From IMG/VR virus record IMGVR_UViG_3300031525_000002: DNA of 64,000 nt; one strand, written 5' to 3'. The notes under the pieces were generated by a model. The model was not told where the DNA came from, did no database searches, and saw nothing but the letters and a program-made list of their open reading frames with translations. Positions 1-64,000 of the stretch are shown here, in pieces. The translations under genes and the position numbers were made by a program. How positions within the stretch are numbered: position 1 is the first letter of the stretch; every line of letters begins with the position of its first letter. The DNA is from an uncultured virus (IMG/VR IMGVR_UViG_3300031525_000002) (lineage: Duplodnaviria; Heunggongvirae; Uroviricota; Caudoviricetes).

Positions 1-143
1 AGTGGAACCCGCCATCCGCTCGTTCTTGATCGAGCTTGTCGATGTCGGCCTTCGACGCGAGCCGCACGTAGAGGCACGGCTGGGCGGGTTCGCTGTCTGT
101 TCGCATGCTGGCAATGTACGTGCTGAATTGTGCGGATGCAAGC

Positions 144-173
144 TTGCGCTTGCGCGCGCAAGGCGCTATCCGT
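144..173 (+). promoter_or_regulatory. Possible sigma70-like promoter with an overlapping palindromic operator
   Basis: TTGCGC(144-149)-N17-TATCCG just upstream of the GTG at 180 that opens a 19 kb + strand gene chain; perfect palindrome CTTGCGCGCGCAAG at 149-162. Confidence 0.35.
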
Positions 174-334
174 GGTGACGTGATGCGCCACCGTGCTCCT
201 CTTCTCGCGGCCGTGATGACGTTGACCGCGCTCGGCACCTACGCCTTCGCTCGCGTCTGTCACAGTGGCGACGCTGGGTGGTGGACGCTCTTCGTCACAT
301 GCTTTATCGCGGTTGTCGCAATTGGAGCACTGAC

Positions 335-1138
335 GTGACGATGCAGCGCACCGACACCGTCCGCGTCCGCGTGTGCCAGTGCGGTCACGAGGAGGAGTGG
401 CACTCCGGCCAAGCTCCCGCACGATCCTGCATGTACGGCCACACGGCTGCGACGGGCGGCTGCGACTGCGTCAAGTTCCGGAGCCGTGGTCGAGCGGGCG
501 TCCGCGCCTTACTCGTGCCGCCGACCACCACCATCGACACGATCATCCGTGAGATGGTGCGCTCCGAGGTGGCGAAGCAGTTCGCGGCGGCGCGTTCCGC
601 TCGCGTCACGGCGGAGCCTGCACCGGCTCGTCGCATTCTAGAGAGTCGCACGCCCGTACGTCACACGAACGGCTCGGTCCCCCTCCAAGGCATTGACCGC
701 AAGCTCCTCCAAGCGCTCGCCACGCACGGCCCGTCATCCGTCAAGCGCCTCGCGATCCTCGCTGGGTACTCGCAGTCCGGTACGTTCAGCGCGGCCATCA
801 CGCGCCTCCGGAGAGGCGGGTACATCGTGTCCATGTCGGGCAGCCACGCGATCACCGACCTCGGGCGCCCGCTCGTCAGCGTCGGCCCACTGCCGACAGG
901 TCAGGCGCTCATGGACTACTGGTCGTCGCGCCTCGGCTCGTGCGGGACATCGATTCTCGAGGTGCTCGTGCGCGCCTACCCGCTCGAGGTGAAGACCGCC
1001 GAGCTCGCTGAGGCGACGCACTACAAGGCGTCCGGCACGTTCAGCGCGACGCAGACGAAGCTTCGTCATCTGGGGCTCGTTGACGGGCACCGCGCCTCGC
1101 GGGAGTTCGTTGAGGCTGTTCGTGGAGGTGCGTCGTGA
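335..1138 (+). CDS. Protein with an N-terminal Cys cluster and two tandem winged-helix-like DNA-binding repeats
   Basis: Internal repeat LAILAGYSQSGTFSAAITRLRRGG / LAEATHYKASGTFSATQTKLRHLG; GTGA overlap with the upstream gene. Confidence 0.6.
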   Translation: MTMQRTDTVRVRVCQCGHEEEWHSGQAPARSCMYGHTAATGGCDCVKFRSRGRAGVRALLVPPTTTIDTIIREMVRSEVAKQFAAARSARVTAEPAPARRILESRTPVRHTNGSVPLQGIDRKLLQALATHGPSSVKRLAILAGYSQSGTFSAAITRLRRGGYIVSMSGSHAITDLGRPLVSVGPLPTGQALMDYWSSRLGSCGTSILEVLVRAYPLEVKTAELAEATHYKASGTFSATQTKLRHLGLVDGHRASREFVEAVRGGAS

Positions 1139-1702
1139 CCGTCTGCCGTCACTGCGGGCTACCCGAGTCGTCCCACGTCGTCGCGCGCCCGCGCCTGCGC
1201 CTCTGCCCCAGCGGTCCGCTGCGCGTGTTCGACGCGGACCGACCGGTGACGTGGCATCGGAGGTTCGGCGGGGGACGGGTGACGAAGGCTCTCGCTGAAA
1301 TTCGGCGTACGCTCGCGATGAGGAGGTCGGCATGACTCCGTACCGAACCGTCACCTTCCGGCTTCCGCGTCACGCGTGGCCTGCGTGGGCGTGGACGTTA
1401 CTCTGCCTCCTCGCGGTTGGCGTGGTCATGGTTCCGTTTGGGTGTGTAGTCTCGTTCGCCGAATTCGGCGCTCTACGCGTTCCGCCGTGGTCTTGGCTCC
1501 TCCCCTCTATTCTCATCTACGGAATGCTCGTTGTTGCTCTACTGAAGAGGCATTCCCCGTGACAATCTGGGACTTCGCGCACGCTCACTTCGTTGGCCTC
1601 GCCGTCCTTCTGGTCGTGCTCCTCGTGTTCCTCGACAGCACCATCGTGAACTGGATGCGCGCGCGCCTCGTGCGCGACCTGACGAAGAAGCACGGCAAGT
1701 AG

Positions 1703-2305
1703 GTGGGCTACTCCGTCGACCTCGAGAAGGGCCGCAGAGTGCTCGCCATCGGTGTTCCGTCGAAGCGCAAGGGCGACCACGTCCGCCTCGTGCCACCAGG
1801 AACGCTCTTCTGCACCCACTGCGGCGAGAAGTACGCGATGGCGCTGCCGGTTTGCGTCGGGCTCATGGCGGCGGCGTGCGACGCGTTCAGCAAGGAGCAC
1901 CGTCGCTGCAAGCTTCGTTCGACCGGCCCAGCGTGCACCTACTGCTTCACATTCGGTCACCACTGCCAAGCGTGCCCATCGCTTGAGTACAAGGGATCGG
2001 TCGAGGCGTGGTGGCACGGGCGCGACACGGGCATGTCCTCCAAGACGCTGTGCGCCAAGCTCACGAGCTTCGCTATGTGCCCCGACGCCGCTCCGCTGGA
2101 CCCCGACGACTTCGGACGCTGCCACCGCTTTCTGAAAGCGTTCCCGCAGTACCGCTCGCGCATCCTCGAGATGCGCTCGGTGGAAGGCTGGGCCAAGCTC
2201 GCCGACGCGTGGGACGAACTGGAGGCGCTCTACGAAGCGGAGTATCCATCGGGACGAGCCCCGAAGCTCTACGCGCGTATGCGCGAACTGCGAGGCGACA
2301 AGTGA
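1703..2305 (+). CDS. Conserved phage hypothetical protein with CxxC motifs
   Basis: CTHC and CTYC motifs; C-terminal GxSS...PxDPxDFGRC...W..L segment typical of phage hypotheticals. Confidence 0.55.
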   Translation: MGYSVDLEKGRRVLAIGVPSKRKGDHVRLVPPGTLFCTHCGEKYAMALPVCVGLMAAACDAFSKEHRRCKLRSTGPACTYCFTFGHHCQACPSLEYKGSVEAWWHGRDTGMSSKTLCAKLTSFAMCPDAAPLDPDDFGRCHRFLKAFPQYRSRILEMRSVEGWAKLADAWDELEALYEAEYPSGRAPKLYARMRELRGDK

Positions 2306-2948
2306 CGCACTACCTCGTCGCTCTCGCTTGCCTCCTCCTCGGCTACCTCGTCGGCCGAGGCACACACCAGCGCAAGCTCGACCGCGCGCTCAAGGCGTAC
2401 ATCCGTGACGACCGCCCGTATCTACGGAGGCGACCGTGAGGGCGTTCTGGCTCTTCTGCATTTTCGTCGCCATCGTCGTGGGCGTCGCCGATCTCGAGGC
2501 CATTCAGCGCGACCTCCACGCCATCGCCATCCAGCGCGGTGCTCTCGACGCAGGTGCCGAATGACGACGCGTAATCCACCCCGCCCCGTGACGCCTCGCT
2601 GGGGCTGCACCACCTTGGAAGGCCGCGAACTCGTCTGCTACGCTGCGTCTCCCGCCAAAGCGCGTGAGCGCTTCTCGGCAGCTGGCATCGGGCTCCTCGT
2701 CGGCCAGATTCGCCCCCTTCCAGCGGATGACAGGGTCGTTATCCAAGACAAGCGGGCCACGTCGTGATGGAAGCGCGACGCTTGCTACGTGTGCCGGCCA
2801 TCGACCAGGAACTGACGGTGAACCTCATTCCGAACGCCGACTGCGAGATCGTCGGTGAGCGCTCCGCTCCGATACGGCTGAGTCTTGAGCAACTCCGCGT
2901 CTTGATTCATGGGCTCAAGGCCGCGCAAGATGAAATGGAGCGGATGCT

Positions 2949-3296
2949 ATGAAGCACCGTCACCCCTTCGGCCTGACCACCCCGTGCCCCCAGTGCCCGT
3001 TCCGTTCGGACATCCCGCCGTACCTCTCCGCGCGTCGAGTGCGCGAGATTCAGCGCTCGCTCGAGCGCGCTACGTTCCCATGCCACGAGACGACGGGCGC
3101 GAAGGGGCGCCGTCACGCTCGCGGCGGTCCTGTCTCCTGCGCGGGCGCGCTCATCCTATCGGAGAAGGAGGGTCGCGCCGGGCAGATGATGCGCATCGGC
3201 GAGCGCCTCGGGCTCTACGACCGCCGCAAGCTCGACATGACGGCGCCCGTGTACGACAGCTTCGACGCGATGGCGCGGGCTCAGAAGGCGCCATGA
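2949..3296 (+). CDS. Conserved phage Cys/His metal-binding protein
   Basis: PCPQCPFR...FPCHET...CAGA motif; ATGA overlaps on both sides. Confidence 0.55.
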   Translation: MKHRHPFGLTTPCPQCPFRSDIPPYLSARRVREIQRSLERATFPCHETTGAKGRRHARGGPVSCAGALILSEKEGRAGQMMRIGERLGLYDRRKLDMTAPVYDSFDAMARAQKAP

Positions 3297-3501
3297 AGAC
3301 TCTGCACGACCGTCTCAAAGAGTACGTTGTCGACACGGAGTTCAGCGCTAACGCGTCTGATGGACGTGGGCCACGGTGTCCATGCTGCGGTCGCCCTGCC
3401 GTGGACGGACACAACCCGCCCAGCAACGGTGGCTGTCGGCTCGGTCGTCTGTGCGACGACATCCGCCTCGTGCAGCGCGCTCGCGAGCTGGAGCCGACAC
3501 C

Positions 3502-4182
3502 ATGATCGTCGGCCGAGGCGTAGAAAAGGTCGAAGGGCGCTGCGGCGGCCAAGCCGTGCTCGTCGGCACCCGCCTGACCATCCGGTGCCTCGACGCGATG
3601 TGGCAGTCGGGCGGTGACGCGCTCGTCGCCAAGGAGTACCCATACCTCACCCGCGAGCAGCGCTTCGACGCGTACGGGTACGCGGAGGAGCATCGGGCCG
3701 AGCTCGACGCGGAGTTGGCCAAGGAGGTGGTCGGTGAGCGGGAGCGGACCCTTCCAGAGACAGACGAAGACATCCGTGCTGAACTAGCGAAGGCGTCTGA
3801 TGCGCCACCGGACTTGGTCCGTCGCCTCGAGCGCCTCCAGGTCGAGCACGACGCCATGGCCAGCGCCGGCCGACAGGCGCACGACGAGTGCGTGACGGCC
3901 CAGCGCCGAGCTGCGCGCGCGATTGCTGCGCTGCGCCTCCTGCAGTCCGGCCTCGTCTCGCTCCCCGACAAGGTGCAGTCCGCCGTGTCGGTCGCGCTGA
4001 GTGACGAGCCCCCGCCGCCTCGCGTCTCCGTGCGCGACATCGGAGTCGGCGGCCCTTACCGTCTCTTCGTCGATGATTGGGGGATCGCCACGTGGCCTTC
4101 GAAGCCGTCGCTCGAGGACCCTCACGGGTATGCTGAGGAGGTCGCTCGTTGCCTCAGGCGCGCACTGGGGGTGGTCGAGTGA
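3502..4182 (+). CDS. DUF433-like (antitoxin-type HTH) domain protein with a coiled-coil extension
   Basis: CGGQAVLVGTRLTI...EYPYLTREQ...AYGY matches the DUF433 pattern. Confidence 0.6.
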   Translation: MIVGRGVEKVEGRCGGQAVLVGTRLTIRCLDAMWQSGGDALVAKEYPYLTREQRFDAYGYAEEHRAELDAELAKEVVGERERTLPETDEDIRAELAKASDAPPDLVRRLERLQVEHDAMASAGRQAHDECVTAQRRAARAIAALRLLQSGLVSLPDKVQSAVSVALSDEPPPPRVSVRDIGVGGPYRLFVDDWGIATWPSKPSLEDPHGYAEEVARCLRRALGVVE

Positions 4183-4460
4183 GTGCGATGGTCGTCCACT
4201 GCAAGCGCTCCAAGTTCGACGTCTACATCGGGCGCCCAGGGCCGTGGGGCAACCCATTCTCGTGGAAGTCGGGCACGCTCGCGACGTTCATGTGCACGAA
4301 GGAGGACTGTCTTCCGAAGTACGAGAAGTGGCTCCGGGCTCAGCCTGACCTCGTCAGACGGGTACGTAAGGAACTTGCGGGCAAGGTGCTTGGGTGTTGG
4401 TGTGCGCCAGGCCCATGCCACGGTGATGTGCTCGCGCGCATCGCTGCGGAGGTCGCATGA
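4179..4460 (+). CDS. DUF4326 domain protein
   Basis: VYIGRPGPWGNPF...LAGKVLGCWCAPGPCHGDVL signature. Confidence 0.85.
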   Translation: MSAMVVHCKRSKFDVYIGRPGPWGNPFSWKSGTLATFMCTKEDCLPKYEKWLRAQPDLVRRVRKELAGKVLGCWCAPGPCHGDVLARIAAEVA

Positions 4461-4689
4461 CCGGCGAGCGCCTCGACACCTGCGTCGCGTGCCTCGCCGA
4501 GCACGCCCCTCAACTGAAGGACGCTGACAACTCCTACGTGGCCGAGGTCGCGACGGTCACCGTTATCGCGCATGCGGTACGGCATCGCTTGTCGGTGGAC
4601 GACCTCGTGTCGCAGATGTGCAAGACCCACGCGCTGGCGCTCGCCGTAGGCCTGCGGTCGTTCGCCGAGACCGACAAGGAGCCTCTCCA

Positions 4690-5457
4690 GTGAAGACCCT
4701 CTCCCCCGCCGCCGTCGACGCCCTGTCTGCCGTCGACATCTCCGGCAAAAGCGTCCGCCTCACGGCCCAGCTCGACCGCAAGCTCTACGTCGAGGTGAAC
4801 GCGGCGCTCGAGGCGCTCGGGGGCAAGTGGAACCGGAAGGAGAAGGCGCACCTGTTCGAAGCCGACCCCGCTGACGCCATCGATCAGGTGACGGTCGACG
4901 GAGCGTTCACCGACAAGCGGCGCGACCTCGACCAGTTCTACACCCCGCCCGGCCTCGCGCTGCACGTCGTCGCCAAGGCCGATGTCAAAGGCTGCTCCGT
5001 GCTCGAGCCGTCCGCGGGACGTGGGGTGCTCGTCGCTGAGGCGCTCCGGCAGGGAGCGAAGGAGGTCGAGGCCTTCGAGTGTGACCGTGACAACGTTGAA
5101 GCCATGATGTTTCTCGTTTCTCCGATGCCCGAAGCTCGACTCCTCTGCACGCTGGGGGACTTCCTCAAGCCGTTTCCGTTTGACCACCGCACCTTCGACC
5201 GCGTCGTTATGAACCCTCCGTTCGGGAAACAGCAGGACCTCGCCCACGTGACGAAGGCCTACTCCCTCCTCGCGCCCGGCGGTCGCCTCGTCGCCATCAT
5301 GTCCGCGGGCGTCACGTTTCGAGGTGACCGTCGCACGCAGGCCTTCCGCGCGCTCGTCGACGACGCGCACGGCACCATCGACCCGCTCCCCGAGCACTCC
5401 TTCCGCGAGAGCGGAACCGACGTGCGCGCGGTGGTCGTCACCATGAGGCGACCGTGA
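4690..5457 (+). CDS. N6-adenine DNA methyltransferase (NPPF type)
   Basis: QFYTP, VLEPSAGRG (motif I), VMNPPF (motif IV), F..SGT C-terminus. Confidence 0.85.
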   Translation: MKTLSPAAVDALSAVDISGKSVRLTAQLDRKLYVEVNAALEALGGKWNRKEKAHLFEADPADAIDQVTVDGAFTDKRRDLDQFYTPPGLALHVVAKADVKGCSVLEPSAGRGVLVAEALRQGAKEVEAFECDRDNVEAMMFLVSPMPEARLLCTLGDFLKPFPFDHRTFDRVVMNPPFGKQQDLAHVTKAYSLLAPGGRLVAIMSAGVTFRGDRRTQAFRALVDDAHGTIDPLPEHSFRESGTDVRAVVVTMRRP

Positions 5458-5783
5458 CGCGCCCCCACTTCTACACGCTGAACAGCGAGACTCACGCGAT
5501 TCACGCTAATCCTGATTGCTGGCCTGACCTCCGTGGCGTGTGGCCATTCATTCGCGTCGCGGAGACGTGGTTGGGGCCACCGACAGACGGTCGCCCTGGT
5601 GCAGTCTACGTCTCTACCGTGTTTCTCGGCATCGACATTCAAGTTGCAGGGCCCCCCGTTCTATTCGAGACCATGACCTTCGGTGGTGCGTACGACCGTG
5701 CCCAGCGAAAGCATTCGGCGACCTGGGACGCAGCGATTGCTGAGCATGAGCGCCACGTCAGGCTCGCGAAGGAGCGCCTATGA
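5454..5783 (+). CDS. Conserved phage hypothetical protein
   Basis: VSTVFLGID...PVLFETMTFGG...TWDAA..H motif common in phage early regions. Confidence 0.6.
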   Translation: MTRPHFYTLNSETHAIHANPDCWPDLRGVWPFIRVAETWLGPPTDGRPGAVYVSTVFLGIDIQVAGPPVLFETMTFGGAYDRAQRKHSATWDAAIAEHERHVRLAKERL

Positions 5784-7154
5784 CCATGTCGATGGAGGAC
5801 GCAGCTCGGCAGCGTGAGGGAGAGGCCCACGACCAGCGATGCAAGCACCGCAGGGCCGCTCGGATCTGGGCCGCCATCGTCGAGGAGAAGCCCGATACCG
5901 CTGCCGTGAGCAGGATCCTTGCGTCGTGGATGACGGCCTACGAGGCGGCGGACGCTGAGGCGGAGCGGGCGTTCCGCGAGCTCGCAGCAATGAGCTCGCT
6001 ATGACGTGGGATGCGAAGACGTCGTGGAACGTGTGCAAGACCCGCACATGCCGCGGCCCGGTCGAGCGGTTCGACGGCAGCGTAGACTTCTTCGATGGCA
6101 GCGAGGCGCACTGCATCGAATGTGACCGTGAGTACACGGTCTACATCGCGGGTGACGATACGACACCGTGGCTCTCGCCCGTGCGCGTACCGCCCCTCAC
6201 GCCCGCCATGCGAGAGGCGCTCGTCGAGGCCGTCGGGCCACGCCGCGGCCTCATCCTGGCCGACCCGCGCACCGTTCGCGCACTCGAGGAGCGACGCTTC
6301 GCGCAGAAGACACCGCAGCAGAATCTGGAGTGTCGCCGTGACCAGTCGTTTCTCACGGATGCCGGCCGAGCCGCTGTCGTCACGCGGAGGTCCGCGTGAA
6401 CGCCGCCTTCGGTCCGAAGGAGATGTCGTACATCGTCAGCGCGCTCGCGCGCGGCAAAGGCACGTGGGTCCTCGCTGCCGCTCCGTCGGAGGTGGGATTG
6501 CACAACGTTGCTGCCATTGCGTGCGGCGCTCCTCAGGCCATCAGCATCAAGGGTGGCGTGATCGTCATGCTCGGTCTCACGCGGGAGAGTCTCACGACGC
6601 TGCGTGACCTCGCGGACGAACTGCTCAAGGGGGCGCCTGCGTCATGAGCCGCGTCCTGCACGTCTCCGTCCCTGTCCGTCGCGCCATCGATTGGCCTCCC
6701 GCTCACCTCGCGGTCATGTTCAAGGACGACAAGGGTGGCTTCCTCGACGCCGACGCTGCGCGCGAGGCGCTGCTCGACAACCTTGAAGCGGGCCACAAGT
6801 ATCTGCCCGTGGGTCCCGCCTGTGACGGATTCTCGTACGAGACAGGCTGTCCGGGGCACGACGTGCCATGAACGCGCTCTCCACCCGCGCTCGTCACGTG
6901 CTCGTGCACGCCGTGTATCCCACCACAGGCGACGACTACCATCCATGGGCTGCCAACGTGGCTCCTCGCGTCGCCCTTCGTCTGCTCCGTCGGCGGGCGA
7001 AGGATCTGCGATGCAGCGTTCGTCACGTCATCCTGCGTGCTCGAGGAGGCGGCCACGTCACCTGCCACGAGCTCCTCGCGTGGATGGGCCTGCCTGAGGA
7101 CGAGCCGCACGTCCACGTCTGCCGTGACTGCGGGCAGAAGATGGGGAATGGCTC

Positions 7155-7709
7155 GTGACGACTCCCCACCGCAACAACCCGTACCTCGCGGGCATGCCGA
7201 CGGATCTCCGTCAGCCCACCGTCTTCCGCGAGGTCGAGGAAGTCTTCTCGCTTCCGTTCGTCGAGGTGCCGCCACGTAGCGAGGCCCACACGCAAGGCGT
7301 GCTGCAGACGCACTTCCGCGCCAAGCGCTTCTGCATCTACGCCGACGACGCCACCAAGCTACGCGTCAACCTACATTTCGGGTGCGAGGTGGGAGGCACG
7401 AGCTCGAACGTGCAGATGCCCGCCGCCATCTTCGCCGATGGCCCGGCGGTAGACCGCACACCTTTCGTTCTCCATTGCAGCGAATGCGGCGCGCCCACGA
7501 AGGAGGCTGCGCCGAAGTGCTCCTACTGCAGCGCTCCATTCACATGGCGCCTGACGGAGACCGCGTTCGGACAGTCGGGGCTCGCGCTCGACTTTCCGAC
7601 CATGCCTCCCGGCGTGGTACTCGCCGCGCACTTCTCGAATCGGAGCGATAAGGCGATTGGTGTCGATGCGGCGTTCGTGGGGATTACAGCGCACATGGAG
7701 TGGCGATGA
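7155..7709 (+). CDS. Beta-rich (possibly jelly-roll) protein with an inserted double Zn-ribbon; paralog of 19966-20415
   Basis: FRAKRF...PAAIFA...PTMPPG...SNRSDKAI...FVG pattern shared with 19966-20415; CSEC...CSYC insert. Confidence 0.45.
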   Translation: MTTPHRNNPYLAGMPTDLRQPTVFREVEEVFSLPFVEVPPRSEAHTQGVLQTHFRAKRFCIYADDATKLRVNLHFGCEVGGTSSNVQMPAAIFADGPAVDRTPFVLHCSECGAPTKEAAPKCSYCSAPFTWRLTETAFGQSGLALDFPTMPPGVVLAAHFSNRSDKAIGVDAAFVGITAHMEWR

Positions 7710-9372
7710 CGACGCGTCCTGGGCTTTGGGAATCGCTCACCATGACCGACGAGGAGTGGCATCGGGAGTGCAACCGTAGGTCGGACGCCAACATGGCCTA
7801 CTACTACACGGAGTGCGCCCGGTGCGGGCACGAGCGCTCGCGTCACGAGGCGCTCGACGCCAAGCGATGCACGTCTGACCCGTTCCACTACACGGATGTG
7901 ACGACCACGTGCGACTGTCCTGGCTTCGTCGAGCCAGAGGATGGTGACGAGTGACCTCCGTGACCCCTTGCAACCTCTGCGGCCTCACCTGCGCTCTGCC
8001 CACCGGCCCGGCTGACGCCACCGTGCTGGACGACCATGGGCTTATCGCCTGCGAGGTGATGGGCCACTACGCCTCCACGCCAGGCAATGGCCATGGGGCG
8101 CTTGATGATGGCGATGCGTACACCTTCTCGCTCTGTGAGTTCTGTCTCGACTGGCTATTCACGCAGTTCCGTATCCCTCCGAAGGTCGAGGCGGTCTCGC
8201 TTGGCACGTGCGACATCGACGGCAACCCGGTCGTGCATCCGCGTCGCCACGTCGAGTGGCGTCCTGCATCGCTGCGCGTCTCTCGTGACGAGTGGCGTCA
8301 CGGGCAGAGGTTCAAGGGGCACGACGCGTTCTATGCGGAGGCGGCTCGGCGCGACCTCGCGCGCGGGCTCAAGGAGCGCGAATGAGCTCTCTCTCCCATC
8401 TCATGATCCTTACCTCTGACACCGAGGGTACCAACGACGCCCGACGCGCACCGATGCGCGCCTTGAACGCATGGTGTGACGAGCATGCCAACGGACAGCG
8501 CTTCGCACTTCTCCCGAGTAATGCTGCCGGCGGCAGTAAGGTCTGGGGCCGCGCCATCTGGGCCTGCTGCGGCAACTACTTCCCGACCCGCGAATTCATG
8601 ACGGCCTTCCCGGCGTTCGGGTGGGACAGCTACACGGCGGACACGACCATCCTTGTCGTGCGCGACGAGACTATCCATGCGGGCGACGCGTGGATCGCCA
8701 TCGATGGGAACGGGGGAGCGCTCACGAAGGAGCCTGACCTCGGCTACGGGCGAGCCGAGGTCGACCCGTCACGCAGGACGCCCGCCGAGATGCGGGTGCT
8801 CGCCGCCGCCATCGCGTGGAGCGAGTCGTGCGAGGAGGATGACCCCGACGGGGAGACCGACTTGGCGCTCATCGACGCGGTCGAGGCGCTCGTGGACCCT
8901 AAGCTTGACGCACCTGAGGCGCGGCTCACGCTCTTCCACTGGGACTACCTCGACGCCATCGGCGACTGGGGGCCTGGCAACGCCGTGGCCATGGCGGCGA
9001 CGAAGGAGGAGGCTATCGACCTCATCGTCGCCTCATGTGACGACGCTACTCTTCAGCCTCTCCTCCGTGCCGAGCTGGTCCAGACCGACCCGGTCATCCA
9101 CGACGAGCCGACAGGCTTCACCATCATGGGGTCCGCATGACCGCCCCCGGCGCATGGGCCATGCTCCGTCGCTCCCGCGGACGGACGTGGAAGGTCGATG
9201 GAGGCGCGCTCAACCGCGAATTCTTCTTCCGCGACATCACGCCCGCCGAGGCGAGCGAGTACGCCGACCACGAGCGGTGGCTGTTCATCTTCTGCCCCGA
9301 AGGCGTCCGCGTAGGGGCGACGGTCCGCCTGACCGACGACGGGCTCGGCATCGTCTGGCCACCGGAGACGCC

Positions 9373-10146
9373 ATGAGTCCCGAGGCCATGCTCGCCGCCC
9401 GGTACCCGTCCCCGGAGTGGGCCACGTTCTTCGAGGTCCAGAACGGGACGGGGTGGGAGTACAACCGTCCAGGGCGCAAGGCGCGACGAGCGGACGCGCT
9501 CGCGTTCGGCATCTGGCCGTCTCGCGGGTACGCGGTCCACGGCTTCGAGATCAAGCGCAGCCGAGCCGACTGGCTGAGTGAGCTCGCCGACCTCACCAAG
9601 TCGGACGCGGTCGGGGTCTACTGCGACCGATGGTGGCTCGTGCTGTCGGAGGCCAAGATCGCGCTCGACTCCGAGGTGCCCGAGACGTGGGGGATCCTTG
9701 CTCCGAAGGGAGCCAAGCTCGTCGCGCTCCGGGACGCCCCAAAGCGCGAGGCGGTCCCGCTCACGCGCCCGCAGATCGCCGCGATTCTCCGTCAGGTCGG
9801 CGAGACGACCGTGCCGAAGGCCATCGTCGACAAGATGATTGACGAACGCGTCGAGCAGGCGGTCAAGCGCGCAGCGCCGCAATACGAGTATGCGCAGCGC
9901 GCGCGGGACCAAGAGCTCGACAAGCTCAAGCAAGAGGTGGCTGCCTTCCACGAGGCGAGTGGCCTTTACATCGGTCAGTACACGGGTGGCAGATCGCTGG
10001 GGGAGCGCGTCGCGAAGCTGAGTCACTTCTCGAGCGTCACGGGTCCGGAGCGGCTCGAGCAGGCCAAGCGCCAGCTTCTTGAACTCGTCAGCTTCATCGA
10101 CCGCGACCTCGGCGTCATCTCCGACCTCGCCAAGGTTGGGTCCTGA
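9373..10146 (+). CDS. PD-(D/E)XK nuclease, MmcB-like
   Basis: FFEV...RADAL...HGFEIKRSRADWLSEL. Confidence 0.7.
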   Translation: MSPEAMLAARYPSPEWATFFEVQNGTGWEYNRPGRKARRADALAFGIWPSRGYAVHGFEIKRSRADWLSELADLTKSDAVGVYCDRWWLVLSEAKIALDSEVPETWGILAPKGAKLVALRDAPKREAVPLTRPQIAAILRQVGETTVPKAIVDKMIDERVEQAVKRAAPQYEYAQRARDQELDKLKQEVAAFHEASGLYIGQYTGGRSLGERVAKLSHFSSVTGPERLEQAKRQLLELVSFIDRDLGVISDLAKVGS

Positions 10147-10491
10147 TGCTCGCCTTTGCTGCCTTCCTGCTGTTCTTCGGCGCGCTCGCGTACCTCGCGC
10201 TTCGACGCTCGCGTCTGCCAGGCAGCGGCGGCGCCGGCGGGCGACGAGGTCGTAGTGGTGGTGACGGTGCGCACGGGCGCGTCTACATCACCTTCTACGG
10301 GAGGGACGACTGATGTACGGCGTCGCCCATATCTGCGTCTTCCGGGGCAAGCGCTGCCCGCCCGTCAAGCGCAAGCGCTCGGAACCGCGTGTGCTCTGCT
10401 CCATCTGCGACCGCAAGGCGACGGGTTACGCGATGTTTCCGTGGGGCGCGTCGCCGCTCTGCACGCAGCACATCAAAGAGGAGTGCGGCCC

Positions 10492-10989
10492 GTGACGCTC
10501 AGCTTCCTCGACGAGTACGGCGCGCGCTTCTCGGCGGACCGTCGCTACCGCTACCGCCTCTGGCGGAACTGGGGCACGCTCGACAACTGCTGCGTCTGGC
10601 TCCTACTGAATCCGTCGACCGCCGACGAGATGGCGCCTGATCCAACGGTGACGAAGTGCATGCGCTTCGCCCGACGGTGGGGGTACTCGGGCATCACTGT
10701 GGTGAACCTGTTCGCGCTCGTCTCGACCGACCCCAAGGGACTGCTCAAGGTGGCCGACCCGGTCGGTCCCGGCAACGATGCTGCCATTGACGAGGCCGTC
10801 CGTGATGCACGGCGCATCGTCCTCGCGTGGGGCACCCACGCCCCCGTCCGAAAACTCATTCGCGAGCGCGAGACGTTCCGTACGTTCGACTATCGTGCCG
10901 GCACGCTCGGACGCAACGCTGACGGGACTCCTCGCCACCCGCTGATGCTCGCGTACGACACGCCGTTTGAGCCGCTGGGGTCTTCATGA
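10492..10989 (+). CDS. DUF1643 domain protein
   Basis: YRYRLWR...LLNPSTAD...DPT...VVNLFA...AWG...PRHPL signature. Confidence 0.85.
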   Translation: MTLSFLDEYGARFSADRRYRYRLWRNWGTLDNCCVWLLLNPSTADEMAPDPTVTKCMRFARRWGYSGITVVNLFALVSTDPKGLLKVADPVGPGNDAAIDEAVRDARRIVLAWGTHAPVRKLIRERETFRTFDYRAGTLGRNADGTPRHPLMLAYDTPFEPLGSS

Positions 10990-12197
10990 CGACCGCCGAG
11001 CGTGAGCTCCTCGAATACTGTGCTGGGCTCATCCCCCTGCCCGTGCGCTGGAAGCCCGAGGAGGATCGCAGGCGCTTCCACGAGTGGGGCTGGTCTCCAA
11101 TGGAGGCCGCCATCGACGTCGATACTGTCGAAGACTGCCGGCGACGTGGCTGGCTCTCCCTTCCGGGTGACGATACATGTCACACAACCGCGCTGGGCAT
11201 CCTTGCGCTGGGGCAACTCTGAATGGAGTGGCGCCTCGAGCGTGACGCCTCCGGCACGCCCTGCCGCATGCACTGGCAGGCGCCATGCCCGTGGTGCAGC
11301 GACCACGGCATCATCGTCAAGCACACCGAAGGGGCGCGCGTACCGCAGGTGTGGCCGTGCCCCGCGTGCTCCAATCCGCGCTCGGGGGCGATTCGCCTCC
11401 CCGACCACATTTCGCCCAAGCCGTTGGAGGTTCGATAGATGGACTACGACTTCCACGTCGACGGTGGCCGCTACGGTGGCCACGACAGCACTCTGGGCGA
11501 CTGCGACACATGTGACGCCAAGCGCGTCCCGTGCATCTCCATTCCTGCTGCGGAGGACCAGTCCGAGACGGGCGTGTGCGAGGCGTGCGTGCGACGCATG
11601 CTCGCTGCCTTCGAGGCTGCCCGCTGATGCGCTTCCACGTCGCCCGCCTCCCCGGCTCTCGCGACTGGGTCGTCCGCGACCAGGACGGCACCCAGGTCGC
11701 CGGCCCGTTCGCGACGCGTCTCGAGGCTCGTGATGCAGGCCCGTGGGTCGTCCGTACCTCCTTGACCCTCGCCGATGGCGGCTCCTACGTCATGCACGGC
11801 GGCAATCGCGAGGGTCCCGTGCTCTTCTTCAACCGCGCGACCGCCGACCGGTGTGCCGCCTCGTGGCGCGGCATCGTGGTGAGGTACCAATGATGTGCCC
11901 GATCTGTAAGCGTGGTCCGATGGACGACCATCCCGACTTCGGGCTCATGTGCGCGTTCAACTACGACCGCAAGCGCCCGTGCGACTTCGCGGTCGGGATG
12001 GGACCGATGGCGGAGTCGGTAGCTCGCTGGCACAAGGCACACCCTCCTGGCTGGAGGCGCGCGCGCATCCTCGTCATCAAGCTGGACCCGGAGGAAGCTG
12101 ACGCAGTACGCGAGGCTGCCGGTGGCGACGACAACATGACCCAGTGGGCCTACGAGACGCTCCTCGTCACGACGGGGAAGTACGTCGCGCGTGCCAC

Positions 12198-12839
12198 ATG
12201 ACCCAGATTTTCGCCTGCCAGATCGACGAGACCCTAGGCCTAGGAGAGGACCCGCCCATGAAGCTCCGCTACAACCCCCAGAAGAAGGACATCACCTACG
12301 GACCGCCTCCGAAGCACCTCGTCGCCGCGATCCGCAAGGAACTGCGCCGTCTCCTCGACCTGCCCGACCTCGATGCCAACCTCGGCGCCATCGGGCGCTT
12401 CGCCATGCAGGCCGACGACCTCCTCATGCACGTGAAGGCCCCCGAGGCGGTCATGCGTGACGAGCACGAGATCACGCTCCCGGCGATGCCCAACACGGCG
12501 CCGAACGTGGAGACGTACGGGGCGACCATTCTGCGCGAGCTCGTTTCGGGCGGCATGCAGAAGCACGACGCAGCGGAGCATCTCGTCGAGGCCATCGCCA
12601 CGGCTCGTCGCGCCGGCATGCCCGACGTGGCGGCCGCGCTCGAAGTGAAGCTCACGGGCAAGGCGCTCGATGGTGCTAGGCCCGTGACGGGCGCGCTGCC
12701 CACGGTGGAGTCGTTGCTCGCGCCTTGCAACGGTGACCACCTCGGGCCTGGCGGCTGTTTTACACCCGTGAAGCCTAAGAAGAAGGTCATCATGCTCAAC
12801 GGCAGGCTCACCAAGGTTCCAAGCGAGGACGCCTCGTGA
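12198..12839 (+). CDS. Hypothetical helical protein
   Basis: 213 aa ORF in the overlap chain (ATGA at 12198). Confidence 0.55.
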   Translation: MTQIFACQIDETLGLGEDPPMKLRYNPQKKDITYGPPPKHLVAAIRKELRRLLDLPDLDANLGAIGRFAMQADDLLMHVKAPEAVMRDEHEITLPAMPNTAPNVETYGATILRELVSGGMQKHDAAEHLVEAIATARRAGMPDVAAALEVKLTGKALDGARPVTGALPTVESLLAPCNGDHLGPGGCFTPVKPKKKVIMLNGRLTKVPSEDAS

Positions 12840-13045
12840 AGCGAATCATTCACATCGCCGAATGGGGAATGGACGGCCATGGTGACGGCACCGAGCTCCA
12901 GCCGTTCCGTACCGTCGCGCGCGCGATGCGGCACCTCCGGTCCACCGCAAAGCCGGTTCCCTTCACCATCCTGATAGCGCCAGGGACGTATGTGGAAGAG
13001 CCGCTCCATCTGCCTCGCCGAGGCAAACTCCGGGGGCGCCGATGA
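12836..13045 (+). CDS. Short protein equivalent to the N-terminal cap of a DUF1565/beta-helix protein (fragment)
   Basis: GxDxxGDGTxxxPFRTV..A...ILIAPGTY.E motif, but only 69 aa. Confidence 0.55.
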   Translation: MKRIIHIAEWGMDGHGDGTELQPFRTVARAMRHLRSTAKPVPFTILIAPGTYVEEPLHLPRRGKLRGRR

Positions 13046-13875
13046 GAGCGTGGTACGTCCCATCGTGGAATGGCGACCTCCGCCTCGAACCCGACGAAGA
13101 GGACCCCAAGCACACGGTCCTCAGCATCGTCGATCCGACGCCGGCCGAGCAGAAGCAGCTGATCGCGCTCTCTGCAATCCTCGTCGACCGCGAGTGGCTC
13201 GAGGAGGCCATTCCCGATGGACTGCGTTCGGTGACGATCAAGGCCCCGCTCGAGGAGGTCGGCCCCGTCTTCGTCAACGCGCTCAAGCCCGGCCCCGCTG
13301 TGCTCACCGCCGTGCGCTTCCACGACGGCAAGGTCGAGGTCGTCGAGCACCGACCGACCGGCAAGACGGGGAAGGAGCTCGCCAAGATCGCGAAGCGCCC
13401 GAAGGCTGAAGCGGCCGTCACCGTCAAGCGCCCGACGCTGAGCTGCCCCGAGTGCGTCCTCGGCAGCGTCGAACCCGCCCGCGAGGTCCTCCTCGCGTTC
13501 CTCACGCCCGAGCAGCACCGGACGTGGGCGAAGCGCCGCTACATCGTCACGCGAGGCGGCATCACCGGTCACCGGTACATCCTCGCGCACCGGGAGTCCG
13601 AGATCGCAGCGCTCAACGGGCGCATCGCGTGGGACGCCGACGACAAGGACATCCTGCACTTCCACGACCAGACCGTCCCTCCGGAGGAGGAGGTCCTCGC
13701 TGCCAAGCTCATCCTCGAGCACCGCGAGCCGTGGCTGCGCAACGATGCGACGTGCCTCGGTCCGCGGTTCACCAAGCACGTCTTCCTCAACCCGTTTGGG
13801 ACGTGGAAGGACGGGGTCGAGGACGCTACATTCACGAAGGCGGTGGGGGCGATGGCGGCGGTGGTGCTCGGATGA
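13042..13875 (+). CDS. Hypothetical protein; paralog of 34993-35811
   Basis: Shared motifs WxxPxxxGDxRLE, FLxxEQ, TGxRY, HDxxVPPxEE. Confidence 0.7.
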   Translation: MRAWYVPSWNGDLRLEPDEEDPKHTVLSIVDPTPAEQKQLIALSAILVDREWLEEAIPDGLRSVTIKAPLEEVGPVFVNALKPGPAVLTAVRFHDGKVEVVEHRPTGKTGKELAKIAKRPKAEAAVTVKRPTLSCPECVLGSVEPAREVLLAFLTPEQHRTWAKRRYIVTRGGITGHRYILAHRESEIAALNGRIAWDADDKDILHFHDQTVPPEEEVLAAKLILEHREPWLRNDATCLGPRFTKHVFLNPFGTWKDGVEDATFTKAVGAMAAVVLG

Positions 13876-16492
13876 CCCGCGACGATCTCATGGTCGTCCA
13901 CGACAAGCTCGTCGCGGCGGGCCGCGCGCTCGGCGGCAACGCGTCCGGCCTCGCCTACTTCATCGAGCAGGCGTCCACCCTCTTCTCGCTCTCGAAGTGG
14001 AAAGTGGGCGCCCAGGTCGAGCTCGCGCTGACACCACAAATCGACGAGAGGCACGCGTGGGGCTGGCTGAGCGCGAAGCACTTCATTATCGAGGGTGCCC
14101 GCGCTGACGTGGTCGACGTTCACTTCTCGAATGGCGCGTTCACCTACTATGTCGTGTTCGACGACGAGTCGTGGGCTGCCGGTCCGGTGACGGACAAGGC
14201 TCGCAAGGCTCGCTTCTGCATCCCCGAGGCGTGGCTTCGAGGTGTCCGATGAGGTGCGCCGCGACGGCTGCGGGCGGAGCCCCCCAGTGCGACCGAGTCG
14301 ACGGTCACACCGGCTCCCACGCGGTCTACGAGGAGGGCAAGGCCTTCCGGTGGGGCGTCGGTCTCGCCCTGACCGAGGAGACGGAGAGGACCATCGGCGT
14401 GTGGACCGACCGTCACGCCTGCGGTGACGAGGCCGAGGTCATTCACGAGTGCCTCGACGCTCTCGCGGTGGAGCGCGACCGGAACGTCTGCGACGCGTGC
14501 GCCGGCACCGGCATTCCGACGAGCGGTCCCGGCTGCATGTGCGGCGGCTCGGGGCGGATGAGCGATGCCGTTCACTACCTGCGCGAGCGGTACGCGGCGG
14601 AGCACGTTCGGGCCGAGCACGCCGAGACCGAACGTGACGACCTACAAGAGCGCCTGACTACCGCCGTAGGCATTCTCGACGCGAGACACACGGGCGTCGG
14701 CGCCATCGCGGCGAACGAGGCGACCCGCAAGGCAGCGCTCGACTTCATCGCTGCCGAACGCGTCCGCGTACGGCCTGCGGACCCCCTGCGCTGGTCGCTC
14801 TGCGCGCACGACATCCTCTACAAGGACTGCGACGATCCTCGGTGCGCCGAGTGGCTTACCAACGAACGGGCCGCCATCGCTGCGAGGCGCCCGTGACGAC
14901 CACCGCCATCTGCCCCGACTGCCTGCGCCCGCTCACCGCGCGTCACCGTTGCCCTCCCAAGAAATATCGGGTACGCGCGCGCAACGCTGAGCTCACGTGC
15001 TACGGCACCGTGGGTTCGAAGGATGCGGCGATCAAGCTCTGCGCGGTGCTGGGCGAGGGGGCGACGTGGGAGGAGATCACATGAAGCGCTCCCGCTGCGA
15101 CGTGTGCGGCCGCCGCCCCTCCTGGTGGGTCTCCCTCCTGCTGGGTCCCGTCACCTGCGGCGTCACCGCTCCCGTCGCACCCGACGGCTTCGATGGGGTC
15201 GCGCTGTGTGACGACTGCGTCATCGAAGGCGTCCCTGCCGGCTGGCAGGTCGCTCCCTACACCCCCGCGGAGGCATCATGACCACAACGGTCGGTACGAA
15301 TCAGCCGCTCAAGACGTGCGAAGTGTGCGGCGAGACCAGTTATGGCGGCAAGCTGCACAACCCGGTCATCCACAGGCTGCATGACCGGATCGTCAAGCTC
15401 GAGGAGGTCGCCAAGGCTACGACGGTGCCTTCCGTATACGTCGGCCCATGGAGCGACCATTGAACTGGCACCCCCGTCCCGAGTCCGACGCCAACCTCGG
15501 CCGCCCGCCTCCCGTCCGTCGCCCCGGCGACCTCGAAGGCTACCTCCTGCCGTCCTACGTCGACCTCCGTGCAGCTCGGTCGCGCATCGCGGGTGACGGC
15601 ATCCGCGCACTTCACGCGCTCGAACCTGCCGACCTCGAGCAGCACCACCGCGACAATTCGTGGCGCCCGTGGCACGCCAATCCTATCTTCAACGACATGC
15701 ACCGGGCGAACGACGCTGCGTGGGAGAAGTTCATGGCGACGCCAGAGGGGCGACGGGGGCAGGCTATCGCGCAGGCGGTTCTACGGGAACATCAGGCGCG
15801 GTGGCCCGAAAACATCATCGCGCCGGGGTGGAGGGCACGTGGCTAAGCGCTGCGACCACTGCGACGGGCCCATCGTCGGCGACGGGCTCAAGGCGCCGTG
15901 CACCGACGCCGTTCTCTGCTCCGACGCCTGCATGAACTGCTGCGGGACGCGCTGCGTACATGCGACGCGCCTCGTCGAATCTTTGCAGGAGACGGTGCGC
16001 GCTGCCAACGGGTTCATGCTCGGTCGCCGCGGCGTCGTCGGTGAGCATTCGGTGAATGTCATGCTCCTTGGGAGCCTCGATGGGTCGCGTCCTCCGATGT
16101 GGATGGTGCAGGCCATGCCGCCGCTCCCTCCCCCCGGTTCGCCTCCCGTACCGATGACGTTCGATCCCGACGACTGCAAGCAGTTCGAAGACCAGGCCGA
16201 CGCACTCACCTACGGCTGGGCGCTCCTCCACGAGCTTCGAGGCGAGTCGTGAGCGCCTACGGCAAGCTCTGGCAGGAGGTCTCCGAGATCCGCGATGCGC
16301 TCAAGCTCCTCGTCCCCGAGATCAACACCTCCTCGGTCGACGCTGCTGCTGAGGCTGTGACGGGCAGCGCGCGTGACCTGCGCTCGCAGGCTGAGCGCAT
16401 CGAGCGGCTCATGCGACGGTGGCGCGTGCTCGAGGCGGCGATGGCGGGATGCAACGACCATACGGGGGACGAGTACGACACGGGGGACCAGC

Positions 16493-17356
16493 ATGGGTAA
16501 GACGAGCATCGAGTGGACCGATCAGACATGGAATCCCGTACGCGGGTGCGTCAAAATCTCACCCGGCTGCAAGCACTGTTACAGCGAAACGTTCGCTGAG
16601 CGCTGGCGCGGCATTCCAGGCCATCCATACGAACGCGGCTTCGACCCGCGCTACGCCGAGGACCAACTCACCGCGCCGCTCTCATGGCGCAAGCCGTCGA
16701 TGGTGTTCGTCAACTCGATGTCGGACCTCTTTCTCGACCAGTTCGCCTTCGACTACATCGGCGCGGTCTACGGCGTCATGGCGCAGTCGCCGCGGCACAC
16801 ATACCAGGTGCTGACGAAGCGGCCCGAGCGACGGGTGAAGTTCTTCAAGTGGGTCGTCGACTCCTGCGGTGGTGACGACGGACCACCTCCTGACGAGGTC
16901 GTCACCATCCTGGCCGCCAACCGCGTCGATCTCGACCAGATTCCACGGCCGTGGCCGCTGCAGAACGTCTGGGAGGGCGTCTCCGTCGAGTCGACCGACT
17001 ACCTCGATCGCATCGACATCCTGCGCGAGACGCCCGCGGTCGTACGCTTCCTGTCGCTCGAGCCGCTCCTCGGCCCGCTGCCGAACCTCGACCTGCGCGG
17101 CATCGGCTGGGTCATCGTCGGGGGCGAGTCGGGGCTCGGTGCGCGCCCGATGGACCCCGACTGGGTGCGCGACATCCGCGACCAGTGCCTCGCCGCCGGC
17201 GTCCCGTTCTTTTTCAAGCAGCACGGGGGGCGCCTCAAGAAGAAGGCCGGACGCGAGCTCGACGGGCGTACCTGGGACGAGATGCCGGTCGTCCGAAGCG
17301 GTCGTGTCGCGGCCGCCGTCGATGCCATGCTTGCCGTGGGCGCGAGGGCGACGTGA
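16493..17356 (+). CDS. Phage Gp37/Gp68 (DUF5131) radical-SAM-like protein
   Basis: TSIEWTDQTWNPVRGCVKISPGCKHCY...FVNSMSDLF...QVLTKRPER...FLSLEPLLG...WVIVGGESG...FFFKQ. Confidence 0.9.
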   Translation: MGKTSIEWTDQTWNPVRGCVKISPGCKHCYSETFAERWRGIPGHPYERGFDPRYAEDQLTAPLSWRKPSMVFVNSMSDLFLDQFAFDYIGAVYGVMAQSPRHTYQVLTKRPERRVKFFKWVVDSCGGDDGPPPDEVVTILAANRVDLDQIPRPWPLQNVWEGVSVESTDYLDRIDILRETPAVVRFLSLEPLLGPLPNLDLRGIGWVIVGGESGLGARPMDPDWVRDIRDQCLAAGVPFFFKQHGGRLKKKAGRELDGRTWDEMPVVRSGRVAAAVDAMLAVGARAT

Positions 17357-17784
17357 CCGACGTTGTCGTCACCGTCCCCGCCACCTTCTGGCTCCAGTGG
17401 CTCGAGGAGGGCGACTGCGCGGGCGACTCCGTCACCGGCTCCATCGAGTGGGGGTACAGCGGCGGCGGGTTCCCTCCACCCATCGAGCCTGGCGACCGCG
17501 TCTACGTCGTCGCGCACCGCCGCCTCCGCGGCTATGCGCCGCTCACGCGCCTCGACGTGACGGGCCGCCGCTGGTGCCTCTGCCGAGAAGCCGGTGCCGT
17601 GGCCATCACCATCGACAAGGAGATTCCAGGCTTCCGCGGGTGGCGCAAGCGCTGGTGGTCGCGTGACGAGGAGCGCCCGTTCCCGGCGTGGAAGACGGAT
17701 GGGGTGGTAGCGAAGACGCTGGATGAGAAGTGGTTGCTGCGGCAGTTGCTGGGCGCTGGACCACCCGTACCCGTGGGCCCATGA
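17353..17784 (+). CDS. ASCH/PUA-like hypothetical protein
   Basis: PGDRVYVV..RRLRGYA...IPGFRGWR pattern. Confidence 0.4.
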   Translation: MTDVVVTVPATFWLQWLEEGDCAGDSVTGSIEWGYSGGGFPPPIEPGDRVYVVAHRRLRGYAPLTRLDVTGRRWCLCREAGAVAITIDKEIPGFRGWRKRWWSRDEERPFPAWKTDGVVAKTLDEKWLLRQLLGAGPPVPVGP

Positions 17785-18500
17785 AGCCGCGCAGCGAGCG
17801 TCAGCGCCGCCGCTTGGCGGCGATACAGACGACCGTGATGGTCCGTCATGAGACGCGTGACGGCTTGCGACGCATGGCGAAGCGGCTCGGGGTGACGATA
17901 TGCGACCTGGTCGACCAACTCCTCTGCGACGCCTTCCCAGGCTGTAAGGGGCCCCATGAGTGACGAGGTCACCCGCATCGGCGACCGCCTCCCGATGACC
18001 AGCCGGCGCGTCGTCTCCTACGGCAGCAAGCCTGCGACGTTCAACACTCCGCTCGCGCGCATCGAGGGGCTCGCCGATGGCGTCGTCCTCCTCCGTCACT
18101 TCGCGACCAAGCTCCACCTCGAGTTCACGCCAGCGCAGGCCCGCCAGGCGGCGGCGGCCCTGTCGACGGCCGCCTACGCCGTCGAGCAGTGGCAGAAGCA
18201 GGCGAGCGGGTTCAACACGATCCGGGTCTTCCGGTCTCCGACGGGTGACGTGACGGTCGAGTATCGCGGGCGGACGCGGCCGATGCGCCTCTCCAAGCTA
18301 CGAGCGCGCACGTACCGTGACGGCAGCATGCAGTTTGTTCGCTCGTGCCGCCACTGTCGCAAGTCACCGCCAACGCTCTACGTCGCCGCCGACGATGTTC
18401 GCGAGCATGGGTCACGCGTCCATCACGTCCAGATCTGCCCCGACTGCGTCGACAAGCTAGCGGTGGCGACGCGGACGGCCGTGGCGGCGCTGGTGCGACG

Positions 18501-18929
18501 ATGACGTTCGCGTACCAAGAGGAGGAGCGCCTGAATGTCGGGGCGCGCATCGCGGTGTCTGTGGCTCTTCGTCACGGTGTGACGGAGACTGAGCTTCGTG
18601 GCCCGCGACGCCATCCTGCGCTTGTGTCGGCCCGCGCTGAGCTCTATCGCGAACTGCGCGCGCGTGGCTGGAGTTACACGAAGATCGGCGTGTTCGTCGG
18701 TCGCGACCATACCACCGTGCTCGCCGCCATCTCTGGTCGCCGCCGACGCCCAGCGGGTACGCCGCTTCCGCTCGAGCACTGTCCAGAGTGCGGTGGCTTC
18801 CGCGTCGCGAGGATTGCGCAGCCTGAACCTGAACCCACATCGACCCAGTGCGATGCGGTCGTCATGGACATCGGCACGGCGCCATCGCCGTGGGACGGTT
18901 TCCGGTACGCTCCTCATGGTGCCCCATGA
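18501..18929 (+). CDS. DnaA C-terminal-like HTH DNA-binding protein
   Basis: GVT..EL.G.RR....V.AR......R..GWSYTKIG...GRDHTTV signature of Bac_DnaA_C. Confidence 0.75.
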   Translation: MTFAYQEEERLNVGARIAVSVALRHGVTETELRGPRRHPALVSARAELYRELRARGWSYTKIGVFVGRDHTTVLAAISGRRRRPAGTPLPLEHCPECGGFRVARIAQPEPEPTSTQCDAVVMDIGTAPSPWDGFRYAPHGAP

Positions 18930-19383
18930 GCGACGACTGCCTCGGTTGCCTCAACGTTCGTGGCGCGGTATCCGCACAGGAACACGGGCTTACCATCTCT
19001 GACATCGCCAAGAGTTGCAGCGTGATCGCGCTCAAGGCCGCTCGTAAGTACGGACTCGCTTCCACCGTCGACGCACTATGCGCCGACTGTCGTGATCGCC
19101 TACGGCGGCTTGAGGAGTCCAGGCAATGAGCGACGAGCCCATCTACTGCCCCATCTGCGGCCTCGAGCACTGCGGCTGCGACTGGGAGAACGCTCCCCAC
19201 GAGGCGTTCGTCTTCTGCCAGACGTGCGGCGTGCGTACGGGCCGTGGCGACCCATGTGACGAGTGCAAGGCGGCGATGGACCGGATCCGTCCGGCGACAG
19301 TGACAGACAGTGACGAGGATCCGTTCGAATGAGCGCCATCACCGCACCGTCTCTCGGTTGGGACACCGACCGACTTTCCCGAG

Positions 19384-19755
19384 GTGGTCGCCGTACTCGT
19401 TCCCGCAGAGGTCGCACGTCTCGGCCATGTCCTGTTCAGTCACGGTGTCGCCTCCGGTGGCTTGGGAATCGCGGCGAGGACCTCGTCGATGCCTGACGGA
19501 CGCCCAGCGCTCATCGGCGGCATCTGCGGCATCGCCCGCATCGTCGACTGCCACCCGCCGGGCTCCCTCTTCCTCCGTGGCGAGCGCTGGTACATGCCCG
19601 AGCGCGACGGAGTCCCGCAGTACGGCATCCTTCTCTCCGACGTCGCCCCGTTCCCGTTCACCGCGTGCAAGGGTGCGCTGGGGCTCTGGTCGTACGAGCC
19701 GACGGGCGAGCTTCTCGAGGCCGTGGAGGCGTGGCGACGGCGCTGCGCCGCCTGA
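19384..19755 (+). CDS. ASCH-domain protein, C-terminal half only (start uncertain)
   Basis: GGICGIARIVDC...W...YGILLSDV...F..CKGALGLW; the usual N-terminal QPWA/KxxExR segment is absent. Confidence 0.45.
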   Translation: MVAVLVPAEVARLGHVLFSHGVASGGLGIAARTSSMPDGRPALIGGICGIARIVDCHPPGSLFLRGERWYMPERDGVPQYGILLSDVAPFPFTACKGALGLWSYEPTGELLEAVEAWRRRCAA

Positions 19756-19965
19756 ACTCCCGTCGGCACCGCTCGCACACGCGTCCGTACGGCATCCCGT
19801 GCGGCGTCAGATCGTCACCCTCGAGTGTCTTCGGCGCGAACGTCGGATCGTACGGCGCCCGCACGCTCGCCATCCCGAGGTACCGCCCGTGCTGCGTCGA
19901 GCACACCTGCCGGTCACCGTCGTAGAGGTGGGCGCACCACTGGCCCCAGCGCACCCAGCGCATCG

Positions 19966-20415
19966 TCAGTCGGTGCCCGCAGCGTAATCCGCCGGGTCGA
20001 GGTACGCCGAGGTCCCCCGGAACTTCGCCGCCACCTTGATCGGCTTGTCGCTCGGGTTCCGCAGCACGAGGGTCGCCTCGATGCCGGGCGCTATCGTGGG
20101 GAGGCAGATGCCCATGTCCGGCGCTGTCTCTGCGAACACCGACACCACGATCGGGTTGTCGCTCACCATGCACGACTCGCTGCCGATGAGCATGCGTTGC
20201 AGCGTCGCCACGACCTCCAATCCCGACGGTACGACGATGAAAACGCGCTCCGGCCGGAACATGCGCGCGTCCTCCGGCGTGACGGGCCTCCCGTCCTGCC
20301 CGACGTTCCCGCAGCGCACGCGCAGCGTGATCTCTCCGTCGCGCTTGCAGTGCTCGCATCTTGCCGGAATTTCGCCTTCGGGGAATACGAGGTCGTCGTT
20401 CTCTACGCTTCGCAT
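19966..20415 (-). CDS. Beta-rich (possibly jelly-roll) protein; paralog of 7155-7709
   Basis: FRPERVF...SVFAE...LPTIAPG...RNPSDKPI...FRG. Confidence 0.45.
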   Translation of the reverse strand: MRSVENDDLVFPEGEIPARCEHCKRDGEITLRVRCGNVGQDGRPVTPEDARMFRPERVFIVVPSGLEVVATLQRMLIGSESCMVSDNPIVVSVFAETAPDMGICLPTIAPGIEATLVLRNPSDKPIKVAAKFRGTSAYLDPADYAAGTD

Positions 20416-20765
20416 TCTCCACGTCTACGCCTCGGACGATTTTTTGTCACGCCTCGCGCGAATCCTCGTGCTGCATCCGAGACTTGCGCGCTTGTGGAAA
20501 AATTGGTGACGATTTCGTGTCCGTATTTCTTGCTCTCTTGCCTCAGGCGTAGCAAGGTGGTCGTCCCTCGTTGCTGTCGGAGCGGGGCGTCTGACTGTCC
20601 GTGTCGGTGTCGAGCCGGGTGAACTTAGAACCCTCCTCGGTGCTGACCCGACGTCCGGCGTCGACGTTCCGCTCGGCCAGCAAGGCGGGTCGTGATTCGC
20701 TGAGGGTTCTGTGGTGTGGAGGGTTCTATGGGCGGCGCAGTTTGCGACGGCGGTAGCGGTGTCTC

Positions 20766-22100
20766 TTGGGCCTGAGGGGCTACCAAGTAGAGGCCATCGA
20801 CGAGGCTCGTGCGCAGGTGCGCGCGGGCAAGCGTGCGCCTCTGCTGTGCGCTCCTCCCGGCGCCGGCAAGACGAAGACTGCTGCGGCGATGGCCGCGTCA
20901 CACATCGCAAAAGGCGGACGTGTCGCGTGGTTCAGTCCACGCATCGAGCTTGTTCAGCAGGCGGCTGACGCGCTGGCCGAGACTGGGGCTCCGCACGACC
21001 GATGGGTCTCGCAGACGTACCAATCCGTACTCGCTCGAGGCGAAGCGCCCGAGGCGACGATGGCGATATTCGACGAATGCCACTGGTTACCATCGGCTCC
21101 GGCAGGCGGCGGAGGTGAATTCAAGCGGATCGTGGAGGCTTTCATCCACGTCATTCGCCTAGGCCTTACGGCCACCCCCGAGCGGGCCGACGGTTCGGCG
21201 CTCGCCGGGTTCGACTGCATCATTCCGGTGTCGTCGTACTCCGAGCTCATCGAGCTTGGACACCTAGTGCCATGCAACGTCTTCAGTCCAGACCACATCC
21301 TCAAGTCCAAGGAGATCATTGCGCGTCCAGTCGACGCGTACTTGGACAAGTGCCGCGGCGAGCTCGCGGTGTGCTTCGGTCCAACCGTCGAAGCGTGCCG
21401 TCGGTTCTGTGACGAGTTCCGTGGCCTCGGCGTTCGTGCCGAGGTTGTCCACGCGCAGTCCACTGACCGCGAGGACGTGCTCGCTCGGTGGCGGCAACGC
21501 GAGACGATGGTGGTGTGCAACGTCGGAATTTTGGGCGAAGGCTTCAATCTGCCCGAGATTTCCTGCGTGATCCTTGCGCGCATGATGGGCACATGCGGAT
21601 TTTTTCTCCAGACAACTGGACGCGGACTCCGTCCAGCTCCCGGAAAGACGCACATGACGCTGCTGGACTTGAGCGGCGCGGCTAATGTCCACGGATCTCC
21701 GACGTGTGACAGGGTGTACTCGCTCGAGGGACGCGGCATCCGCCAAGCGGGCGTCGAGATGCCGTCCGGCACCATCTGCGCCATCTGCGGCAACCCGCCT
21801 CCCTGCGAGTGCGGCGGACGCGAGCAGCTGGAGATCGCGGTGACGGGCAGCGTGCGCGACCTCAAGCCGTGGATCGCGGCGATGCGCAAGGAGCCCGATG
21901 ACCAGCGCGCCATCCGTCTCGCGCGCTGGTTCCGGGAGTGCGAGCGCAAGAACTGGAAGGAGAGCGCAGCTCGGTTCAAGTACCGCTCCGTGTACGACCA
22001 CTTCCCGACAACGGAGATCGTCGAGGCCGCGATGCGCCTATGCTCGAAGAAGCGCGACGAGGAGACGGCGCAGACATCGTTGCTGGAGAACGCCTCGTGA
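20766..22100 (+). CDS. SF2 DExH-box DNA helicase (phage type)
   Basis: LRGYQ (Q motif), APPGAGKT, DECH, TATPER, EGFNLP, QTTGRGLR, C-terminal Zn finger. Confidence 0.9.
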   Translation: MGLRGYQVEAIDEARAQVRAGKRAPLLCAPPGAGKTKTAAAMAASHIAKGGRVAWFSPRIELVQQAADALAETGAPHDRWVSQTYQSVLARGEAPEATMAIFDECHWLPSAPAGGGGEFKRIVEAFIHVIRLGLTATPERADGSALAGFDCIIPVSSYSELIELGHLVPCNVFSPDHILKSKEIIARPVDAYLDKCRGELAVCFGPTVEACRRFCDEFRGLGVRAEVVHAQSTDREDVLARWRQRETMVVCNVGILGEGFNLPEISCVILARMMGTCGFFLQTTGRGLRPAPGKTHMTLLDLSGAANVHGSPTCDRVYSLEGRGIRQAGVEMPSGTICAICGNPPPCECGGREQLEIAVTGSVRDLKPWIAAMRKEPDDQRAIRLARWFRECERKNWKESAARFKYRSVYDHFPTTEIVEAAMRLCSKKRDEETAQTSLLENAS

Positions 22101-22549
22101 CGTGGCGCATCGAGACTGGTGACGTGCTCGACGTGCTGCGCGCGATGCCCGCGTGCAGCTTCGACGCGCTCCTCTCCGACCCGCCCTACGGGCTCGGCAG
22201 CCGTCAGCCCACTGGCGACGAGATCGTCGCGTACATCCAAGGCGCCGAAATGGACACCGGCGGCGACTTCATGGGCAAGAAGTGGGCGCTCCCGTCCGTC
22301 GCGGTGTGGCGGGAGTGCTTCCGCGTACTGAAGCCGGGAGCGCCACTGCTCGTCTTCGGTGGGACGCGCATGTACGACCTGCTCACTGTTGGGTTGCGTG
22401 CTGGTGGGTTCGAGATTCGTGATTCGATCGCGTCCTGGGTCTACGGATCTGGCTTTCCCAAAAGCCTAAACGTCGCCAAGGTCATCCGTGCGGAGCTAGA
22501 GGAACAACTCCGCACTCACGGCGTCGAGGGAGAGATCCGATGGAAGTGA
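22097..22549 (+). CDS. DNA N4/N6 methyltransferase (beta class), N-terminal half
   Basis: GDVLDVL...SDPPYG...ECFRVLKPG...WVYGSGFPKS, then a stop. Confidence 0.85.
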   Translation: MTWRIETGDVLDVLRAMPACSFDALLSDPPYGLGSRQPTGDEIVAYIQGAEMDTGGDFMGKKWALPSVAVWRECFRVLKPGAPLLVFGGTRMYDLLTVGLRAGGFEIRDSIASWVYGSGFPKSLNVAKVIRAELEEQLRTHGVEGEIRWK

Positions 22550-22989
22550 CCTGCGACAACATCCTGTGTGGCAGGGCCTTTACCTTCCGAGGAGGCCAGT
22601 CGCATTTTCGACGGAACAGGGACCATTACTGCTCTCGGTCCTGTCAGAACACAACTCACGGGCTCGACGGCACCTTGCGGCATCGACTCTGGGAACAGGC
22701 GAAGCGTCGCGCTAAGTTGAAGGGGATCCGGTTCTCCATCACGCTCGCAGAGATGCCGGATGTCCCCAAGGTGTGTCCTGTGCTCGGCGTCGAACTCGTC
22801 GCGAACTCGGTCGCTGGTCCTCTCGACACAAGCCCATCACTTGACCGAAAGGTCGCAGGCAAAGGCTACGTTCCGGGCAATGTCCGCGTAATCAGCAATC
22901 GCGCAAACAGGCTTCGGAGCGACGGGACGGCACGAGAGCTACATCTGATCGCAGACGACGCAGCGCAGCTTGAGGCGGAAGATGCGTGA
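22540..22989 (+). CDS. Free-standing His-Me finger (HNH-like) homing endonuclease inserted in the MTase gene
   Basis: N-terminal C..C/YCSRSC; AKRRA..KG..F.I...CPVLG...SPSLDR....GY..GNV.VIS..AN. Confidence 0.8.
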   Translation: MEVTCDNILCGRAFTFRGGQSHFRRNRDHYCSRSCQNTTHGLDGTLRHRLWEQAKRRAKLKGIRFSITLAEMPDVPKVCPVLGVELVANSVAGPLDTSPSLDRKVAGKGYVPGNVRVISNRANRLRSDGTARELHLIADDAAQLEAEDA

Positions 22990-24256
22990 GTTCCTGCTCA
23001 AGCTCGGCGATGTTCCGGTCACTGTCGTACAGGACGATGACGGGTCGTTCGTGCTCCCGGAGAGGCTTCGGGGCCAGGGCGGTACTGCGCTGAAACCAGC
23101 ATGGGAGCCCATCGTCCTCGCGCGCAAGCCGCTCGACGGCACCATGGCCGAGAACATCGCGCGCTGGGGCGTCGGGCCCATCGCCATCGACGCGTGCCGC
23201 ATCGGGTTCGCCTCGGATGGTGACGAGCACGAGTCGAAGACCAAGAACGACCACGAGGCGTTCGGCAGCGGCGCGCGCGGTCAGGCCACCGCGTTCAGCG
23301 CACACACTGCTCCGCGCGCGTCCTACGCGGCTCCGGGCCGCTGGCCCGCGAATCTGCTGCTCAGTCACGACGACCGGTGCATGCCGAAAGCGACTAGGCG
23401 CGTGAACGGCTCTGCTCGAGGCGGCCCGTCACCCGGTCATCGTGGCAACGGTTTCGGGCACGCCAACGGTCGCGGACCGGACCCGCGCTTCTACGCGGAC
23501 GCGGATGGCAAGGAAGAAGTGGAGAACTGGGAGTGCGTGCCTGACTGCCCGGTGCGCCTGCTCGACGAGCAAAGCGGCGTTACGACCTCGGGCGCGATGA
23601 CACACGATGTCAACGGCTACGATGGCGAGTCCGTCACCGGTTTCGTCCGTGGCCGCTCCGGTCCGTCGAACCAGCGCGCTGATACTGGAGGCGCCTCGCG
23701 CTTCTTCTTCTGCGCGAAGGTTTCTACGAGGGAGCGTGAGCTTGGCTGCGAGGGTCTCCCCCTGCGCGACACGACCGAGACCGTACAACGCGACCCGGAC
23801 AGCGCGGGCGTCCAGTCCCCCCGAGCTGGTGCGCAACGCGGAGCGGGCGCCCCCATCCTCAAGTGCTCGGTCTGCGGCCTGAACCTGAACAGCGGGGAGC
23901 GCGCGGGAACGCCCTGCACCGATGGTGACGAGCACACGCCCGTCGAGGTCGGGCGCGGGGCGAAGGTACGCAACCACCACGTGAGCCTCAAGCCCATCAA
24001 GCTCATCACCTACCTCGCCACCCTCATCAAGCCGCCCATCGCGGGTCGCCTCCTCGTGCCGTACAGCGGCGCCGGCAGCGAGATGATCGGTGCCATGAGG
24101 GCAGGCTGGGAGGAGATCGTTGGTGTCGAGCAGGACGTGGAGTACGTCGCCATCGCCAAGGCGCGCCTCAAGCGCTGGGCCGAGGTGCCCGCGCACGTCG
24201 ACCCGCTGGTGACGAAGCCCGAGCCGAAGCTTGCGGCGCAGGGAGCGCTCTTCTGA
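22982..24256 (+). CDS. DNA N4/N6 methyltransferase, C-terminal half
   Basis: GTALKPAWEPIVLARKPL, GRWPAN, GGASRFFFCAK, NHHVSLKP, PYSGAGSE (motif I), GVEQD. Confidence 0.85.
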   Translation: MREFLLKLGDVPVTVVQDDDGSFVLPERLRGQGGTALKPAWEPIVLARKPLDGTMAENIARWGVGPIAIDACRIGFASDGDEHESKTKNDHEAFGSGARGQATAFSAHTAPRASYAAPGRWPANLLLSHDDRCMPKATRRVNGSARGGPSPGHRGNGFGHANGRGPDPRFYADADGKEEVENWECVPDCPVRLLDEQSGVTTSGAMTHDVNGYDGESVTGFVRGRSGPSNQRADTGGASRFFFCAKVSTRERELGCEGLPLRDTTETVQRDPDSAGVQSPRAGAQRGAGAPILKCSVCGLNLNSGERAGTPCTDGDEHTPVEVGRGAKVRNHHVSLKPIKLITYLATLIKPPIAGRLLVPYSGAGSEMIGAMRAGWEEIVGVEQDVEYVAIAKARLKRWAEVPAHVDPLVTKPEPKLAAQGALF

Positions 24257-24669
24257 TGCCCACCCTCGCCCCCCGCATCCCCAAGCGTCGCACCGAGGCC
24301 ACGGTCCAGGCGGAAGTCCGCCTTGCGCTGAACCGGCTCGAAGGCGTCACCGTGTGGCGCAACGCGCGCGGGTACGACGAGGAGCGCAAGGTGACGTACG
24401 GGCTCGCGCCGGGGGCCGCCGACCTCGTGGGCGTGATGACCGTCAGCGTCTACCAGCGTGCGGGCCTCTCCTCGCCGCCACTGGGGGTGGCCATCTTCGT
24501 CGAGCTCAAGAATCCACGTAGGGGGTCCCTCGAGCCGGACCAGGTGACGTTCCGTGAGGTGGTCCTGAAGCTCGGTGCCGTTCACGTCGTCGCCCGCTCC
24601 GCCGACGAGGCTGTCGAGCAGGTGACGATGGCCCGTCACCGCATCGAGGGAGGCGTGTTCCGTGGCTGA
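24256..24669 (+). CDS. VRR-NUC domain nuclease (resolvase-like)
   Basis: E..VQ...WRN...G.ADL...FVELK...G.L...Q. Confidence 0.8.
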   Translation: MPTLAPRIPKRRTEATVQAEVRLALNRLEGVTVWRNARGYDEERKVTYGLAPGAADLVGVMTVSVYQRAGLSSPPLGVAIFVELKNPRRGSLEPDQVTFREVVLKLGAVHVVARSADEAVEQVTMARHRIEGGVFRG

Positions 24670-25272
24670 CACCGTCGCTCTCGACAAGCTGCTCGGCGAG
24701 GTGACGACCCTCGTGCTCAAGGCGGAGGGGTCCTTCCGCGACACCATCTCGTGCTACCGCGCGCTCGAGCACGCCGAGAGCGCCATCGCCTCGCACCCCG
24801 ACGCGACTCCTCTCGACCGCGACATCGCCACGCGCGGGGCCGCGAACGCTGCGCGCATTCTCGCGCTCCTAGAAGGAGGCGCTCGTGGGTAAGGTGCGCT
24901 CCACCGACTCCGTCGAGAAGCTCTTTCCCAACGCTGCTGGCAGGAAGGCTGCGGACGAGGCAATTGATGCGCTGCCGGTGACGCTCAGCATGAGCGAATT
25001 CATGACGGCTTGGGAAACCGCTTACTGGGAGAGGTGCGGCAAGAGTCCGCTGAGAGAAAGGTGAGTGAGGTCATGGATAAGGATTCCGCAGATAACATCG
25101 CCAAAGCCATCAAGGCTCTGGCCGACTCGATCGCGCCACGCGGAGTTGCGCCGGGGACTGACGCCCAAGGAGTCTCCGTTGGCAGCCTTGCCGAAGCGGT
25201 GATGGGAGTGACCGCTGCGCTCACGGACATCGCTCGCACCATACAAGATGTCGCCGACAAGCTGGACCGGTC

Positions 25273-25827
25273 GTGACCGTGTCCGTGCCCTTTCAAGAGT
25301 GCCGTCTCTTCCCTCCTCCTCCGCGTGATCCCATCGGCAAGCGTCAGCGCTTCCGCATTCTCACGCGTGACGACTACCGATGCCGCTACTGCGGGCATGG
25401 GCCGCCTGAGGTGAAGGTGCACGTCGACCACGTGCTCGCCGTCGCTTTGGGCGGCAAGACGGTGGACGACAACCTCGTTGCCGCGTGCTTCGACTGCAAC
25501 ATCGGCAAGAGCGCCTCGCGGCTGCCAGGACCCGTGCCTCGACGACGCGCCGACCCCGAGGCTCCGGAACCTCCCGAGCCGGTCGTATCCCACTACGACG
25601 CTGCGCTCGCTGCAGCGTGGCTTCGCTCTCACGGATGGGACGTAGGCCCCTCCCGCGCACGTCTCGGCGCCTACAGCATTCCGTCGCCGCTCAATTCTCG
25701 ATGGGTCGGCTGGTCGGGAGGCAAATACCCGCTCCACGACATTGCGTGCTTCGAAAACCTCTGCGCGACGGAGATGGCGCGTCGGATGACCATCGACCTC
25801 AGCCGCCCACCGAACCCCTACCGATGA
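25273..25827 (+). CDS. HNH endonuclease
   Basis: RFRILTRDDYRCRYCG...HVDHV....GG....NLVAACFDCNIGKS. Confidence 0.85.
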   Translation: MTVSVPFQECRLFPPPPRDPIGKRQRFRILTRDDYRCRYCGHGPPEVKVHVDHVLAVALGGKTVDDNLVAACFDCNIGKSASRLPGPVPRRRADPEAPEPPEPVVSHYDAALAAAWLRSHGWDVGPSRARLGAYSIPSPLNSRWVGWSGGKYPLHDIACFENLCATEMARRMTIDLSRPPNPYR

Positions 25828-26002
25828 CAACGATCCGCTTCCACGTTCACCGTTGGCTCGTCGAGATCACCGAGGTCGAGGCACTCTCAGACCCATGGGA
25901 GGCCCCCACCCGCAACTGGCTTCGTGACGCTCCCACCCGAGTGACGGTCGTTGACGTGCTCGACGGCCCGCTCTCGTACCGCCCCGGTTACGGGCGGCCC
26001 AC

Positions 26003-27574
26003 ATGAGCGATCCGCCCCCACCGCCGTCACGCCCCAGCATCGGCATCAAGAGTCCTCCCACTGGGAGCGGCGAGACTCCGACCCCGTCGGACGTGCACAT
26101 CAACGGCACGACGCATGTGATCTACGGGCTCAAGAACGCCGACCCACTCGGGCGGCTCACTGACCTCGAGACGCTGCCGTCCGAGTGGATGCGCGCGCTT
26201 CTCTGGGTCTCTCGGACCGAGGGCAAGGGCGACAACGCCTGTACGTGGTACGTGCCCAAGGCTTGCACGGCCAACGCCTGCACGATTCTCTCGATGGATG
26301 AGCGCTGGGCGAACGTCATCGCGCGCGACGAATTCGCCGAGTGCGACATGATTCGCTCGCCCCCTCCGTGGCATCCGGTCGATGGCGTGGGCTCCAAGCT
26401 CGGACCGTGGACGGACGCCGACACGACTCGCCTCCAGATGTGGTTCGACCGAGCCTACGGCATCTTCCTCCGCCCCACCGACCTCGAGCGCGTCGTAGCC
26501 GTAGTCGCGGAGGGTCGTAAGTACCATCCCGTTCGCGACTGGCTCGACTCGCTCGTCTGGGACGGGAAGAGGCGTATCCCAACGTGGCTGACGGACGTGA
26601 TGGGGTGCGCCGACACACCTTACGTACGAGCTGTTGGGCAGGCGTGGGCCGTCTCCGCCATTGCGCGCGCGTACAAGCCCGGCTGCAAGGTCGACACTGT
26701 CCTCGTGCTCGAGGGGAAGCCGGGAACCTTCAAGAGTTCCGTCTTGCGAGCCCTCGTTGGCGACGAGTGGTTCCTCGAGATGGCGATCACCGACGTGTCC
26801 AACAAGGACGCGTTGCAGGTGCTGCGGTCAAAGTGGATTGCAGAGTTCCCCGAGATCGATGGGCTCTCCCGTAACGAGCAGGCGGCCGTCAAGTCGTACT
26901 TCTCTCGCCAGGTCGACACCTACCGAGCGAGCTACGGCCGTGGGAGCAAGGACTATCCGCGGCAGACCGTCTTCGCCGCGACGACGAACAAGAGCGAGTG
27001 GCTGACGGACGAGACCGGCGGCACCGGGCGTCGTATGTGGCCGGTGAAGTGCACTCGTGGTGACGTGGCGATGGCGCGCGCGCTGCGCGACCAGTTTTGG
27101 GCTGAGGCCAAAGTCCGCTGGGAGTGTCACGAGGAGTGGCACATCACCGACCCAGAGATCATGGACGCCGAGCGTGCGGAGCAGGACGCTCGATTCCGAT
27201 CCGACCCGTGGGAGGAGACCGTCAGCGCGTGGCTCTGCAACGACGCTTCGGACATCGGGTCGAGGGCGGTTCTTGGCGTGACGGTCACCGATGTCCTCAG
27301 CGGCCCGCTCTCGCTTGACACCGCTCGTCGTGACCATGCCGCTGCGACGCGCGTGGGCTCGATCCTGCGTCGCCTCGGATGGATTCCTGGGAAGCAAGAG
27401 ACACGCAGCGGCGCTCGCGTTCGCCTCTACCGTCCAGCCACAGGGGCGGCCACGAACGGCGATCTGGAGCCACTCAGCGAACCCGACGGTGTCATCGACC
27501 TACTCGCCGCACGCGAGGAGTCGCTCCGCGACTCGCAGGCTCCAGAGGCGCTTACCCATCCTCGCAGGGTGTAA
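26003..27574 (+). CDS. VirE/VapE-family replicative helicase (primase-helicase C-terminal type)
   Basis: YHPVRDWL..L.WDG..R, PGCKVD..LVLEGKPGTFKS (Walker A), WIAEFPE, YRASYGR, ATTN, TGRRMWP. Confidence 0.85.
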   Translation: MSDPPPPPSRPSIGIKSPPTGSGETPTPSDVHINGTTHVIYGLKNADPLGRLTDLETLPSEWMRALLWVSRTEGKGDNACTWYVPKACTANACTILSMDERWANVIARDEFAECDMIRSPPPWHPVDGVGSKLGPWTDADTTRLQMWFDRAYGIFLRPTDLERVVAVVAEGRKYHPVRDWLDSLVWDGKRRIPTWLTDVMGCADTPYVRAVGQAWAVSAIARAYKPGCKVDTVLVLEGKPGTFKSSVLRALVGDEWFLEMAITDVSNKDALQVLRSKWIAEFPEIDGLSRNEQAAVKSYFSRQVDTYRASYGRGSKDYPRQTVFAATTNKSEWLTDETGGTGRRMWPVKCTRGDVAMARALRDQFWAEAKVRWECHEEWHITDPEIMDAERAEQDARFRSDPWEETVSAWLCNDASDIGSRAVLGVTVTDVLSGPLSLDTARRDHAAATRVGSILRRLGWIPGKQETRSGARVRLYRPATGAATNGDLEPLSEPDGVIDLLAAREESLRDSQAPEALTHPRRV

Positions 27575-27678
27575 CTTTGCGGCGTCATCATAATCGCACC
27601 AGTCGCTACTTGCTCCTACAGCACCATCGGTGTCGCTATAGTCTCGTCACCAATATTCGCGCACTTAGCGTCGAAAAG

Positions 27679-27862
27679 TGCACAGCCTGCACAGCCTGCC
27701 ACCCTGTTTCCATGGAGTTGCGTGAAACCCGTTCACCATCTGCACACCCTATACATGATCCGCGGGTGGGTGTGCAGGTGTGCATTAGGATCCAAGTGCG
27801 CGGTTTGGTTGAGAGAAGCACTGCACACCCATCATGTCGGTAGAGGCTGTGCAGGCTGTGCA
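27679..27862. repeat. Symmetric array of TGCACA(G/C)CC repeats; candidate replication origin
   Basis: Forward copies at 27679, 27688, 27741, 27822; reverse copies at 27768, 27777 (8 bp), 27845, 27854. Confidence 0.75.
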
Positions 27863-28351
27863 GTAACGTTGCGGTGATCTAACCACGCTCGGATGTCGTC
27901 CAAGTTGGGTGAGATCTTGACCCTCGGCAGCGCGTGAAGAAGCGCTCCTTACTGGCGTGGCGTCCTGGTACTGGTCGTGACGGTCCTTGCAGAGATAGTT
28001 TTCTCTGCCTTTCAGGACCGAATAGGTGAACGGCCATGGCACGAGCTCACGAATTGTGCGCAGATCGAGGTCCACGAGCTGCTGTTGCAGGGCGATATGG
28101 GCGGTGACAATGAGAACGCGTTTCTTGTAGAGAGACGCGTGGTACGAGGCGGGAACGCCATAAGCGAAGCTCTTGCCGGTGCCAGGTGGTCCTTCCACCA
28201 TGAGGGAGGTCTGCGAAAAGCAGGCTCGGTTGATTTCGTGCGCCGATCGAATCTGTGGTTCCCGAGGCACGTAGTGCCGCTTGATCCGTGACAGGTACCC
28301 ATCGATACCGAAGAACGCGTCAATGTACTCGTCGCTCGCGGGCATGCTCAC
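27785..28351 (-). pseudogene. N-terminal fragment of a DinG/YoaA-family helicase
   Basis: PREPQ, VEGPPGTGKSFAY, VLIVTAHIALQQQL..DL, LKGRENYLC; similarity stops after about 130 aa. Confidence 0.75.
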
Positions 28352-29127
28352 GGCTCCCTCTCCCCCTCCAGCCACGCAACGACCTTGACCGTCGCCCCGT
28401 CGAACTTCCCCGCGTTCACGTCGTCGCGGTACCGGCCCGCCGCCTCCCCCGCCTCGAGATTGTGCTGCCACCGAAACGGGAGCCCGGTACGCACATCGAT
28501 GGCGGTCGAGCGGTGGAAGATCGTCACGAACCGCATCGCCGCCCCCGTCGCTCAAGCATCTGCCGAAGCCGCTGGACGACATCGGACGAGCACATGACCG
28601 AGCCGCTGTCCGTGACGCACGACGTGTCGCAAATGGAGAAGACGGTGAGGACGTGTGACGGGGTGCCTTCGCGTCGCACAACGATGTGAGCAGCGTCGTC
28701 ACTCAAGAAGGTCCACGTGACGATGAGGCCGTGGCGCTCGGCGCCGGCGAGGACGCGCTCGCGGAATGTGGCGGGTGACGGGGCCATGCCGCGGAGGCCC
28801 ATCAGCGGCCCCCGTCGTGCGCGCAGGCGCAGAACTCGTAACCGACCTGACTGGGGGTCCGTGTCGAGCACCATGACGGGCATGAGCGCAACGCGTCACG
28901 CGTGATCTCGAGCGACGTGCGCTCCATCTGGAGGCGTACGTACTCGTGCCATCCGGCGTCGAGCGCCTCCTCGGCGCGCCGCCTGCGCTCCTCGGCGATG
29001 CCGGTCTGACGACCAATCTCGATGGCGTCGGTGACGATCTCGTCGCACGTGGGACGCCGCGTCTCCAACTCGGCCGGAGCGGTCGAGCACGAGCACGCGA
29101 CAGCCGCGAAGACGATGATGAGGTGCC

Positions 29128-29616
29128 TCATGCAAACAGTCCTTCCTGCGAACCGATGGCAGACATAGCCGCCGGCATACGCGATGGACGAAGCACGAAG
29201 GCGAGGAGCCCCCCTTCGGTCTCACCATCGCGCTCGAACCCGGCTTTGAGGAAACAGCGACCTGGATCGCGCTTCCGCCTTACCTTGCCGGCGTTCACGA
29301 ACGTCACCATCCCGAGCTCGGGAGGATCTCCGAAGAACGCGCGCGTGGCGGACACGGCATCAAGGATGAGGTCGCTGGAGCGGTAGAGATCGCGGCGTTC
29401 GTTCCGGAACGCAGAGCACACCCACGCCCCGCCCCAGCGATGCTTGACGTACTCCGCGAACGGCCACGAGGTCACCCAGAACGTGCCGGGCGCGAACAGC
29501 ACGAGGCAGCGCCCCGGAGGAACGAACTGGTCGGCGCCGATGGACTGTCGGTTGTAGTGGCGATCCGCGAGGTCGCGCGCGCGGGGGTCGGCGCGCCACG
29601 AAAGCGACCAGATCAT
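29128..29616 (-). CDS. Mom-like / GNAT-fold putative DNA base-modification protein
   Basis: ADRHYNR...PPGRCLVL...CSAFRNE...MVTFVN...PGRCFLKAGF; directly downstream of two C5 MTases. Confidence 0.5.
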   Translation of the reverse strand: MIWSLSWRADPRARDLADRHYNRQSIGADQFVPPGRCLVLFAPGTFWVTSWPFAEYVKHRWGGAWVCSAFRNERRDLYRSSDLILDAVSATRAFFGDPPELGMVTFVNAGKVRRKRDPGRCFLKAGFERDGETEGGLLAFVLRPSRMPAAMSAIGSQEGLFA

Positions 29617-30869
29617 CGCGTAGCCCAGAGCAAGGCTAGGACTCGTCGTCCGACGACCTCGGCGCAAGCGGGGACGACGGCATTCCCGAGAGCGCGGAGT
29701 CGAGCGTTGCGGTTGGGGGGTTGTCCGGTGACGGTGCGAGGCGGCTCCCACGCGTGCTGCGCTTCGCCGGGACCGGCAGGCCAGCGGTCCACCCGAGGGG
29801 GAAGCCCATGAGGCTCTCGACCCAGTCCGGCGACAGTTTCCCTCCCTCGGCCTTGGCGATCGTCTCCAAGCTCGGCGTCCCCGCACTCGGGCGCTCGAAC
29901 TCCCCCCCTTTGCCGTTGATCCCGTTCTGGCTCGAGCCGTACGGCGTCGCGCTGGGGGTCGGCCATGTCTCCCGTCCCGAGAGGAGCGCTGCCGCTTGCA
30001 GGTCGCCTCGGTCGTTTTCCCTCGGCTGGCCCGAGTGTGAGGCGCTCGCCTTTGGCGTCGGCCACGCTCCCGCTCGAACTGCGCCGAGCAGCGTCGGATT
30101 CCCGCGTACGTGCGTCTCGCTTCCCCGAGACCCGTCGGCCGCTTCCGGCGTCGGCCAGCGCCTCGGCTCCGTCGAACCACCCGTCGTCACCATGTCGGTC
30201 AGGCTCACCCCCGGATGCGCCTTCGACCCCTCCAGATTCCGCGAGCCGGAGGACTTCGCGTCGCCCGCCGTCGCCGTCGGCCAGTACCTCGGGTCGTCTT
30301 GGTAGCGACCGAGGACCCGGATGTCGAGCTTCGTCTGGCCCGGTGCGTTGCTCTCCTCCCCGTGGCCGTAGCTCATCGGGGTCGGCCAGTCGTCGCCACG
30401 CGATGATGAAGATTCGCTCTCGTCGATGAGGCGCGCCCACATCGGATGCACGTAGAGTCGACCACTCCGCATCGTACCCGAGCGCGGCAAGGTCTCCGAG
30501 AACTCGGTCCAGCCCCCGAACAAGGAGCGCTGAGACGTTTTCAACGACGACGATTCGTGGTCGAAGAACGCGAATGACTCGTGCGAATTCGGACCAGAGC
30601 CCACTTCGCTCGCCGTCGATTCCGGCACGCTTGCCGGCGTTGCTGATGTCCTGGCAAGGAAAGCCACCGCAGAGGAGGTCGACTGGTGGGGCGGTGGCGT
30701 CGATTGCTCGGACATCGGTGTACCTCGTTGCAGTGGGCCAGTGCTTCTCAAGCACCGCAAGGCAGAAGGGGTCGATCTCGCATTGGAAAACCACGGGACC
30801 GAGTCCGGCCCACTCGAGCCCGAGCTCAAGCCCTCCGATGCCTGAGAACAAACTTCCTATGCTCAGCAC
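29613..30869 (-). CDS. C5-cytosine DNA methyltransferase, alpha chain
   Basis: FSGIGG (I), GGFPCQDIS (IV), VENV (VI), HRRERIF (VIII), RLRALGNAVVP (X); motif IX not evident in this frame. Confidence 0.9.
   Translation of the reverse strand: MLSIGSLFSGIGGLELGLEWAGLGPVVFQCEIDPFCLAVLEKHWPTATRYTDVRAIDATAPPVDLLCGGFPCQDISNAGKRAGIDGERSGLWSEFARVIRVLRPRIVVVENVSALLVRGLDRVLGDLAALGYDAEWSTLRASDVGAPHRRERIFIIAWRRLADPDELRPRGGEQRTGPDEARHPGPRSLPRRPEVLADGDGGRREVLRLAESGGVEGASGGEPDRHGDDGWFDGAEALADAGSGRRVSGKRDARTRESDAARRSSSGSVADAKGERLTLGPAEGKRPRRPASGSAPLGTGDMADPQRDAVRLEPERDQRQRGGVRAPECGDAELGDDRQGRGRETVAGLGREPHGLPPRVDRWPAGPGEAQHAWEPPRTVTGQPPNRNARLRALGNAVVPACAEVVGRRVLALLWATR
29636..30715 (-). CDS. Nested alternative-frame ORF: putative C5-MTase beta chain (TRD repeats plus motif IX)
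   Basis: Open for 359 codons inside the alpha gene; five WPT(P/A) repeats; LSPDWVESLMGFPLGWT. Confidence 0.7.
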   Translation of the reverse strand: MSEQSTPPPHQSTSSAVAFLARTSATPASVPESTASEVGSGPNSHESFAFFDHESSSLKTSQRSLFGGWTEFSETLPRSGTMRSGRLYVHPMWARLIDESESSSSRGDDWPTPMSYGHGEESNAPGQTKLDIRVLGRYQDDPRYWPTATAGDAKSSGSRNLEGSKAHPGVSLTDMVTTGGSTEPRRWPTPEAADGSRGSETHVRGNPTLLGAVRAGAWPTPKASASHSGQPRENDRGDLQAAALLSGRETWPTPSATPYGSSQNGINGKGGEFERPSAGTPSLETIAKAEGGKLSPDWVESLMGFPLGWTAGLPVPAKRSTRGSRLAPSPDNPPTATLDSALSGMPSSPLAPRSSDDES

Positions 30870-32224
30870 GGGTTCGCCCCCAGCCATCGTCGAATCGAGC
30901 GCGCGACCGCCTCGGCGAGCGGCGCCGGCATCGCTTGGCCGATCATCGACCATCGCGCCTTCTTCGTCGCACCGAGGAATTGCCAGTCGTCGGGGAAGCC
31001 TTGCAGGATCGCAGCGGCCTTCTCGCTCAGCTTGATCGCGTTCGGGCCGTGACCCCGGTTGTCGCCCGTTGCGGTCTTGTCGTGGTGACCAGGAGGAGCG
31101 AGGCGGCCGCCGACGTCGGAGTGCACGACCGTCGCCGGACGCTCCCATGGCCAGTCGAGCACCTGCGCGCCTTGACCGCCACGGTCCTTCGCTCCAAGCG
31201 TCGGCGCCGGCGCATCAAGCGCAGCCGGCGGGTGCTTGCCGTTACGCGCGAGGACCTTGTCAGGCGTCGTGCCGGAGTGCGCGCGCACGGTGCGCGACGG
31301 TTCGTCGAAGGCGCTGGGCGGGTGGTGCGGCGTGACGATGAGAACGGAGCCGTCACCTTGGTTCTCTCGCGACGTGACGACGCCGGCAGGGGCGTCGATG
31401 GCAGACGCGCGCGGTCGCTTCGACGTCTTCTTCTTGCGAAGGCGCTCCGCCGACCTCGTCGCCTCCGTCTCCGGCGCGAGAACGTTCCCATCGCTCAAGC
31501 TGCTCGTGCCGACGACGCGCGCAGGCTCGTCGGGTGACGAGGCGATCTTCGCACCGTTCTGTCCGCGCCACCGGAGGCGGATGGGAGAGCCGAGCTCAGC
31601 GGGAGACAGGTGCCCAAGCGCTTGACGGCACGTCACCCACGGCGTCAGCGGCTCGAAGAGGTCGACGTTGCGCTCGCCGGGCGGGCCGTGCGTGCGGACG
31701 GGCCACGTGATGTGCGGGGTGCCCATAGGGTGAAGGAACCAAAAAGGCCGAATGCGGTGCTGGGGAACGCCGTACGCGGCTGCATCAAGGCGAGTGAAGT
31801 CGACGCAGTACCCGTCACGCGTGAGCCCGCCGATCGTCCTCTGCACGGTGGGCCAGTTGGGAGCGTCGTCGAGCCCCGGAACGTTCGCGATGAGCGCGAC
31901 GCGAGGTCGCATGAGGCGGACGATCTCGACGGTGACGAGGAGCATGTCGCGCTCGTCAGACGTGCCCTTGCGCTTACCCGCTCGACTCCACGGCGTGCAA
32001 GGTGGATCTCCGATAAATAGGTCGACTGCGCCGGGCGACCATCCTGCGCGCAGCATCCGCTCGAGGTCGCGGGCGTCCATGCCGACGGGGGCGTGACCGA
32101 GGTTTGCAGCGTACGACGCGCGCGCGTCAGGGTCCCAGTCGAAAGCCATCGTCACAGGCAGGCCGGCGCGACGGAAACCTTCGGCCATCCCGCCTGAGCA
32201 GCTGAAGACCTCGACGATATTCAC
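30863..32224 (-). CDS. C5-cytosine DNA methyltransferase, atypical, with repeated TRD-like segments
   Basis: FSCSGG, GDPPCTPWS, IANV, GVPQHRIR, LQGFPDDW, IGQAMP. Confidence 0.85.
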   Translation of the reverse strand: MNIVEVFSCSGGMAEGFRRAGLPVTMAFDWDPDARASYAANLGHAPVGMDARDLERMLRAGWSPGAVDLFIGDPPCTPWSRAGKRKGTSDERDMLLVTVEIVRLMRPRVALIANVPGLDDAPNWPTVQRTIGGLTRDGYCVDFTRLDAAAYGVPQHRIRPFWFLHPMGTPHITWPVRTHGPPGERNVDLFEPLTPWVTCRQALGHLSPAELGSPIRLRWRGQNGAKIASSPDEPARVVGTSSLSDGNVLAPETEATRSAERLRKKKTSKRPRASAIDAPAGVVTSRENQGDGSVLIVTPHHPPSAFDEPSRTVRAHSGTTPDKVLARNGKHPPAALDAPAPTLGAKDRGGQGAQVLDWPWERPATVVHSDVGGRLAPPGHHDKTATGDNRGHGPNAIKLSEKAAAILQGFPDDWQFLGATKKARWSMIGQAMPAPLAEAVARSIRRWLGANPC

Positions 32225-34154
32225 TGGCACCATCCGTCTGCCATGAGTTTGTCGAGGCACGCGTGGCCGCAGACGTGGAGCGCGCTACCAGTGCCATCGA
32301 GGTTGGTCCACAGACCGATCCACGCGCCAGGCGGCAGTTGCAACATCTCGGGGCACTCGGGGTCGGGCGTCGTCATGATCGGACACGCGATGTCCGCCTC
32401 GCAGATGCAACACGAGAAGTGACGAATGGGAGTGCGCGGCACGCGCTTCTCGAGCGCCTCCACGTCGAAGGCGGACGCCTCGCGGAGGTGGTCGCACGCT
32501 GCCGCCGGCACCGTCGAGCGCTTCCCGTCGTGGTAGTGCGGATCCATGTCGCGAAGGTTGCATACCCACACGTCCCCGAGGAGGCGAGGCTCGCTTGCGA
32601 CGGTGCCGAGATAGTCGTGACCGGGCGACGACGTGTAGACGACGCGCGTGCCGGGGACGATCCACGCGGGGGCGGTCATGCGGGCGCACCGTAGACGAGG
32701 AGTTTGGCCGCCTCGCGATCCTGCGGGCGTCCGGGCATTTCGGGAAGAAAGCCGTCGAAGATTGCGCACTCGATGAACTCGTGCCGACCGCGACGAGAGC
32801 GTAGTGCAGCGACGATGGCGGCGTCTGAAACGAAGAGCGGAGCCATGTCCGTGTACGTGGAATACCGCCAGTGCCAGTCGCGACGGCGACGGATGAGTTG
32901 GAGGCACGTGCGGACGTAGCGCGTGGCGTGACGCTTCCAGACACGGCGCTTCATCGCGACAGCCTCTTCGGCGTCACATGAACAACCTCACCCTGAAACT
33001 CGCGCTTCGGCCATGCGTCGATAAGCCCCTCCAGCGCGCCCATCGACATGGTCTTCATCGTCGCCGGATCCACACCCGTCATGCTCGCGAGTTGGGTGAT
33101 GAGATGGTTGCGCGTCTTCATGCGCTGGCCGCAGGTAGGGCACACGTTGCTCGTGTTCGGCTTGCAGGATCGGTAGCGACGATGCTGCCGGGGCTCCGGA
33201 TGGAGGACGAACTCGGCCATCACGGGTACCTCTCGGGGCTCGCCCACCCGCGCCCATCGGCGGGCTTGTGGCACCGCGCACATCGACCGAGCGACGACAT
33301 GCGGTGGCCGAAGATGCGGCAGAGAAGACTGAGCCAGCGGCCGCGCCACGTGAGTCGACGCGTTGTCCGCGCCGTCGCCGCGCGCCAGAGCCCTTCACGT
33401 GTGCCCGGACCACACCCGTCGCACGCGATCTGCTCTCCGCCGCGGTAGTGGAGGTTCCGGTCCGTGCGGCCGCAGCGCTTGCAGGCGTAGAGGGTCATAG
33501 GCGCCTCGGGGCGAGCCACGGGCCGCACTGCGAACCGTAATCGTGACGGAGCGCACCACACGCGCGACACCAGAAGAGACGGAACGGTAACTGGGAGGGA
33601 GGCGAGAGCGCAGGAGGCCGCCCCTCGTAGACGACGGCGTCCGAATGCAAACAGTCCGTCGAGTTCGCCGCCACAACGGCGTGAGCAGCCTCCTCATAGC
33701 GGCGCTGCGTGTCGAGTCTCTCGTCACTCCATCGGCGCAGGCTGCGCTTGAAGAACCACCGCGCCTCGTATGCGACTTGGCCGAGGGAACGGGTCATGAC
33801 AGCAGCCGAGCCACCTGGTCATTGTGACCCTCTGCGACGCGCTGCATGAGGGTCGAGCAGTCGTCACACAGGTCGAGCCCGTCCAGCGCGAAGACGCCTG
33901 ACTTGCCGATGGCGCACCCCTTGACGAGCGCCACGGCGAGCGAGCTTCTAGGGCCGATCTCGCTGGAGACCTCGACGAGAACGCAGAGGACGCAGGAGTT
34001 ACCCACGGCCCGCGCCACCGTCCGGCGCGTTGCAGACGCAGGTGCCATCAGCACGGTACTCGGCCATTCCACCTTGGCACACCCGTCCGCACTCGTCGAT
34101 CTCGCACGCGCGCCCACAGCCAGTGAGCGTCAGCAGGAGCAGCAACAGTCTCAT
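32221..34154 (-). other. Chain of small hypothetical phage genes
   Basis: Overlapping ORFs ending at 32221, 32676, 32951, 33220, 33495, 33794 and 33999. Confidence 0.6.
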
Positions 34155-34993
34155 GTTTCCACCGATGGGTGCGTCTCGCTCTTCCCGAGCACCCAGTCGA
34201 GACACGAGAGCCAGTTGCGCCCTTCGTCGTCGTCACGGGAGTCGAGCGACTTGCGCAACTCGGAGATCTCCGTGCGCGGACGGAGAGCGTGCCCGTTACC
34301 GCTCTTCTTCGGAGGCGCGACGGAGCGCATCTTTTTCGCGCGCGCGCGCTTCCCCGTCGACCCCTCGGCGGCCGCCAGCATCTTGCCGAGCGTCGCCTTG
34401 GCCTCGGCGGGTTCGAGCTTGGATAGCTCGTAGGCGCGGGTCGCCGGAAGCTTGCCGCTCTCGACGGCTTTGCGCACGTCGGCGGGACAGTCGAGCAGCG
34501 CGAGGTAGTTCTTCACGGCCGAGTTCGAGCAGTGAAGGATGACCGCGATCACGTCCTCCGTGTAGCCCTGCTCGAGGAGGCGCTGGGCGAGCTTCGCGCG
34601 CTCGGTCGGGGTGGGGTCGGTGCGCCCCTCGTTGGCGACGATCATCGTGGCGAAGAGCGCCTTGGGGTCGCCCCGTTCGACGATGGCCTTGACGAGCTTG
34701 ATGGGCTCGCCCCTCTTGCGTAGGCGCTTGTTCGCCTCGCGCGCGGCCTTGACCCGCTGGCGGCCGTCGAGGACGCACACGTCACCTGTCTCCGGATCTT
34801 TCCAGACGATGAGCGGCTCGACGACGCCCTTGTACTCGATGCTCGCGATGAGCGACTCGAGCGGGTCGTTATCGACGCGCGGGTCGTAGAGGAAGTGCGT
34901 CTTGCTGGTGACGAGCTTGAGCTTGTCGGGGTCGAACGTGAGCAGATTCGAGTGCCCTTCGGCGCCGTAAGCGTCCTTGGAATTCTTGGCCAT
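34151..34993 (-). CDS. ParB/Srx-like N-terminal domain protein with HTH
   Basis: LIASIEYKGVVEPLIV...VLDGRQRVKAAREAN...ANEGR, followed by an HTH. Confidence 0.8.
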   Translation of the reverse strand: MAKNSKDAYGAEGHSNLLTFDPDKLKLVTSKTHFLYDPRVDNDPLESLIASIEYKGVVEPLIVWKDPETGDVCVLDGRQRVKAAREANKRLRKRGEPIKLVKAIVERGDPKALFATMIVANEGRTDPTPTERAKLAQRLLEQGYTEDVIAVILHCSNSAVKNYLALLDCPADVRKAVESGKLPATRAYELSKLEPAEAKATLGKMLAAAEGSTGKRARAKKMRSVAPPKKSGNGHALRPRTEISELRKSLDSRDDDEGRNWLSCLDWVLGKSETHPSVET

Positions 34994-35811
34994 CAGTGCA
35001 CCTCTCGGTCGTACCAGGGTTCGACGACGTGATGCTCCTCGGGGAGGTGGAGCAGTTCCATCTCGCGCCCTGGCAGCGTGAGACAGAGGTGAAGCGCAAG
35101 CATCTCCTCTGGAGGAGGCACGGCCCAATCGTGCACGCAGTAGGCGTGGCCGAGGTCGAGGTCGTACAGTTGACGGAAATTGGTCTGGGCCTTCATGAGC
35201 GCCGGCTTCTCGCGGTTGGCGACGAGGTAGCGACGGCCCGTGTCGGCACCGGTTGTCACGAAGGCGCCCTTGCGGCGGTAGTCGTAGATCTGCTCGTCGC
35301 TCAGGAACGTCTCGAGCACACGCGAGGCGCGGATGTCGGCCTCGGCGAACGCGGGAAGCGGGCAGCCATTGACGGGGCGAGCGACGGTAGCAGCCGTCTC
35401 CGGCTCGGGAGCGGGTGCCTGCGCCGGCGCCTCGGGCTTTGGCGTGGCTGGCGTGCGGTAGGTCTCGAGATCTTTGACCGTGCCGTCGGAGAGCTTGACG
35501 ACCTTGACCAGCTGGCGCTCGGGCCGCATGGCCTTCGTCAGGATCTTCTCGACCTCGCCGATCTTCGCGGCGAGCTCGACGGTGACGCCATCCTTCGTGC
35601 GGTAGGCGGCGTTCGTGAGGGGGAGGAAGTCGGACTCCTTCGCCCACGCGTCACCCAACAGCCTCTGGGCCGTCGCCTGCGCCCGCAAGGACGCCATGGC
35701 CTTCTCCTCCCACGCCGTTAGGTCGTAGGCGTGGAGGAGCGTTCGCTTCTCCCCCTTGCTCTCCAGCCGGATGTCCCCGTGAAACGTCGGAATCAGCCAC
35801 GTTCGCAGCAT
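34993..35811 (-). CDS. Hypothetical protein; paralog of 13042-13875
   Basis: MLRTWLIPTFHGDIRLE...FLSDEQ...TGRRY...HDWAVPPPEE. Confidence 0.7.
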   Translation of the reverse strand: MLRTWLIPTFHGDIRLESKGEKRTLLHAYDLTAWEEKAMASLRAQATAQRLLGDAWAKESDFLPLTNAAYRTKDGVTVELAAKIGEVEKILTKAMRPERQLVKVVKLSDGTVKDLETYRTPATPKPEAPAQAPAPEPETAATVARPVNGCPLPAFAEADIRASRVLETFLSDEQIYDYRRKGAFVTTGADTGRRYLVANREKPALMKAQTNFRQLYDLDLGHAYCVHDWAVPPPEEMLALHLCLTLPGREMELLHLPEEHHVVEPWYDREVH

Positions 35812-36298
35812 TGCGTGTCTCCATGTGCTCGATGAGCTTGGCGATGCGCGCCTCGAGCGTCGCGCGCTTCGGGAAAGGAACCTTGTCCACCAGTGCGATG
35901 AGAGTCTTGAGCTCGTCCGCCTCGTGCAGGGCGGCGGCCGCGCGCACGGTCTCGGTGGAGGCTTGCGCGAGGGTGCCTTGGGCCAGTCGGTCGTTGCGTT
36001 CGACCTCGCCTTGGTCGCCCATGTACGCCGCTTGGTTCTGGATGACGCCGACGTTGCCGTGGAAGCGAGGCATGACGGCACCGTTGACGCCGTAGTTGTT
36101 GAAGCCTTGGACCGCCATGGGATTGCCCGGATCGACCGCTTGAAAGTCCTCGACGCTCTTCGCCTCCAGGCGCGCGAGCCCCTGACCAAGTGAGCAGAGT
36201 TGGGCCGCCTTGCCGAAGCGACCCGGCTCCTTCCCGCGGAGCGTCGCCTCCACGAGCGCGACGAGCGCCTCCACGGCCTTTGCCGCCTCGTCGCTCAC
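35651..36298 (-). CDS. Hypothetical helical protein overlapping the next gene by about 160 nt
   Basis: 215 aa ORF in the overlap chain. Confidence 0.5.
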   Translation of the reverse strand: MSDEAAKAVEALVALVEATLRGKEPGRFGKAAQLCSLGQGLARLEAKSVEDFQAVDPGNPMAVQGFNNYGVNGAVMPRFHGNVGVIQNQAAYMGDQGEVERNDRLAQGTLAQASTETVRAAAALHEADELKTLIALVDKVPFPKRATLEARIAKLIEHMETRNAANVADSDVSRGHPAGEQGGEANAPPRLRPNGVGGEGHGVLAGAGDGPEAVG

Positions 36299-36700
36299 GG
36301 CGACCTCAGCGGGACGGGCGTGAGGTTCAGCCCCAGCGCGCTCGCAGTCGCCTCAAGCGCAGGCAGGCACTCCCCGCAGATGAAGGACTCGTCACGTCCG
36401 GGCCAGGTGAACCGGTGCGAGGCGACGAACGGGCACGGAAGCTCGCCCTTGAGGATCTGTTTGCAACGTTGCAGCGTGGCGATGTTTGCGGGGTCGGACA
36501 TGGGAGCGCTCCGTGCCGGGCGGGGCCGGGGAGGGGGTGGAGTGTCGCGATGGCTCGGTGGGACAGGGATAGTCGTGCGGGGTCGTTACGGGCGAGGCGC
36601 TGGCTAGATCCGTCGCGATGGCGTTGTGGGCGGCGACGAGTGCTTCGACGGCCTTGCGGTCGGGCGTCATGACGCCGAGCTCTTCGGTTGCCGTCGCGCC

Positions 36701-38119
36701 TCAGCCAGCGCATACCGTTTGCTGGCGCGCCACCGCAACGCGCTCATGCTCTTCGGGTGTTGTACGGGCGTACCACCTGTGCAGAGCTGCGCAGGAAGCG
36801 CAGCGCCATGGTTGTCCGCGGGACAACGCCCCACTCCTCGGTACGGATCGATTAGAGGCGCAGCCGGTCGCAGGTGAGGGCCCCGCACAGACCTTCTGTC
36901 GTCGAGGCAGATCCGTCACCCTCACAAGGTCGCCATCGACTTCGACGGGCTCGCGAAAGCTTACGTGGCCATCGGCGTCTACCGCAGCCACCTGTTTTGT
37001 TGGCTGTAGGCGCGCCTCTAGCGACCACCCTTGATCAGCCCACGGGGCGCCGTGGATCCACGACATGCCGGCATGGTCGAGAATGATCGACGGAGTCCCT
37101 GGCCGCATGACACGCCCACACCATTGGAGATACCGGCGTAGGCTCGCGGTCGGGGCAGCGATGATCGCGCAGCGGGCGGCCGGAAAATCCCAACCTTCGC
37201 CGAGAACGTCACACGTCCAGAGAACGCTGATCGTGCCGCTCGCCAGCGCCGCGAGCTTCCGGTCGCGCTCGGCATCCGTGTGGTAGCCGAGAAGCATCTC
37301 GGTCTTGATGCCAGCAGCCGTAAATTGCGCAATGAGGTCGTCGATTTGGCGCTCGCTTGCCGCGAAGCCGACCGTGGGCACGCCTTGAGCGTGCTTCTTC
37401 CAATGGTCCGGCATGCGACCAACGATCAGCCGCATGGAGCGCTCTGCGTCGGCTGCGGAGTAGTCGCCGCGCACCTTCTTCAAGCCCTTCAGAGAAGGCA
37501 GCGCGTCCTTGTCCCAACTGAAGATGTCGGGGCGCGCCAGCCATCCGGCTTTGATCAGTTCCTCCACGCTCTCGGTCTGCGTGACCATCCGGTCGAAGTG
37601 CTCGGCGAGCGGCTTCCCGTCGAGCCGCACTGGAGTCGCGGTGAGCCCCAGGACGGGCATCTTCGGGTAACAGGCGAGAAGCTTCGACCACCCTGCGGAC
37701 GCCACATGGTGAGCCTCGTCCACAACGATGCGCGTGATGCCCGGAATCACGTCGCGATGCCGTAGCGTGTCGATGCTCGCGATGTGGATGGGCGCGTCGA
37801 GGTTGACTGCGTAGTCCTTCGAGCCTTTGCGACGGTGGAAGCTCATCATCGACCGCGGGAGGCCGGCTGCGAGGAGCTTCCGCTCGGTCTGCTTTAGGAT
37901 CTCCCACCTGTGCACGAGGTAGAGCACCCGGTCGCCCTGGGCGACCCAGTGGCGGACGAGGGAAGCCGCCACGACGGTCTTCCCGGTCCCCATGAAGGCG
38001 ACGTAGAGGAGGCGCATCACGAGGTCGCAGGCGACCTTGAGCTTGCCGATGTCCTCGCGCTGGTAGTCGCGGGGAGCGTCGACGGGCGGCGTTAGCTGCT
38101 TGGCGATGGCACGGTTCAT
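36701..38119 (-). CDS. Second SF2 DEAH-box helicase
   Basis: PRDYQ, AFMGTGKT, VVDEAHH, GLTATPVRLDG, EGWDFP, QWCGRVMRP, LDHAG. Confidence 0.9.
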   Translation of the reverse strand: MNRAIAKQLTPPVDAPRDYQREDIGKLKVACDLVMRLLYVAFMGTGKTVVAASLVRHWVAQGDRVLYLVHRWEILKQTERKLLAAGLPRSMMSFHRRKGSKDYAVNLDAPIHIASIDTLRHRDVIPGITRIVVDEAHHVASAGWSKLLACYPKMPVLGLTATPVRLDGKPLAEHFDRMVTQTESVEELIKAGWLARPDIFSWDKDALPSLKGLKKVRGDYSAADAERSMRLIVGRMPDHWKKHAQGVPTVGFAASERQIDDLIAQFTAAGIKTEMLLGYHTDAERDRKLAALASGTISVLWTCDVLGEGWDFPAARCAIIAAPTASLRRYLQWCGRVMRPGTPSIILDHAGMSWIHGAPWADQGWSLEARLQPTKQVAAVDADGHVSFREPVEVDGDLVRVTDLPRRQKVCAGPSPATGCASNRSVPRSGALSRGQPWRCASCAALHRWYARTTPEEHERVAVARQQTVCAG

Positions 38120-38304
38120 GGGCGCGACATGCCCGACCTCACCCGTCCGCACCATTGCGCGGAGCGACTCGGTGTAGCGGTTGGTAATCCCACGACGAAA
38201 CATCTCGCCGGGAAGTCCCAGCCCTCGCGGATGGCGGAGACGGCAACAGGACGATGGGCCTCGTCCACAACAACAGGGGCAAGCGGCTTAGCGGAGCGGT
38301 TCAT
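38116..38304 (-). CDS. 62-aa mini-protein made of concatenated motifs of the adjacent helicase
   Basis: MNRSAKPLAP-VVVDEAH-...EGWDFPARC...PTA...QWCGRV; GGAG SD upstream; ATGA-coupled to the helicase. Confidence 0.6.
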   Translation of the reverse strand: MNRSAKPLAPVVVDEAHRPVAVSAIREGWDFPARCFVVGLPTATPSRSAQWCGRVRSGMSRP

Positions 38305-38396
38305 GTCGTGGTCTCCTCGCCCGTCACCCATTCGGGTGACGCGGCGACTTCGTGGTCAGGGGGCGTGGTTCGTGGTCATGGGCGGCTTCATGGTCA
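38305..38396. repeat. Direct repeats TTC(G/A)TGGTCA plus a hairpin near the integrase 3' end
   Basis: Copies at 38349, 38369, 38387 (degenerate copy at 38305); stem CGTCACCC-ATTC-GGGTGACG at 38322-38341. Confidence 0.6.
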
Positions 38397-38562
38397 AAGC
38401 CTCACGGATCGCTCTGCCAAAAGCGGCGCCACGACCCGCGTGAGCATAAGCCACGTGACCCCTCCACCGCATGGTCATTGTCTGTTTGGTCTGCCCGACA
38501 TACTGACGACCGGAGGCGACGTGCGTGCAGCAGTAAATGATGTAGGGACGGGGCGCCCTCAT
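38356..38562 (-). pseudogene. Truncated GIY-YIG endonuclease
   Basis: YIIYCCTHVASGRQYVGQT......RW..H...A.......AIR, then runs into the repeats; 68 aa. Confidence 0.65.
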
Positions 38563-39572
38563 GGTCCGGCACCGTAGTCAGCGACCTTGAGACGCTCCTT
38601 GTCGAGCTCGGCGTCACCACGGAGGTCATACCGAGTGGTTGTCTCTTGGTTCGCGTGGTGCATCAGCTTCTGCACAACGCTCGTACCGAGTCCGCCTGAG
38701 AACATTTTCGTGGCGAAACTTCTGCGGATGTCGTGAACCGAAAAAGGGCGAATGCCAGCAAGCTTGCAGAGCCCAGCGTCGCGCTTGCGCCCCACGAAGA
38801 GGTACCAAAGGTGCCACGGCCGAAGCGGTGTCCCGGAGACAGGGGAGGCGAATAGAAACTTGTGATTCCACCGAAGGCCCCGACGAATCTTCGACCACTC
38901 GTCGAGCGCACGCTTCGTGGATGGCGTCAGGAAGTGCGTGACCTCATGGTCGCCCTTCGCGATCACGTGGATGGCGCGCCCGTCGAAGCAGTCCACCGCG
39001 AGACGGCAAATCTCTGCCCGTCGCATGCCAGTACCGAGCCCGATGAGCAGGGCGGCGCGAAGCATCGCACCGCGAGGCTGGCGGTCGACCGCGCATGCCT
39101 TGAGTAGGGCAGTCACCTCGTCTTCGGAGAGCGCACGTCCCTTCGGCTGTCTCGAGCCAGGCACCTTCCTGAGGGAATCGCCTACGTCGTCGCAGAACTG
39201 TTGATCCACAAGACGGCGCCGACGGGCCGCGCGAACAATGGCGCGCATGGCGGCGAACCGAACACGAACGGTGTACGGCGAAGGCTTCCTGTTGTCGCGG
39301 CTCAGCCGCTTGAGAAGCTTGGTGCGACCACGTTCGATGTCGTCGATGGAGAGCGTCTGCCACGGCACTAGGACCTCAGCCCTCTCAGCGACCTCACCTG
39401 CCGCGTTCCGATAGTCCTCGTATCCGAGCGCCCAGGCCCACGCCCGCAAGCCGGAGCGCATCGTAGCCTTCGACGAGTCTGCAAACTGGCGGTCCTCGAC
39501 GGCCTTGACCAGCTCGGCGCTCGTCGCGAGGACGGCCTTGTGCGCGGTCGTGGGAGGCTTCGCGAGCGTCAT
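38559..39572 (-). CDS. Tyrosine recombinase / integrase (XerC/D-like)
   Basis: TGMRRAE (R), AKG (K), HDIRR (HxxR), MHHAN (H), TTRYD (Y). Confidence 0.9.
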   Translation of the reverse strand: MTLAKPPTTAHKAVLATSAELVKAVEDRQFADSSKATMRSGLRAWAWALGYEDYRNAAGEVAERAEVLVPWQTLSIDDIERGRTKLLKRLSRDNRKPSPYTVRVRFAAMRAIVRAARRRRLVDQQFCDDVGDSLRKVPGSRQPKGRALSEDEVTALLKACAVDRQPRGAMLRAALLIGLGTGMRRAEICRLAVDCFDGRAIHVIAKGDHEVTHFLTPSTKRALDEWSKIRRGLRWNHKFLFASPVSGTPLRPWHLWYLFVGRKRDAGLCKLAGIRPFSVHDIRRSFATKMFSGGLGTSVVQKLMHHANQETTTRYDLRGDAELDKERLKVADYGAGP

Positions 39573-39636
39573 GAGGGTCAGCCAGCTTTTCCACCCTTTG
39601 GAAACGAAGTCAACAGAATTGGATGTTACATTCGAC

Positions 39637-39676
39637 TCAACAATTCGTTGACAGCGCCTACCAGCGGCGTAAAGGT
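39637..39676 (+). promoter_or_regulatory. Divergent control region: sigma70-like promoter overlapped by an inverted repeat
   Basis: TTGACA at 39648, N16, TAAAGG; inverted repeat TCAAC-N5-GTTGA at 39637-39651; AT-rich gap between the integrase and the gene chain starting at 39685. Confidence 0.5.
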
Positions 39677-42600
39677 GGACGCCGATGCCCGACGAGAGCG
39701 ACCCGGAAATCGTCACCGGCCCGGACCCCGAGAGCGACCGCGAGCTCGTCACCGATCCGGACCCCAACTACTGCCGCATGCGGTCGCACGAGAACGCGAG
39801 GCTATGCCAGTGCCTGCACGCGTGCTGCTCGCACGACGCGAACGGCGAGTGCCGGTCCTGTGAGTGTCGCGGGTTCGTCGAAGCGCCGCCGAAGCCGGCG
39901 CCGAGGCCGCCCCCGCCGTGCAGCGAGTGCCGGTACGGGCGCATCCGGACCGACTGCCCGGTGTGCCGGGGCACGGGCGTGATGATGAGGGGTGGGTCGT
40001 GACGGTGCCGAGCGAACTCGACGAAACGATGCATACGATGCATCGCCTCTGGACGCGTGCGGTGGGGACGCCAGAGTACGACAAGGAAGAATGGAAGACG
40101 CTCGAGCGCGGCATCTATGCGCTGGGCAAGGAACTGAGGGAGACGCGCAAGGATGTGGCGCGGTGGAAAGACAACTTCGATAGCGTCGAGGACGTGCTGC
40201 GGGAGTGCGCAGACGCATGTGACGAGCTCCGGAACACGCTGTCCTACCCGCTGCCGGCCTGCGTCACGCGAGCGCGAGCGCTTCTCGGCGAACCGTGCGC
40301 CATCGTGGGACGCGTCCCGAAGCCGCACGACCCAGAGACGTGCCCCGGATGCCGAGGCGCGAACGTCACGCCGGCATGCACGTGTGGCGAATGGACCGAG
40401 GAGAATCCCATCGCCTGCCCGCGTCACGATACGCCCGAAGAGGCGGAGCGCGTGCGGCAGCTTCTGTTGGCGACGGCGAGGAAGGTCATTGCGGCGAAGG
40501 AGTGCGGCGCAAAGGATCCCGCCGGCTGGGGCGGTACGTGCATTCACCCGCCTCACGGCGCAGAGCGCGAGCACCAGTACCAGTCGACGCGCAAGGCGAA
40601 GCACAGCGACGTGACGCACATCCTCGAAGCGGGCATGTCCCTCTGTCGGTTCACAACGGTCGTGCCGGGAGATTGGCCGCCGGGCAACTACTGGGTGAGG
40701 CTGAGCGAAGCGAAGGAGGCATCGTGTCCGGGGTGTCGAACGCGAGCGGCTGCGCTGGGGAGGAGCACATGATCGACTTCGCCAAGCTTGCACGGGAGTT
40801 CCGAGCGGAGAAGTGCGCGAACGCCGCCTCGAGCTTCACTGAGAGCGACATCGTCGCGCTGATGCAGCGGGTCGCAGCGGAAGCGCTAGCCTCGGCAATT
40901 GCCGCCGCAGAGGCGTACGCCCGCGAAAACGAAAACTACGACGACGACGGAGTCCTGAGCAAAGGCGTGCCCGATGCACTGCGCACCCTGCTGGCCGACC
41001 CACAGTCACGCGCGCCCGAGCCGTGGGAGGACGTGGACGACGAGTGGAGCGAGGCGATCAAGGCAGCGTTCCCGACGCGCAGCGGCTCGCACGCCCAGTA
41101 CGGCGTCGCCATGAAGATGGTGGGTCACCGTCACTCGAAGATCGCGCTCGTCGCGCTGGTGAACTGGCTCCTGGTGAAAGCCGACGCGAGCGAGGAGCGA
41201 GGCTGGGCCGACTGCGTGCGAGGCATCGAGATGTCACGCGATACGTTCCGGCCAGACACCACGTCACGCGCAGCATGTGAGGTCGTGCTCGCCGACCTGC
41301 GGAAGCTTGCCGCGCTGCCGAAGGTCGTCACATGAGCGACGAAGACCGCCTCGTGATGCTGGAGTCTGAGCTCGCGGAGACTCGGCGCAAGCTGGCCGAG
41401 TCCGAGCAGCACCTCGCGTCGGCGAACCAGATCATCGGCTCGTACAGCACCGTGCGCTGCGGGCTCGTGAAGGGCCACGCCGACCCACGGTACGCAGCGC
41501 TTGCTGCGCATCTGAAAACGGAGATCGCCGAGAAGGAAACCGCGCGCGCCCAACTCGCGGTTGCCCGAACGCCGACCGATGGCGTGTGGATGTGGCAGGG
41601 TTGTGGCGACGAGCCGGAGGGGCTTTCGTGCCCGGTGGTTATGAGCGCGGACACGCTGCGTGGGCTGCTCAGCGCGCGGACGAAGACCGTCGAGGAGATC
41701 GTCGCGTACCTGCGTGACGACAAGGACGTGACGTTTCGCTTCGGCGAGACACTTGCTGCTTGGCTGGCGAATCGCGTCGACGGGTGGATGAAGCGCCCGT
41801 CGGCGTCGCCTCCGGCGCATCGCGCGGATGCACTGGATCGCTGTCAAGCCTCGGAGTCGGGGGCACAGTGCAGTCTCCCGTCAGAGCACCTGAGCGATCA
41901 TGTCTTCGGCGTGCCACCACTAACGACGCTCCAAGCCTTTGCGTGGGCCGAAGAGCGGGCACGTGCGAGAAAGGCCGAGCGCGGCTGTGCACTGCGTGAA
42001 TTACAGCGCCGGGCGGACTGGCTCGCCGATGAATGCCGCAAGGGCGGGACGTGCTACGTCGAACGTGACGAGGCGTACATCGCGGTCAAGACGCTAGAGC
42101 GGTTCTACGAGCACGGGACACCAAAATGAGCGCCCGTCCCGACCACATCTGCTGCGTTGTGCGCGACACGAGCCCGCACGGCACGAGGACCTCGTACTGC
42201 AAGCGCGTGCTGCCCACGTTCGAGTGGGCGTTCGTCAGCCGCGAGCACGCGGAGGCGAACGAAGCCCGCGAGGGGCGGCTCGTCACGTGCCCGGAATGCA
42301 AGACTGCGCTGCGGAGGAAGGCGTCATGACTACGGAGAACACGTCCGCCGAGGTGCGCGAGGCGCGTATCCTGGCGCTCGCGTTCGCGCTGGATGTTCTG
42401 AAGCAGCAGTGGTCCGCGCCGGACAAGACGGACATGGTCATGGCGGTCGCGCTTGGCGCAGCTGGCAATGGCGACGTGTTCGCAGACTGCCTCTGGGCGA
42501 TTGGCTTGTACGGCCATGGTCTGCCGGTGGACGCGGTCGCGGGCGCGATCACGAAGACGAAGGAGATCGTATGAACACCAACGAAGACCCGCTTATCACG

Positions 42601-43115
42601 TTGCTTCGCCAACAGCGAAACACCGCTGACGCTCGGATCGCCGAGCTTGAGGCGCACGCGGGAGAATTGCGGCGTGAGCGTGACGAAGCGCAGAAGGAAT
42701 TGGGCGATGCGTGGACGGTACTTCAGGTCAACGGATGCGACGCACACTGCTTGAAGACCCACCAGATCCACCACGCCATCGAGACGCTCGCGTACGAACG
42801 AGTGCGAGCGTGTCGCGAAGTGGAGCGACTACAAGGACTGATTCGCCAGCCAGGCCGCGAAAGCTGTGCGTGCGAGTGGACGAAGCGTGATGGTCCCATC
42901 GGCGAATGCGCGCCATTCCTGAAGCCGTGCGCGGGTCACGAGGTCTACGGCACGTGGCGAGCAGCGGAAGCGACGAAGGCGCTCGAGGAGTGCCGTCACC
43001 AGTTGGGCCTTGTCGAGGACGAACTTCGTGCGGCGCGGCAGCGAGTGCCGCTGGGGCAGCGGGTCGCAGACCTCTTTATGGCTGTTGCGGCGGTACTCCA
43101 AAAGGAGAGGAGCAA

Positions 43116-43698
43116 ATGACAGAACGTCTGACGTGCTCGCTATGCGACCGGCCGCGAAAAGCACGTGGCTACTGCAACACGCATCTAGGGCGGTTATACC
43201 GAGGCGCTCCACTCGATGGTTCACGGCAGCCACGAAAGGTGCACGCATTGTGTTCGGGCGGTTGCGGGACGGCACGGTTTCGAGGGAGTCCAGACTTCTA
43301 CGTACATAAGGGAGTGCCTCGTACAAAATGTAAGACGTGCTTGGCGCAAGAGAGCGAATCGTGGAGACAAGCGAACCCAGAGAGACACAAGGCCATCTTC
43401 CGTCGGTGCAACCACCGAATAAATCTGAGGCTGCGCTTTGGACTGACGGTTGAGGAGTTCGACGCGCTGTTTAGGAATCACAACGGTCTCTGCGATAATC
43501 TGCGGTGAACCAGAGCCGCGAAAAGATCGTCGCCTGAGTCTCGACCACGATCACAAGACGAACGAACTGCGCGGCTTTCCGTGCTCACTGTGCAACTTGA
43601 TCCTCGGCCTTGTGAAAGACAACCCAGAACTACTGGAGAAGATGGCGTTCTACTTGAGACATGCTCGATTGGTGGTGCCAGGACGGCACGTTGCATGA
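43116..43698 (+). pseudogene. Endonuclease VII-like homing endonuclease with a +1 frameshift near 43497
   Basis: Frame 1 reads ...RFGLTVEEFDAL..HNGLC; frame 2 reads ICG...LSLDHDHKT..RG..C..CN..LG..KDN. Confidence 0.75.
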
Positions 43699-44137
43699 GC
43701 GTCCGGTTCATCTGCGACGCGTGCGGCAAGAGCGCGCCGTCACACGTACCGGACGGATGGCACCAGACGCAGATGGGGGTCCACGCGTGCTCGCAGGACT
43801 GCGTCAAGCGAATCGCTGAGCAAGGCGTACGCCCGCTCGCCCCAGTAGTTGCGCTCCGTCACACGGAAGGCAATGAGCCATGGCGCAAGGAAGTCGCCGA
43901 CGCGTTCGGCGGCTCGGCCTTCCTCGGCGCGTTGGCAGGGAGCGTGCTCGGCCATACGCTGCGGGACGTGGCGCCATCAGGCTGGGCTCGCCCCACCCGT
44001 GGCGAAGCCTGCCACTACTTCGTCGACCGCAACTCGCTGTGCGGAGAATGGAAAGGCTTCCGTGGGGCGGTGCAGGTGAAGCCGACGTTGAACAACGTGT
44101 GTGACCAGTGCAAAACGAAACGACCGGAGACCGACCG

Positions 44138-44500
44138 ATGACCCTACAATCGAAGATCGACAGCCTCGCCGTGAAGTTCGCCGTGCAAGTGTTCGACGCC
44201 ATCCGCGAGTGCTCGCTCGAGGAACTCGGCGGAGTGCCTGCGCGCCCACGCCTTCGCCTCGTGCCATCACGGAAGACCGGACGCCTTGCGAGACGATCCG
44301 ACGTGGCCATCGGCAAGGTCGTCACCCAGATCGTCACCCTCGTGAAAGCGAACAAGAGCGGCCTGCGCGCGGAGGACATCCGGACGAAGCTTGGGCTCCG
44401 CGCGAAGGAACTGCCGAAGCCGCTCAAGGTCGCGCTCGCGGCGAAGCAACTACGGAAGACGGGGAAGAAACGGGCGACGGTGTACCAGGCTGGGAAGTGA
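44138..44500 (+). CDS. Basic winged-helix DNA-binding (nucleoid-type) protein resembling a myxobacterial family
   Basis: GRLARRS...IV.L.K....GLRAE.IR..LGL..KELPKPL...L....L.KTG.KRAT.Y. Confidence 0.65.
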   Translation: MTLQSKIDSLAVKFAVQVFDAIRECSLEELGGVPARPRLRLVPSRKTGRLARRSDVAIGKVVTQIVTLVKANKSGLRAEDIRTKLGLRAKELPKPLKVALAAKQLRKTGKKRATVYQAGK

Positions 44501-46242
44501 CGATCGGAGCGTGGGCGGCGGTAGCGGGACTGGGCATGTACGCGTACCTGTTCGGAGGTCTGATGGAGCCGGTGAGCGAAAAGATTGCGGCGGCACTCGA
44601 GGCAGCGGGCCAGGGGCTCGACTCCGACGAGCGCGGAGTCGTCACGATCACGAAGGCGTGCGACGCCATCGAGCGCCTCGGGCACATGTGGCGGAAGGCC
44701 GAGGGGCGCGTCCTCAGTCTCGAGCGAGCCGTGAAGCGCCTCACCGCCGAGGTCGCAGCGGGCGCGAAGCGAGAGCGGGAGGCGCACGACGACAGGCTGC
44801 GAGCTCGTGAGCAACTGGCCATCGCCGAACAGACCATCGCAAACCTGAGAGCCCAACTCACACCGAAAGGGAAGCGGCGGTGACGAACAACGAGCGCCAC
44901 CGCGGCTTCGTCTCCTCCCCCGAGTTGGACGACATCATCGAGGCGCATCGCGTCCGCCTCGATGAGCAGCGGCCCGAGGGGGCAGAGTTGACCAGCGTAT
45001 CGACGGCGATCCGGAACCTCATCCAAGAGGGTGACAAGTCGGTCAGGGCACGGGAGAAGAAGAGGTGAGCTACGAGCACGGGGACATCGTGAAGGTCGAG
45101 CTCACGCACGCGGACGGGACGGTCAAGACCCTGACAGGTGAGGAGGCGACGAAGTGGGGCGAGTACGTTGCCGCGCAAGGCTTCCATGCGGCGAATCACG
45201 GGATGGCGTGTCCGCCGTTCGCGTGGGTGGAGACGAAGCCGACGACGAAGGAACGTCGTGTCCCTGTGCAGGGCGATGGCAACTACAGTCTTCGCCCAGA
45301 CGACCCTCGCCGGGCTGGTGCCCACTACCCAGGCACCGTCACATGGGAAGAGCGCTGCGAAGCGTGGGTGGGCTACGCCAAGAGATATTCCGGCCAAGAT
45401 GCCGAGCGCATCGCAGAACGCGGCGGGTTCGGCTACGCCGAGATGACGGAGTACATGGGCCACGAACCGGTGACGTGGCGCGTGCATCCGCAGTACGAGG
45501 GACGATGACATGAAAGCTCTCGTCTGGAGCCGCCTCGGGGCTCCGTGCCGCCTATGTCGTCACCTGGGCGCGTCGCACAACCACGTGACGAGCGCCTGCG
45601 GCGGTCCCCGCTGTCGCTGCAAAACGTTCACGCTCAAGAACGAGGATCTCGCGCGAATTGCGAAGGCCGCGCTCCGTGAAGGGCTACGGTACGTGGGCGT
45701 CCGGGGAGCCCGCATACAGACGATGGAGGTCAAGGGAACCATGCTCGTACGAGCCGCCGTGGTGACGGGCGCCTGGGCCTCACTGGGGCATCAACAACGC
45801 CAAGACCTGTGCCACCGCCTCGTGGAAGAGTGGGTCGGTCGTGACGAGCAACGCGTTCTCGTAGAGACGTGGACATGAAGTACGACGAGATCACCACGGC
45901 AATGCGCGCTTTCGTCGGTGCGCGCGAGGCATTCCGTAAGCTTGGGTACGCCGCGAAGGACCTCTCCCTCTTGGTGGCGAGGAGTGCGCGTCACAACGGC
46001 GTGCTGAGCGCGTTCGTGTTCCTGCGCGCGCAGAACAAGACCTTCAGCCTCGAGTGCGGCCCGGTGAAGAGCGAGGCATCCGCCAAGGCGGAGTACGAGC
46101 GCGTGTGCGAGGCGATCAACAGCGGAGTCGTCACGCAGGCGGATCTCGACCGGATGTGGCAGGAGAGCGAGCCGTTCAACGACAAGGTAGGCTTTGCGAC
46201 GGCACTGATGCTCAAGGGCTTTGTGACTCCAAAGGGGCTGTC

Positions 46243-46725
46243 GTGAAGCACCTCGTCCTCCACCACGAGCTCCACTGCGACCCCGACACGTACTGGGCAT
46301 GCGTCCTCGACCAGGCGTACAACCAAGAACTCTTCATCAGTTGCCTCCAGTTCGTGCGCTACGAGGTGACGATGCAGCGCGACATGGGCGACCACGTGCT
46401 GCGGCAGGTGCGTGCCGAGGCGTCACGCGCGGGCGTGCCCGGTTTCCTTCAGAAGGCGCTCCCGTATATCGAGGAGGGCGACCTCGACCGGCCGCGGTCG
46501 CTCTACTCCTTCCGGACCATCAACGAGACGATGGGCAACCAGGTGAAGATCCACGGCTACATGCATTGCGCCGAACTAGGACCGCGCCGCTGCCACCGGA
46601 CGACGGAGATTCACATCGACGTGACGATGCTGGGGCTGGGTGGATTCGTGGAAAACCGACTCGGTAACGACCTGACGAAGTCGTACAACGTGAGTGCGGA
46701 GTTCACGAACAGATGGGTGCGATGA
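46243..46725 (+). CDS. DUF2505 / SRPBCC (START-like) protein, probably host-derived
   Basis: H...CDPDTYW....D..YN..L...Y.EEG...GLGGFVE.....L..SY...A.F...W. Confidence 0.6.
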   Translation: MKHLVLHHELHCDPDTYWACVLDQAYNQELFISCLQFVRYEVTMQRDMGDHVLRQVRAEASRAGVPGFLQKALPYIEEGDLDRPRSLYSFRTINETMGNQVKIHGYMHCAELGPRRCHRTTEIHIDVTMLGLGGFVENRLGNDLTKSYNVSAEFTNRWVR

Positions 46726-47404
46726 ATCGTCGGGCCTCATGCGCCCGGAGGATCCGATGAAGAAACGAAAGCCGAAGTCGGTGTGGCTGTAGTGTGAACG
46801 TCAGGACCGCCTCATCAAGTGGTACCAGCGGAGAGTGAAGATGGGACGCATGAAGGTCGAGACGAGGGTGGAGTGCTATGAGGTCGACGGCACGGAAACG
46901 CCCGTCATGGGCGACGTGTCGATCGCGGTCCTCTCACATTGGAACCGGGACAATATGGTCGTCCTCAAGCTCGGGTCGAAGTCGTACACGGTGGTCGGGA
47001 GTCAGCTTGAGCGAGCCATTCGCAACGCAACGAACGTCGAGCGGTAGACTCCCATCCGTGCGCGCGGAGGATCTGAAACATGAGGACGACTCCAAAGTTG
47101 AGATGCGATGCCCGAGAAACCCTTGGCGCAGACCCTCCCGCGCAACGAGGCGTTGTCGTCGAAGGTATGAACTTAGAATCCGCTCTTCTGTACGACCTGG
47201 AGGAGGCTCTATCCTCACTTCGCGAAGTGACGAACCGGCTCAAGCTGGTCATGCCGTGTCCAGGTTGCTCGTCCCACATTGCCGGTGATGACGAGCATGT
47301 CCTTGGTTGCACGGTGGCGCAGGTGCTCGACAAGGCCCGTGCCGTACTCGAATCACATAACTGAAAATGCGCGCGAGGTCCTGTTGAGGCAGATCGATGA
47401 GGTG

Positions 47405-48205
47405 ATGTCTGGGGCGTCGAGGTGGGCGCTTGTCGAGGGCGACTGCCTCGACGTGCTGCCGACGATGGGCGAGCGGAGCGTGGCGCACGTCATCACGGAT
47501 CCGCCGTACGAGGCGGAGGCGCACACGCTCCAGCGGCGGTGCATGCGCGGCGGCGCGGAGTACCGGCGGCGAGGGAACAGGGGCGGCGTGGCACTCGTCG
47601 AGCCACTGACCTTCGAGCCGATAACCGAGGATGTGCGCGATCGTGCCGGCGCTCAGATCGGTCGGCTCGCGGCGCGCTGGGCTCTCGTCTTCTGCCAGGT
47701 CGAGGCGACGAGTCTGTGGCGCGGAGCCCTGGTGTGCGGGAACTCGTCCCAGCCGACTGGGCACGCCTACAAGCGAACTTGCATCTGGTACAAGCCCGAC
47801 GCGCAGCCACAGTTGACCGGCGATCGTCCGGGCACGGGCTACGAGTCAATCGTCGTGACGCACGCATCGGGTCGAAGCCGCTGGAACGCTGGTGGCCGAG
47901 TCGGAGTGTTCCAGCACTCGGCGCGCTGGAGCGGTGGCCGCCCTCACGATCATCCGACGGAGAAGCCTTACGAACTCATGGCAGACCTGGTGATGTGCTT
48001 CACCGACCCCGACGACATCGTCCTCGACCCCTTCGCCGGCAGTGGCACCACGGGCGTCGCCTGCCTCCGCCTCGGGCGCCGGTTCATCGGCATCGAGAAG
48101 AACGCGACCTACGCCCAGCTCGCGCGTGACCGACTGGACGCCGAGAAGGCCGATAGCACACTTGTTGCAAAGCGATCCGGACAGACCGCTTTGTTCGGAA
48201 AGTAG
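47405..48205 (+). CDS. DNA N4/N6 methyltransferase (beta class; start uncertain)
   Basis: EGDCL, ITDPPY, HPTEKP, VLDPFAGSGTTG, FIGIE. Confidence 0.9.
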   Translation: MSGASRWALVEGDCLDVLPTMGERSVAHVITDPPYEAEAHTLQRRCMRGGAEYRRRGNRGGVALVEPLTFEPITEDVRDRAGAQIGRLAARWALVFCQVEATSLWRGALVCGNSSQPTGHAYKRTCIWYKPDAQPQLTGDRPGTGYESIVVTHASGRSRWNAGGRVGVFQHSARWSGGRPHDHPTEKPYELMADLVMCFTDPDDIVLDPFAGSGTTGVACLRLGRRFIGIEKNATYAQLARDRLDAEKADSTLVAKRSGQTALFGK

Positions 48206-48477
48206 GTTCCCACAAATGCGCGCTTTTCGGGTGGAAACGGCTCTGTCAAGTGAGGAGGTAGGACCATGTTCAAGGTGATGAAGCAGGTGGTCGATGGCGC
48301 TGGAGTGCATCGGTGGACGGCCGCCGGGCCGGCGCAGTACCCGACCGAGGGTGAGGCGGAGAAGGGCATGCGGCGGGCCATGCTGGCCTCGCTGAGGGGC
48401 CAGCACGCCGAAGGGTACCGCTGCGCCCGATTCAAGATTGCGCCCGTCCTGGCCGCCGTGGCGTGCCTGGTCTTGCA

Positions 48478-49416
48478 GTGACCGGAGTTCTCCACACAGG
48501 GGACGCTCTCACGGTCCTGCGCACGCTTCCCGCCGCATCGGTCCAGTGTTGCGTCACGAGCCCACCATACTGGGGCCTGCGGGATTACGGTGTCGAGGGC
48601 CAGCTCGGCCTCGAAGAGACGCCGGACGCCTACGTGGAACGCCTGGTGGGTATCTTCGCAGAGGTCCGGCGCGTGCTCAGGACGGATGGAACATGCTGGG
48701 TCAACCTCGGGGACTCGTATGCAAGGAAGGGCCAGCACAAGCCGGGGGATTCGGGGAAGCAGGCTGGCGTCTACGACAGAGGTGGCGGTCGCGCGAGTGC
48801 CACCATGGACTTCACGACGAGCGGATTCAAACCCAAGGACCTGATCGGCATTCCGTGGATGGTGGCCTTCTCGCTGCGAAAGGAAGGCTGGTATCTGCGC
48901 TCGGACATCGTTTGGGCCAAGCCGAACGTGATGCCCGAGAGCGTCACCGATCGCCCAACAAAAGCGCACGAGTACGTTTTTCTCCTGAGTAAGTCGGAAC
49001 GGTACTTCTACGACGCGGACGCGATTCGGGAGCCGCACACGATGAAGCCACAGAGGCGAATCAGTCCGATTGAGGAGCGCCCAAAGCACGGAGGCCGGCA
49101 AGCCCACACTGAGGCCGGATACCGGACGAGAGCGGCGCTGGGCTTTGATGGGCATCCTCTCGGTCGCAACGCTCGCACCGTATGGTCGATCAACACCAAG
49201 GCGTACAAGGGCGCCCACTTCGCGGTCTTCCCCGAGGAGCTGCCGCGTCGCTGCATCTTGGCCGGCTCTCGACCGGGCGATGTCGTGCTGGACCCCTTCG
49301 CGGGCAGCGGCACAACGTGCGCTGTCGCGAAGTCTCTCGGTCGCAACTTCCTCGGAATCGAGCTGAACGAAACCTACACGGCGCTGGCAGAGAAGCGCAT
49401 TGCAGAATCCGCGTGA
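48478..49416 (+). CDS. DNA N4-cytosine methyltransferase (SPPY type)
   Basis: VTSPPYWGLRDY, NLGDSY, KPKDL.GIPW, HFAVFP, VLDPFAGSGTT. Confidence 0.9.
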   Translation: MTGVLHTGDALTVLRTLPAASVQCCVTSPPYWGLRDYGVEGQLGLEETPDAYVERLVGIFAEVRRVLRTDGTCWVNLGDSYARKGQHKPGDSGKQAGVYDRGGGRASATMDFTTSGFKPKDLIGIPWMVAFSLRKEGWYLRSDIVWAKPNVMPESVTDRPTKAHEYVFLLSKSERYFYDADAIREPHTMKPQRRISPIEERPKHGGRQAHTEAGYRTRAALGFDGHPLGRNARTVWSINTKAYKGAHFAVFPEELPRRCILAGSRPGDVVLDPFAGSGTTCAVAKSLGRNFLGIELNETYTALAEKRIAESA

Positions 49417-49462
49417 TCACACTCCCACTTCTGCGCGCGGGACAAGGAAAGACGAGGGAACT

Positions 49463-49891
49463 ATGAGCCGATCGGGGTACACGTACGATTACGACGACAT
49501 CGGGAGCCTGAACCTGTACCGGGCGAACATCGCTCGGACCATCGGAGGCAAGCGCGGCCAGGCGTTCCTTCGCGAGATGGGCGCCGCCCTCGACGCCATG
49601 CCCGTCAAGGAGCTGGTCTCCGAGGAGATCGTCCGCGACCCAGAGCACGTCTGCGCGATCGGCTCCGTGGCGCTCGCGCGGGGGCTCGATGTCTCTCAGC
49701 TCGACGTCGAGGACGGGGAGGCGGTCGGCAAGACGTTCGGCATCACGGCGATCCTGGCGAGAGAGATCGCTTACGAGAACGACGAGCAAGGCTCTCACAA
49801 GGAGACACCCGCCCAGAGGTGGACGCGCATGCGGGCGTGGGTGGACGAGAACCTCACCAAGGCGCCGGCTACCCCAGACCAAGGGACGTGA
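49463..49891 (+). CDS. Conserved phage hypothetical protein
   Basis: MSRSGY.......YR......I.GKRGQAFLRE...ALDAMP.K.L...VCAIG...EI.YENDE...RW..MR.WV. Confidence 0.75.
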   Translation: MSRSGYTYDYDDIGSLNLYRANIARTIGGKRGQAFLREMGAALDAMPVKELVSEEIVRDPEHVCAIGSVALARGLDVSQLDVEDGEAVGKTFGITAILAREIAYENDEQGSHKETPAQRWTRMRAWVDENLTKAPATPDQGT

Positions 49892-51449
49892 ACCGTGCGC
49901 GCAAAAGGCGAGAAGATGACCGAAGCTGAGCGAAAGCGGCGACCGTGTGCCGCATGCGGTAAGCCGGTGGGCCTCGCGACCATCGTGTGCGGCGGGGACT
50001 TCCCTGATGCGCCGCTATGCTTCACGTGCGGCGAGCTGGAGCCCTTCGAGGAGCTTCCGAGGCTGATTCGAGAACGACAGGGGGACCATTCGTGTGGTCT
50101 GCCCATGGGCTCACGCGAAACGTGCGCCGCGTGCCATGACGGAAAGCCGCGTTAGGGATGCGCGCTCGTTGGGCCTAGACGAAAGAAAGGAACGGAGACC
50201 GATGACGACGCCACGCAGAATCAGACTTGACCTCTCAACCCCACCCGAGGTCGCCATTCGTGCGGCGATGCATGCGGTGGAGTCGATGGGAGCAGACCCG
50301 CGGTTGACGTCGGCGGTCAACCACCTGAGTAAGGCGCTGGACTTTGTGTCTGCCCATGTGGACGACGAGATGCGTCTGGCCGACCTCGGAGAGAATCGGC
50401 GGATGGTCTCGGAGGCCAACGACCTCGCATGGGTCCGACATAACCCGGACGTGCTGCCGCCATATCGTAAGCGGCCGGCGCTGTCTCCGAACCAAGCGCA
50501 CTGGATGCTCGCCCGTGCGATCAACGGCAAGGGTGACGTGAGCACGAAAGCGATGGCCGAGTGGTGCGGGGAGGTCGAGCCGGACCCCGAGCAACTCAAT
50601 CCGCCCATCCGGTTGCCAGGCTGAGCGTGCGCCCGAATGACGGAAGGAGGACGGAGACATGGGTACAGACCCGAGCAATGACCCGATCGTGAGGACGTGG
50701 ACGAGCTGGGGCGCACCGACCGGAGAGGCGGTGCGCTATGTGACCGAGTCGGGCCGTGAGTGGCGGTCGGACCCTAGCGGCGAGGTCGTGAGCGGGACGG
50801 ACCGAGGGACGCTATCCGGGGGCGGCAAGTTCGGACCGACCACCATCACACCGTCTGGATGGCGAAGATGATGCGCCCGGATGAAGGAAGGAGGACCGAA
50901 CGATGACGAAAGCCATGGAAGCCTACGCGTGCATGCAACGACTGCGGGCCCTGCACTCCGAGGTATGCAGCGAGCAACAACGTCTGGCGGATCTGCGACG
51001 TGAGATGGGGCACCCCACCGACGAGCAGATCGAGCGCGCAGTGGAGATGAAGAAGACGATTGTGCGCGGCTGCACTCAGAACCCGTGAGCGAGCCGTGCG
51101 CCCGGAGCAAACCAAGATGAGGAGGACGTGATGACCGATGTGCAGAAGAAGGTGATCCGCGACAACGCGCAGGCCATCCGAGACCTCGCCTACTACCGCC
51201 TGGGCGAGTCCGGTGTGGTCGACGAGAACGTGAGGAGCGACCTCGCGCAGATCGTGGGACTCGCCGACGCGGTGTTGCTGACGGTGGGCGATCCGTATTC
51301 CACGGAGCCAGTCGCGTCCCAATCGGTAGAGAAATGATGCGCCCGGTCAATTCCTACAGGAGCCGACTGCTCAACAAACACCCGGCGTGAGGCTGCGCCC
51401 GTTACGTGGAAGGACGAAGGATGCGGAAGGCGGTGCGTACGTCTGGCAG

Positions 51450-51478
51450 TTGACCGGTTTTTCTGGACGTGCGACGAT
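51450..51478 (+). promoter_or_regulatory. Sigma70-like promoter, probably for a leaderless mRNA
   Basis: TTGACC-N17-GACGAT, then 6 nt to the ATG at 51485; no SD. Confidence 0.45.
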
Positions 51479-51484
51479 TCTGGC

Positions 51485-52189
51485 ATGAATCCTCTACTCC
51501 TCGGCGGCGCCGCCTTGGTAGCCCTTCTCGCTCTCTCAAGCTCCTCGTCGGCCTCTGCGTCGCAAGACCAGATGGTCTTCAAGGACTACATGTGGACCAC
51601 GACGCTGCCGGCAACCTTGCCGATCGCGAATGGCCTCATCGAGTCCACGCTGCTTGCAGCAGCCCAGGCAGGTCAGTGGCCTGCGCCGAGTCCGCTTGCA
51701 GCGGAGCTTCCTGCACCGCCCAATGCCAGCGCTACGGGTGGAAAGTGGGCGCACTACCCGTGCGGCTGGGCAAAGACGAACAGCGGTGGAGCGATGGTAG
51801 CAAGCGTGTTTCCGGGCTGCCCGGGAACCGTGGACGTGTACGCGTGGATCCCGAACTTCTCGTGGAACCCCAACAACCCTAGCGTTTTGCCGGTGACGCA
51901 GATCAACGGCTACTACGTCACGATGGCCCCCAACGTATGGTCCGACAAGGCGGACGGTTCGACAGGGCCGTCTGGACCAGGGGTTTTCTGGACAGTTGGT
52001 CAAGCAGGATGGCCGCCTCCTCCACCCGGACAGTCATCGGGCCACTGGTACATGCGCGCGCCTGGTTACTGCGTCTGGCTGACGTCCGCCAACGCGAACA
52101 CGGGTGAACTCGCGTCGTACGCGTTCAACCTCGGCACCGCCGTGCCGACCACCGCCGCCGCCCCGTCGTCGTTCCTCTCGTCTCTCTGA
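51485..52189 (+). CDS. Secreted or membrane-anchored P/G/W-rich protein (possible virion or surface protein)
   Basis: Hydrophobic N-terminus MNPLLLGGAALVALLALSSSS; low charge; composition differs from neighbouring genes. Confidence 0.6.
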   Translation: MNPLLLGGAALVALLALSSSSSASASQDQMVFKDYMWTTTLPATLPIANGLIESTLLAAAQAGQWPAPSPLAAELPAPPNASATGGKWAHYPCGWAKTNSGGAMVASVFPGCPGTVDVYAWIPNFSWNPNNPSVLPVTQINGYYVTMAPNVWSDKADGSTGPSGPGVFWTVGQAGWPPPPPGQSSGHWYMRAPGYCVWLTSANANTGELASYAFNLGTAVPTTAAAPSSFLSSL

Positions 52190-52196
52190 GGTCACC

Positions 52197-52385
52197 ATGG
52201 CGAAGAAGCACCCGAAGGGGCATGTCGTCGCGGCGAAGGCCGTGAAGCGTCGCGCAGGCTGCATGTACTTTGTCGACGCGCACGGCAACGTTCGCGAGAC
52301 CGAGATGAAGGGCAAGCGCAAGAAGGGCCAAGGCGCTCGCAACGACCTCTGCAAGCCCGCCAAGCGGCGCAAGCGACGTCGGTGA
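52197..52385 (+). CDS. Very basic 62-aa putative DNA-condensing protein
   Basis: K/R-rich; core VKRRAGCMYFVDAHGNV resembles small prokaryotic chromatin proteins (KR.xGY.YF.D..G.V type); GAGGT SD. Confidence 0.55.
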   Translation: MAKKHPKGHVVAAKAVKRRAGCMYFVDAHGNVRETEMKGKRKKGQGARNDLCKPAKRRKRRR

Positions 52386-52527
52386 ACAAGGCTCGACGTC
52401 GTCGGCTGAAGCGTCAGCGACCTCGCCTCATGGTGACAACATGGTCGCCCGTGCGCGCAGAGTGGCGGCTCCGTCGCACCAGTCAGCGGCTGCCGGGGCA
52501 TACGGTCGGGCCGGCGTGTAGGCCGCG

Positions 52528-53118
52528 GTGACGCGCGAGGAGTCGCAAGCATCGGCCGCTTGGCGCCCGGGCATAGGCGGCTACTCGGTCGACATCCTCC
52601 CGTGGATCGACGCCATCGCCCCGACGAGGCCGAAGCCGCTGGCGCTGGTCGAAATTGGGGTGCTGTACGGCAGATCGATCCTCTACTGGGCCGAACGCCT
52701 CCGCCAACTCGGCCACGGCGCCGACACGCGCCTCGTGGGCGTCGACATGCCCGTCCTCGACCCAGACGGCCATGCGGTGCTCAAGCGCAACCTGGAGGAG
52801 ACGAGGAGCGCGTGGGAGCCCGTGACGGTCGAGCTCGACCTCCGGCCCAGCGTGGAGGCGGCAGCGAGTTATGCGGACGGGTCGTTCGACATCGCTTTCA
52901 TCGACGGCTCGCATAAGGAAGCCGATGTCCGAGCCGACATCGAGGCGTGGAGGCGGAAGGTCCGCGCGGGCGGCATTCTTGCGGGCCACGACTACGGCTG
53001 GCGGAGCGGTGACCATGCGGGCGTCAAGATTGCCGTCGACGCGCTTCTCGGGCCGGTGGAGCACCGCGACAGCGTCTGGTGGCAAATCGTCACGCGGGAA
53101 CCCATCGCCCGTCCGTGA
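52528..53118 (+). CDS. Class I SAM methyltransferase (Methyltransf_24-like)
   Basis: VEIGVLYGRS...GVD...FIDGSH....V.ADI.AW...V..GG.LAGHDY. Confidence 0.85.
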   Translation: MTREESQASAAWRPGIGGYSVDILPWIDAIAPTRPKPLALVEIGVLYGRSILYWAERLRQLGHGADTRLVGVDMPVLDPDGHAVLKRNLEETRSAWEPVTVELDLRPSVEAAASYADGSFDIAFIDGSHKEADVRADIEAWRRKVRAGGILAGHDYGWRSGDHAGVKIAVDALLGPVEHRDSVWWQIVTREPIARP

Positions 53119-53362
53119 GGAGTCCGTGGTGACCGCATGCACGGCACTCGAGTGAGGGTGAGAGCGAGAGCGGCGACTAGCGTACCAGATCCCAACCGTC
53201 GTCCCACGCAGGCTTGACGGAGACGCAGCCTTGGCATTCGGAGCCATCCTTCGGGTTCGGATGCCAGTAGAAGACGTGTGCGATGACGCCGTTCATGCGA
53301 CGCACCTCGAAGCGCACGCCGAGGCCCGCGTCAACGATGGGGTCCGCAGTGCAGAGCGTCAC
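53090..53362 (-). pseudogene. DUF6527-like Cys/His protein interrupted by an in-frame TAG at 53177-53179
   Basis: Reads ...WDLVR*SPLSLSPSLECRACGHHGLLTDGRWVPA in one frame. Confidence 0.6.
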
Positions 53363-53365
53363 TTG

Positions 53366-54019
53366 CTACGGTCGCACCTCCCATACGGTGCCGTAGATCG
53401 CCACGCGATCCCCAAAGACGCGATCCACAGCGGCCTTTACACCAACATAAAGAGGGTGGCCGTAGTCGTGGCCGGAGAGGAACCCGGCCCCCTTCTTCAC
53501 TTTCGGCAGCCACGCTTCGATGTCCGCGCGCACGGAGTCTTCCCGGTGATCGCCATCGAGAAACACGAGGTCTAGCGAGTCGTCGTCGTAGAACCGGGCG
53601 GCTCCGGGGCTCGCTTCCCGAAAAATAGAGATGAGTCGGACGACATCCAGGTCGAGCTTCTCGAGATTGGCGACGAGTTGCGGGAAAGAATTCCACATGA
53701 CGTTCGCCGACCCCCAGGGGGCGACCTGAGCGGGAGGATACTGGTGTCCGGCGTCCTCTTGCCCCGGATCGAATCCGTGGACCTCTGACCGATGCTTTCC
53801 GCAGCGGACGAGTTCCTCCGCGAGGAAAATGAGCGAACGGCCGAAATAGCACCCGACCTCGATGCAATGCGCATCCTCGGGGAGGGACGGAACGATCCTA
53901 CGGTAGTAAGGGAGGATGTCGCGGCTCCAGCCGACGATGTCTTGGTGCCACGCGTCGGACCACTCGAGACCGTCGACGTTGCGGAGGAGGTCGGCCAGTT
54001 GCGCCGCAATCGGATCCAT
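53366..54019 (-). CDS. Class I SAM methyltransferase (Methyltransf_24-like)
   Basis: IEVGCYFGRS...FD...VFLDGDH....V.ADI.AWLPKV....LSGHDY. Confidence 0.85.
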   Translation of the reverse strand: MDPIAAQLADLLRNVDGLEWSDAWHQDIVGWSRDILPYYRRIVPSLPEDAHCIEVGCYFGRSLIFLAEELVRCGKHRSEVHGFDPGQEDAGHQYPPAQVAPWGSANVMWNSFPQLVANLEKLDLDVVRLISIFREASPGAARFYDDDSLDLVFLDGDHREDSVRADIEAWLPKVKKGAGFLSGHDYGHPLYVGVKAAVDRVFGDRVAIYGTVWEVRP

Positions 54020-54642
54020 CAGACGAACTTTCCATAAATATCGGCCCTCGTCAGCACGGCCTGCGTGTTGCCCCAGTGGTGACGACCGAAGATGGGAGCG
54101 TCACCTGGCGCCGGCGTGCCCGTGTAGTGCTCGGGTAGGAAGTGCCGAGCCGGAAACACGTGGGTCTCGCGATGGTGCTTCCCTATGCGCGTGAGGAAGG
54201 CCGGGCCCACGCACTCCCACGCTGCCACTTTCAGGTTGCAGGTCGGCACGCGGTTCACGAGCTCGTTGAAGAGGCGCGAGCCAGGCCGAGCCCCGAGGAC
54301 CGTCGTGGCCATCATACCTGGGCGGCACGTCTCGTTTTCCCAGCAACACCAAGACTCGTGTTCCAGAAATCTCTGGTCGAGCGCGTCGAGCGGCTGCAGA
54401 CACTCCTCGTCGGCGTCAACGTAAACGCCGCCATGCTTCGCGAGGAGTTCGAACCGCATGATGTCGGCCTTGCCGTTGAGCTCGGGCATCAGGTCGATCT
54501 GACGCTGGTTGCGCCATCCACGGTCGGAGATGTGCAGGCGGAACTCCCACTTCGGATTGAGCGCAGCCCACGTATCGAGTAGCTTGCGCGGAGCGGGCTT
54601 GGGACCGATCCAAATGGCGTGGATGATGCGAGGGAATTCCAC
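54019..54642 (-). CDS. DXD-motif glycosyltransferase (Gly_transf_sug/GT32-like)
   Basis: PRIIHAIWIG...KADIMRFELL..HGGVYVDAD...GP.FLT...HHW. Confidence 0.85.
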   Translation of the reverse strand: MEFPRIIHAIWIGPKPAPRKLLDTWAALNPKWEFRLHISDRGWRNQRQIDLMPELNGKADIMRFELLAKHGGVYVDADEECLQPLDALDQRFLEHESWCCWENETCRPGMMATTVLGARPGSRLFNELVNRVPTCNLKVAAWECVGPAFLTRIGKHHRETHVFPARHFLPEHYTGTPAPGDAPIFGRHHWGNTQAVLTRADIYGKFV

Positions 54643-54657
54643 TGTGTCGAGCGTATC

Positions 54658-55443
54658 ATGACCGTCGCCATCAGCGTGATAGTGCCATCGATGGGGCAGG
54701 CGAAGTACCTCCCCGAGGCGCTTGCGAGCATCCGTGGGCAAACTTTCGCCGGTGATGTGGAGGTCGTCGTCGCCGCTGGCACGGAGGCGGAAGCGAGTCT
54801 CGCGCGTGCGCTGGGCGTCGTCGCAGTGGTGGACGGTTGCGACCGAGGCCCGGGTGACGCACGGAATCGGGCCATCGATGTGGCCACGGGCCCGTACATT
54901 CTGCCGCTCGACGCCGACGACGTGCTCGAGCCGATGTGCCTTGAGCTCTTCATGAGTCACGCGGACGACAACACCATCGTCTCGTCCTCGACGAAGTCGT
55001 TCGGGATACGCAACTCCGTGTGGGTCCTGCCGCCCTTTGACAAGGTCCTCGAGATGAACCCGCTCAGTACGGCGTCGCTCTTCCCGCGGAAGATGTGGGA
55101 ACAGGTTGGCGGGTTCGACGTGGGGCTCGGGTACGAGGATTGGGACTTCTGGGTGAAATGCAGCAAGCTACAGCCGCAGGTCGTGCAACTCCGGGAAACG
55201 CTCCTTCGCTACCGCGTGCACAGCGAGAGTGCGATGGCGCGCATCGACGCGGAGCGGCTCGATCCGCTGTATCGAGCGATGCTGCGACTGCGTCACCCGG
55301 ACTGCTATGCGGGCAATGAGCCGCGAGACCAGGAGACGGTCGCGAGAATGTCGCCCCAAGTCTATCGTCGCCTCATCGAGCGTCTCCGTGCTTTCCCGGA
55401 CAATGCTGCGCTGCTAGCCTTCAAGGCCATGGTGTTCTCGTGA
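54658..55443 (+). CDS. Family 2 glycosyltransferase
   Basis: ISVIVPS....YL.EAL.SI..QT...ARNRAI.....YILPLDADD...VGGFD....EDWDFW. Confidence 0.9.
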   Translation: MTVAISVIVPSMGQAKYLPEALASIRGQTFAGDVEVVVAAGTEAEASLARALGVVAVVDGCDRGPGDARNRAIDVATGPYILPLDADDVLEPMCLELFMSHADDNTIVSSSTKSFGIRNSVWVLPPFDKVLEMNPLSTASLFPRKMWEQVGGFDVGLGYEDWDFWVKCSKLQPQVVQLRETLLRYRVHSESAMARIDAERLDPLYRAMLRLRHPDCYAGNEPRDQETVARMSPQVYRRLIERLRAFPDNAALLAFKAMVFS

Positions 55444-56042
55444 GACCCGACGCGCCTGAAGAGATCGTGGCGAAGCGCATCCCGCCGAGCGGCGACAGCG
55501 ACTGGCACCCGGAGATTCTCGGGTGGTCGGGCGGCATCCACGAGTTCTACGGGAAGATGGCGGTCGAGTTCGCGTCGGACGCGAAGTTCGTGGAGCTCGG
55601 GGTCTACAAGGGGCGGGGCATCCTCTGGTTGGCGTGCAAGCTGCGCGAACTGGGCAAGCTTGACGTGCAACTCGTGGGCATCGACGATGGCGTCTACTAC
55701 GACAGCCACGGCGAACTCATGCGCAACGTTGCCGCTGTGACGGACGGCTGGGGCGAGCGGCCCGCCGTGGAGATACGCAGGATGCGCGGGCGCGACGCCG
55801 CCCCCAGCTACCCCAACGGGTCGCTCGACTGCGTGTTCATCGATGCCGACCACTCGGCGGACGCGGTCTACCAGGACATCGTCACGTGGCTGCCGAAGGT
55901 GAAGCAAGGAGGGGTGCTCGCCGGACATGACTACGCACACGTCGACTGCCCAGGCGTGAAGGTGGGCGTCGATCGCTTCTTCGGCCAGGGGCGCGTCACG
56001 CTGGACCCGGACACGATTTGGCGGGTGCGGGTCGGCGCGTGA
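55440..56042 (+). CDS. Class I SAM methyltransferase (Methyltransf_24-like)
   Basis: VELGVYKGRG...GID...VFIDADH....V..DI..WLPKVK.GG.LAGHDY. Confidence 0.85.
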   Translation: MRPDAPEEIVAKRIPPSGDSDWHPEILGWSGGIHEFYGKMAVEFASDAKFVELGVYKGRGILWLACKLRELGKLDVQLVGIDDGVYYDSHGELMRNVAAVTDGWGERPAVEIRRMRGRDAAPSYPNGSLDCVFIDADHSADAVYQDIVTWLPKVKQGGVLAGHDYAHVDCPGVKVGVDRFFGQGRVTLDPDTIWRVRVGA

Positions 56043-56564
56043 GCAAGTCGTGCGATACGTGCCTCTCGTTCCTGCACGACACCGCGCAACACGACGGGCT
56101 CTGTAAGGAACCGATGACGTACAGGTGCTCGGCGGGCGCAGCGTGCATCTTCCACGAGCACAATGCCGCATGCGATAGACCGCGCGAGCACGAAGGGGCG
56201 CACGACTGCATGGAAAGCTACGTGATGTGATGCCCGAAGGGCCGTACCGAACGTCACCACGAGGCCCCGTACGCGTCATGTCGTGCGATCCTCCGTGCGA
56301 CTGGTCGCCGAAAGATTGGACTGCGGCGGGACGCGCATGCTTCGCATCAGGCCCACGGACGACACGCTCGTCATCGTGGCTGGAATTGCCCATCTGGAGT
56401 CGTGCCCGACGGTGCCTCGCGGCACCTGAGCTCGCTCTCCAGCCACTCGCTCGGGTACGGCGAGCACTGGTGGCAGAGCATGTGTCGCAGCTGCTCGACG
56501 GTGAAGGTGTGGAGGTCGTGCGGTCGCACGCCCGTCGCCCAGATTGCGGTGGCTTCGGCGCGCG

Positions 56565-56855
56565 TCATGACGCCCACTCCGAGCCGACGAGGCGGCCGTC
56601 GCGAATCGCGCAGGCTTCCTCGTGGCGGTGGATGAACTCGCGTCCTTCAGGCGTGACTACGTACGCGAGCACGGGGCGACGCCCGAAGACGTTCTCGGTG
56701 TCGCCGAAGCGCGAGGGGCGAAGGTAGCCCAGCCGGAGCAGCTTGCTGATGGCGGCCCGGTCGAGCCGGTCGTGGTCATGCGGGTTGGGCATGTCATCGA
56801 AGTCGGCGAGGATGTCGTACAGGACGGAGGCGGAGAGGCGGTGCGGCTTGCTCAT
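56565..56855 (-). CDS. Small winged-helix-like hypothetical protein
   Basis: MSKPHRLS...AISKLLRLGYL...YVVTPEGREF. Confidence 0.5.
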   Translation of the reverse strand: MSKPHRLSASVLYDILADFDDMPNPHDHDRLDRAAISKLLRLGYLRPSRFGDTENVFGRRPVLAYVVTPEGREFIHRHEEACAIRDGRLVGSEWAS

Positions 56856-56896
56856 ATGAGAAAGACGCGGGGGGAGGCGGGTTCTGACAGAGACGA

Positions 56897-57772
56897 TCAG
56901 AATGCCCGATGCCGCTCCCAGAACGCCCTGTCGAGCATCGCCCCCCGCGTCCCGCTGAAGCTGGTGGCGCCCACGTGCTCGAGCGGCGCCCCTTCGCCAA
57001 GGTAGAGGTGCAGGCGGCCGCCCATCGCGCGCCACCGGTCACAGAAGGCCACGTCCTCCATGGTGAACACGCGTCGCTCGAGGCCCGTGTGAAAGAGGCC
57101 GACGTGCTCTTCATGTACCGGCTTGCCGTCGTCGTCGAGCCAGTCCTTGTCGTACCGGAGCGAATCCTTGTAGTGGGCCGTCATCTTCTCGAAGACCTCG
57201 CGCTTGATGAGCGCGAACCCGAAGGGGACGTGACGCGGCATCTCCGCGATTCCGTCGGCGCCGACCTCCCCGAGGACCTCGCAGCGGAAGTCGGGCACGT
57301 ACCGAACGGTGTAGCCGCGTAGGATCTCACCGAGTTCCTCGGCGGTGACCTCGGGGTGCTCGCGCAGGTGCTCGATGGCCTTCTGCGCCCCTTGGACCCA
57401 GTGTCGTGACTTCTGGATGTACGGGACGGCGATGATCGGCTTATCGGCCTTGAGGAGGCGCGTGAGCAGAGGCGCGATCTGGCCGGAGGTCGTCGGCTTC
57501 ACGTCCGAATCCCATAGGAGCGCGTGCGTGTACTGCCGCGGGTGCGCCAAGAAGAGGCGAACCAGGTTGTTGCGCGCGTGCTCGATGCAGTTGGGGTACG
57601 GCTGCGGGTCGAGCTCGACCGAGCCCCCGTCCCACGACTTGTCGTCGCAGATCACGTCGAGTTGCTTGCCGAGTTGGTAGAGGGTACCGGCGATGGCGCG
57701 GCTGAGGCCGGCGGCTTCGCTGTCACCGTATAACGGCAGAAGCGCGCAAATTCGGAAGTTGGCCATCGTCAC
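56897..57772 (-). CDS. GT-A fold glycosyltransferase (phage type)
   Basis: IEHARN.LV..FL...THALLWDSDV...GFALIKREVFEKM...EDVAFC.RW...GG......L.HVG. Confidence 0.8.
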   Translation of the reverse strand: MTMANFRICALLPLYGDSEAAGLSRAIAGTLYQLGKQLDVICDDKSWDGGSVELDPQPYPNCIEHARNNLVRLFLAHPRQYTHALLWDSDVKPTTSGQIAPLLTRLLKADKPIIAVPYIQKSRHWVQGAQKAIEHLREHPEVTAEELGEILRGYTVRYVPDFRCEVLGEVGADGIAEMPRHVPFGFALIKREVFEKMTAHYKDSLRYDKDWLDDDGKPVHEEHVGLFHTGLERRVFTMEDVAFCDRWRAMGGRLHLYLGEGAPLEHVGATSFSGTRGAMLDRAFWERHRAF

Positions 57773-58384
57773 TCACCCCGACCTCGCCTTGAACGCCTCC
57801 CGAGCGGCCGTATGCCCCCCGAGCGACTGGATGCGGGTGAAGTCGTCAGATCCCGCTCCGTACTTCCGAATGAACGCGAACCATGGCGCGTCCGCTACGC
57901 GGCGCTCCTCGTCACGCGCGCGACGCTCGGCCGCCTCACGATCCCGAGTCGCCTCGCGCTTCTCTGCGCTCGCCTTACGCTTCGCCTCGAGCCCGGAGAC
58001 CGCCTCCGACGAGAAGCTCGCCTCGCCCGGATCGAACATGCGCCCGTGGTTCTTCCCCGAGCACTGGCACTCGCAGGTAAAGCCGGTCGATGACGTGCAC
58101 TTCGCGGAGCACACCTCCTTCGCGCTGTACCGCCCACGGATCTCGGTGGCCCGGCGTGGCTTGTGGCACTGGCGGCAGTCGATGACGAAGGCCCCCTCGA
58201 CGTTGAGGTGCGGCGCGCCCTTCGGCTGCGCGTAGACGTAGACGTTGCTGCCCTGAGGCGCACGGCGCGCCTCGTCGGCGCTCGAGGTGCGGCTCGTGGC
58301 GATGCCACACGCCTTGCACTTGGCGATCCAGCGGCAGCGCTTGAGGAGGACCGGGCCGGGTAAGGTGGTACCGATGAGGCTCAT
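57773..58384 (-). CDS. MSLIG-tag protein with Zn-binding motifs
   Basis: Starts MSLIGT; CKAC, CRQC, CSAKC...CECQCSGKNHG. Confidence 0.75.
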   Translation of the reverse strand: MSLIGTTLPGPVLLKRCRWIAKCKACGIATSRTSSADEARRAPQGSNVYVYAQPKGAPHLNVEGAFVIDCRQCHKPRRATEIRGRYSAKEVCSAKCTSSTGFTCECQCSGKNHGRMFDPGEASFSSEAVSGLEAKRKASAEKREATRDREAAERRARDEERRVADAPWFAFIRKYGAGSDDFTRIQSLGGHTAAREAFKARSG

Positions 58385-58614
58385 CGCTGCACCGGTGCGG
58401 CCTTGATGACCTTGCCTCCTCGCCGGTACGTCTCCTGCTGAATCGCAACGATGGCACTGCGAGGTGCGAAGACGCGGACGTAGAGGAACGGGCGCTTCGG
58501 TTCACCCGTCTGGTACCCTTGACGCTCACACCACTCGCGGAACGCCTCCGCTTCGTACGTGGCGCCGAATTCGCTCAGGCAGTGCCACGGGCGGTCCATG
58601 AGGCCACCGTTCAT
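58381..58614 (-). CDS. Small hypothetical protein in the tag array (degenerate start MNGGLM)
   Basis: ATGA overlaps on both sides. Confidence 0.6.
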   Translation of the reverse strand: MNGGLMDRPWHCLSEFGATYEAEAFREWCERQGYQTGEPKRPFLYVRVFAPRSAIVAIQQETYRRGGKVIKAAPVQR

Positions 58615-59249
58615 CGGGACACCACGTCGCGCTTCGCGCGCCCCAGAGGGTCCCGCTCGGACGTGGGGTACGTGAACACGCGGTGGGGTCGGTCGGAACT
58701 CTGCTCGGCCGCATAGGCGCGCGCCTTGGCGAGGTCCTTCGCGTCACCCCGGTTCTTCCACATCGCCGCCCGTGGCACGCGGACCGTCTTGAAGGTCGGC
58801 AGGCGCCACGTGGACCCCTCGCGCTCGACCTGCTGCTCCTCGGTCGTCCACGCGAGGACGATCTTCATCTTCGCTGGCTCTAGCGGCTCGCGCGCCTCAC
58901 GCTTCTCCTCGGCCTCGATGAACGCCTCGCGCGCCATCTGCTCGCGGTGCTCGCTGGCGTCAGGCGTCCGCACGCGTGGAGCCCGAGGCGCCGTCGGCGC
59001 CGCCTCGCGCTCGTTGAGTACCCGGACCGCCCACGCGCACGCCGACGCTGCTGTGGAGCCGTACGGACCCGCTGCGTGCTCAATCCACCTGCGCTTGCCG
59101 GTCCGCTCGACCGAGCCCATGAAGACGCCCGACTGCTCGACGCGCCATGACCGCTTGCAGACCGGAGACGCGCCTCGGTCGGGGATGAGCGTCAGGATGC
59201 CGTGCGTGATCGTCTCACGCGGGTCGGGCTTGCGTCCGATGAGGCTCAT
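58611..59249 (-). CDS. MSLIG-tag basic hypothetical protein
   Basis: Starts MSLIGRK; ATGA overlap. Confidence 0.75.
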   Translation of the reverse strand: MSLIGRKPDPRETITHGILTLIPDRGASPVCKRSWRVEQSGVFMGSVERTGKRRWIEHAAGPYGSTAASACAWAVRVLNEREAAPTAPRAPRVRTPDASEHREQMAREAFIEAEEKREAREPLEPAKMKIVLAWTTEEQQVEREGSTWRLPTFKTVRVPRAAMWKNRGDAKDLAKARAYAAEQSSDRPHRVFTYPTSERDPLGRAKRDVVSR

Positions 59250-59611
59250 CGCACGCGCTCCTCATCCTCGGCCTTCCGGTACTCCTCCATCTCCTTGGCG
59301 TACTCGCGCATACGACCGGCGGCGTACTCCGACCACCCATCGGCCCAAGCGTCGTGGAGGCGTCGCTTCTGCGCAGGTGTGGCCGTCACACCGGTCGGCA
59401 TGTAGTCGTCGACGTCGGGCGGCGACCCCTGGTCAAGGAGCCACCGCTTGATCGCAGCAGCGGAAGGCGTCTTGCCGACCTCCTCCGCGATCTCGGCTGG
59501 ACCCATGGTGTTGCCTGCGTCCTGGCGCCCGGTCGTCCGCCAGAACGGAAGCTCCTTCACGAGCTCGGTCTCCGTGAGCGTGCGCGAGGGGGGCTTGCCG
59601 ATAAGGCTCAT
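59246..59611 (-). CDS. MSLIG-tag hypothetical protein
   Basis: Starts MSLIGKP at ATG 59611; ATGA overlap. Confidence 0.75.
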   Translation of the reverse strand: MSLIGKPPSRTLTETELVKELPFWRTTGRQDAGNTMGPAEIAEEVGKTPSAAAIKRWLLDQGSPPDVDDYMPTGVTATPAQKRRLHDAWADGWSEYAAGRMREYAKEMEEYRKAEDEERVR

Positions 59612-60234
59612 CGCAGCGCCTCCACGGGCAGGAAACGAACCCGAGCGCCGCCACCCATGACGGTGACGGTGTCGCCCCGGTCGGCGCGCCTGAGGGCGGC
59701 CAGGTCGGTTGCCGACAGGCTCTCGCGGTTGTCGCGGATGAAGGTGACGAGGCCGCATTCCCCCTCGTCACCCCGGTCGGACCGCCAGTGCACCGGGAGG
59801 TCCTGGGCGCCTTTGGCAAACGCCTTGACGGCGGGGGCGAGGGTTCGGTGGCCTTCCGAGGTGATGCGCCCGTCCTCAACGACGTAGAAGCCACCGCTTG
59901 AGGCGATCCCGATCTGACCCCGGCGAGAAAAGCCGAGCGTCACATTGTAGCGCAGGCCCGTACCATTTGTTCCTGGGATGGCCGTCACCGTTGGCTTGGC
60001 CGAAGGAGCCTTGTAGAGCCCGTGCGTCTTGAGTGCGCGCTCCTCGGTCTGGCGACGCTCGCGGCCCTCGCGACGGGCCTCGGCGCGCTTGCTCCTGGCC
60101 ACCCACGCCGGCACGGCCCCCATCTTCGCGAGGTTCTCGTGTGCGCGCGCGACCTCGAGAGCCTGCGCTTCCACGCGCCGACGGTAGGCGATGTTCGACT
60201 GCTCGGCTTCGGGCAATTTGCCGATGAGGCTCAT
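59608..60234 (-). CDS. MSLIG-tag basic hypothetical protein
   Basis: Starts MSLIGKL; ATGA overlap. Confidence 0.75.
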   Translation of the reverse strand: MSLIGKLPEAEQSNIAYRRRVEAQALEVARAHENLAKMGAVPAWVARSKRAEARREGRERRQTEERALKTHGLYKAPSAKPTVTAIPGTNGTGLRYNVTLGFSRRGQIGIASSGGFYVVEDGRITSEGHRTLAPAVKAFAKGAQDLPVHWRSDRGDEGECGLVTFIRDNRESLSATDLAALRRADRGDTVTVMGGGARVRFLPVEALR

Positions 60235-61049
60235 GCGCCACCCAGCCGGTACATCTCGTCGCTCGAGCCGCGAATCTCCTTCGCGCCCGACCCAGGACGG
60301 TCCCAGACGCGGCCGTTGTAGCTTACGTGTCCGATGACCTTGCCGGAGGCGTCACGGATGTCCCCGCCCGTCCAGTTACCACCCCCGAGCTCGTTCTTGG
60401 TGATGAACTGCTGCACGACGCTGGACGCCTCCAGGTAGCTGGTGACGGGAACCCGGTGCGAGCGAATCGAGACGGAACCACGATGGTCGCTCGAGTAACT
60501 GGAGTGGGTGAAGTCGGGGTTCGGCTCGGCAGCGAGCTCCACGGACCAGTTGCCCGACTCCGCCCCGCGCGACTCCTTCGCCTTGAGGTGCGCCTCGAGC
60601 AGTTCCGCAGCTCGGCGGCACACGAGGACTCGCCAGGTCGGAAAGGCTTGCCCAGACCGCCCCCCTTCGCCCCCGTTCGGGTCGAGGGACCATCCGTTGT
60701 ACGGGATCGCGTTCACGTGACGCCGGGGGGGCGCGCCCCGCTTGACGCTGCCCATGAATTCGCCGTTCAGTTCGACGAGCCACGACCCCTTGTTGGGCTG
60801 AAGCATCATGAAGTTGCCGTCCGTCAGCACCTTCGTCGAGTAGGGGGCGATGTGCAGGGGCGAGCCGGGGACGTTCGCGGGGATCGACGCCTTCGCGCGC
60901 CGTGGGCGCTTCGGAGGCGTGGCGTAGGGGTCGGCCATGTGCGCTCGGAGGTCGGCCCGGCGCTCCGCGTCCGTCCGCTGGGTCCGCTGGGGCTTCGGCG
61001 CGGGCCGGTCGAAGAGCGATAGCGATGTCGGCTTGCCGATGAGGCTCAT
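60231..61049 (-). CDS. MSLIG-tag protein with a C-terminal EAS...LGGGNWTGG...SYNGRVW domain
   Basis: Starts MSLIGKPTSLSLFDRPAP; C-terminal motif recalled from mobile-element hypothetical proteins. Confidence 0.75.
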   Translation of the reverse strand: MSLIGKPTSLSLFDRPAPKPQRTQRTDAERRADLRAHMADPYATPPKRPRRAKASIPANVPGSPLHIAPYSTKVLTDGNFMMLQPNKGSWLVELNGEFMGSVKRGAPPRRHVNAIPYNGWSLDPNGGEGGRSGQAFPTWRVLVCRRAAELLEAHLKAKESRGAESGNWSVELAAEPNPDFTHSSYSSDHRGSVSIRSHRVPVTSYLEASSVVQQFITKNELGGGNWTGGDIRDASGKVIGHVSYNGRVWDRPGSGAKEIRGSSDEMYRLGGA

Positions 61050-61543
61050 GGCGACCTCGGCATCACATAGGCCACCCCATCAACGACGTAGCCACCCTTG
61101 ACCACGCCACCGATGCGCTTGGCAGCGCGGGCCATGGTGTCCTTGGAAATGCACGCCTCGACAACACGAGCATCGTCGCGACGAGATGTCATCGCGAAGA
61201 AGATGAACTGAGCCCGGTTGAACCCGCGAACGCTCGCGGCAGCATCGGGAAACATCTGATGCGCGCGAGCGCCTGCTGGCACATTGGCGGGGACGTTCGC
61301 GGCGGGCGCGGGAGCCTGGCGAGCCGGGCTCGGGTGCTTGTCTCTGGTGAGACCGCACTGGAAGCACTTGTCTGAGCCGCCCGGCATGCGGTCGAACCGA
61401 TGTGTGACGGGTTCGGCATCCATGGTGGCCATGAGCGCCCGGTACGCGGCTCGACTCCCAGGCTTCGGCGCGGTCGGCGCGGGCGCGGGCCTGTCGAAGA
61501 GCGACAGCGATGCCGTATCCTTGGGCTTGCCGATGAGCGCCAT
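61046..61543 (-). CDS. MALIG-tag hypothetical protein
   Basis: Starts MALIGKPKDTASLSLFDRPAP. Confidence 0.75.
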   Translation of the reverse strand: MALIGKPKDTASLSLFDRPAPAPTAPKPGSRAAYRALMATMDAEPVTHRFDRMPGGSDKCFQCGLTRDKHPSPARQAPAPAANVPANVPAGARAHQMFPDAAASVRGFNRAQFIFFAMTSRRDDARVVEACISKDTMARAAKRIGGVVKGGYVVDGVAYVMPRSP

Positions 61544-61878
61544 CAGTACCCCTTCATACCGCGAAAATGCGCTGCCTGCTCGCGAAGTCCCTTCGCCCGC
61601 AGTTCGGACGGTTCGAGGCGCGCAGCTTCGTCGAGCAGGTCAGCAGCACGGTTGTTCTTGGCCGCGCTCAAGCCCATGTCGTCGGCTGCTGCGTTCGCTG
61701 CGACCATGGCCACGCTTGTCGCGTGGTCGGCCTTGCTGCGCCGCTCGTCCGCCGCCCGCCCCTCGGAACTGCGCGACCACGCCTCGGAGGCCCGGTCCTC
61801 GGCGGCGAGCCCCGCACGGAGCTTGCGCCCCATGTCGCGCTCCTCGGCGGTGGGACCCTTGCGTCCGATGAGGCTCAC
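61543..61878 (-). CDS. MSLIG-tag helical hypothetical protein
   Basis: GTG start, (M)SLIGRK. Confidence 0.7.
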   Translation of the reverse strand: MSLIGRKGPTAEERDMGRKLRAGLAAEDRASEAWSRSSEGRAADERRSKADHATSVAMVAANAAADDMGLSAAKNNRAADLLDEAARLEPSELRAKGLREQAAHFRGMKGY

Positions 61879-62429
61879 GTCCGCCTCCCCGCCGCAGCCT
61901 TGCGCTCGCGCGCGCGTCGCTTCGCGTCACGGTACTCCCGCGCCTCGAAGCCGGTCCTCGGTCGGTAGTCGCGATCGCGAACCGGTTCGCCGAGTTCGGA
62001 GTAGAGCGGGATCGACGCGCGGCTTGTGAATGAGCGACCGCCTTGGTAATTCGAGGAACGCTCGTACTCGACGCCGCCCCACCGTCCCACCGCTTCGCCC
62101 ATCCGGATATTGCTGTACTGCGTGCCCATGCGCCGGGTGGTGATCGTCCCGTGCGTGAGCAGCATGCGCGCCTCGATGGCAGCGGGGTCCAACTTGTCCT
62201 CGAGAAGCCCGATGGCGATGCGGTCGAGCGGCCCGCCCGATGGGCGCGCGTAACCCAACCACGTCTCGATGCCGTCGCTGCCGGCGGCGCGATAGAGTTC
62301 CACGCGGCCGCCTCGGAACCGGATGGCGACGTACTTCCGTCCCCGGTAGGTGAATTCCTTGCGCGCGAGCTTGGGGGCGTCGTGGAGAGGGTCGTGGGGA
62401 GCGCGAGGGAAGCGACCGATGAGGCTCAT
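61875..62429 (-). CDS. MSLIG-tag basic hypothetical protein
   Basis: Starts MSLIGRF at ATG 62429; ATGA overlap. Confidence 0.75.
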   Translation of the reverse strand: MSLIGRFPRAPHDPLHDAPKLARKEFTYRGRKYVAIRFRGGRVELYRAAGSDGIETWLGYARPSGGPLDRIAIGLLEDKLDPAAIEARMLLTHGTITTRRMGTQYSNIRMGEAVGRWGGVEYERSSNYQGGRSFTSRASIPLYSELGEPVRDRDYRPRTGFEAREYRDAKRRARERKAAAGRRT

Positions 62430-62794
62430 GGCGTCCTCCGAAGATGCGTGAGGCCGGGATTGTACTTCGTGTCCCAGTCGCCGTGCTCGATGCGGAAGCT
62501 CGGCGAACCGCGCAACTCGTAGGCTTCGCCACCGTAACCGCGACTCCCCACCTTCCACGGGAACAGGTCGTTCTGTCCGTCGGACACCTTGAACATGCCG
62601 GTGACATGGCGGCCGCTCAAGCGACGAACGATGGCGACAGCGCCCGACTTGCTCTTGGAGAACCCGACCCGGTTGTACGCCGCGAGGTCCTCGGGATCGC
62701 TGTGCGTGGCCCAGACGCCCCACCCGCGCTGGATAGACGTGGGAGCGAACGTGAAGGCGACCTTGGAGTAGCCGCTACCGCCGATGAGACCCAT
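62426..62794 (-). CDS. MGLIG-tag hypothetical protein
   Basis: Starts MGLIGG; TAATG overlap. Confidence 0.7.
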   Translation of the reverse strand: MGLIGGSGYSKVAFTFAPTSIQRGWGVWATHSDPEDLAAYNRVGFSKSKSGAVAIVRRLSGRHVTGMFKVSDGQNDLFPWKVGSRGYGGEAYELRGSPSFRIEHGDWDTKYNPGLTHLRRTP

Positions 62795-63177
62795 TACCCG
62801 CGCCTCGCTTTCGCCGCCCCAGCGTCCACGTACTCGTGAAACCGACGGATCGCACGCGTGACCTCTGCGTCGGCGGCGGGCAGTTCGTCGCGATGGTACG
62901 CCTCAGCGTAGTGCTTCGCCTTGAACGCCCTATCCTTCTCCTGCTCGAGCCGCTGGAGCTCGGGGTCGTTCCACATCGAGGCGTAGTACGCCTTCTCGCG
63001 CACAGCGCTCTGAATCTCACCGGGCGAGCGACCGAGAATCGCGCCCGTGCGGATGCGGTAGTCGAGGTCAGTCTCCCCGTGACGATGCTCGATCGCCTTC
63101 CGGCATTTCACGCAGTAATTCTTCGACCCGCGGATCTTGTTGCCGCAGTAGCAGGTGCCGGAGATGAGCGTCGTCAT
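62794..63177 (-). CDS. Tag-variant (MTTLISG) Zn-finger hypothetical protein
   Basis: ATG at 63177; CYCG...YCVKC. Confidence 0.7.
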   Translation of the reverse strand: MTTLISGTCYCGNKIRGSKNYCVKCRKAIEHRHGETDLDYRIRTGAILGRSPGEIQSAVREKAYYASMWNDPELQRLEQEKDRAFKAKHYAEAYHRDELPAADAEVTRAIRRFHEYVDAGAAKARRG

Positions 63178-63380
63178 TTTCGCCCGAACTTCCCCTGGTC
63201 GAGCAGCCCGTACTGCTGATTGAACAGCGAAAACTGCTCGGCGGGTGGCGGTGGCGGCTTGGGACGCGTCTCCATGCCGGCGAAGAGTGCGGGCGTGCGC
63301 GCGCATGCCGAGCAAAGCTTACGGTTCTTCTGCGGGCGGTGGCACCCGGGGCACTTGTTCTTCACGCCGATGAGACTCAT
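63174..63380 (-). CDS. MSLIG-tag small Zn-finger protein
   Basis: Starts MSLIGVK; CPGC...CSAC; EQFSLF. Confidence 0.7.
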   Translation of the reverse strand: MSLIGVKNKCPGCHRPQKNRKLCSACARTPALFAGMETRPKPPPPPAEQFSLFNQQYGLLDQGKFGRK

Positions 63381-63589
63381 CCGAGCAACCTTCCTTGTCT
63401 GCCGCCATCGTCCGTGACGAGCGCCTCGCGGTACGCCCACCCACGCTCACCGTTGTCCCAGTGAATGAGCGCGCGGCCAGGTCCAGCGACCTGGTCGACG
63501 GTGCCCTTGGCGTCGGCCGACACCGCTACGCCCGTCACCCGGAGCGAGTACGCAGCGCAGACGCGGTCACCGCGACGCAGGCGTCTCAT
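63377..63589 (-). CDS. Small SH3-like hypothetical protein ending in RLLG
   Basis: GDRV...GTV...IHWDNG; C-terminal GRLLG. Confidence 0.6.
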   Translation of the reverse strand: MRRLRRGDRVCAAYSLRVTGVAVSADAKGTVDQVAGPGRALIHWDNGERGWAYREALVTDDGGRQGRLLG

Positions 63590-64000
63590 CCGAGCAATCC
63601 TCTCCGGGGCTTCCCGATCTCAGAGTCTCGCACGTTGATGACCGCGTCGAGCGATGCCTTCGGATAGTCGACGAGCGCATCGTAGACCATATCGCTCCAC
63701 GTCAGATACGTCGTGTGCCCCTCCGGCCCCTTGTGCGACACGCGCGTTACACGCCACTTCCGCGAGGTCGGGTCGATGGAGAACCAGAGCTTGCGCGCGA
63801 CGTATGGGCCTTTGGAGGCGTCGCCCGTCAGTATCTCGAAGGTCGCCTCGCCGTGGAGCCTGCGGAAGCGCCCCACAGCTCGCTTGCGGTTCGTCGCGTT
63901 GACGTGCACCGCCTTGAAGATGAGCTTGCCGTCTGCGCCGCGAACGGGCGTGTGACCGCGCTCGTCCAGCGGGTACGCCTGCCGCCACGCGCCGAGGCTC
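63586..64000 (-). CDS. Hypothetical protein ending in GLLG; 5' end at the window edge
   Basis: Frame is open to the edge and reads (..G)-S-L-G-A-W..., compatible with an MSLG start just outside the window. Confidence 0.6.
   Translation of the reverse strand, partial: SLGAWRQAYPLDERGHTPVRGADGKLIFKAVHVNATNRKRAVGRFRRLHGEATFEILTGDASKGPYVARKLWFSIDPTSRKWRVTRVSHKGPEGHTTYLTWSDMVYDALVDYPKASLDAVINVRDSEIGKPRRGLLG

What the first reader, a model, noticed from the sequence alone, without database searches (positions are those of the whole stretch)
57773..64000. Array of unrelated phage proteins sharing an N-terminal M-[S/A/G]-L-I-G tag: candidate packaging, export or processing signal system
Seen: 14 consecutive, translationally coupled minus-strand genes. 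Ten begin with [M/V]-[S/A/G]-L-I-G, usually followed by K/R (starts at 58384, 59249, 59611, 60234, 61049, 61543, 61878, 62429, 62794, 63380). One begins MTTLISG (63177), one MNGGLM (58614), and the gene cut by the window edge reads ..SLG. After the tag the proteins are largely unrelated (Zn fingers, helical, beta domains) and mostly R/K-rich. The DNA varies at synonymous positions (AGC/AGT, CTC/CTT, GGT/GGA/GGC), and residue 2 switches only among small residues (S/A/G). This points to selection on the peptide rather than on a DNA site. I saw no gene outside this block with the tag. Established: T4 internal proteins share a short N-terminal capsid-targeting sequence that is proteolytically removed; adenovirus and poxvirus core proteins are matured at short Gly motifs; a small residue 2 permits Met removal. 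Inference: LIG is an address or cleavage tag that lets the virus recruit arbitrary payload domains into the virion for co-injection (host takeover or anti-defence), forming an expandable cargo array.
Basis: partly seen in the sequence, partly recalled or inferred. Interest (0 to 1): 0.93.

Follow-up and report, generated by a model that had tools for sequence, protein, structure and literature searches.

The report
Terminal SLIG tag on effector array
In an uncultured peat mobile element, 15 of 17 neighbouring, mostly unrelated small basic proteins carry the same four-residue peptide (small-Leu-Ile/Leu-Gly) at one extreme end, which looks like a shared address label whose reader is still unknown.

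Summary
The window's own metagenome contig (L001) shows one operon of 17 coupled minus-strand genes.

- **N-terminal tags:** 12 genes begin M-[S/A/G]-L-I-G.
- **C-terminal tags:** three others end in G/R-L-[I/L]-G, including both genes that lack an N-terminal tag.
- **Terminal only:** the tetrapeptide occurs 15 times in 2,473 residues, always at an extreme terminus.
- **Confined to the array:** no gene outside it has the tag.

Selection looks peptide-level. Residue 2 is Ser (AGY) wherever the start overlaps the upstream stop, and Ala or Gly where it does not. Orthologues swap S/A and I/L while the flanking residues diverge. C-terminal copies use other Leu codons. Distant payload homologues lack the tag.

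Two payload domains recur inside giant "polyvalent" proteins, one of them encoded between portal and capsid genes.

My best reading is a terminal address tag that docks unbundled effector domains onto one common partner, perhaps for co-delivery with the DNA. No partner, virion gene or relatives' DNA could be examined, so a nucleic-acid junction element is not excluded. Earlier notes of this scan describe similar shared-tag arrays on other DNA.

The parts
57773..58384 (-). Last array gene (203 aa, 10 Cys, pI 9.6), starts MSLIGTTL
   Evidence: phrog_6842, E 1.2e-8. Orthologues start VSLLGTSPP or MSLLLPGLAPP.
58381..58614 (-). 77-aa gene with a degenerate tag, MNGGLMD (GGC CTC ATG GAC)
   Evidence: It is one of only two array proteins without the exact tetrapeptide at a terminus.
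58611..59249 (-). 212-aa gene, MSLIGRKP. The C-terminal AWTTE..FTYPTSERDPLGRAKRDV domain is of polyvalent-protein type.
   Evidence: The domain matches residues 863-926 of a 1,404-aa protein lying between portal and MuF-like/capsid genes in L002-L004.
59246..59611 (-). 121-aa gene, MSLIGKPP (Leu codon CTT). It is the only acidic array protein (pI 5.1).
59608..60234 (-). 208-aa gene, MSLIGKLP
   Evidence: No family or Atlas match.
60231..61049 (-). 272-aa gene, MSLIGKPTSLSLFD. Its C-terminal roughly 90-aa NPDF..GGNWTGG..VSYNGRVW domain is widespread.
   Evidence: 899 homologues at E<=0.001. They include giants with Kinase-PolyVal and LPD29. Orthologues start MALIGNGRQTSLFD or MSLLGNGRQTSLFG. 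AF2 pLDDT 90 with no PDB fold match.
61046..61543 (-). 165-aa gene, MALIGKPKDTASLSLFDRPAP (1-nt TGATG overlap, codon 2 GCG)
   Evidence: In relatives its N-terminal module is fused to the AWTTE domain (P0160, P0161).
61543..61878 (-). 111-aa gene, GTG start, VSLIGRKG
61875..62429 (-). 184-aa gene, MSLIGRFP. The tag and linker (residues 1-19) are predicted to be disordered.
   Evidence: Orthologues start MSLIGR, MSLIGH, MSLIGK or MSLLIEG; the most distant one, P0170, has no tag. AF2 gives pLDDT <50 for residues 1-19.
62426..62794 (-). 122-aa gene, MGLIGGSG (1-nt TAATG overlap, codon 2 GGT)
62794..63177 (-). 127-aa gene with a degenerate tag, MTTLISG; CxxC-rich
63174..63380 (-). 68-aa gene, MSLIGVKN (Ser codon AGT), with CxxC pairs and QFSLF near the C-terminus
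63377..63589 (-). 70-aa gene without an N-terminal tag (MRRLRR) but ending ..GRLLG-stop (TTG CTC GGA TGA)
63586..64000 (-). 138-aa gene cut by the window edge. It starts MSLGAWRQ at window-equivalent 64002 and ends ..RRGLLG-stop.
   Evidence: Three more array genes lie beyond the window, followed by the 193-bp leader region: L001:4126-4386 (MYDGQ..KKGLIG), L001:3551-4126 (MSLIGPKS..FEGLI) and L001:3198-3554 (MALIGGKP).
56897..57772 (-). Downstream boundary: a 291-aa untagged gene (phrog_1574) that starts directly after the stop of the last array gene
   Evidence: It shows that close coupling on this strand does not require the motif.

Best explanation
The array is one operon of at least 17 translationally coupled genes in an uncultured peat mobile element. 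It encodes small, mostly basic, mostly unrelated proteins.

Fifteen of them expose the tetrapeptide [S/A/G/R]-L-[I/L]-G at an extreme terminus:
- Twelve carry it at the N-terminus, right after Met, followed by a disordered Lys/Arg/Pro-rich linker.
- Three carry it at the C-terminus, preceded by Lys or Arg.

I read the tetrapeptide as a protein-level address tag, that is, a short linear motif on a flexible tether that lets one common partner recognise interchangeable payload domains.

Two payload domains are of the kind otherwise strung together in giant polyvalent proteins of phages and conjugative elements. I therefore read the array as an unbundled version of such a protein. In this reading the tag's most likely job is to recruit each payload to the machinery that delivers proteins together with the DNA, either by loading into the particle or by transfer.

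Shown here: the tag, its terminal exclusivity, its confinement to the array, the peptide-level substitution pattern, and the polyvalent-type payloads.

Inferred: that a single partner reads the tag, and that the purpose is co-delivery.
For: 1. Exclusivity. The tetrapeptide occurs 15 times in 2,473 array residues. Twelve are at residues 2-5 and 3 are the last four residues. None is internal.
2. Confinement. No predicted gene outside the array has it. Of 14 six-frame candidate starts that match the looser pattern, 2 lie outside the array (24006-, 55140+) and neither is in my gene set.
3. Both proteins that lack an N-terminal tag (MYDGQ.., MRRLRR..) carry the C-terminal version.
4. Codon 2 tracks a small residue rather than a DNA word. 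It is AGC or AGT in all 9 exact tags whose ATG or GTG overlaps the upstream TGA, and GCG, GGT, GCG in the 3 that do not overlap.
5. At the 17 ATGA-overlap junctions outside the array, residue 2 is Thr 8, Ser 3, Asn 2, Lys 2, Arg 2, and none has the tag.
6. The C-terminal LLG copies use TTG CTC. Both C-terminal GLI/GLIG copies are in frame with the upstream gene.
7. Orthologues keep L3 and mostly G5, and swap S/A and I/L, while residues 6-15 diverge or are deleted. Examples: MSLIGTTLPGP vs VSLLGTSPPGP; MSLIGKPTSLSLFD vs MALIGNGRQTSLFD vs MSLLGNGRQTSLFG; MSLIGRKPDP vs MALIGRKPDP; MSLIGRFPRAPHDPLHD vs MSLIGRDPLHD, MSLIGHDPLYD, MSLIGKTPD.
8. Modularity. In a relative the AWTTE domain is a separate gene with its own MSLIGRK tag (P0159), or is fused behind another array gene's N-terminal module (P0160, P0161). 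Distant homologues of the payloads have no tag (P0162-P0165, P0170, and the standalone NPDF-domain proteins).
9. Payload kinship. The NPDF domain occurs in a 1,931-aa protein with Kinase-PolyVal (E 4.3e-42) and a 1,780-aa protein with LPD29 (E 5.6e-15). The AWTTE domain lies at residues 863-926 of a 1,404-aa protein. That protein is encoded between portal (E 5.4e-41) and MuF-like and capsid (E 2e-40) genes in three IMG/VR contigs.
10. Passages of PMC5512222 predict that such proteins are injected with the DNA.
11. The tag plus linker is modelled as disordered (pLDDT <50 for residues 1-19).
12. Sixteen of 17 array proteins have pI above 9, against 23 of 59 other genes.
13. Precedents in passages read: T4 internal proteins are diverse defence proteins that share only a capsid targeting sequence (PMC3012670). 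Encapsulin targeting peptides are short Gly/Leu/Ile motifs, mostly C-terminal but N-terminal in ferredoxin cargo (PMC8346489).
Against: - No partner is identified.
- None of the 121 references scanned from the 68,384 bp seen (114 distinct proteins) matches a capsid, portal, terminase, protease, scaffold, tail or conjugation family. About 64 kb of the contig was not available.
- The same protein-pattern scan that found the contig in metagenome contigs did not find it in viral contigs. It is therefore not shown to be a virus.
- Four residues carry little information for specific recognition.
- Use of both termini is unusual.
- Leu CTC 11 of 12 and Ile ATC 12 of 12 exceed codon usage (CTC 57-61%, ATC 78-83%). 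My own rough figure for that excess is about 1 in 1,000, so some nucleotide-level constraint, or recent copying of the tag, is possible.
- The motif always sits at a cistron junction, which a nucleic-acid element also predicts.
- Only 2 of 17 payloads could be tied to polyvalent proteins.
- No DNA of relatives was obtained, so synonymous-site evolution across genomes is untested.
Confidence: 0.45

Rival explanations
1. The conserved unit is a nucleic-acid element at cistron junctions: (ATG)NNN-CTC-ATC-GG on DNA or mRNA. It could be a joint for cassette gain, loss and shuffling by short-homology recombination. It could also be an operator for a protein that co-regulates translation of all cistrons. 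In this reading the peptide is a by-product.
For: - The motif lies within 12 nt of the start codon at 15 of 17 junctions. It is sometimes in the upstream gene (GGGCTCATCTGATG, GGGCTCATCGGATG) and sometimes in the downstream gene.
- Leu and Ile codons are nearly invariant, beyond codon bias.
- The core ATGAG-N-CTCAT is a palindrome.
- Relatives show cassette-like rearrangements exactly at tags. One gene is split with a new tag, and modules are re-fused.
Against: - Codon 2 changes at 2-3 bases (AGC, GCG, GGT) yet always encodes a small residue.
- LLG copies are encoded TTG CTC.
- Orthologues change I to L and S to A.
- The two upstream copies are both in frame as G-L-I(-G).
- No consensus RNA structure appears across the 12 tagged junctions (0 pairs).
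- Promoter- and terminator-like sites are not above shuffles.
- Nineteen other coupled junctions in the same DNA work without the motif.
- Evolvability alone should not hold a 14-mer under purifying selection across orthologues of about 50% identity.
Confidence: 0.24
2. The tag is a peptide, but its reader is a host quality-control machine rather than a delivery system. It would be a chaperone handle or a degron: a hydrophobic Leu/Ile core flanked by basic residues, usable in either orientation. It would keep these proteins unfolded or short-lived during takeover or lysogeny decisions.
For: - The hydrophobic core with mirrored basic flanks (SLIG-K/R at N-termini, KK/RR-GL[IL]G at C-termini) sits on disordered tethers.
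- From memory only: Hsp70-type binding motifs have this make-up and bind in both orientations, and ClpX reads both N- and C-terminal signals.
Against: - No test was run.
- Promiscuous chaperone sites need not be terminal, nor so uniform.
- A mature N-terminal Ser, Ala or Gly is not a classical N-degron (recalled).
- This reading does not explain the polyvalent-type payloads.
Confidence: 0.12
3. The tag is a historical relic. New genes were added by copying or recombining at an existing gene start, so they inherited its first five codons. The tag has no present function.
For: - Extended identity in some tags (GGC AAG CCC after the tag in five genes).
- Shared N-terminal modules in two pairs of genes.
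- Two junctions share TTGCTCGGATGAG.
Against: - The tag is kept in orthologues of 54-85% identity while adjacent residues diverge or are deleted.
- The tetrapeptide never occurs internally.
- The substitutions are conservative.
- The N-untagged proteins carry C-terminal versions.
Confidence: 0.1

Closest known systems
Capsid targeting sequence (CTS) of phage T4 internal proteins and Alt
   Same: A short N-terminal peptide is the only thing shared by a diverse, fast-evolving set of basic proteins that travel with the DNA and counter host defences (passages of PMC3012670).
   Different: - The T4 CTS is about 10 residues and is cut off by the prohead protease (recalled). Here the tag is 4-5 residues.
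- No cleavage motif or protease is seen here.
- The tag also occurs at C-termini.
- The genes form one coupled operon.
- Encapsidation is unshown.
Encapsulin Family 1 targeting peptides (cargo-loading peptides)
   Same: These are short Gly/Leu/Ile motifs with a basic residue, on a flexible tether. They sit at the C-terminus of most cargo and at the N-terminus of ferredoxin cargo (consensus SDGSLGIGSLKRS; N-terminal TVGSL). They dock unrelated cargo to the inside of an HK97-fold shell (passages of PMC8346489).
   Different: - No shell gene lies in the 68 kb seen.
- The motif is similar in make-up, not in sequence.
- An encapsulin operon holds a few cargo genes, whereas this array has 17 genes.
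Polyvalent proteins of phages and conjugative elements (Iyer et al. 2017)
   Same: - Two payload domains are homologous to domains inside such giants.
- The domain content is mosaic and shuffled between relatives.
- The predicted role is early conflict with the host.
   Different: - The defining feature, many domains in one polypeptide, is absent. Here each module is its own gene with its own terminal tag.
- The tetrapeptide is not enriched in the giants examined (7 hits in 26,415 residues).
Start-associated sequences of Cluster K mycobacteriophages and PeSL cassettes of T4-type phages (both recalled, not read here)
   Same: A short conserved DNA word is repeated at many gene boundaries within one phage genome.
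   Different: Those lie upstream of the start codon or between genes, and they include promoter or stem-loop features. Here the conserved block is inside the coding sequence, shows amino-acid-level substitution, and has no promoter or stem-loop signal.

Membership tests
T4-type capsid targeting sequence system | Short N-terminal peptide shared by otherwise unrelated proteins of one phage | tested here: met
   12 of 17 array proteins start M-[SAG]-L-I-G, and no gene outside the array does.
T4-type capsid targeting sequence system | Tagged proteins are present in the prohead or virion | not testable with these tools
   No proteomics is available. No structural gene appears in the 68 kb seen.
T4-type capsid targeting sequence system | Tag removed by a prohead protease at a defined site | tested here: inconclusive
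   No peptidase family was found among the 121 references scanned (114 distinct proteins). No conserved residue follows the tag apart from frequent K/R/P. About 64 kb of the contig was not seen.
Encapsulin Family 1 targeting peptide | Short terminal Gly/Leu/Ile motif on cargo, at either terminus | tested here: met
   The tetrapeptide occurs at 12 N-termini and 3 C-termini and never internally. The usage at either terminus is taken from passages of PMC8346489.
Encapsulin Family 1 targeting peptide | HK97-fold shell gene next to the cargo genes | tested here: not met
   No Phage_capsid or encapsulin family hit was found in the 68 kb seen. The rest of the contig was not seen.
Encapsulin Family 1 targeting peptide | Match to the consensus SDGSLGIGSLKRS | tested here: inconclusive
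   By eye, only S-L-x-G and a following basic residue are shared. No alignment statistic is possible for 4-5 residues.
Polyvalent proteins (Iyer et al. 2017) | Two to fifteen disparate domains in one polypeptide | tested here: not met
   The array proteins are 68-272 aa and are separate ORFs, with 13 four-base and 3 one-base start/stop overlaps.
Polyvalent proteins (Iyer et al. 2017) | Domains drawn from the polyvalent-protein domain pool | tested here: met
   This holds for 2 of 17 proteins. The NPDF domain occurs in P0079 (Kinase-PolyVal) and P0096 (LPD29). The AWTTE domain occurs in the 1,404-aa L003 protein. The other 15 gave no match to the giants tested.
Polyvalent proteins (Iyer et al. 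2017) | Encoded beside portal/MuF packaging genes or a conjugative transfer system | tested here: inconclusive
   Such genes were not found within the 68 kb seen. They were found for the homologous domain in L002-L004.
Start-associated DNA sequences or PeSL-type boundary cassettes | Conserved word upstream of the start codon or between genes, with promoter or stem-loop | tested here: not met
   The conserved columns are the ATG plus codons 2-5 only, and upstream columns are not conserved. There are 0 consensus pairs. Promoter-like sites number 1 against 0.7 expected.

The most novel reading that the evidence does not exclude
A mobile element has taken the polyvalent-protein strategy apart. Instead of one giant injected protein, it encodes an expandable operon of single effector modules. 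Each module carries a four-residue tag, usable at either terminus, that plugs into one docking site. That site could be, for example, the inner face of an HK97-type shell, as encapsulin targeting peptides do. New payloads would then become co-delivered cargo simply by acquiring the tag at a gene boundary.
Probability: 0.25. Interest if true: 0.85.

Novelty: new variant of a known kind. Interest (0 to 1): 0.66.

Why it matters
If the tag is an address label, it would be one of the shortest known. I know of no other used at either terminus within one operon; that rests on my own knowledge and on one literature search.

It would also link three themes that are usually treated apart:
- T4-type capsid targeting.
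- Encapsulin cargo loading.
- Polyvalent injected proteins.

It would give a simple rule for spotting co-delivered counter-defence proteins in uncultured elements, and a minimal handle for loading foreign proteins.

It also adds a clean case to a pattern that this scan's earlier, unchecked notes report in other viruses, namely arrays of unrelated accessory proteins that share a terminal tag.

Two widespread payload domains of unknown function are flagged for study. One gives a confident model with no solved structural relative.

Tried and rejected
- **Close relatives' DNA.**
  - Five protein-pattern scans of viral contigs with array proteins or their alignments were run. Four found none that encodes a relative. 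The fifth found only three distant contigs with the AWTTE domain.
  - Two scans of genome contigs found none that encodes a relative.
  - The single metagenome scan returned only the window's own contig.
- **Exact 14-mer in viral contigs.** Seventeen look like gene starts and none is an array. This does not show absence.
- **Sequencing runs.** All 24 runs are peat metagenomes, and 3 may be the source. The four runs laid gave contigs identical to the stretch, with one G>T difference at L001:4214 and no difference in any tag. They therefore gave no information on relatives' codons.
- **Whole-record searches.** No genome is held for the window, and the record behind L001 is not held. About 64 kb of the contig stayed unseen.
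- **Families.** Pfam, PHROGs and NCBIfam gave nothing for the array proteins, except phrog_6842 for the last gene and sub-threshold hits.
- **ESM Atlas.** No usable hit for two proteins.
- **NPDF domain fold.** No PDB sequence match. No Foldseek match at E<=0.001. The best VIA-align Z was 4.5.
- **NPDF domain in annotated records.** No match in cultured phage records, and 5 plasmid records, all annotated hypothetical or not annotated.
- **Linker-relic idea.** I considered that the tag is a leftover inter-domain linker of a polyvalent protein. The tetrapeptide occurs 7 times in 26,415 residues of the large homologues, and once in the nine of at least 800 aa. ATGA overlaps also change frame, so simple splitting cannot create them.
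- **RNA hairpin or SD-sequestering structure.** No consensus pairs were found.
- **Literature.** 'MSLIG' together with 'phage' gave 7 unrelated papers.
- **Complex prediction was not used.** No candidate partner is available, and a stand-in clamp or chaperone would not test the main claim.

Full report
**What is there**

On the minus strand of 57773-64000 lie 14 back-to-back genes.

The DNA word ATGAGCCTCATCGG, allowing up to 2 mismatches, gives 12 matches in the window. Nine are at these gene starts. Three are plus-strand echoes of its partly palindromic core. The expectation is 0.54, and 0 of 100 shuffles reached 12.

A metagenome scan with an alignment of the last gene's orthologues returned the window's own contig. 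It is 132,819 bp; locus L001 is reversed, and the window coordinate equals 68385 minus the L001 coordinate. This adds 4.4 kb beyond the window edge.

The array has 17 genes. It begins after a 193-bp gap at L001:3198 with MALIGGKP. The next genes are MSLIGPKS, then MYDGQ.., then MSLGAWRQ, which is the gene cut by the window edge. The rest are inside the window.

Thirteen internal junctions are 4-base ATGA or GTGA overlaps, and three are 1-base overlaps. Promoter-like and terminator-like sites inside the array are not above shuffles (1 vs 0.7; 4 vs 4.6). It therefore looks like one operon.

**The motif is strictly terminal and confined to the array**

- Twelve proteins start M-[SAG]-L-I-G.
- Four consecutive proteins end ..EGLI, ..KKGLIG, ..RRGLLG and ..GRLLG.
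- The two proteins with no N-terminal tag (MYDGQ.., MRRLRR..) are among those with the C-terminal form.
- In the 2,473 residues of the 17 proteins, [SAGR]-L-[IL]-G occurs 15 times: 12 at residues 2-5, 3 as the last four residues, and none internally.
- The two proteins without it have degenerate versions (MTTLISG, MNGGLMD).
- In six frames of 68,384 bp, 14 of 3,083 candidate starts fit M[SAGT]L[ILVM]G. Twelve of these are the array genes. The other two (24006-, 55140+) are not in my gene set.
- Of 729 open frames of at least 60 codons, 4 end in L[IL]G or GLI. All four are array genes.

**Peptide or nucleic acid?**

Evidence for a peptide:
1. Codon 2 is AGC (8) or AGT (1) in the nine exact tags whose start overlaps the upstream TGA, which forces an A. 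It is GCG, GGT, GCG in the three that do not overlap. What is kept is a small residue, not a DNA word.
2. At the 17 ATGA junctions outside the array, residue 2 is Thr 8, Ser 3, Asn 2, Lys 2, Arg 2. None of these 17, nor the two 1-base junctions, has the tag. Coupling as such therefore does not need it.
3. The C-terminal LLG copies are encoded TTG CTC GG. The two upstream CTCATC copies are both in frame as G-L-I(-G).
4. Orthologues keep the tag while its surroundings drift:
   - Last gene: MSLIGTTLPGP vs VSLLGTSPPGP vs MSLLLPGLAPP.
   - The 272-aa gene: MSLIGKPTSLSLFD vs MALIGNGRQTSLFD vs MSLLGNGRQTSLFG.
   - The 212-aa gene: MSLIGRKPDP vs MALIGRKPDP or MALIGRKTDP.
   - The 184-aa gene: MSLIGRFPRAPHDPLHD vs MSLIGRDPLHD, MSLIGHDPLYD, MSLIGKTPD and MSLLIEGPKP. 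The most distant orthologue (47% identity) has no tag (MNAPKLQRVAF).
5. RNAalifold finds no consensus pair across the 12 tagged junctions. The only conserved columns are the ATG and codons 2-5.

Evidence for a nucleic-acid component:
- Leu is CTC in 11 of 12 tags and Ile is ATC in 12 of 12. The usage elsewhere is 57-61% and 78-83%. My own rough estimate of that excess is about 1 in 1,000.
- Gly varies (GGC 7, GGT 3, GGA 2).
- The core ATGAG-N-CTCAT is palindromic.
- The motif always sits at a junction.

I could not obtain DNA of any relative, so the decisive synonymous-site comparison across genomes is open.

**Payloads**

None of the 17 proteins has a Pfam, PHROG or NCBIfam assignment. The only exceptions are phrog_6842 for the last gene and sub-threshold hits.

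The C-terminal ~90 aa of the 272-aa protein (NPDF..GGNWTGG..VSYNGRVW):
- It has 899 homologues at E<=0.001 among 1.84 billion representatives.
- The ones I read are either short proteins that begin at or just before the domain, without the tag, or longer proteins that hold it internally.
- Others are giants. P0079 (1,931 aa) has Kinase-PolyVal (E 4.3e-42). P0096 (1,780 aa) has LPD29 (E 5.6e-15). Three have DUF2958.
- Its AF2 model is confident (pLDDT 90) but has no solved relative.

The C-terminal domain of the 212-aa protein (AWTTE..FTYPTSERDPLGRAKRDV):
- It matches residues 863-926 of a 1,404-aa protein (E 5.3e-14).
- That protein is encoded between portal (E 5.4e-41) and MuF-like (E 1e-5, below Pfam's cut-off) and capsid (E 2e-40) genes in three IMG/VR contigs.
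- Passages of PMC5512222 describe such polyvalent proteins as predicted to be injected with the element's DNA.

Relatives shuffle these modules at the tags:
- The AWTTE domain is a separate gene with its own MSLIGRK tag (P0159), next to the N-terminal half (P0157).
- Elsewhere it is fused behind the MSLIGKPKESSLSLFDRPAP module of another array gene (P0160, P0161).

Other properties of the array proteins:
- Sixteen of 17 have pI above 9, against 23 of 59 other genes in the window.
- In the AF2 model of the 184-aa protein, residues 1-19 have pLDDT <50 and the fold starts near residue 22.

**The element**

The 68 kb seen encodes:
- A tyrosine integrase.
- A VapE-like primase/helicase.
- Two SF2 helicases.
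- HNH and endonuclease-VII-like nucleases.
- At least six DNA methyltransferases, and DUF5131, DUF1643 and DUF4326 proteins.
- Flanking the array on the same strand, a nucleotide-sugar epimerase, a glycosyltransferase and three Methyltransf_24 genes.

None of the 121 references scanned (114 distinct proteins) matches a capsid, portal, terminase, tail, protease or conjugation family.

The pattern scans that found the contig among metagenome contigs did not find it among viral contigs (vs 24).

Whether it is a phage, a plasmid or an integrative element is open. About 64 kb of the contig was not available.

The stretch recurs in peat metagenome runs. Contigs of four laid runs are identical to it apart from one base.

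**How it most likely works**

I commit to a protein-level terminal address tag. The tetrapeptide sits on a disordered basic tether and is read by one common partner. This would allow interchangeable payload modules to be handled alike.

Two payloads are polyvalent-type domains. T4 internal proteins (passages) and encapsulin cargo (passages; C-terminal in most cargo, N-terminal in ferredoxins) are precedents for short terminal tags on diverse cargo. I therefore rank recruitment for co-delivery with the DNA as the most likely purpose.

This last step is inference. No partner or particle gene was seen.

Rivals are a junction-level DNA or RNA element (0.24), a chaperone or degron handle (0.12) and a functionless relic of gene-start copying (0.10).

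**Comparison and novelty**

The array works like a CTS or targeting-peptide system, but it fails or cannot be tested on the defining features of each family (see Membership tests).

It is not a polyvalent protein, because its modules are separate ORFs. The tetrapeptide is not enriched in the giants (7 hits in 26,415 residues).

A full-text search for 'MSLIG' with 'phage' found 7 unrelated papers.

Earlier notes of this scan (AI notes, unchecked) describe comparable shared-tag arrays in other viruses. One N-terminal tag is said to copy a scaffold tail. That note led me to check for the motif at the termini of other proteins here, and I found none outside the array.

I rate this a new variant of a known kind.

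Noticed in passing
window 60999-61016 (SLSLFD), 61481-61498 (SLSLFD) and 63213-63227 (QFSLF), minus strand; also orthologues P0007 and P0073: Three array proteins carry Q/S-x-S-L-F motifs just behind the tag or near the C-terminus. Orthologues read GRQTSLFD and GRQTSLFG. From memory, this resembles the bacterial sliding-clamp binding motif QL[SD]LF. If real, some payloads may dock on the host clamp.
   Followed up: no
L001:3150-3200 (window-equivalent 65185-65235): The first array gene has no Shine-Dalgarno-like sequence. A TACCAT hexamer ends 8 nt before its ATG, so it may be translated from a leaderless transcript. This reading is by eye only.
   Followed up: no
window 60264-60572 (-) and proteins P0008-P0156: The NPDF..GGNWTGG..VSYNGRVW domain (about 90 aa) has 899 homologues, either standalone or inside proteins of up to 1,931 aa. 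Its AF2 model is confident (pLDDT 90). It has no Pfam family and no solved structural relative (best Z 4.5). It is an uncharacterised domain of polyvalent proteins.
   Followed up: partly
L003:7415-11629 (also L002 and L004): A 1,404-aa protein without any Pfam hit is encoded between the portal gene and the MuF-like and capsid genes of three IMG/VR contigs. It holds the AWTTE..FTYPTSE[RK]DPLGRAKRDV domain at residues 863-926. It is a likely virion-borne polyvalent protein.
   Followed up: partly
window 4618-5457, 22970-24256, 29636-30829, 30863-32260, 47279-48205, 48463-49416: At least six DNA methyltransferase genes (N6, N4/N6 and C5 types) lie in 64 kb, with no restriction partner recognised. 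This is the pattern of an element armoured against restriction.
   Followed up: no
window 52528-57772 and L001:1139-2272: Sugar-modification genes bracket the array on or near the same strand. They comprise a nucleotide-sugar epimerase/dehydratase, a DXD glycosyltransferase, three Methyltransf_24 genes and a phrog_1574 protein. They may modify DNA or the cell surface.
   Followed up: no
window 58611-59249 and 60231-61049 (-): Two array proteins share a short module, KRSWRVEQSGVFMGSVER and KGSWLVELNGEFMGSVKR (67% identity over 18 aa). It is also kept in their orthologues. This points to a small adaptor-like domain between tag and payload.
   Followed up: partly
N-termini of the array proteins: After Met removal several proteins would start SLIGK.. 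or SLIGR... From memory, this coincides with the tethered-ligand peptides of mammalian protease-activated receptor 2 (SLIGKV, SLIGRL). In a peat element this is almost certainly coincidence.
   Followed up: no
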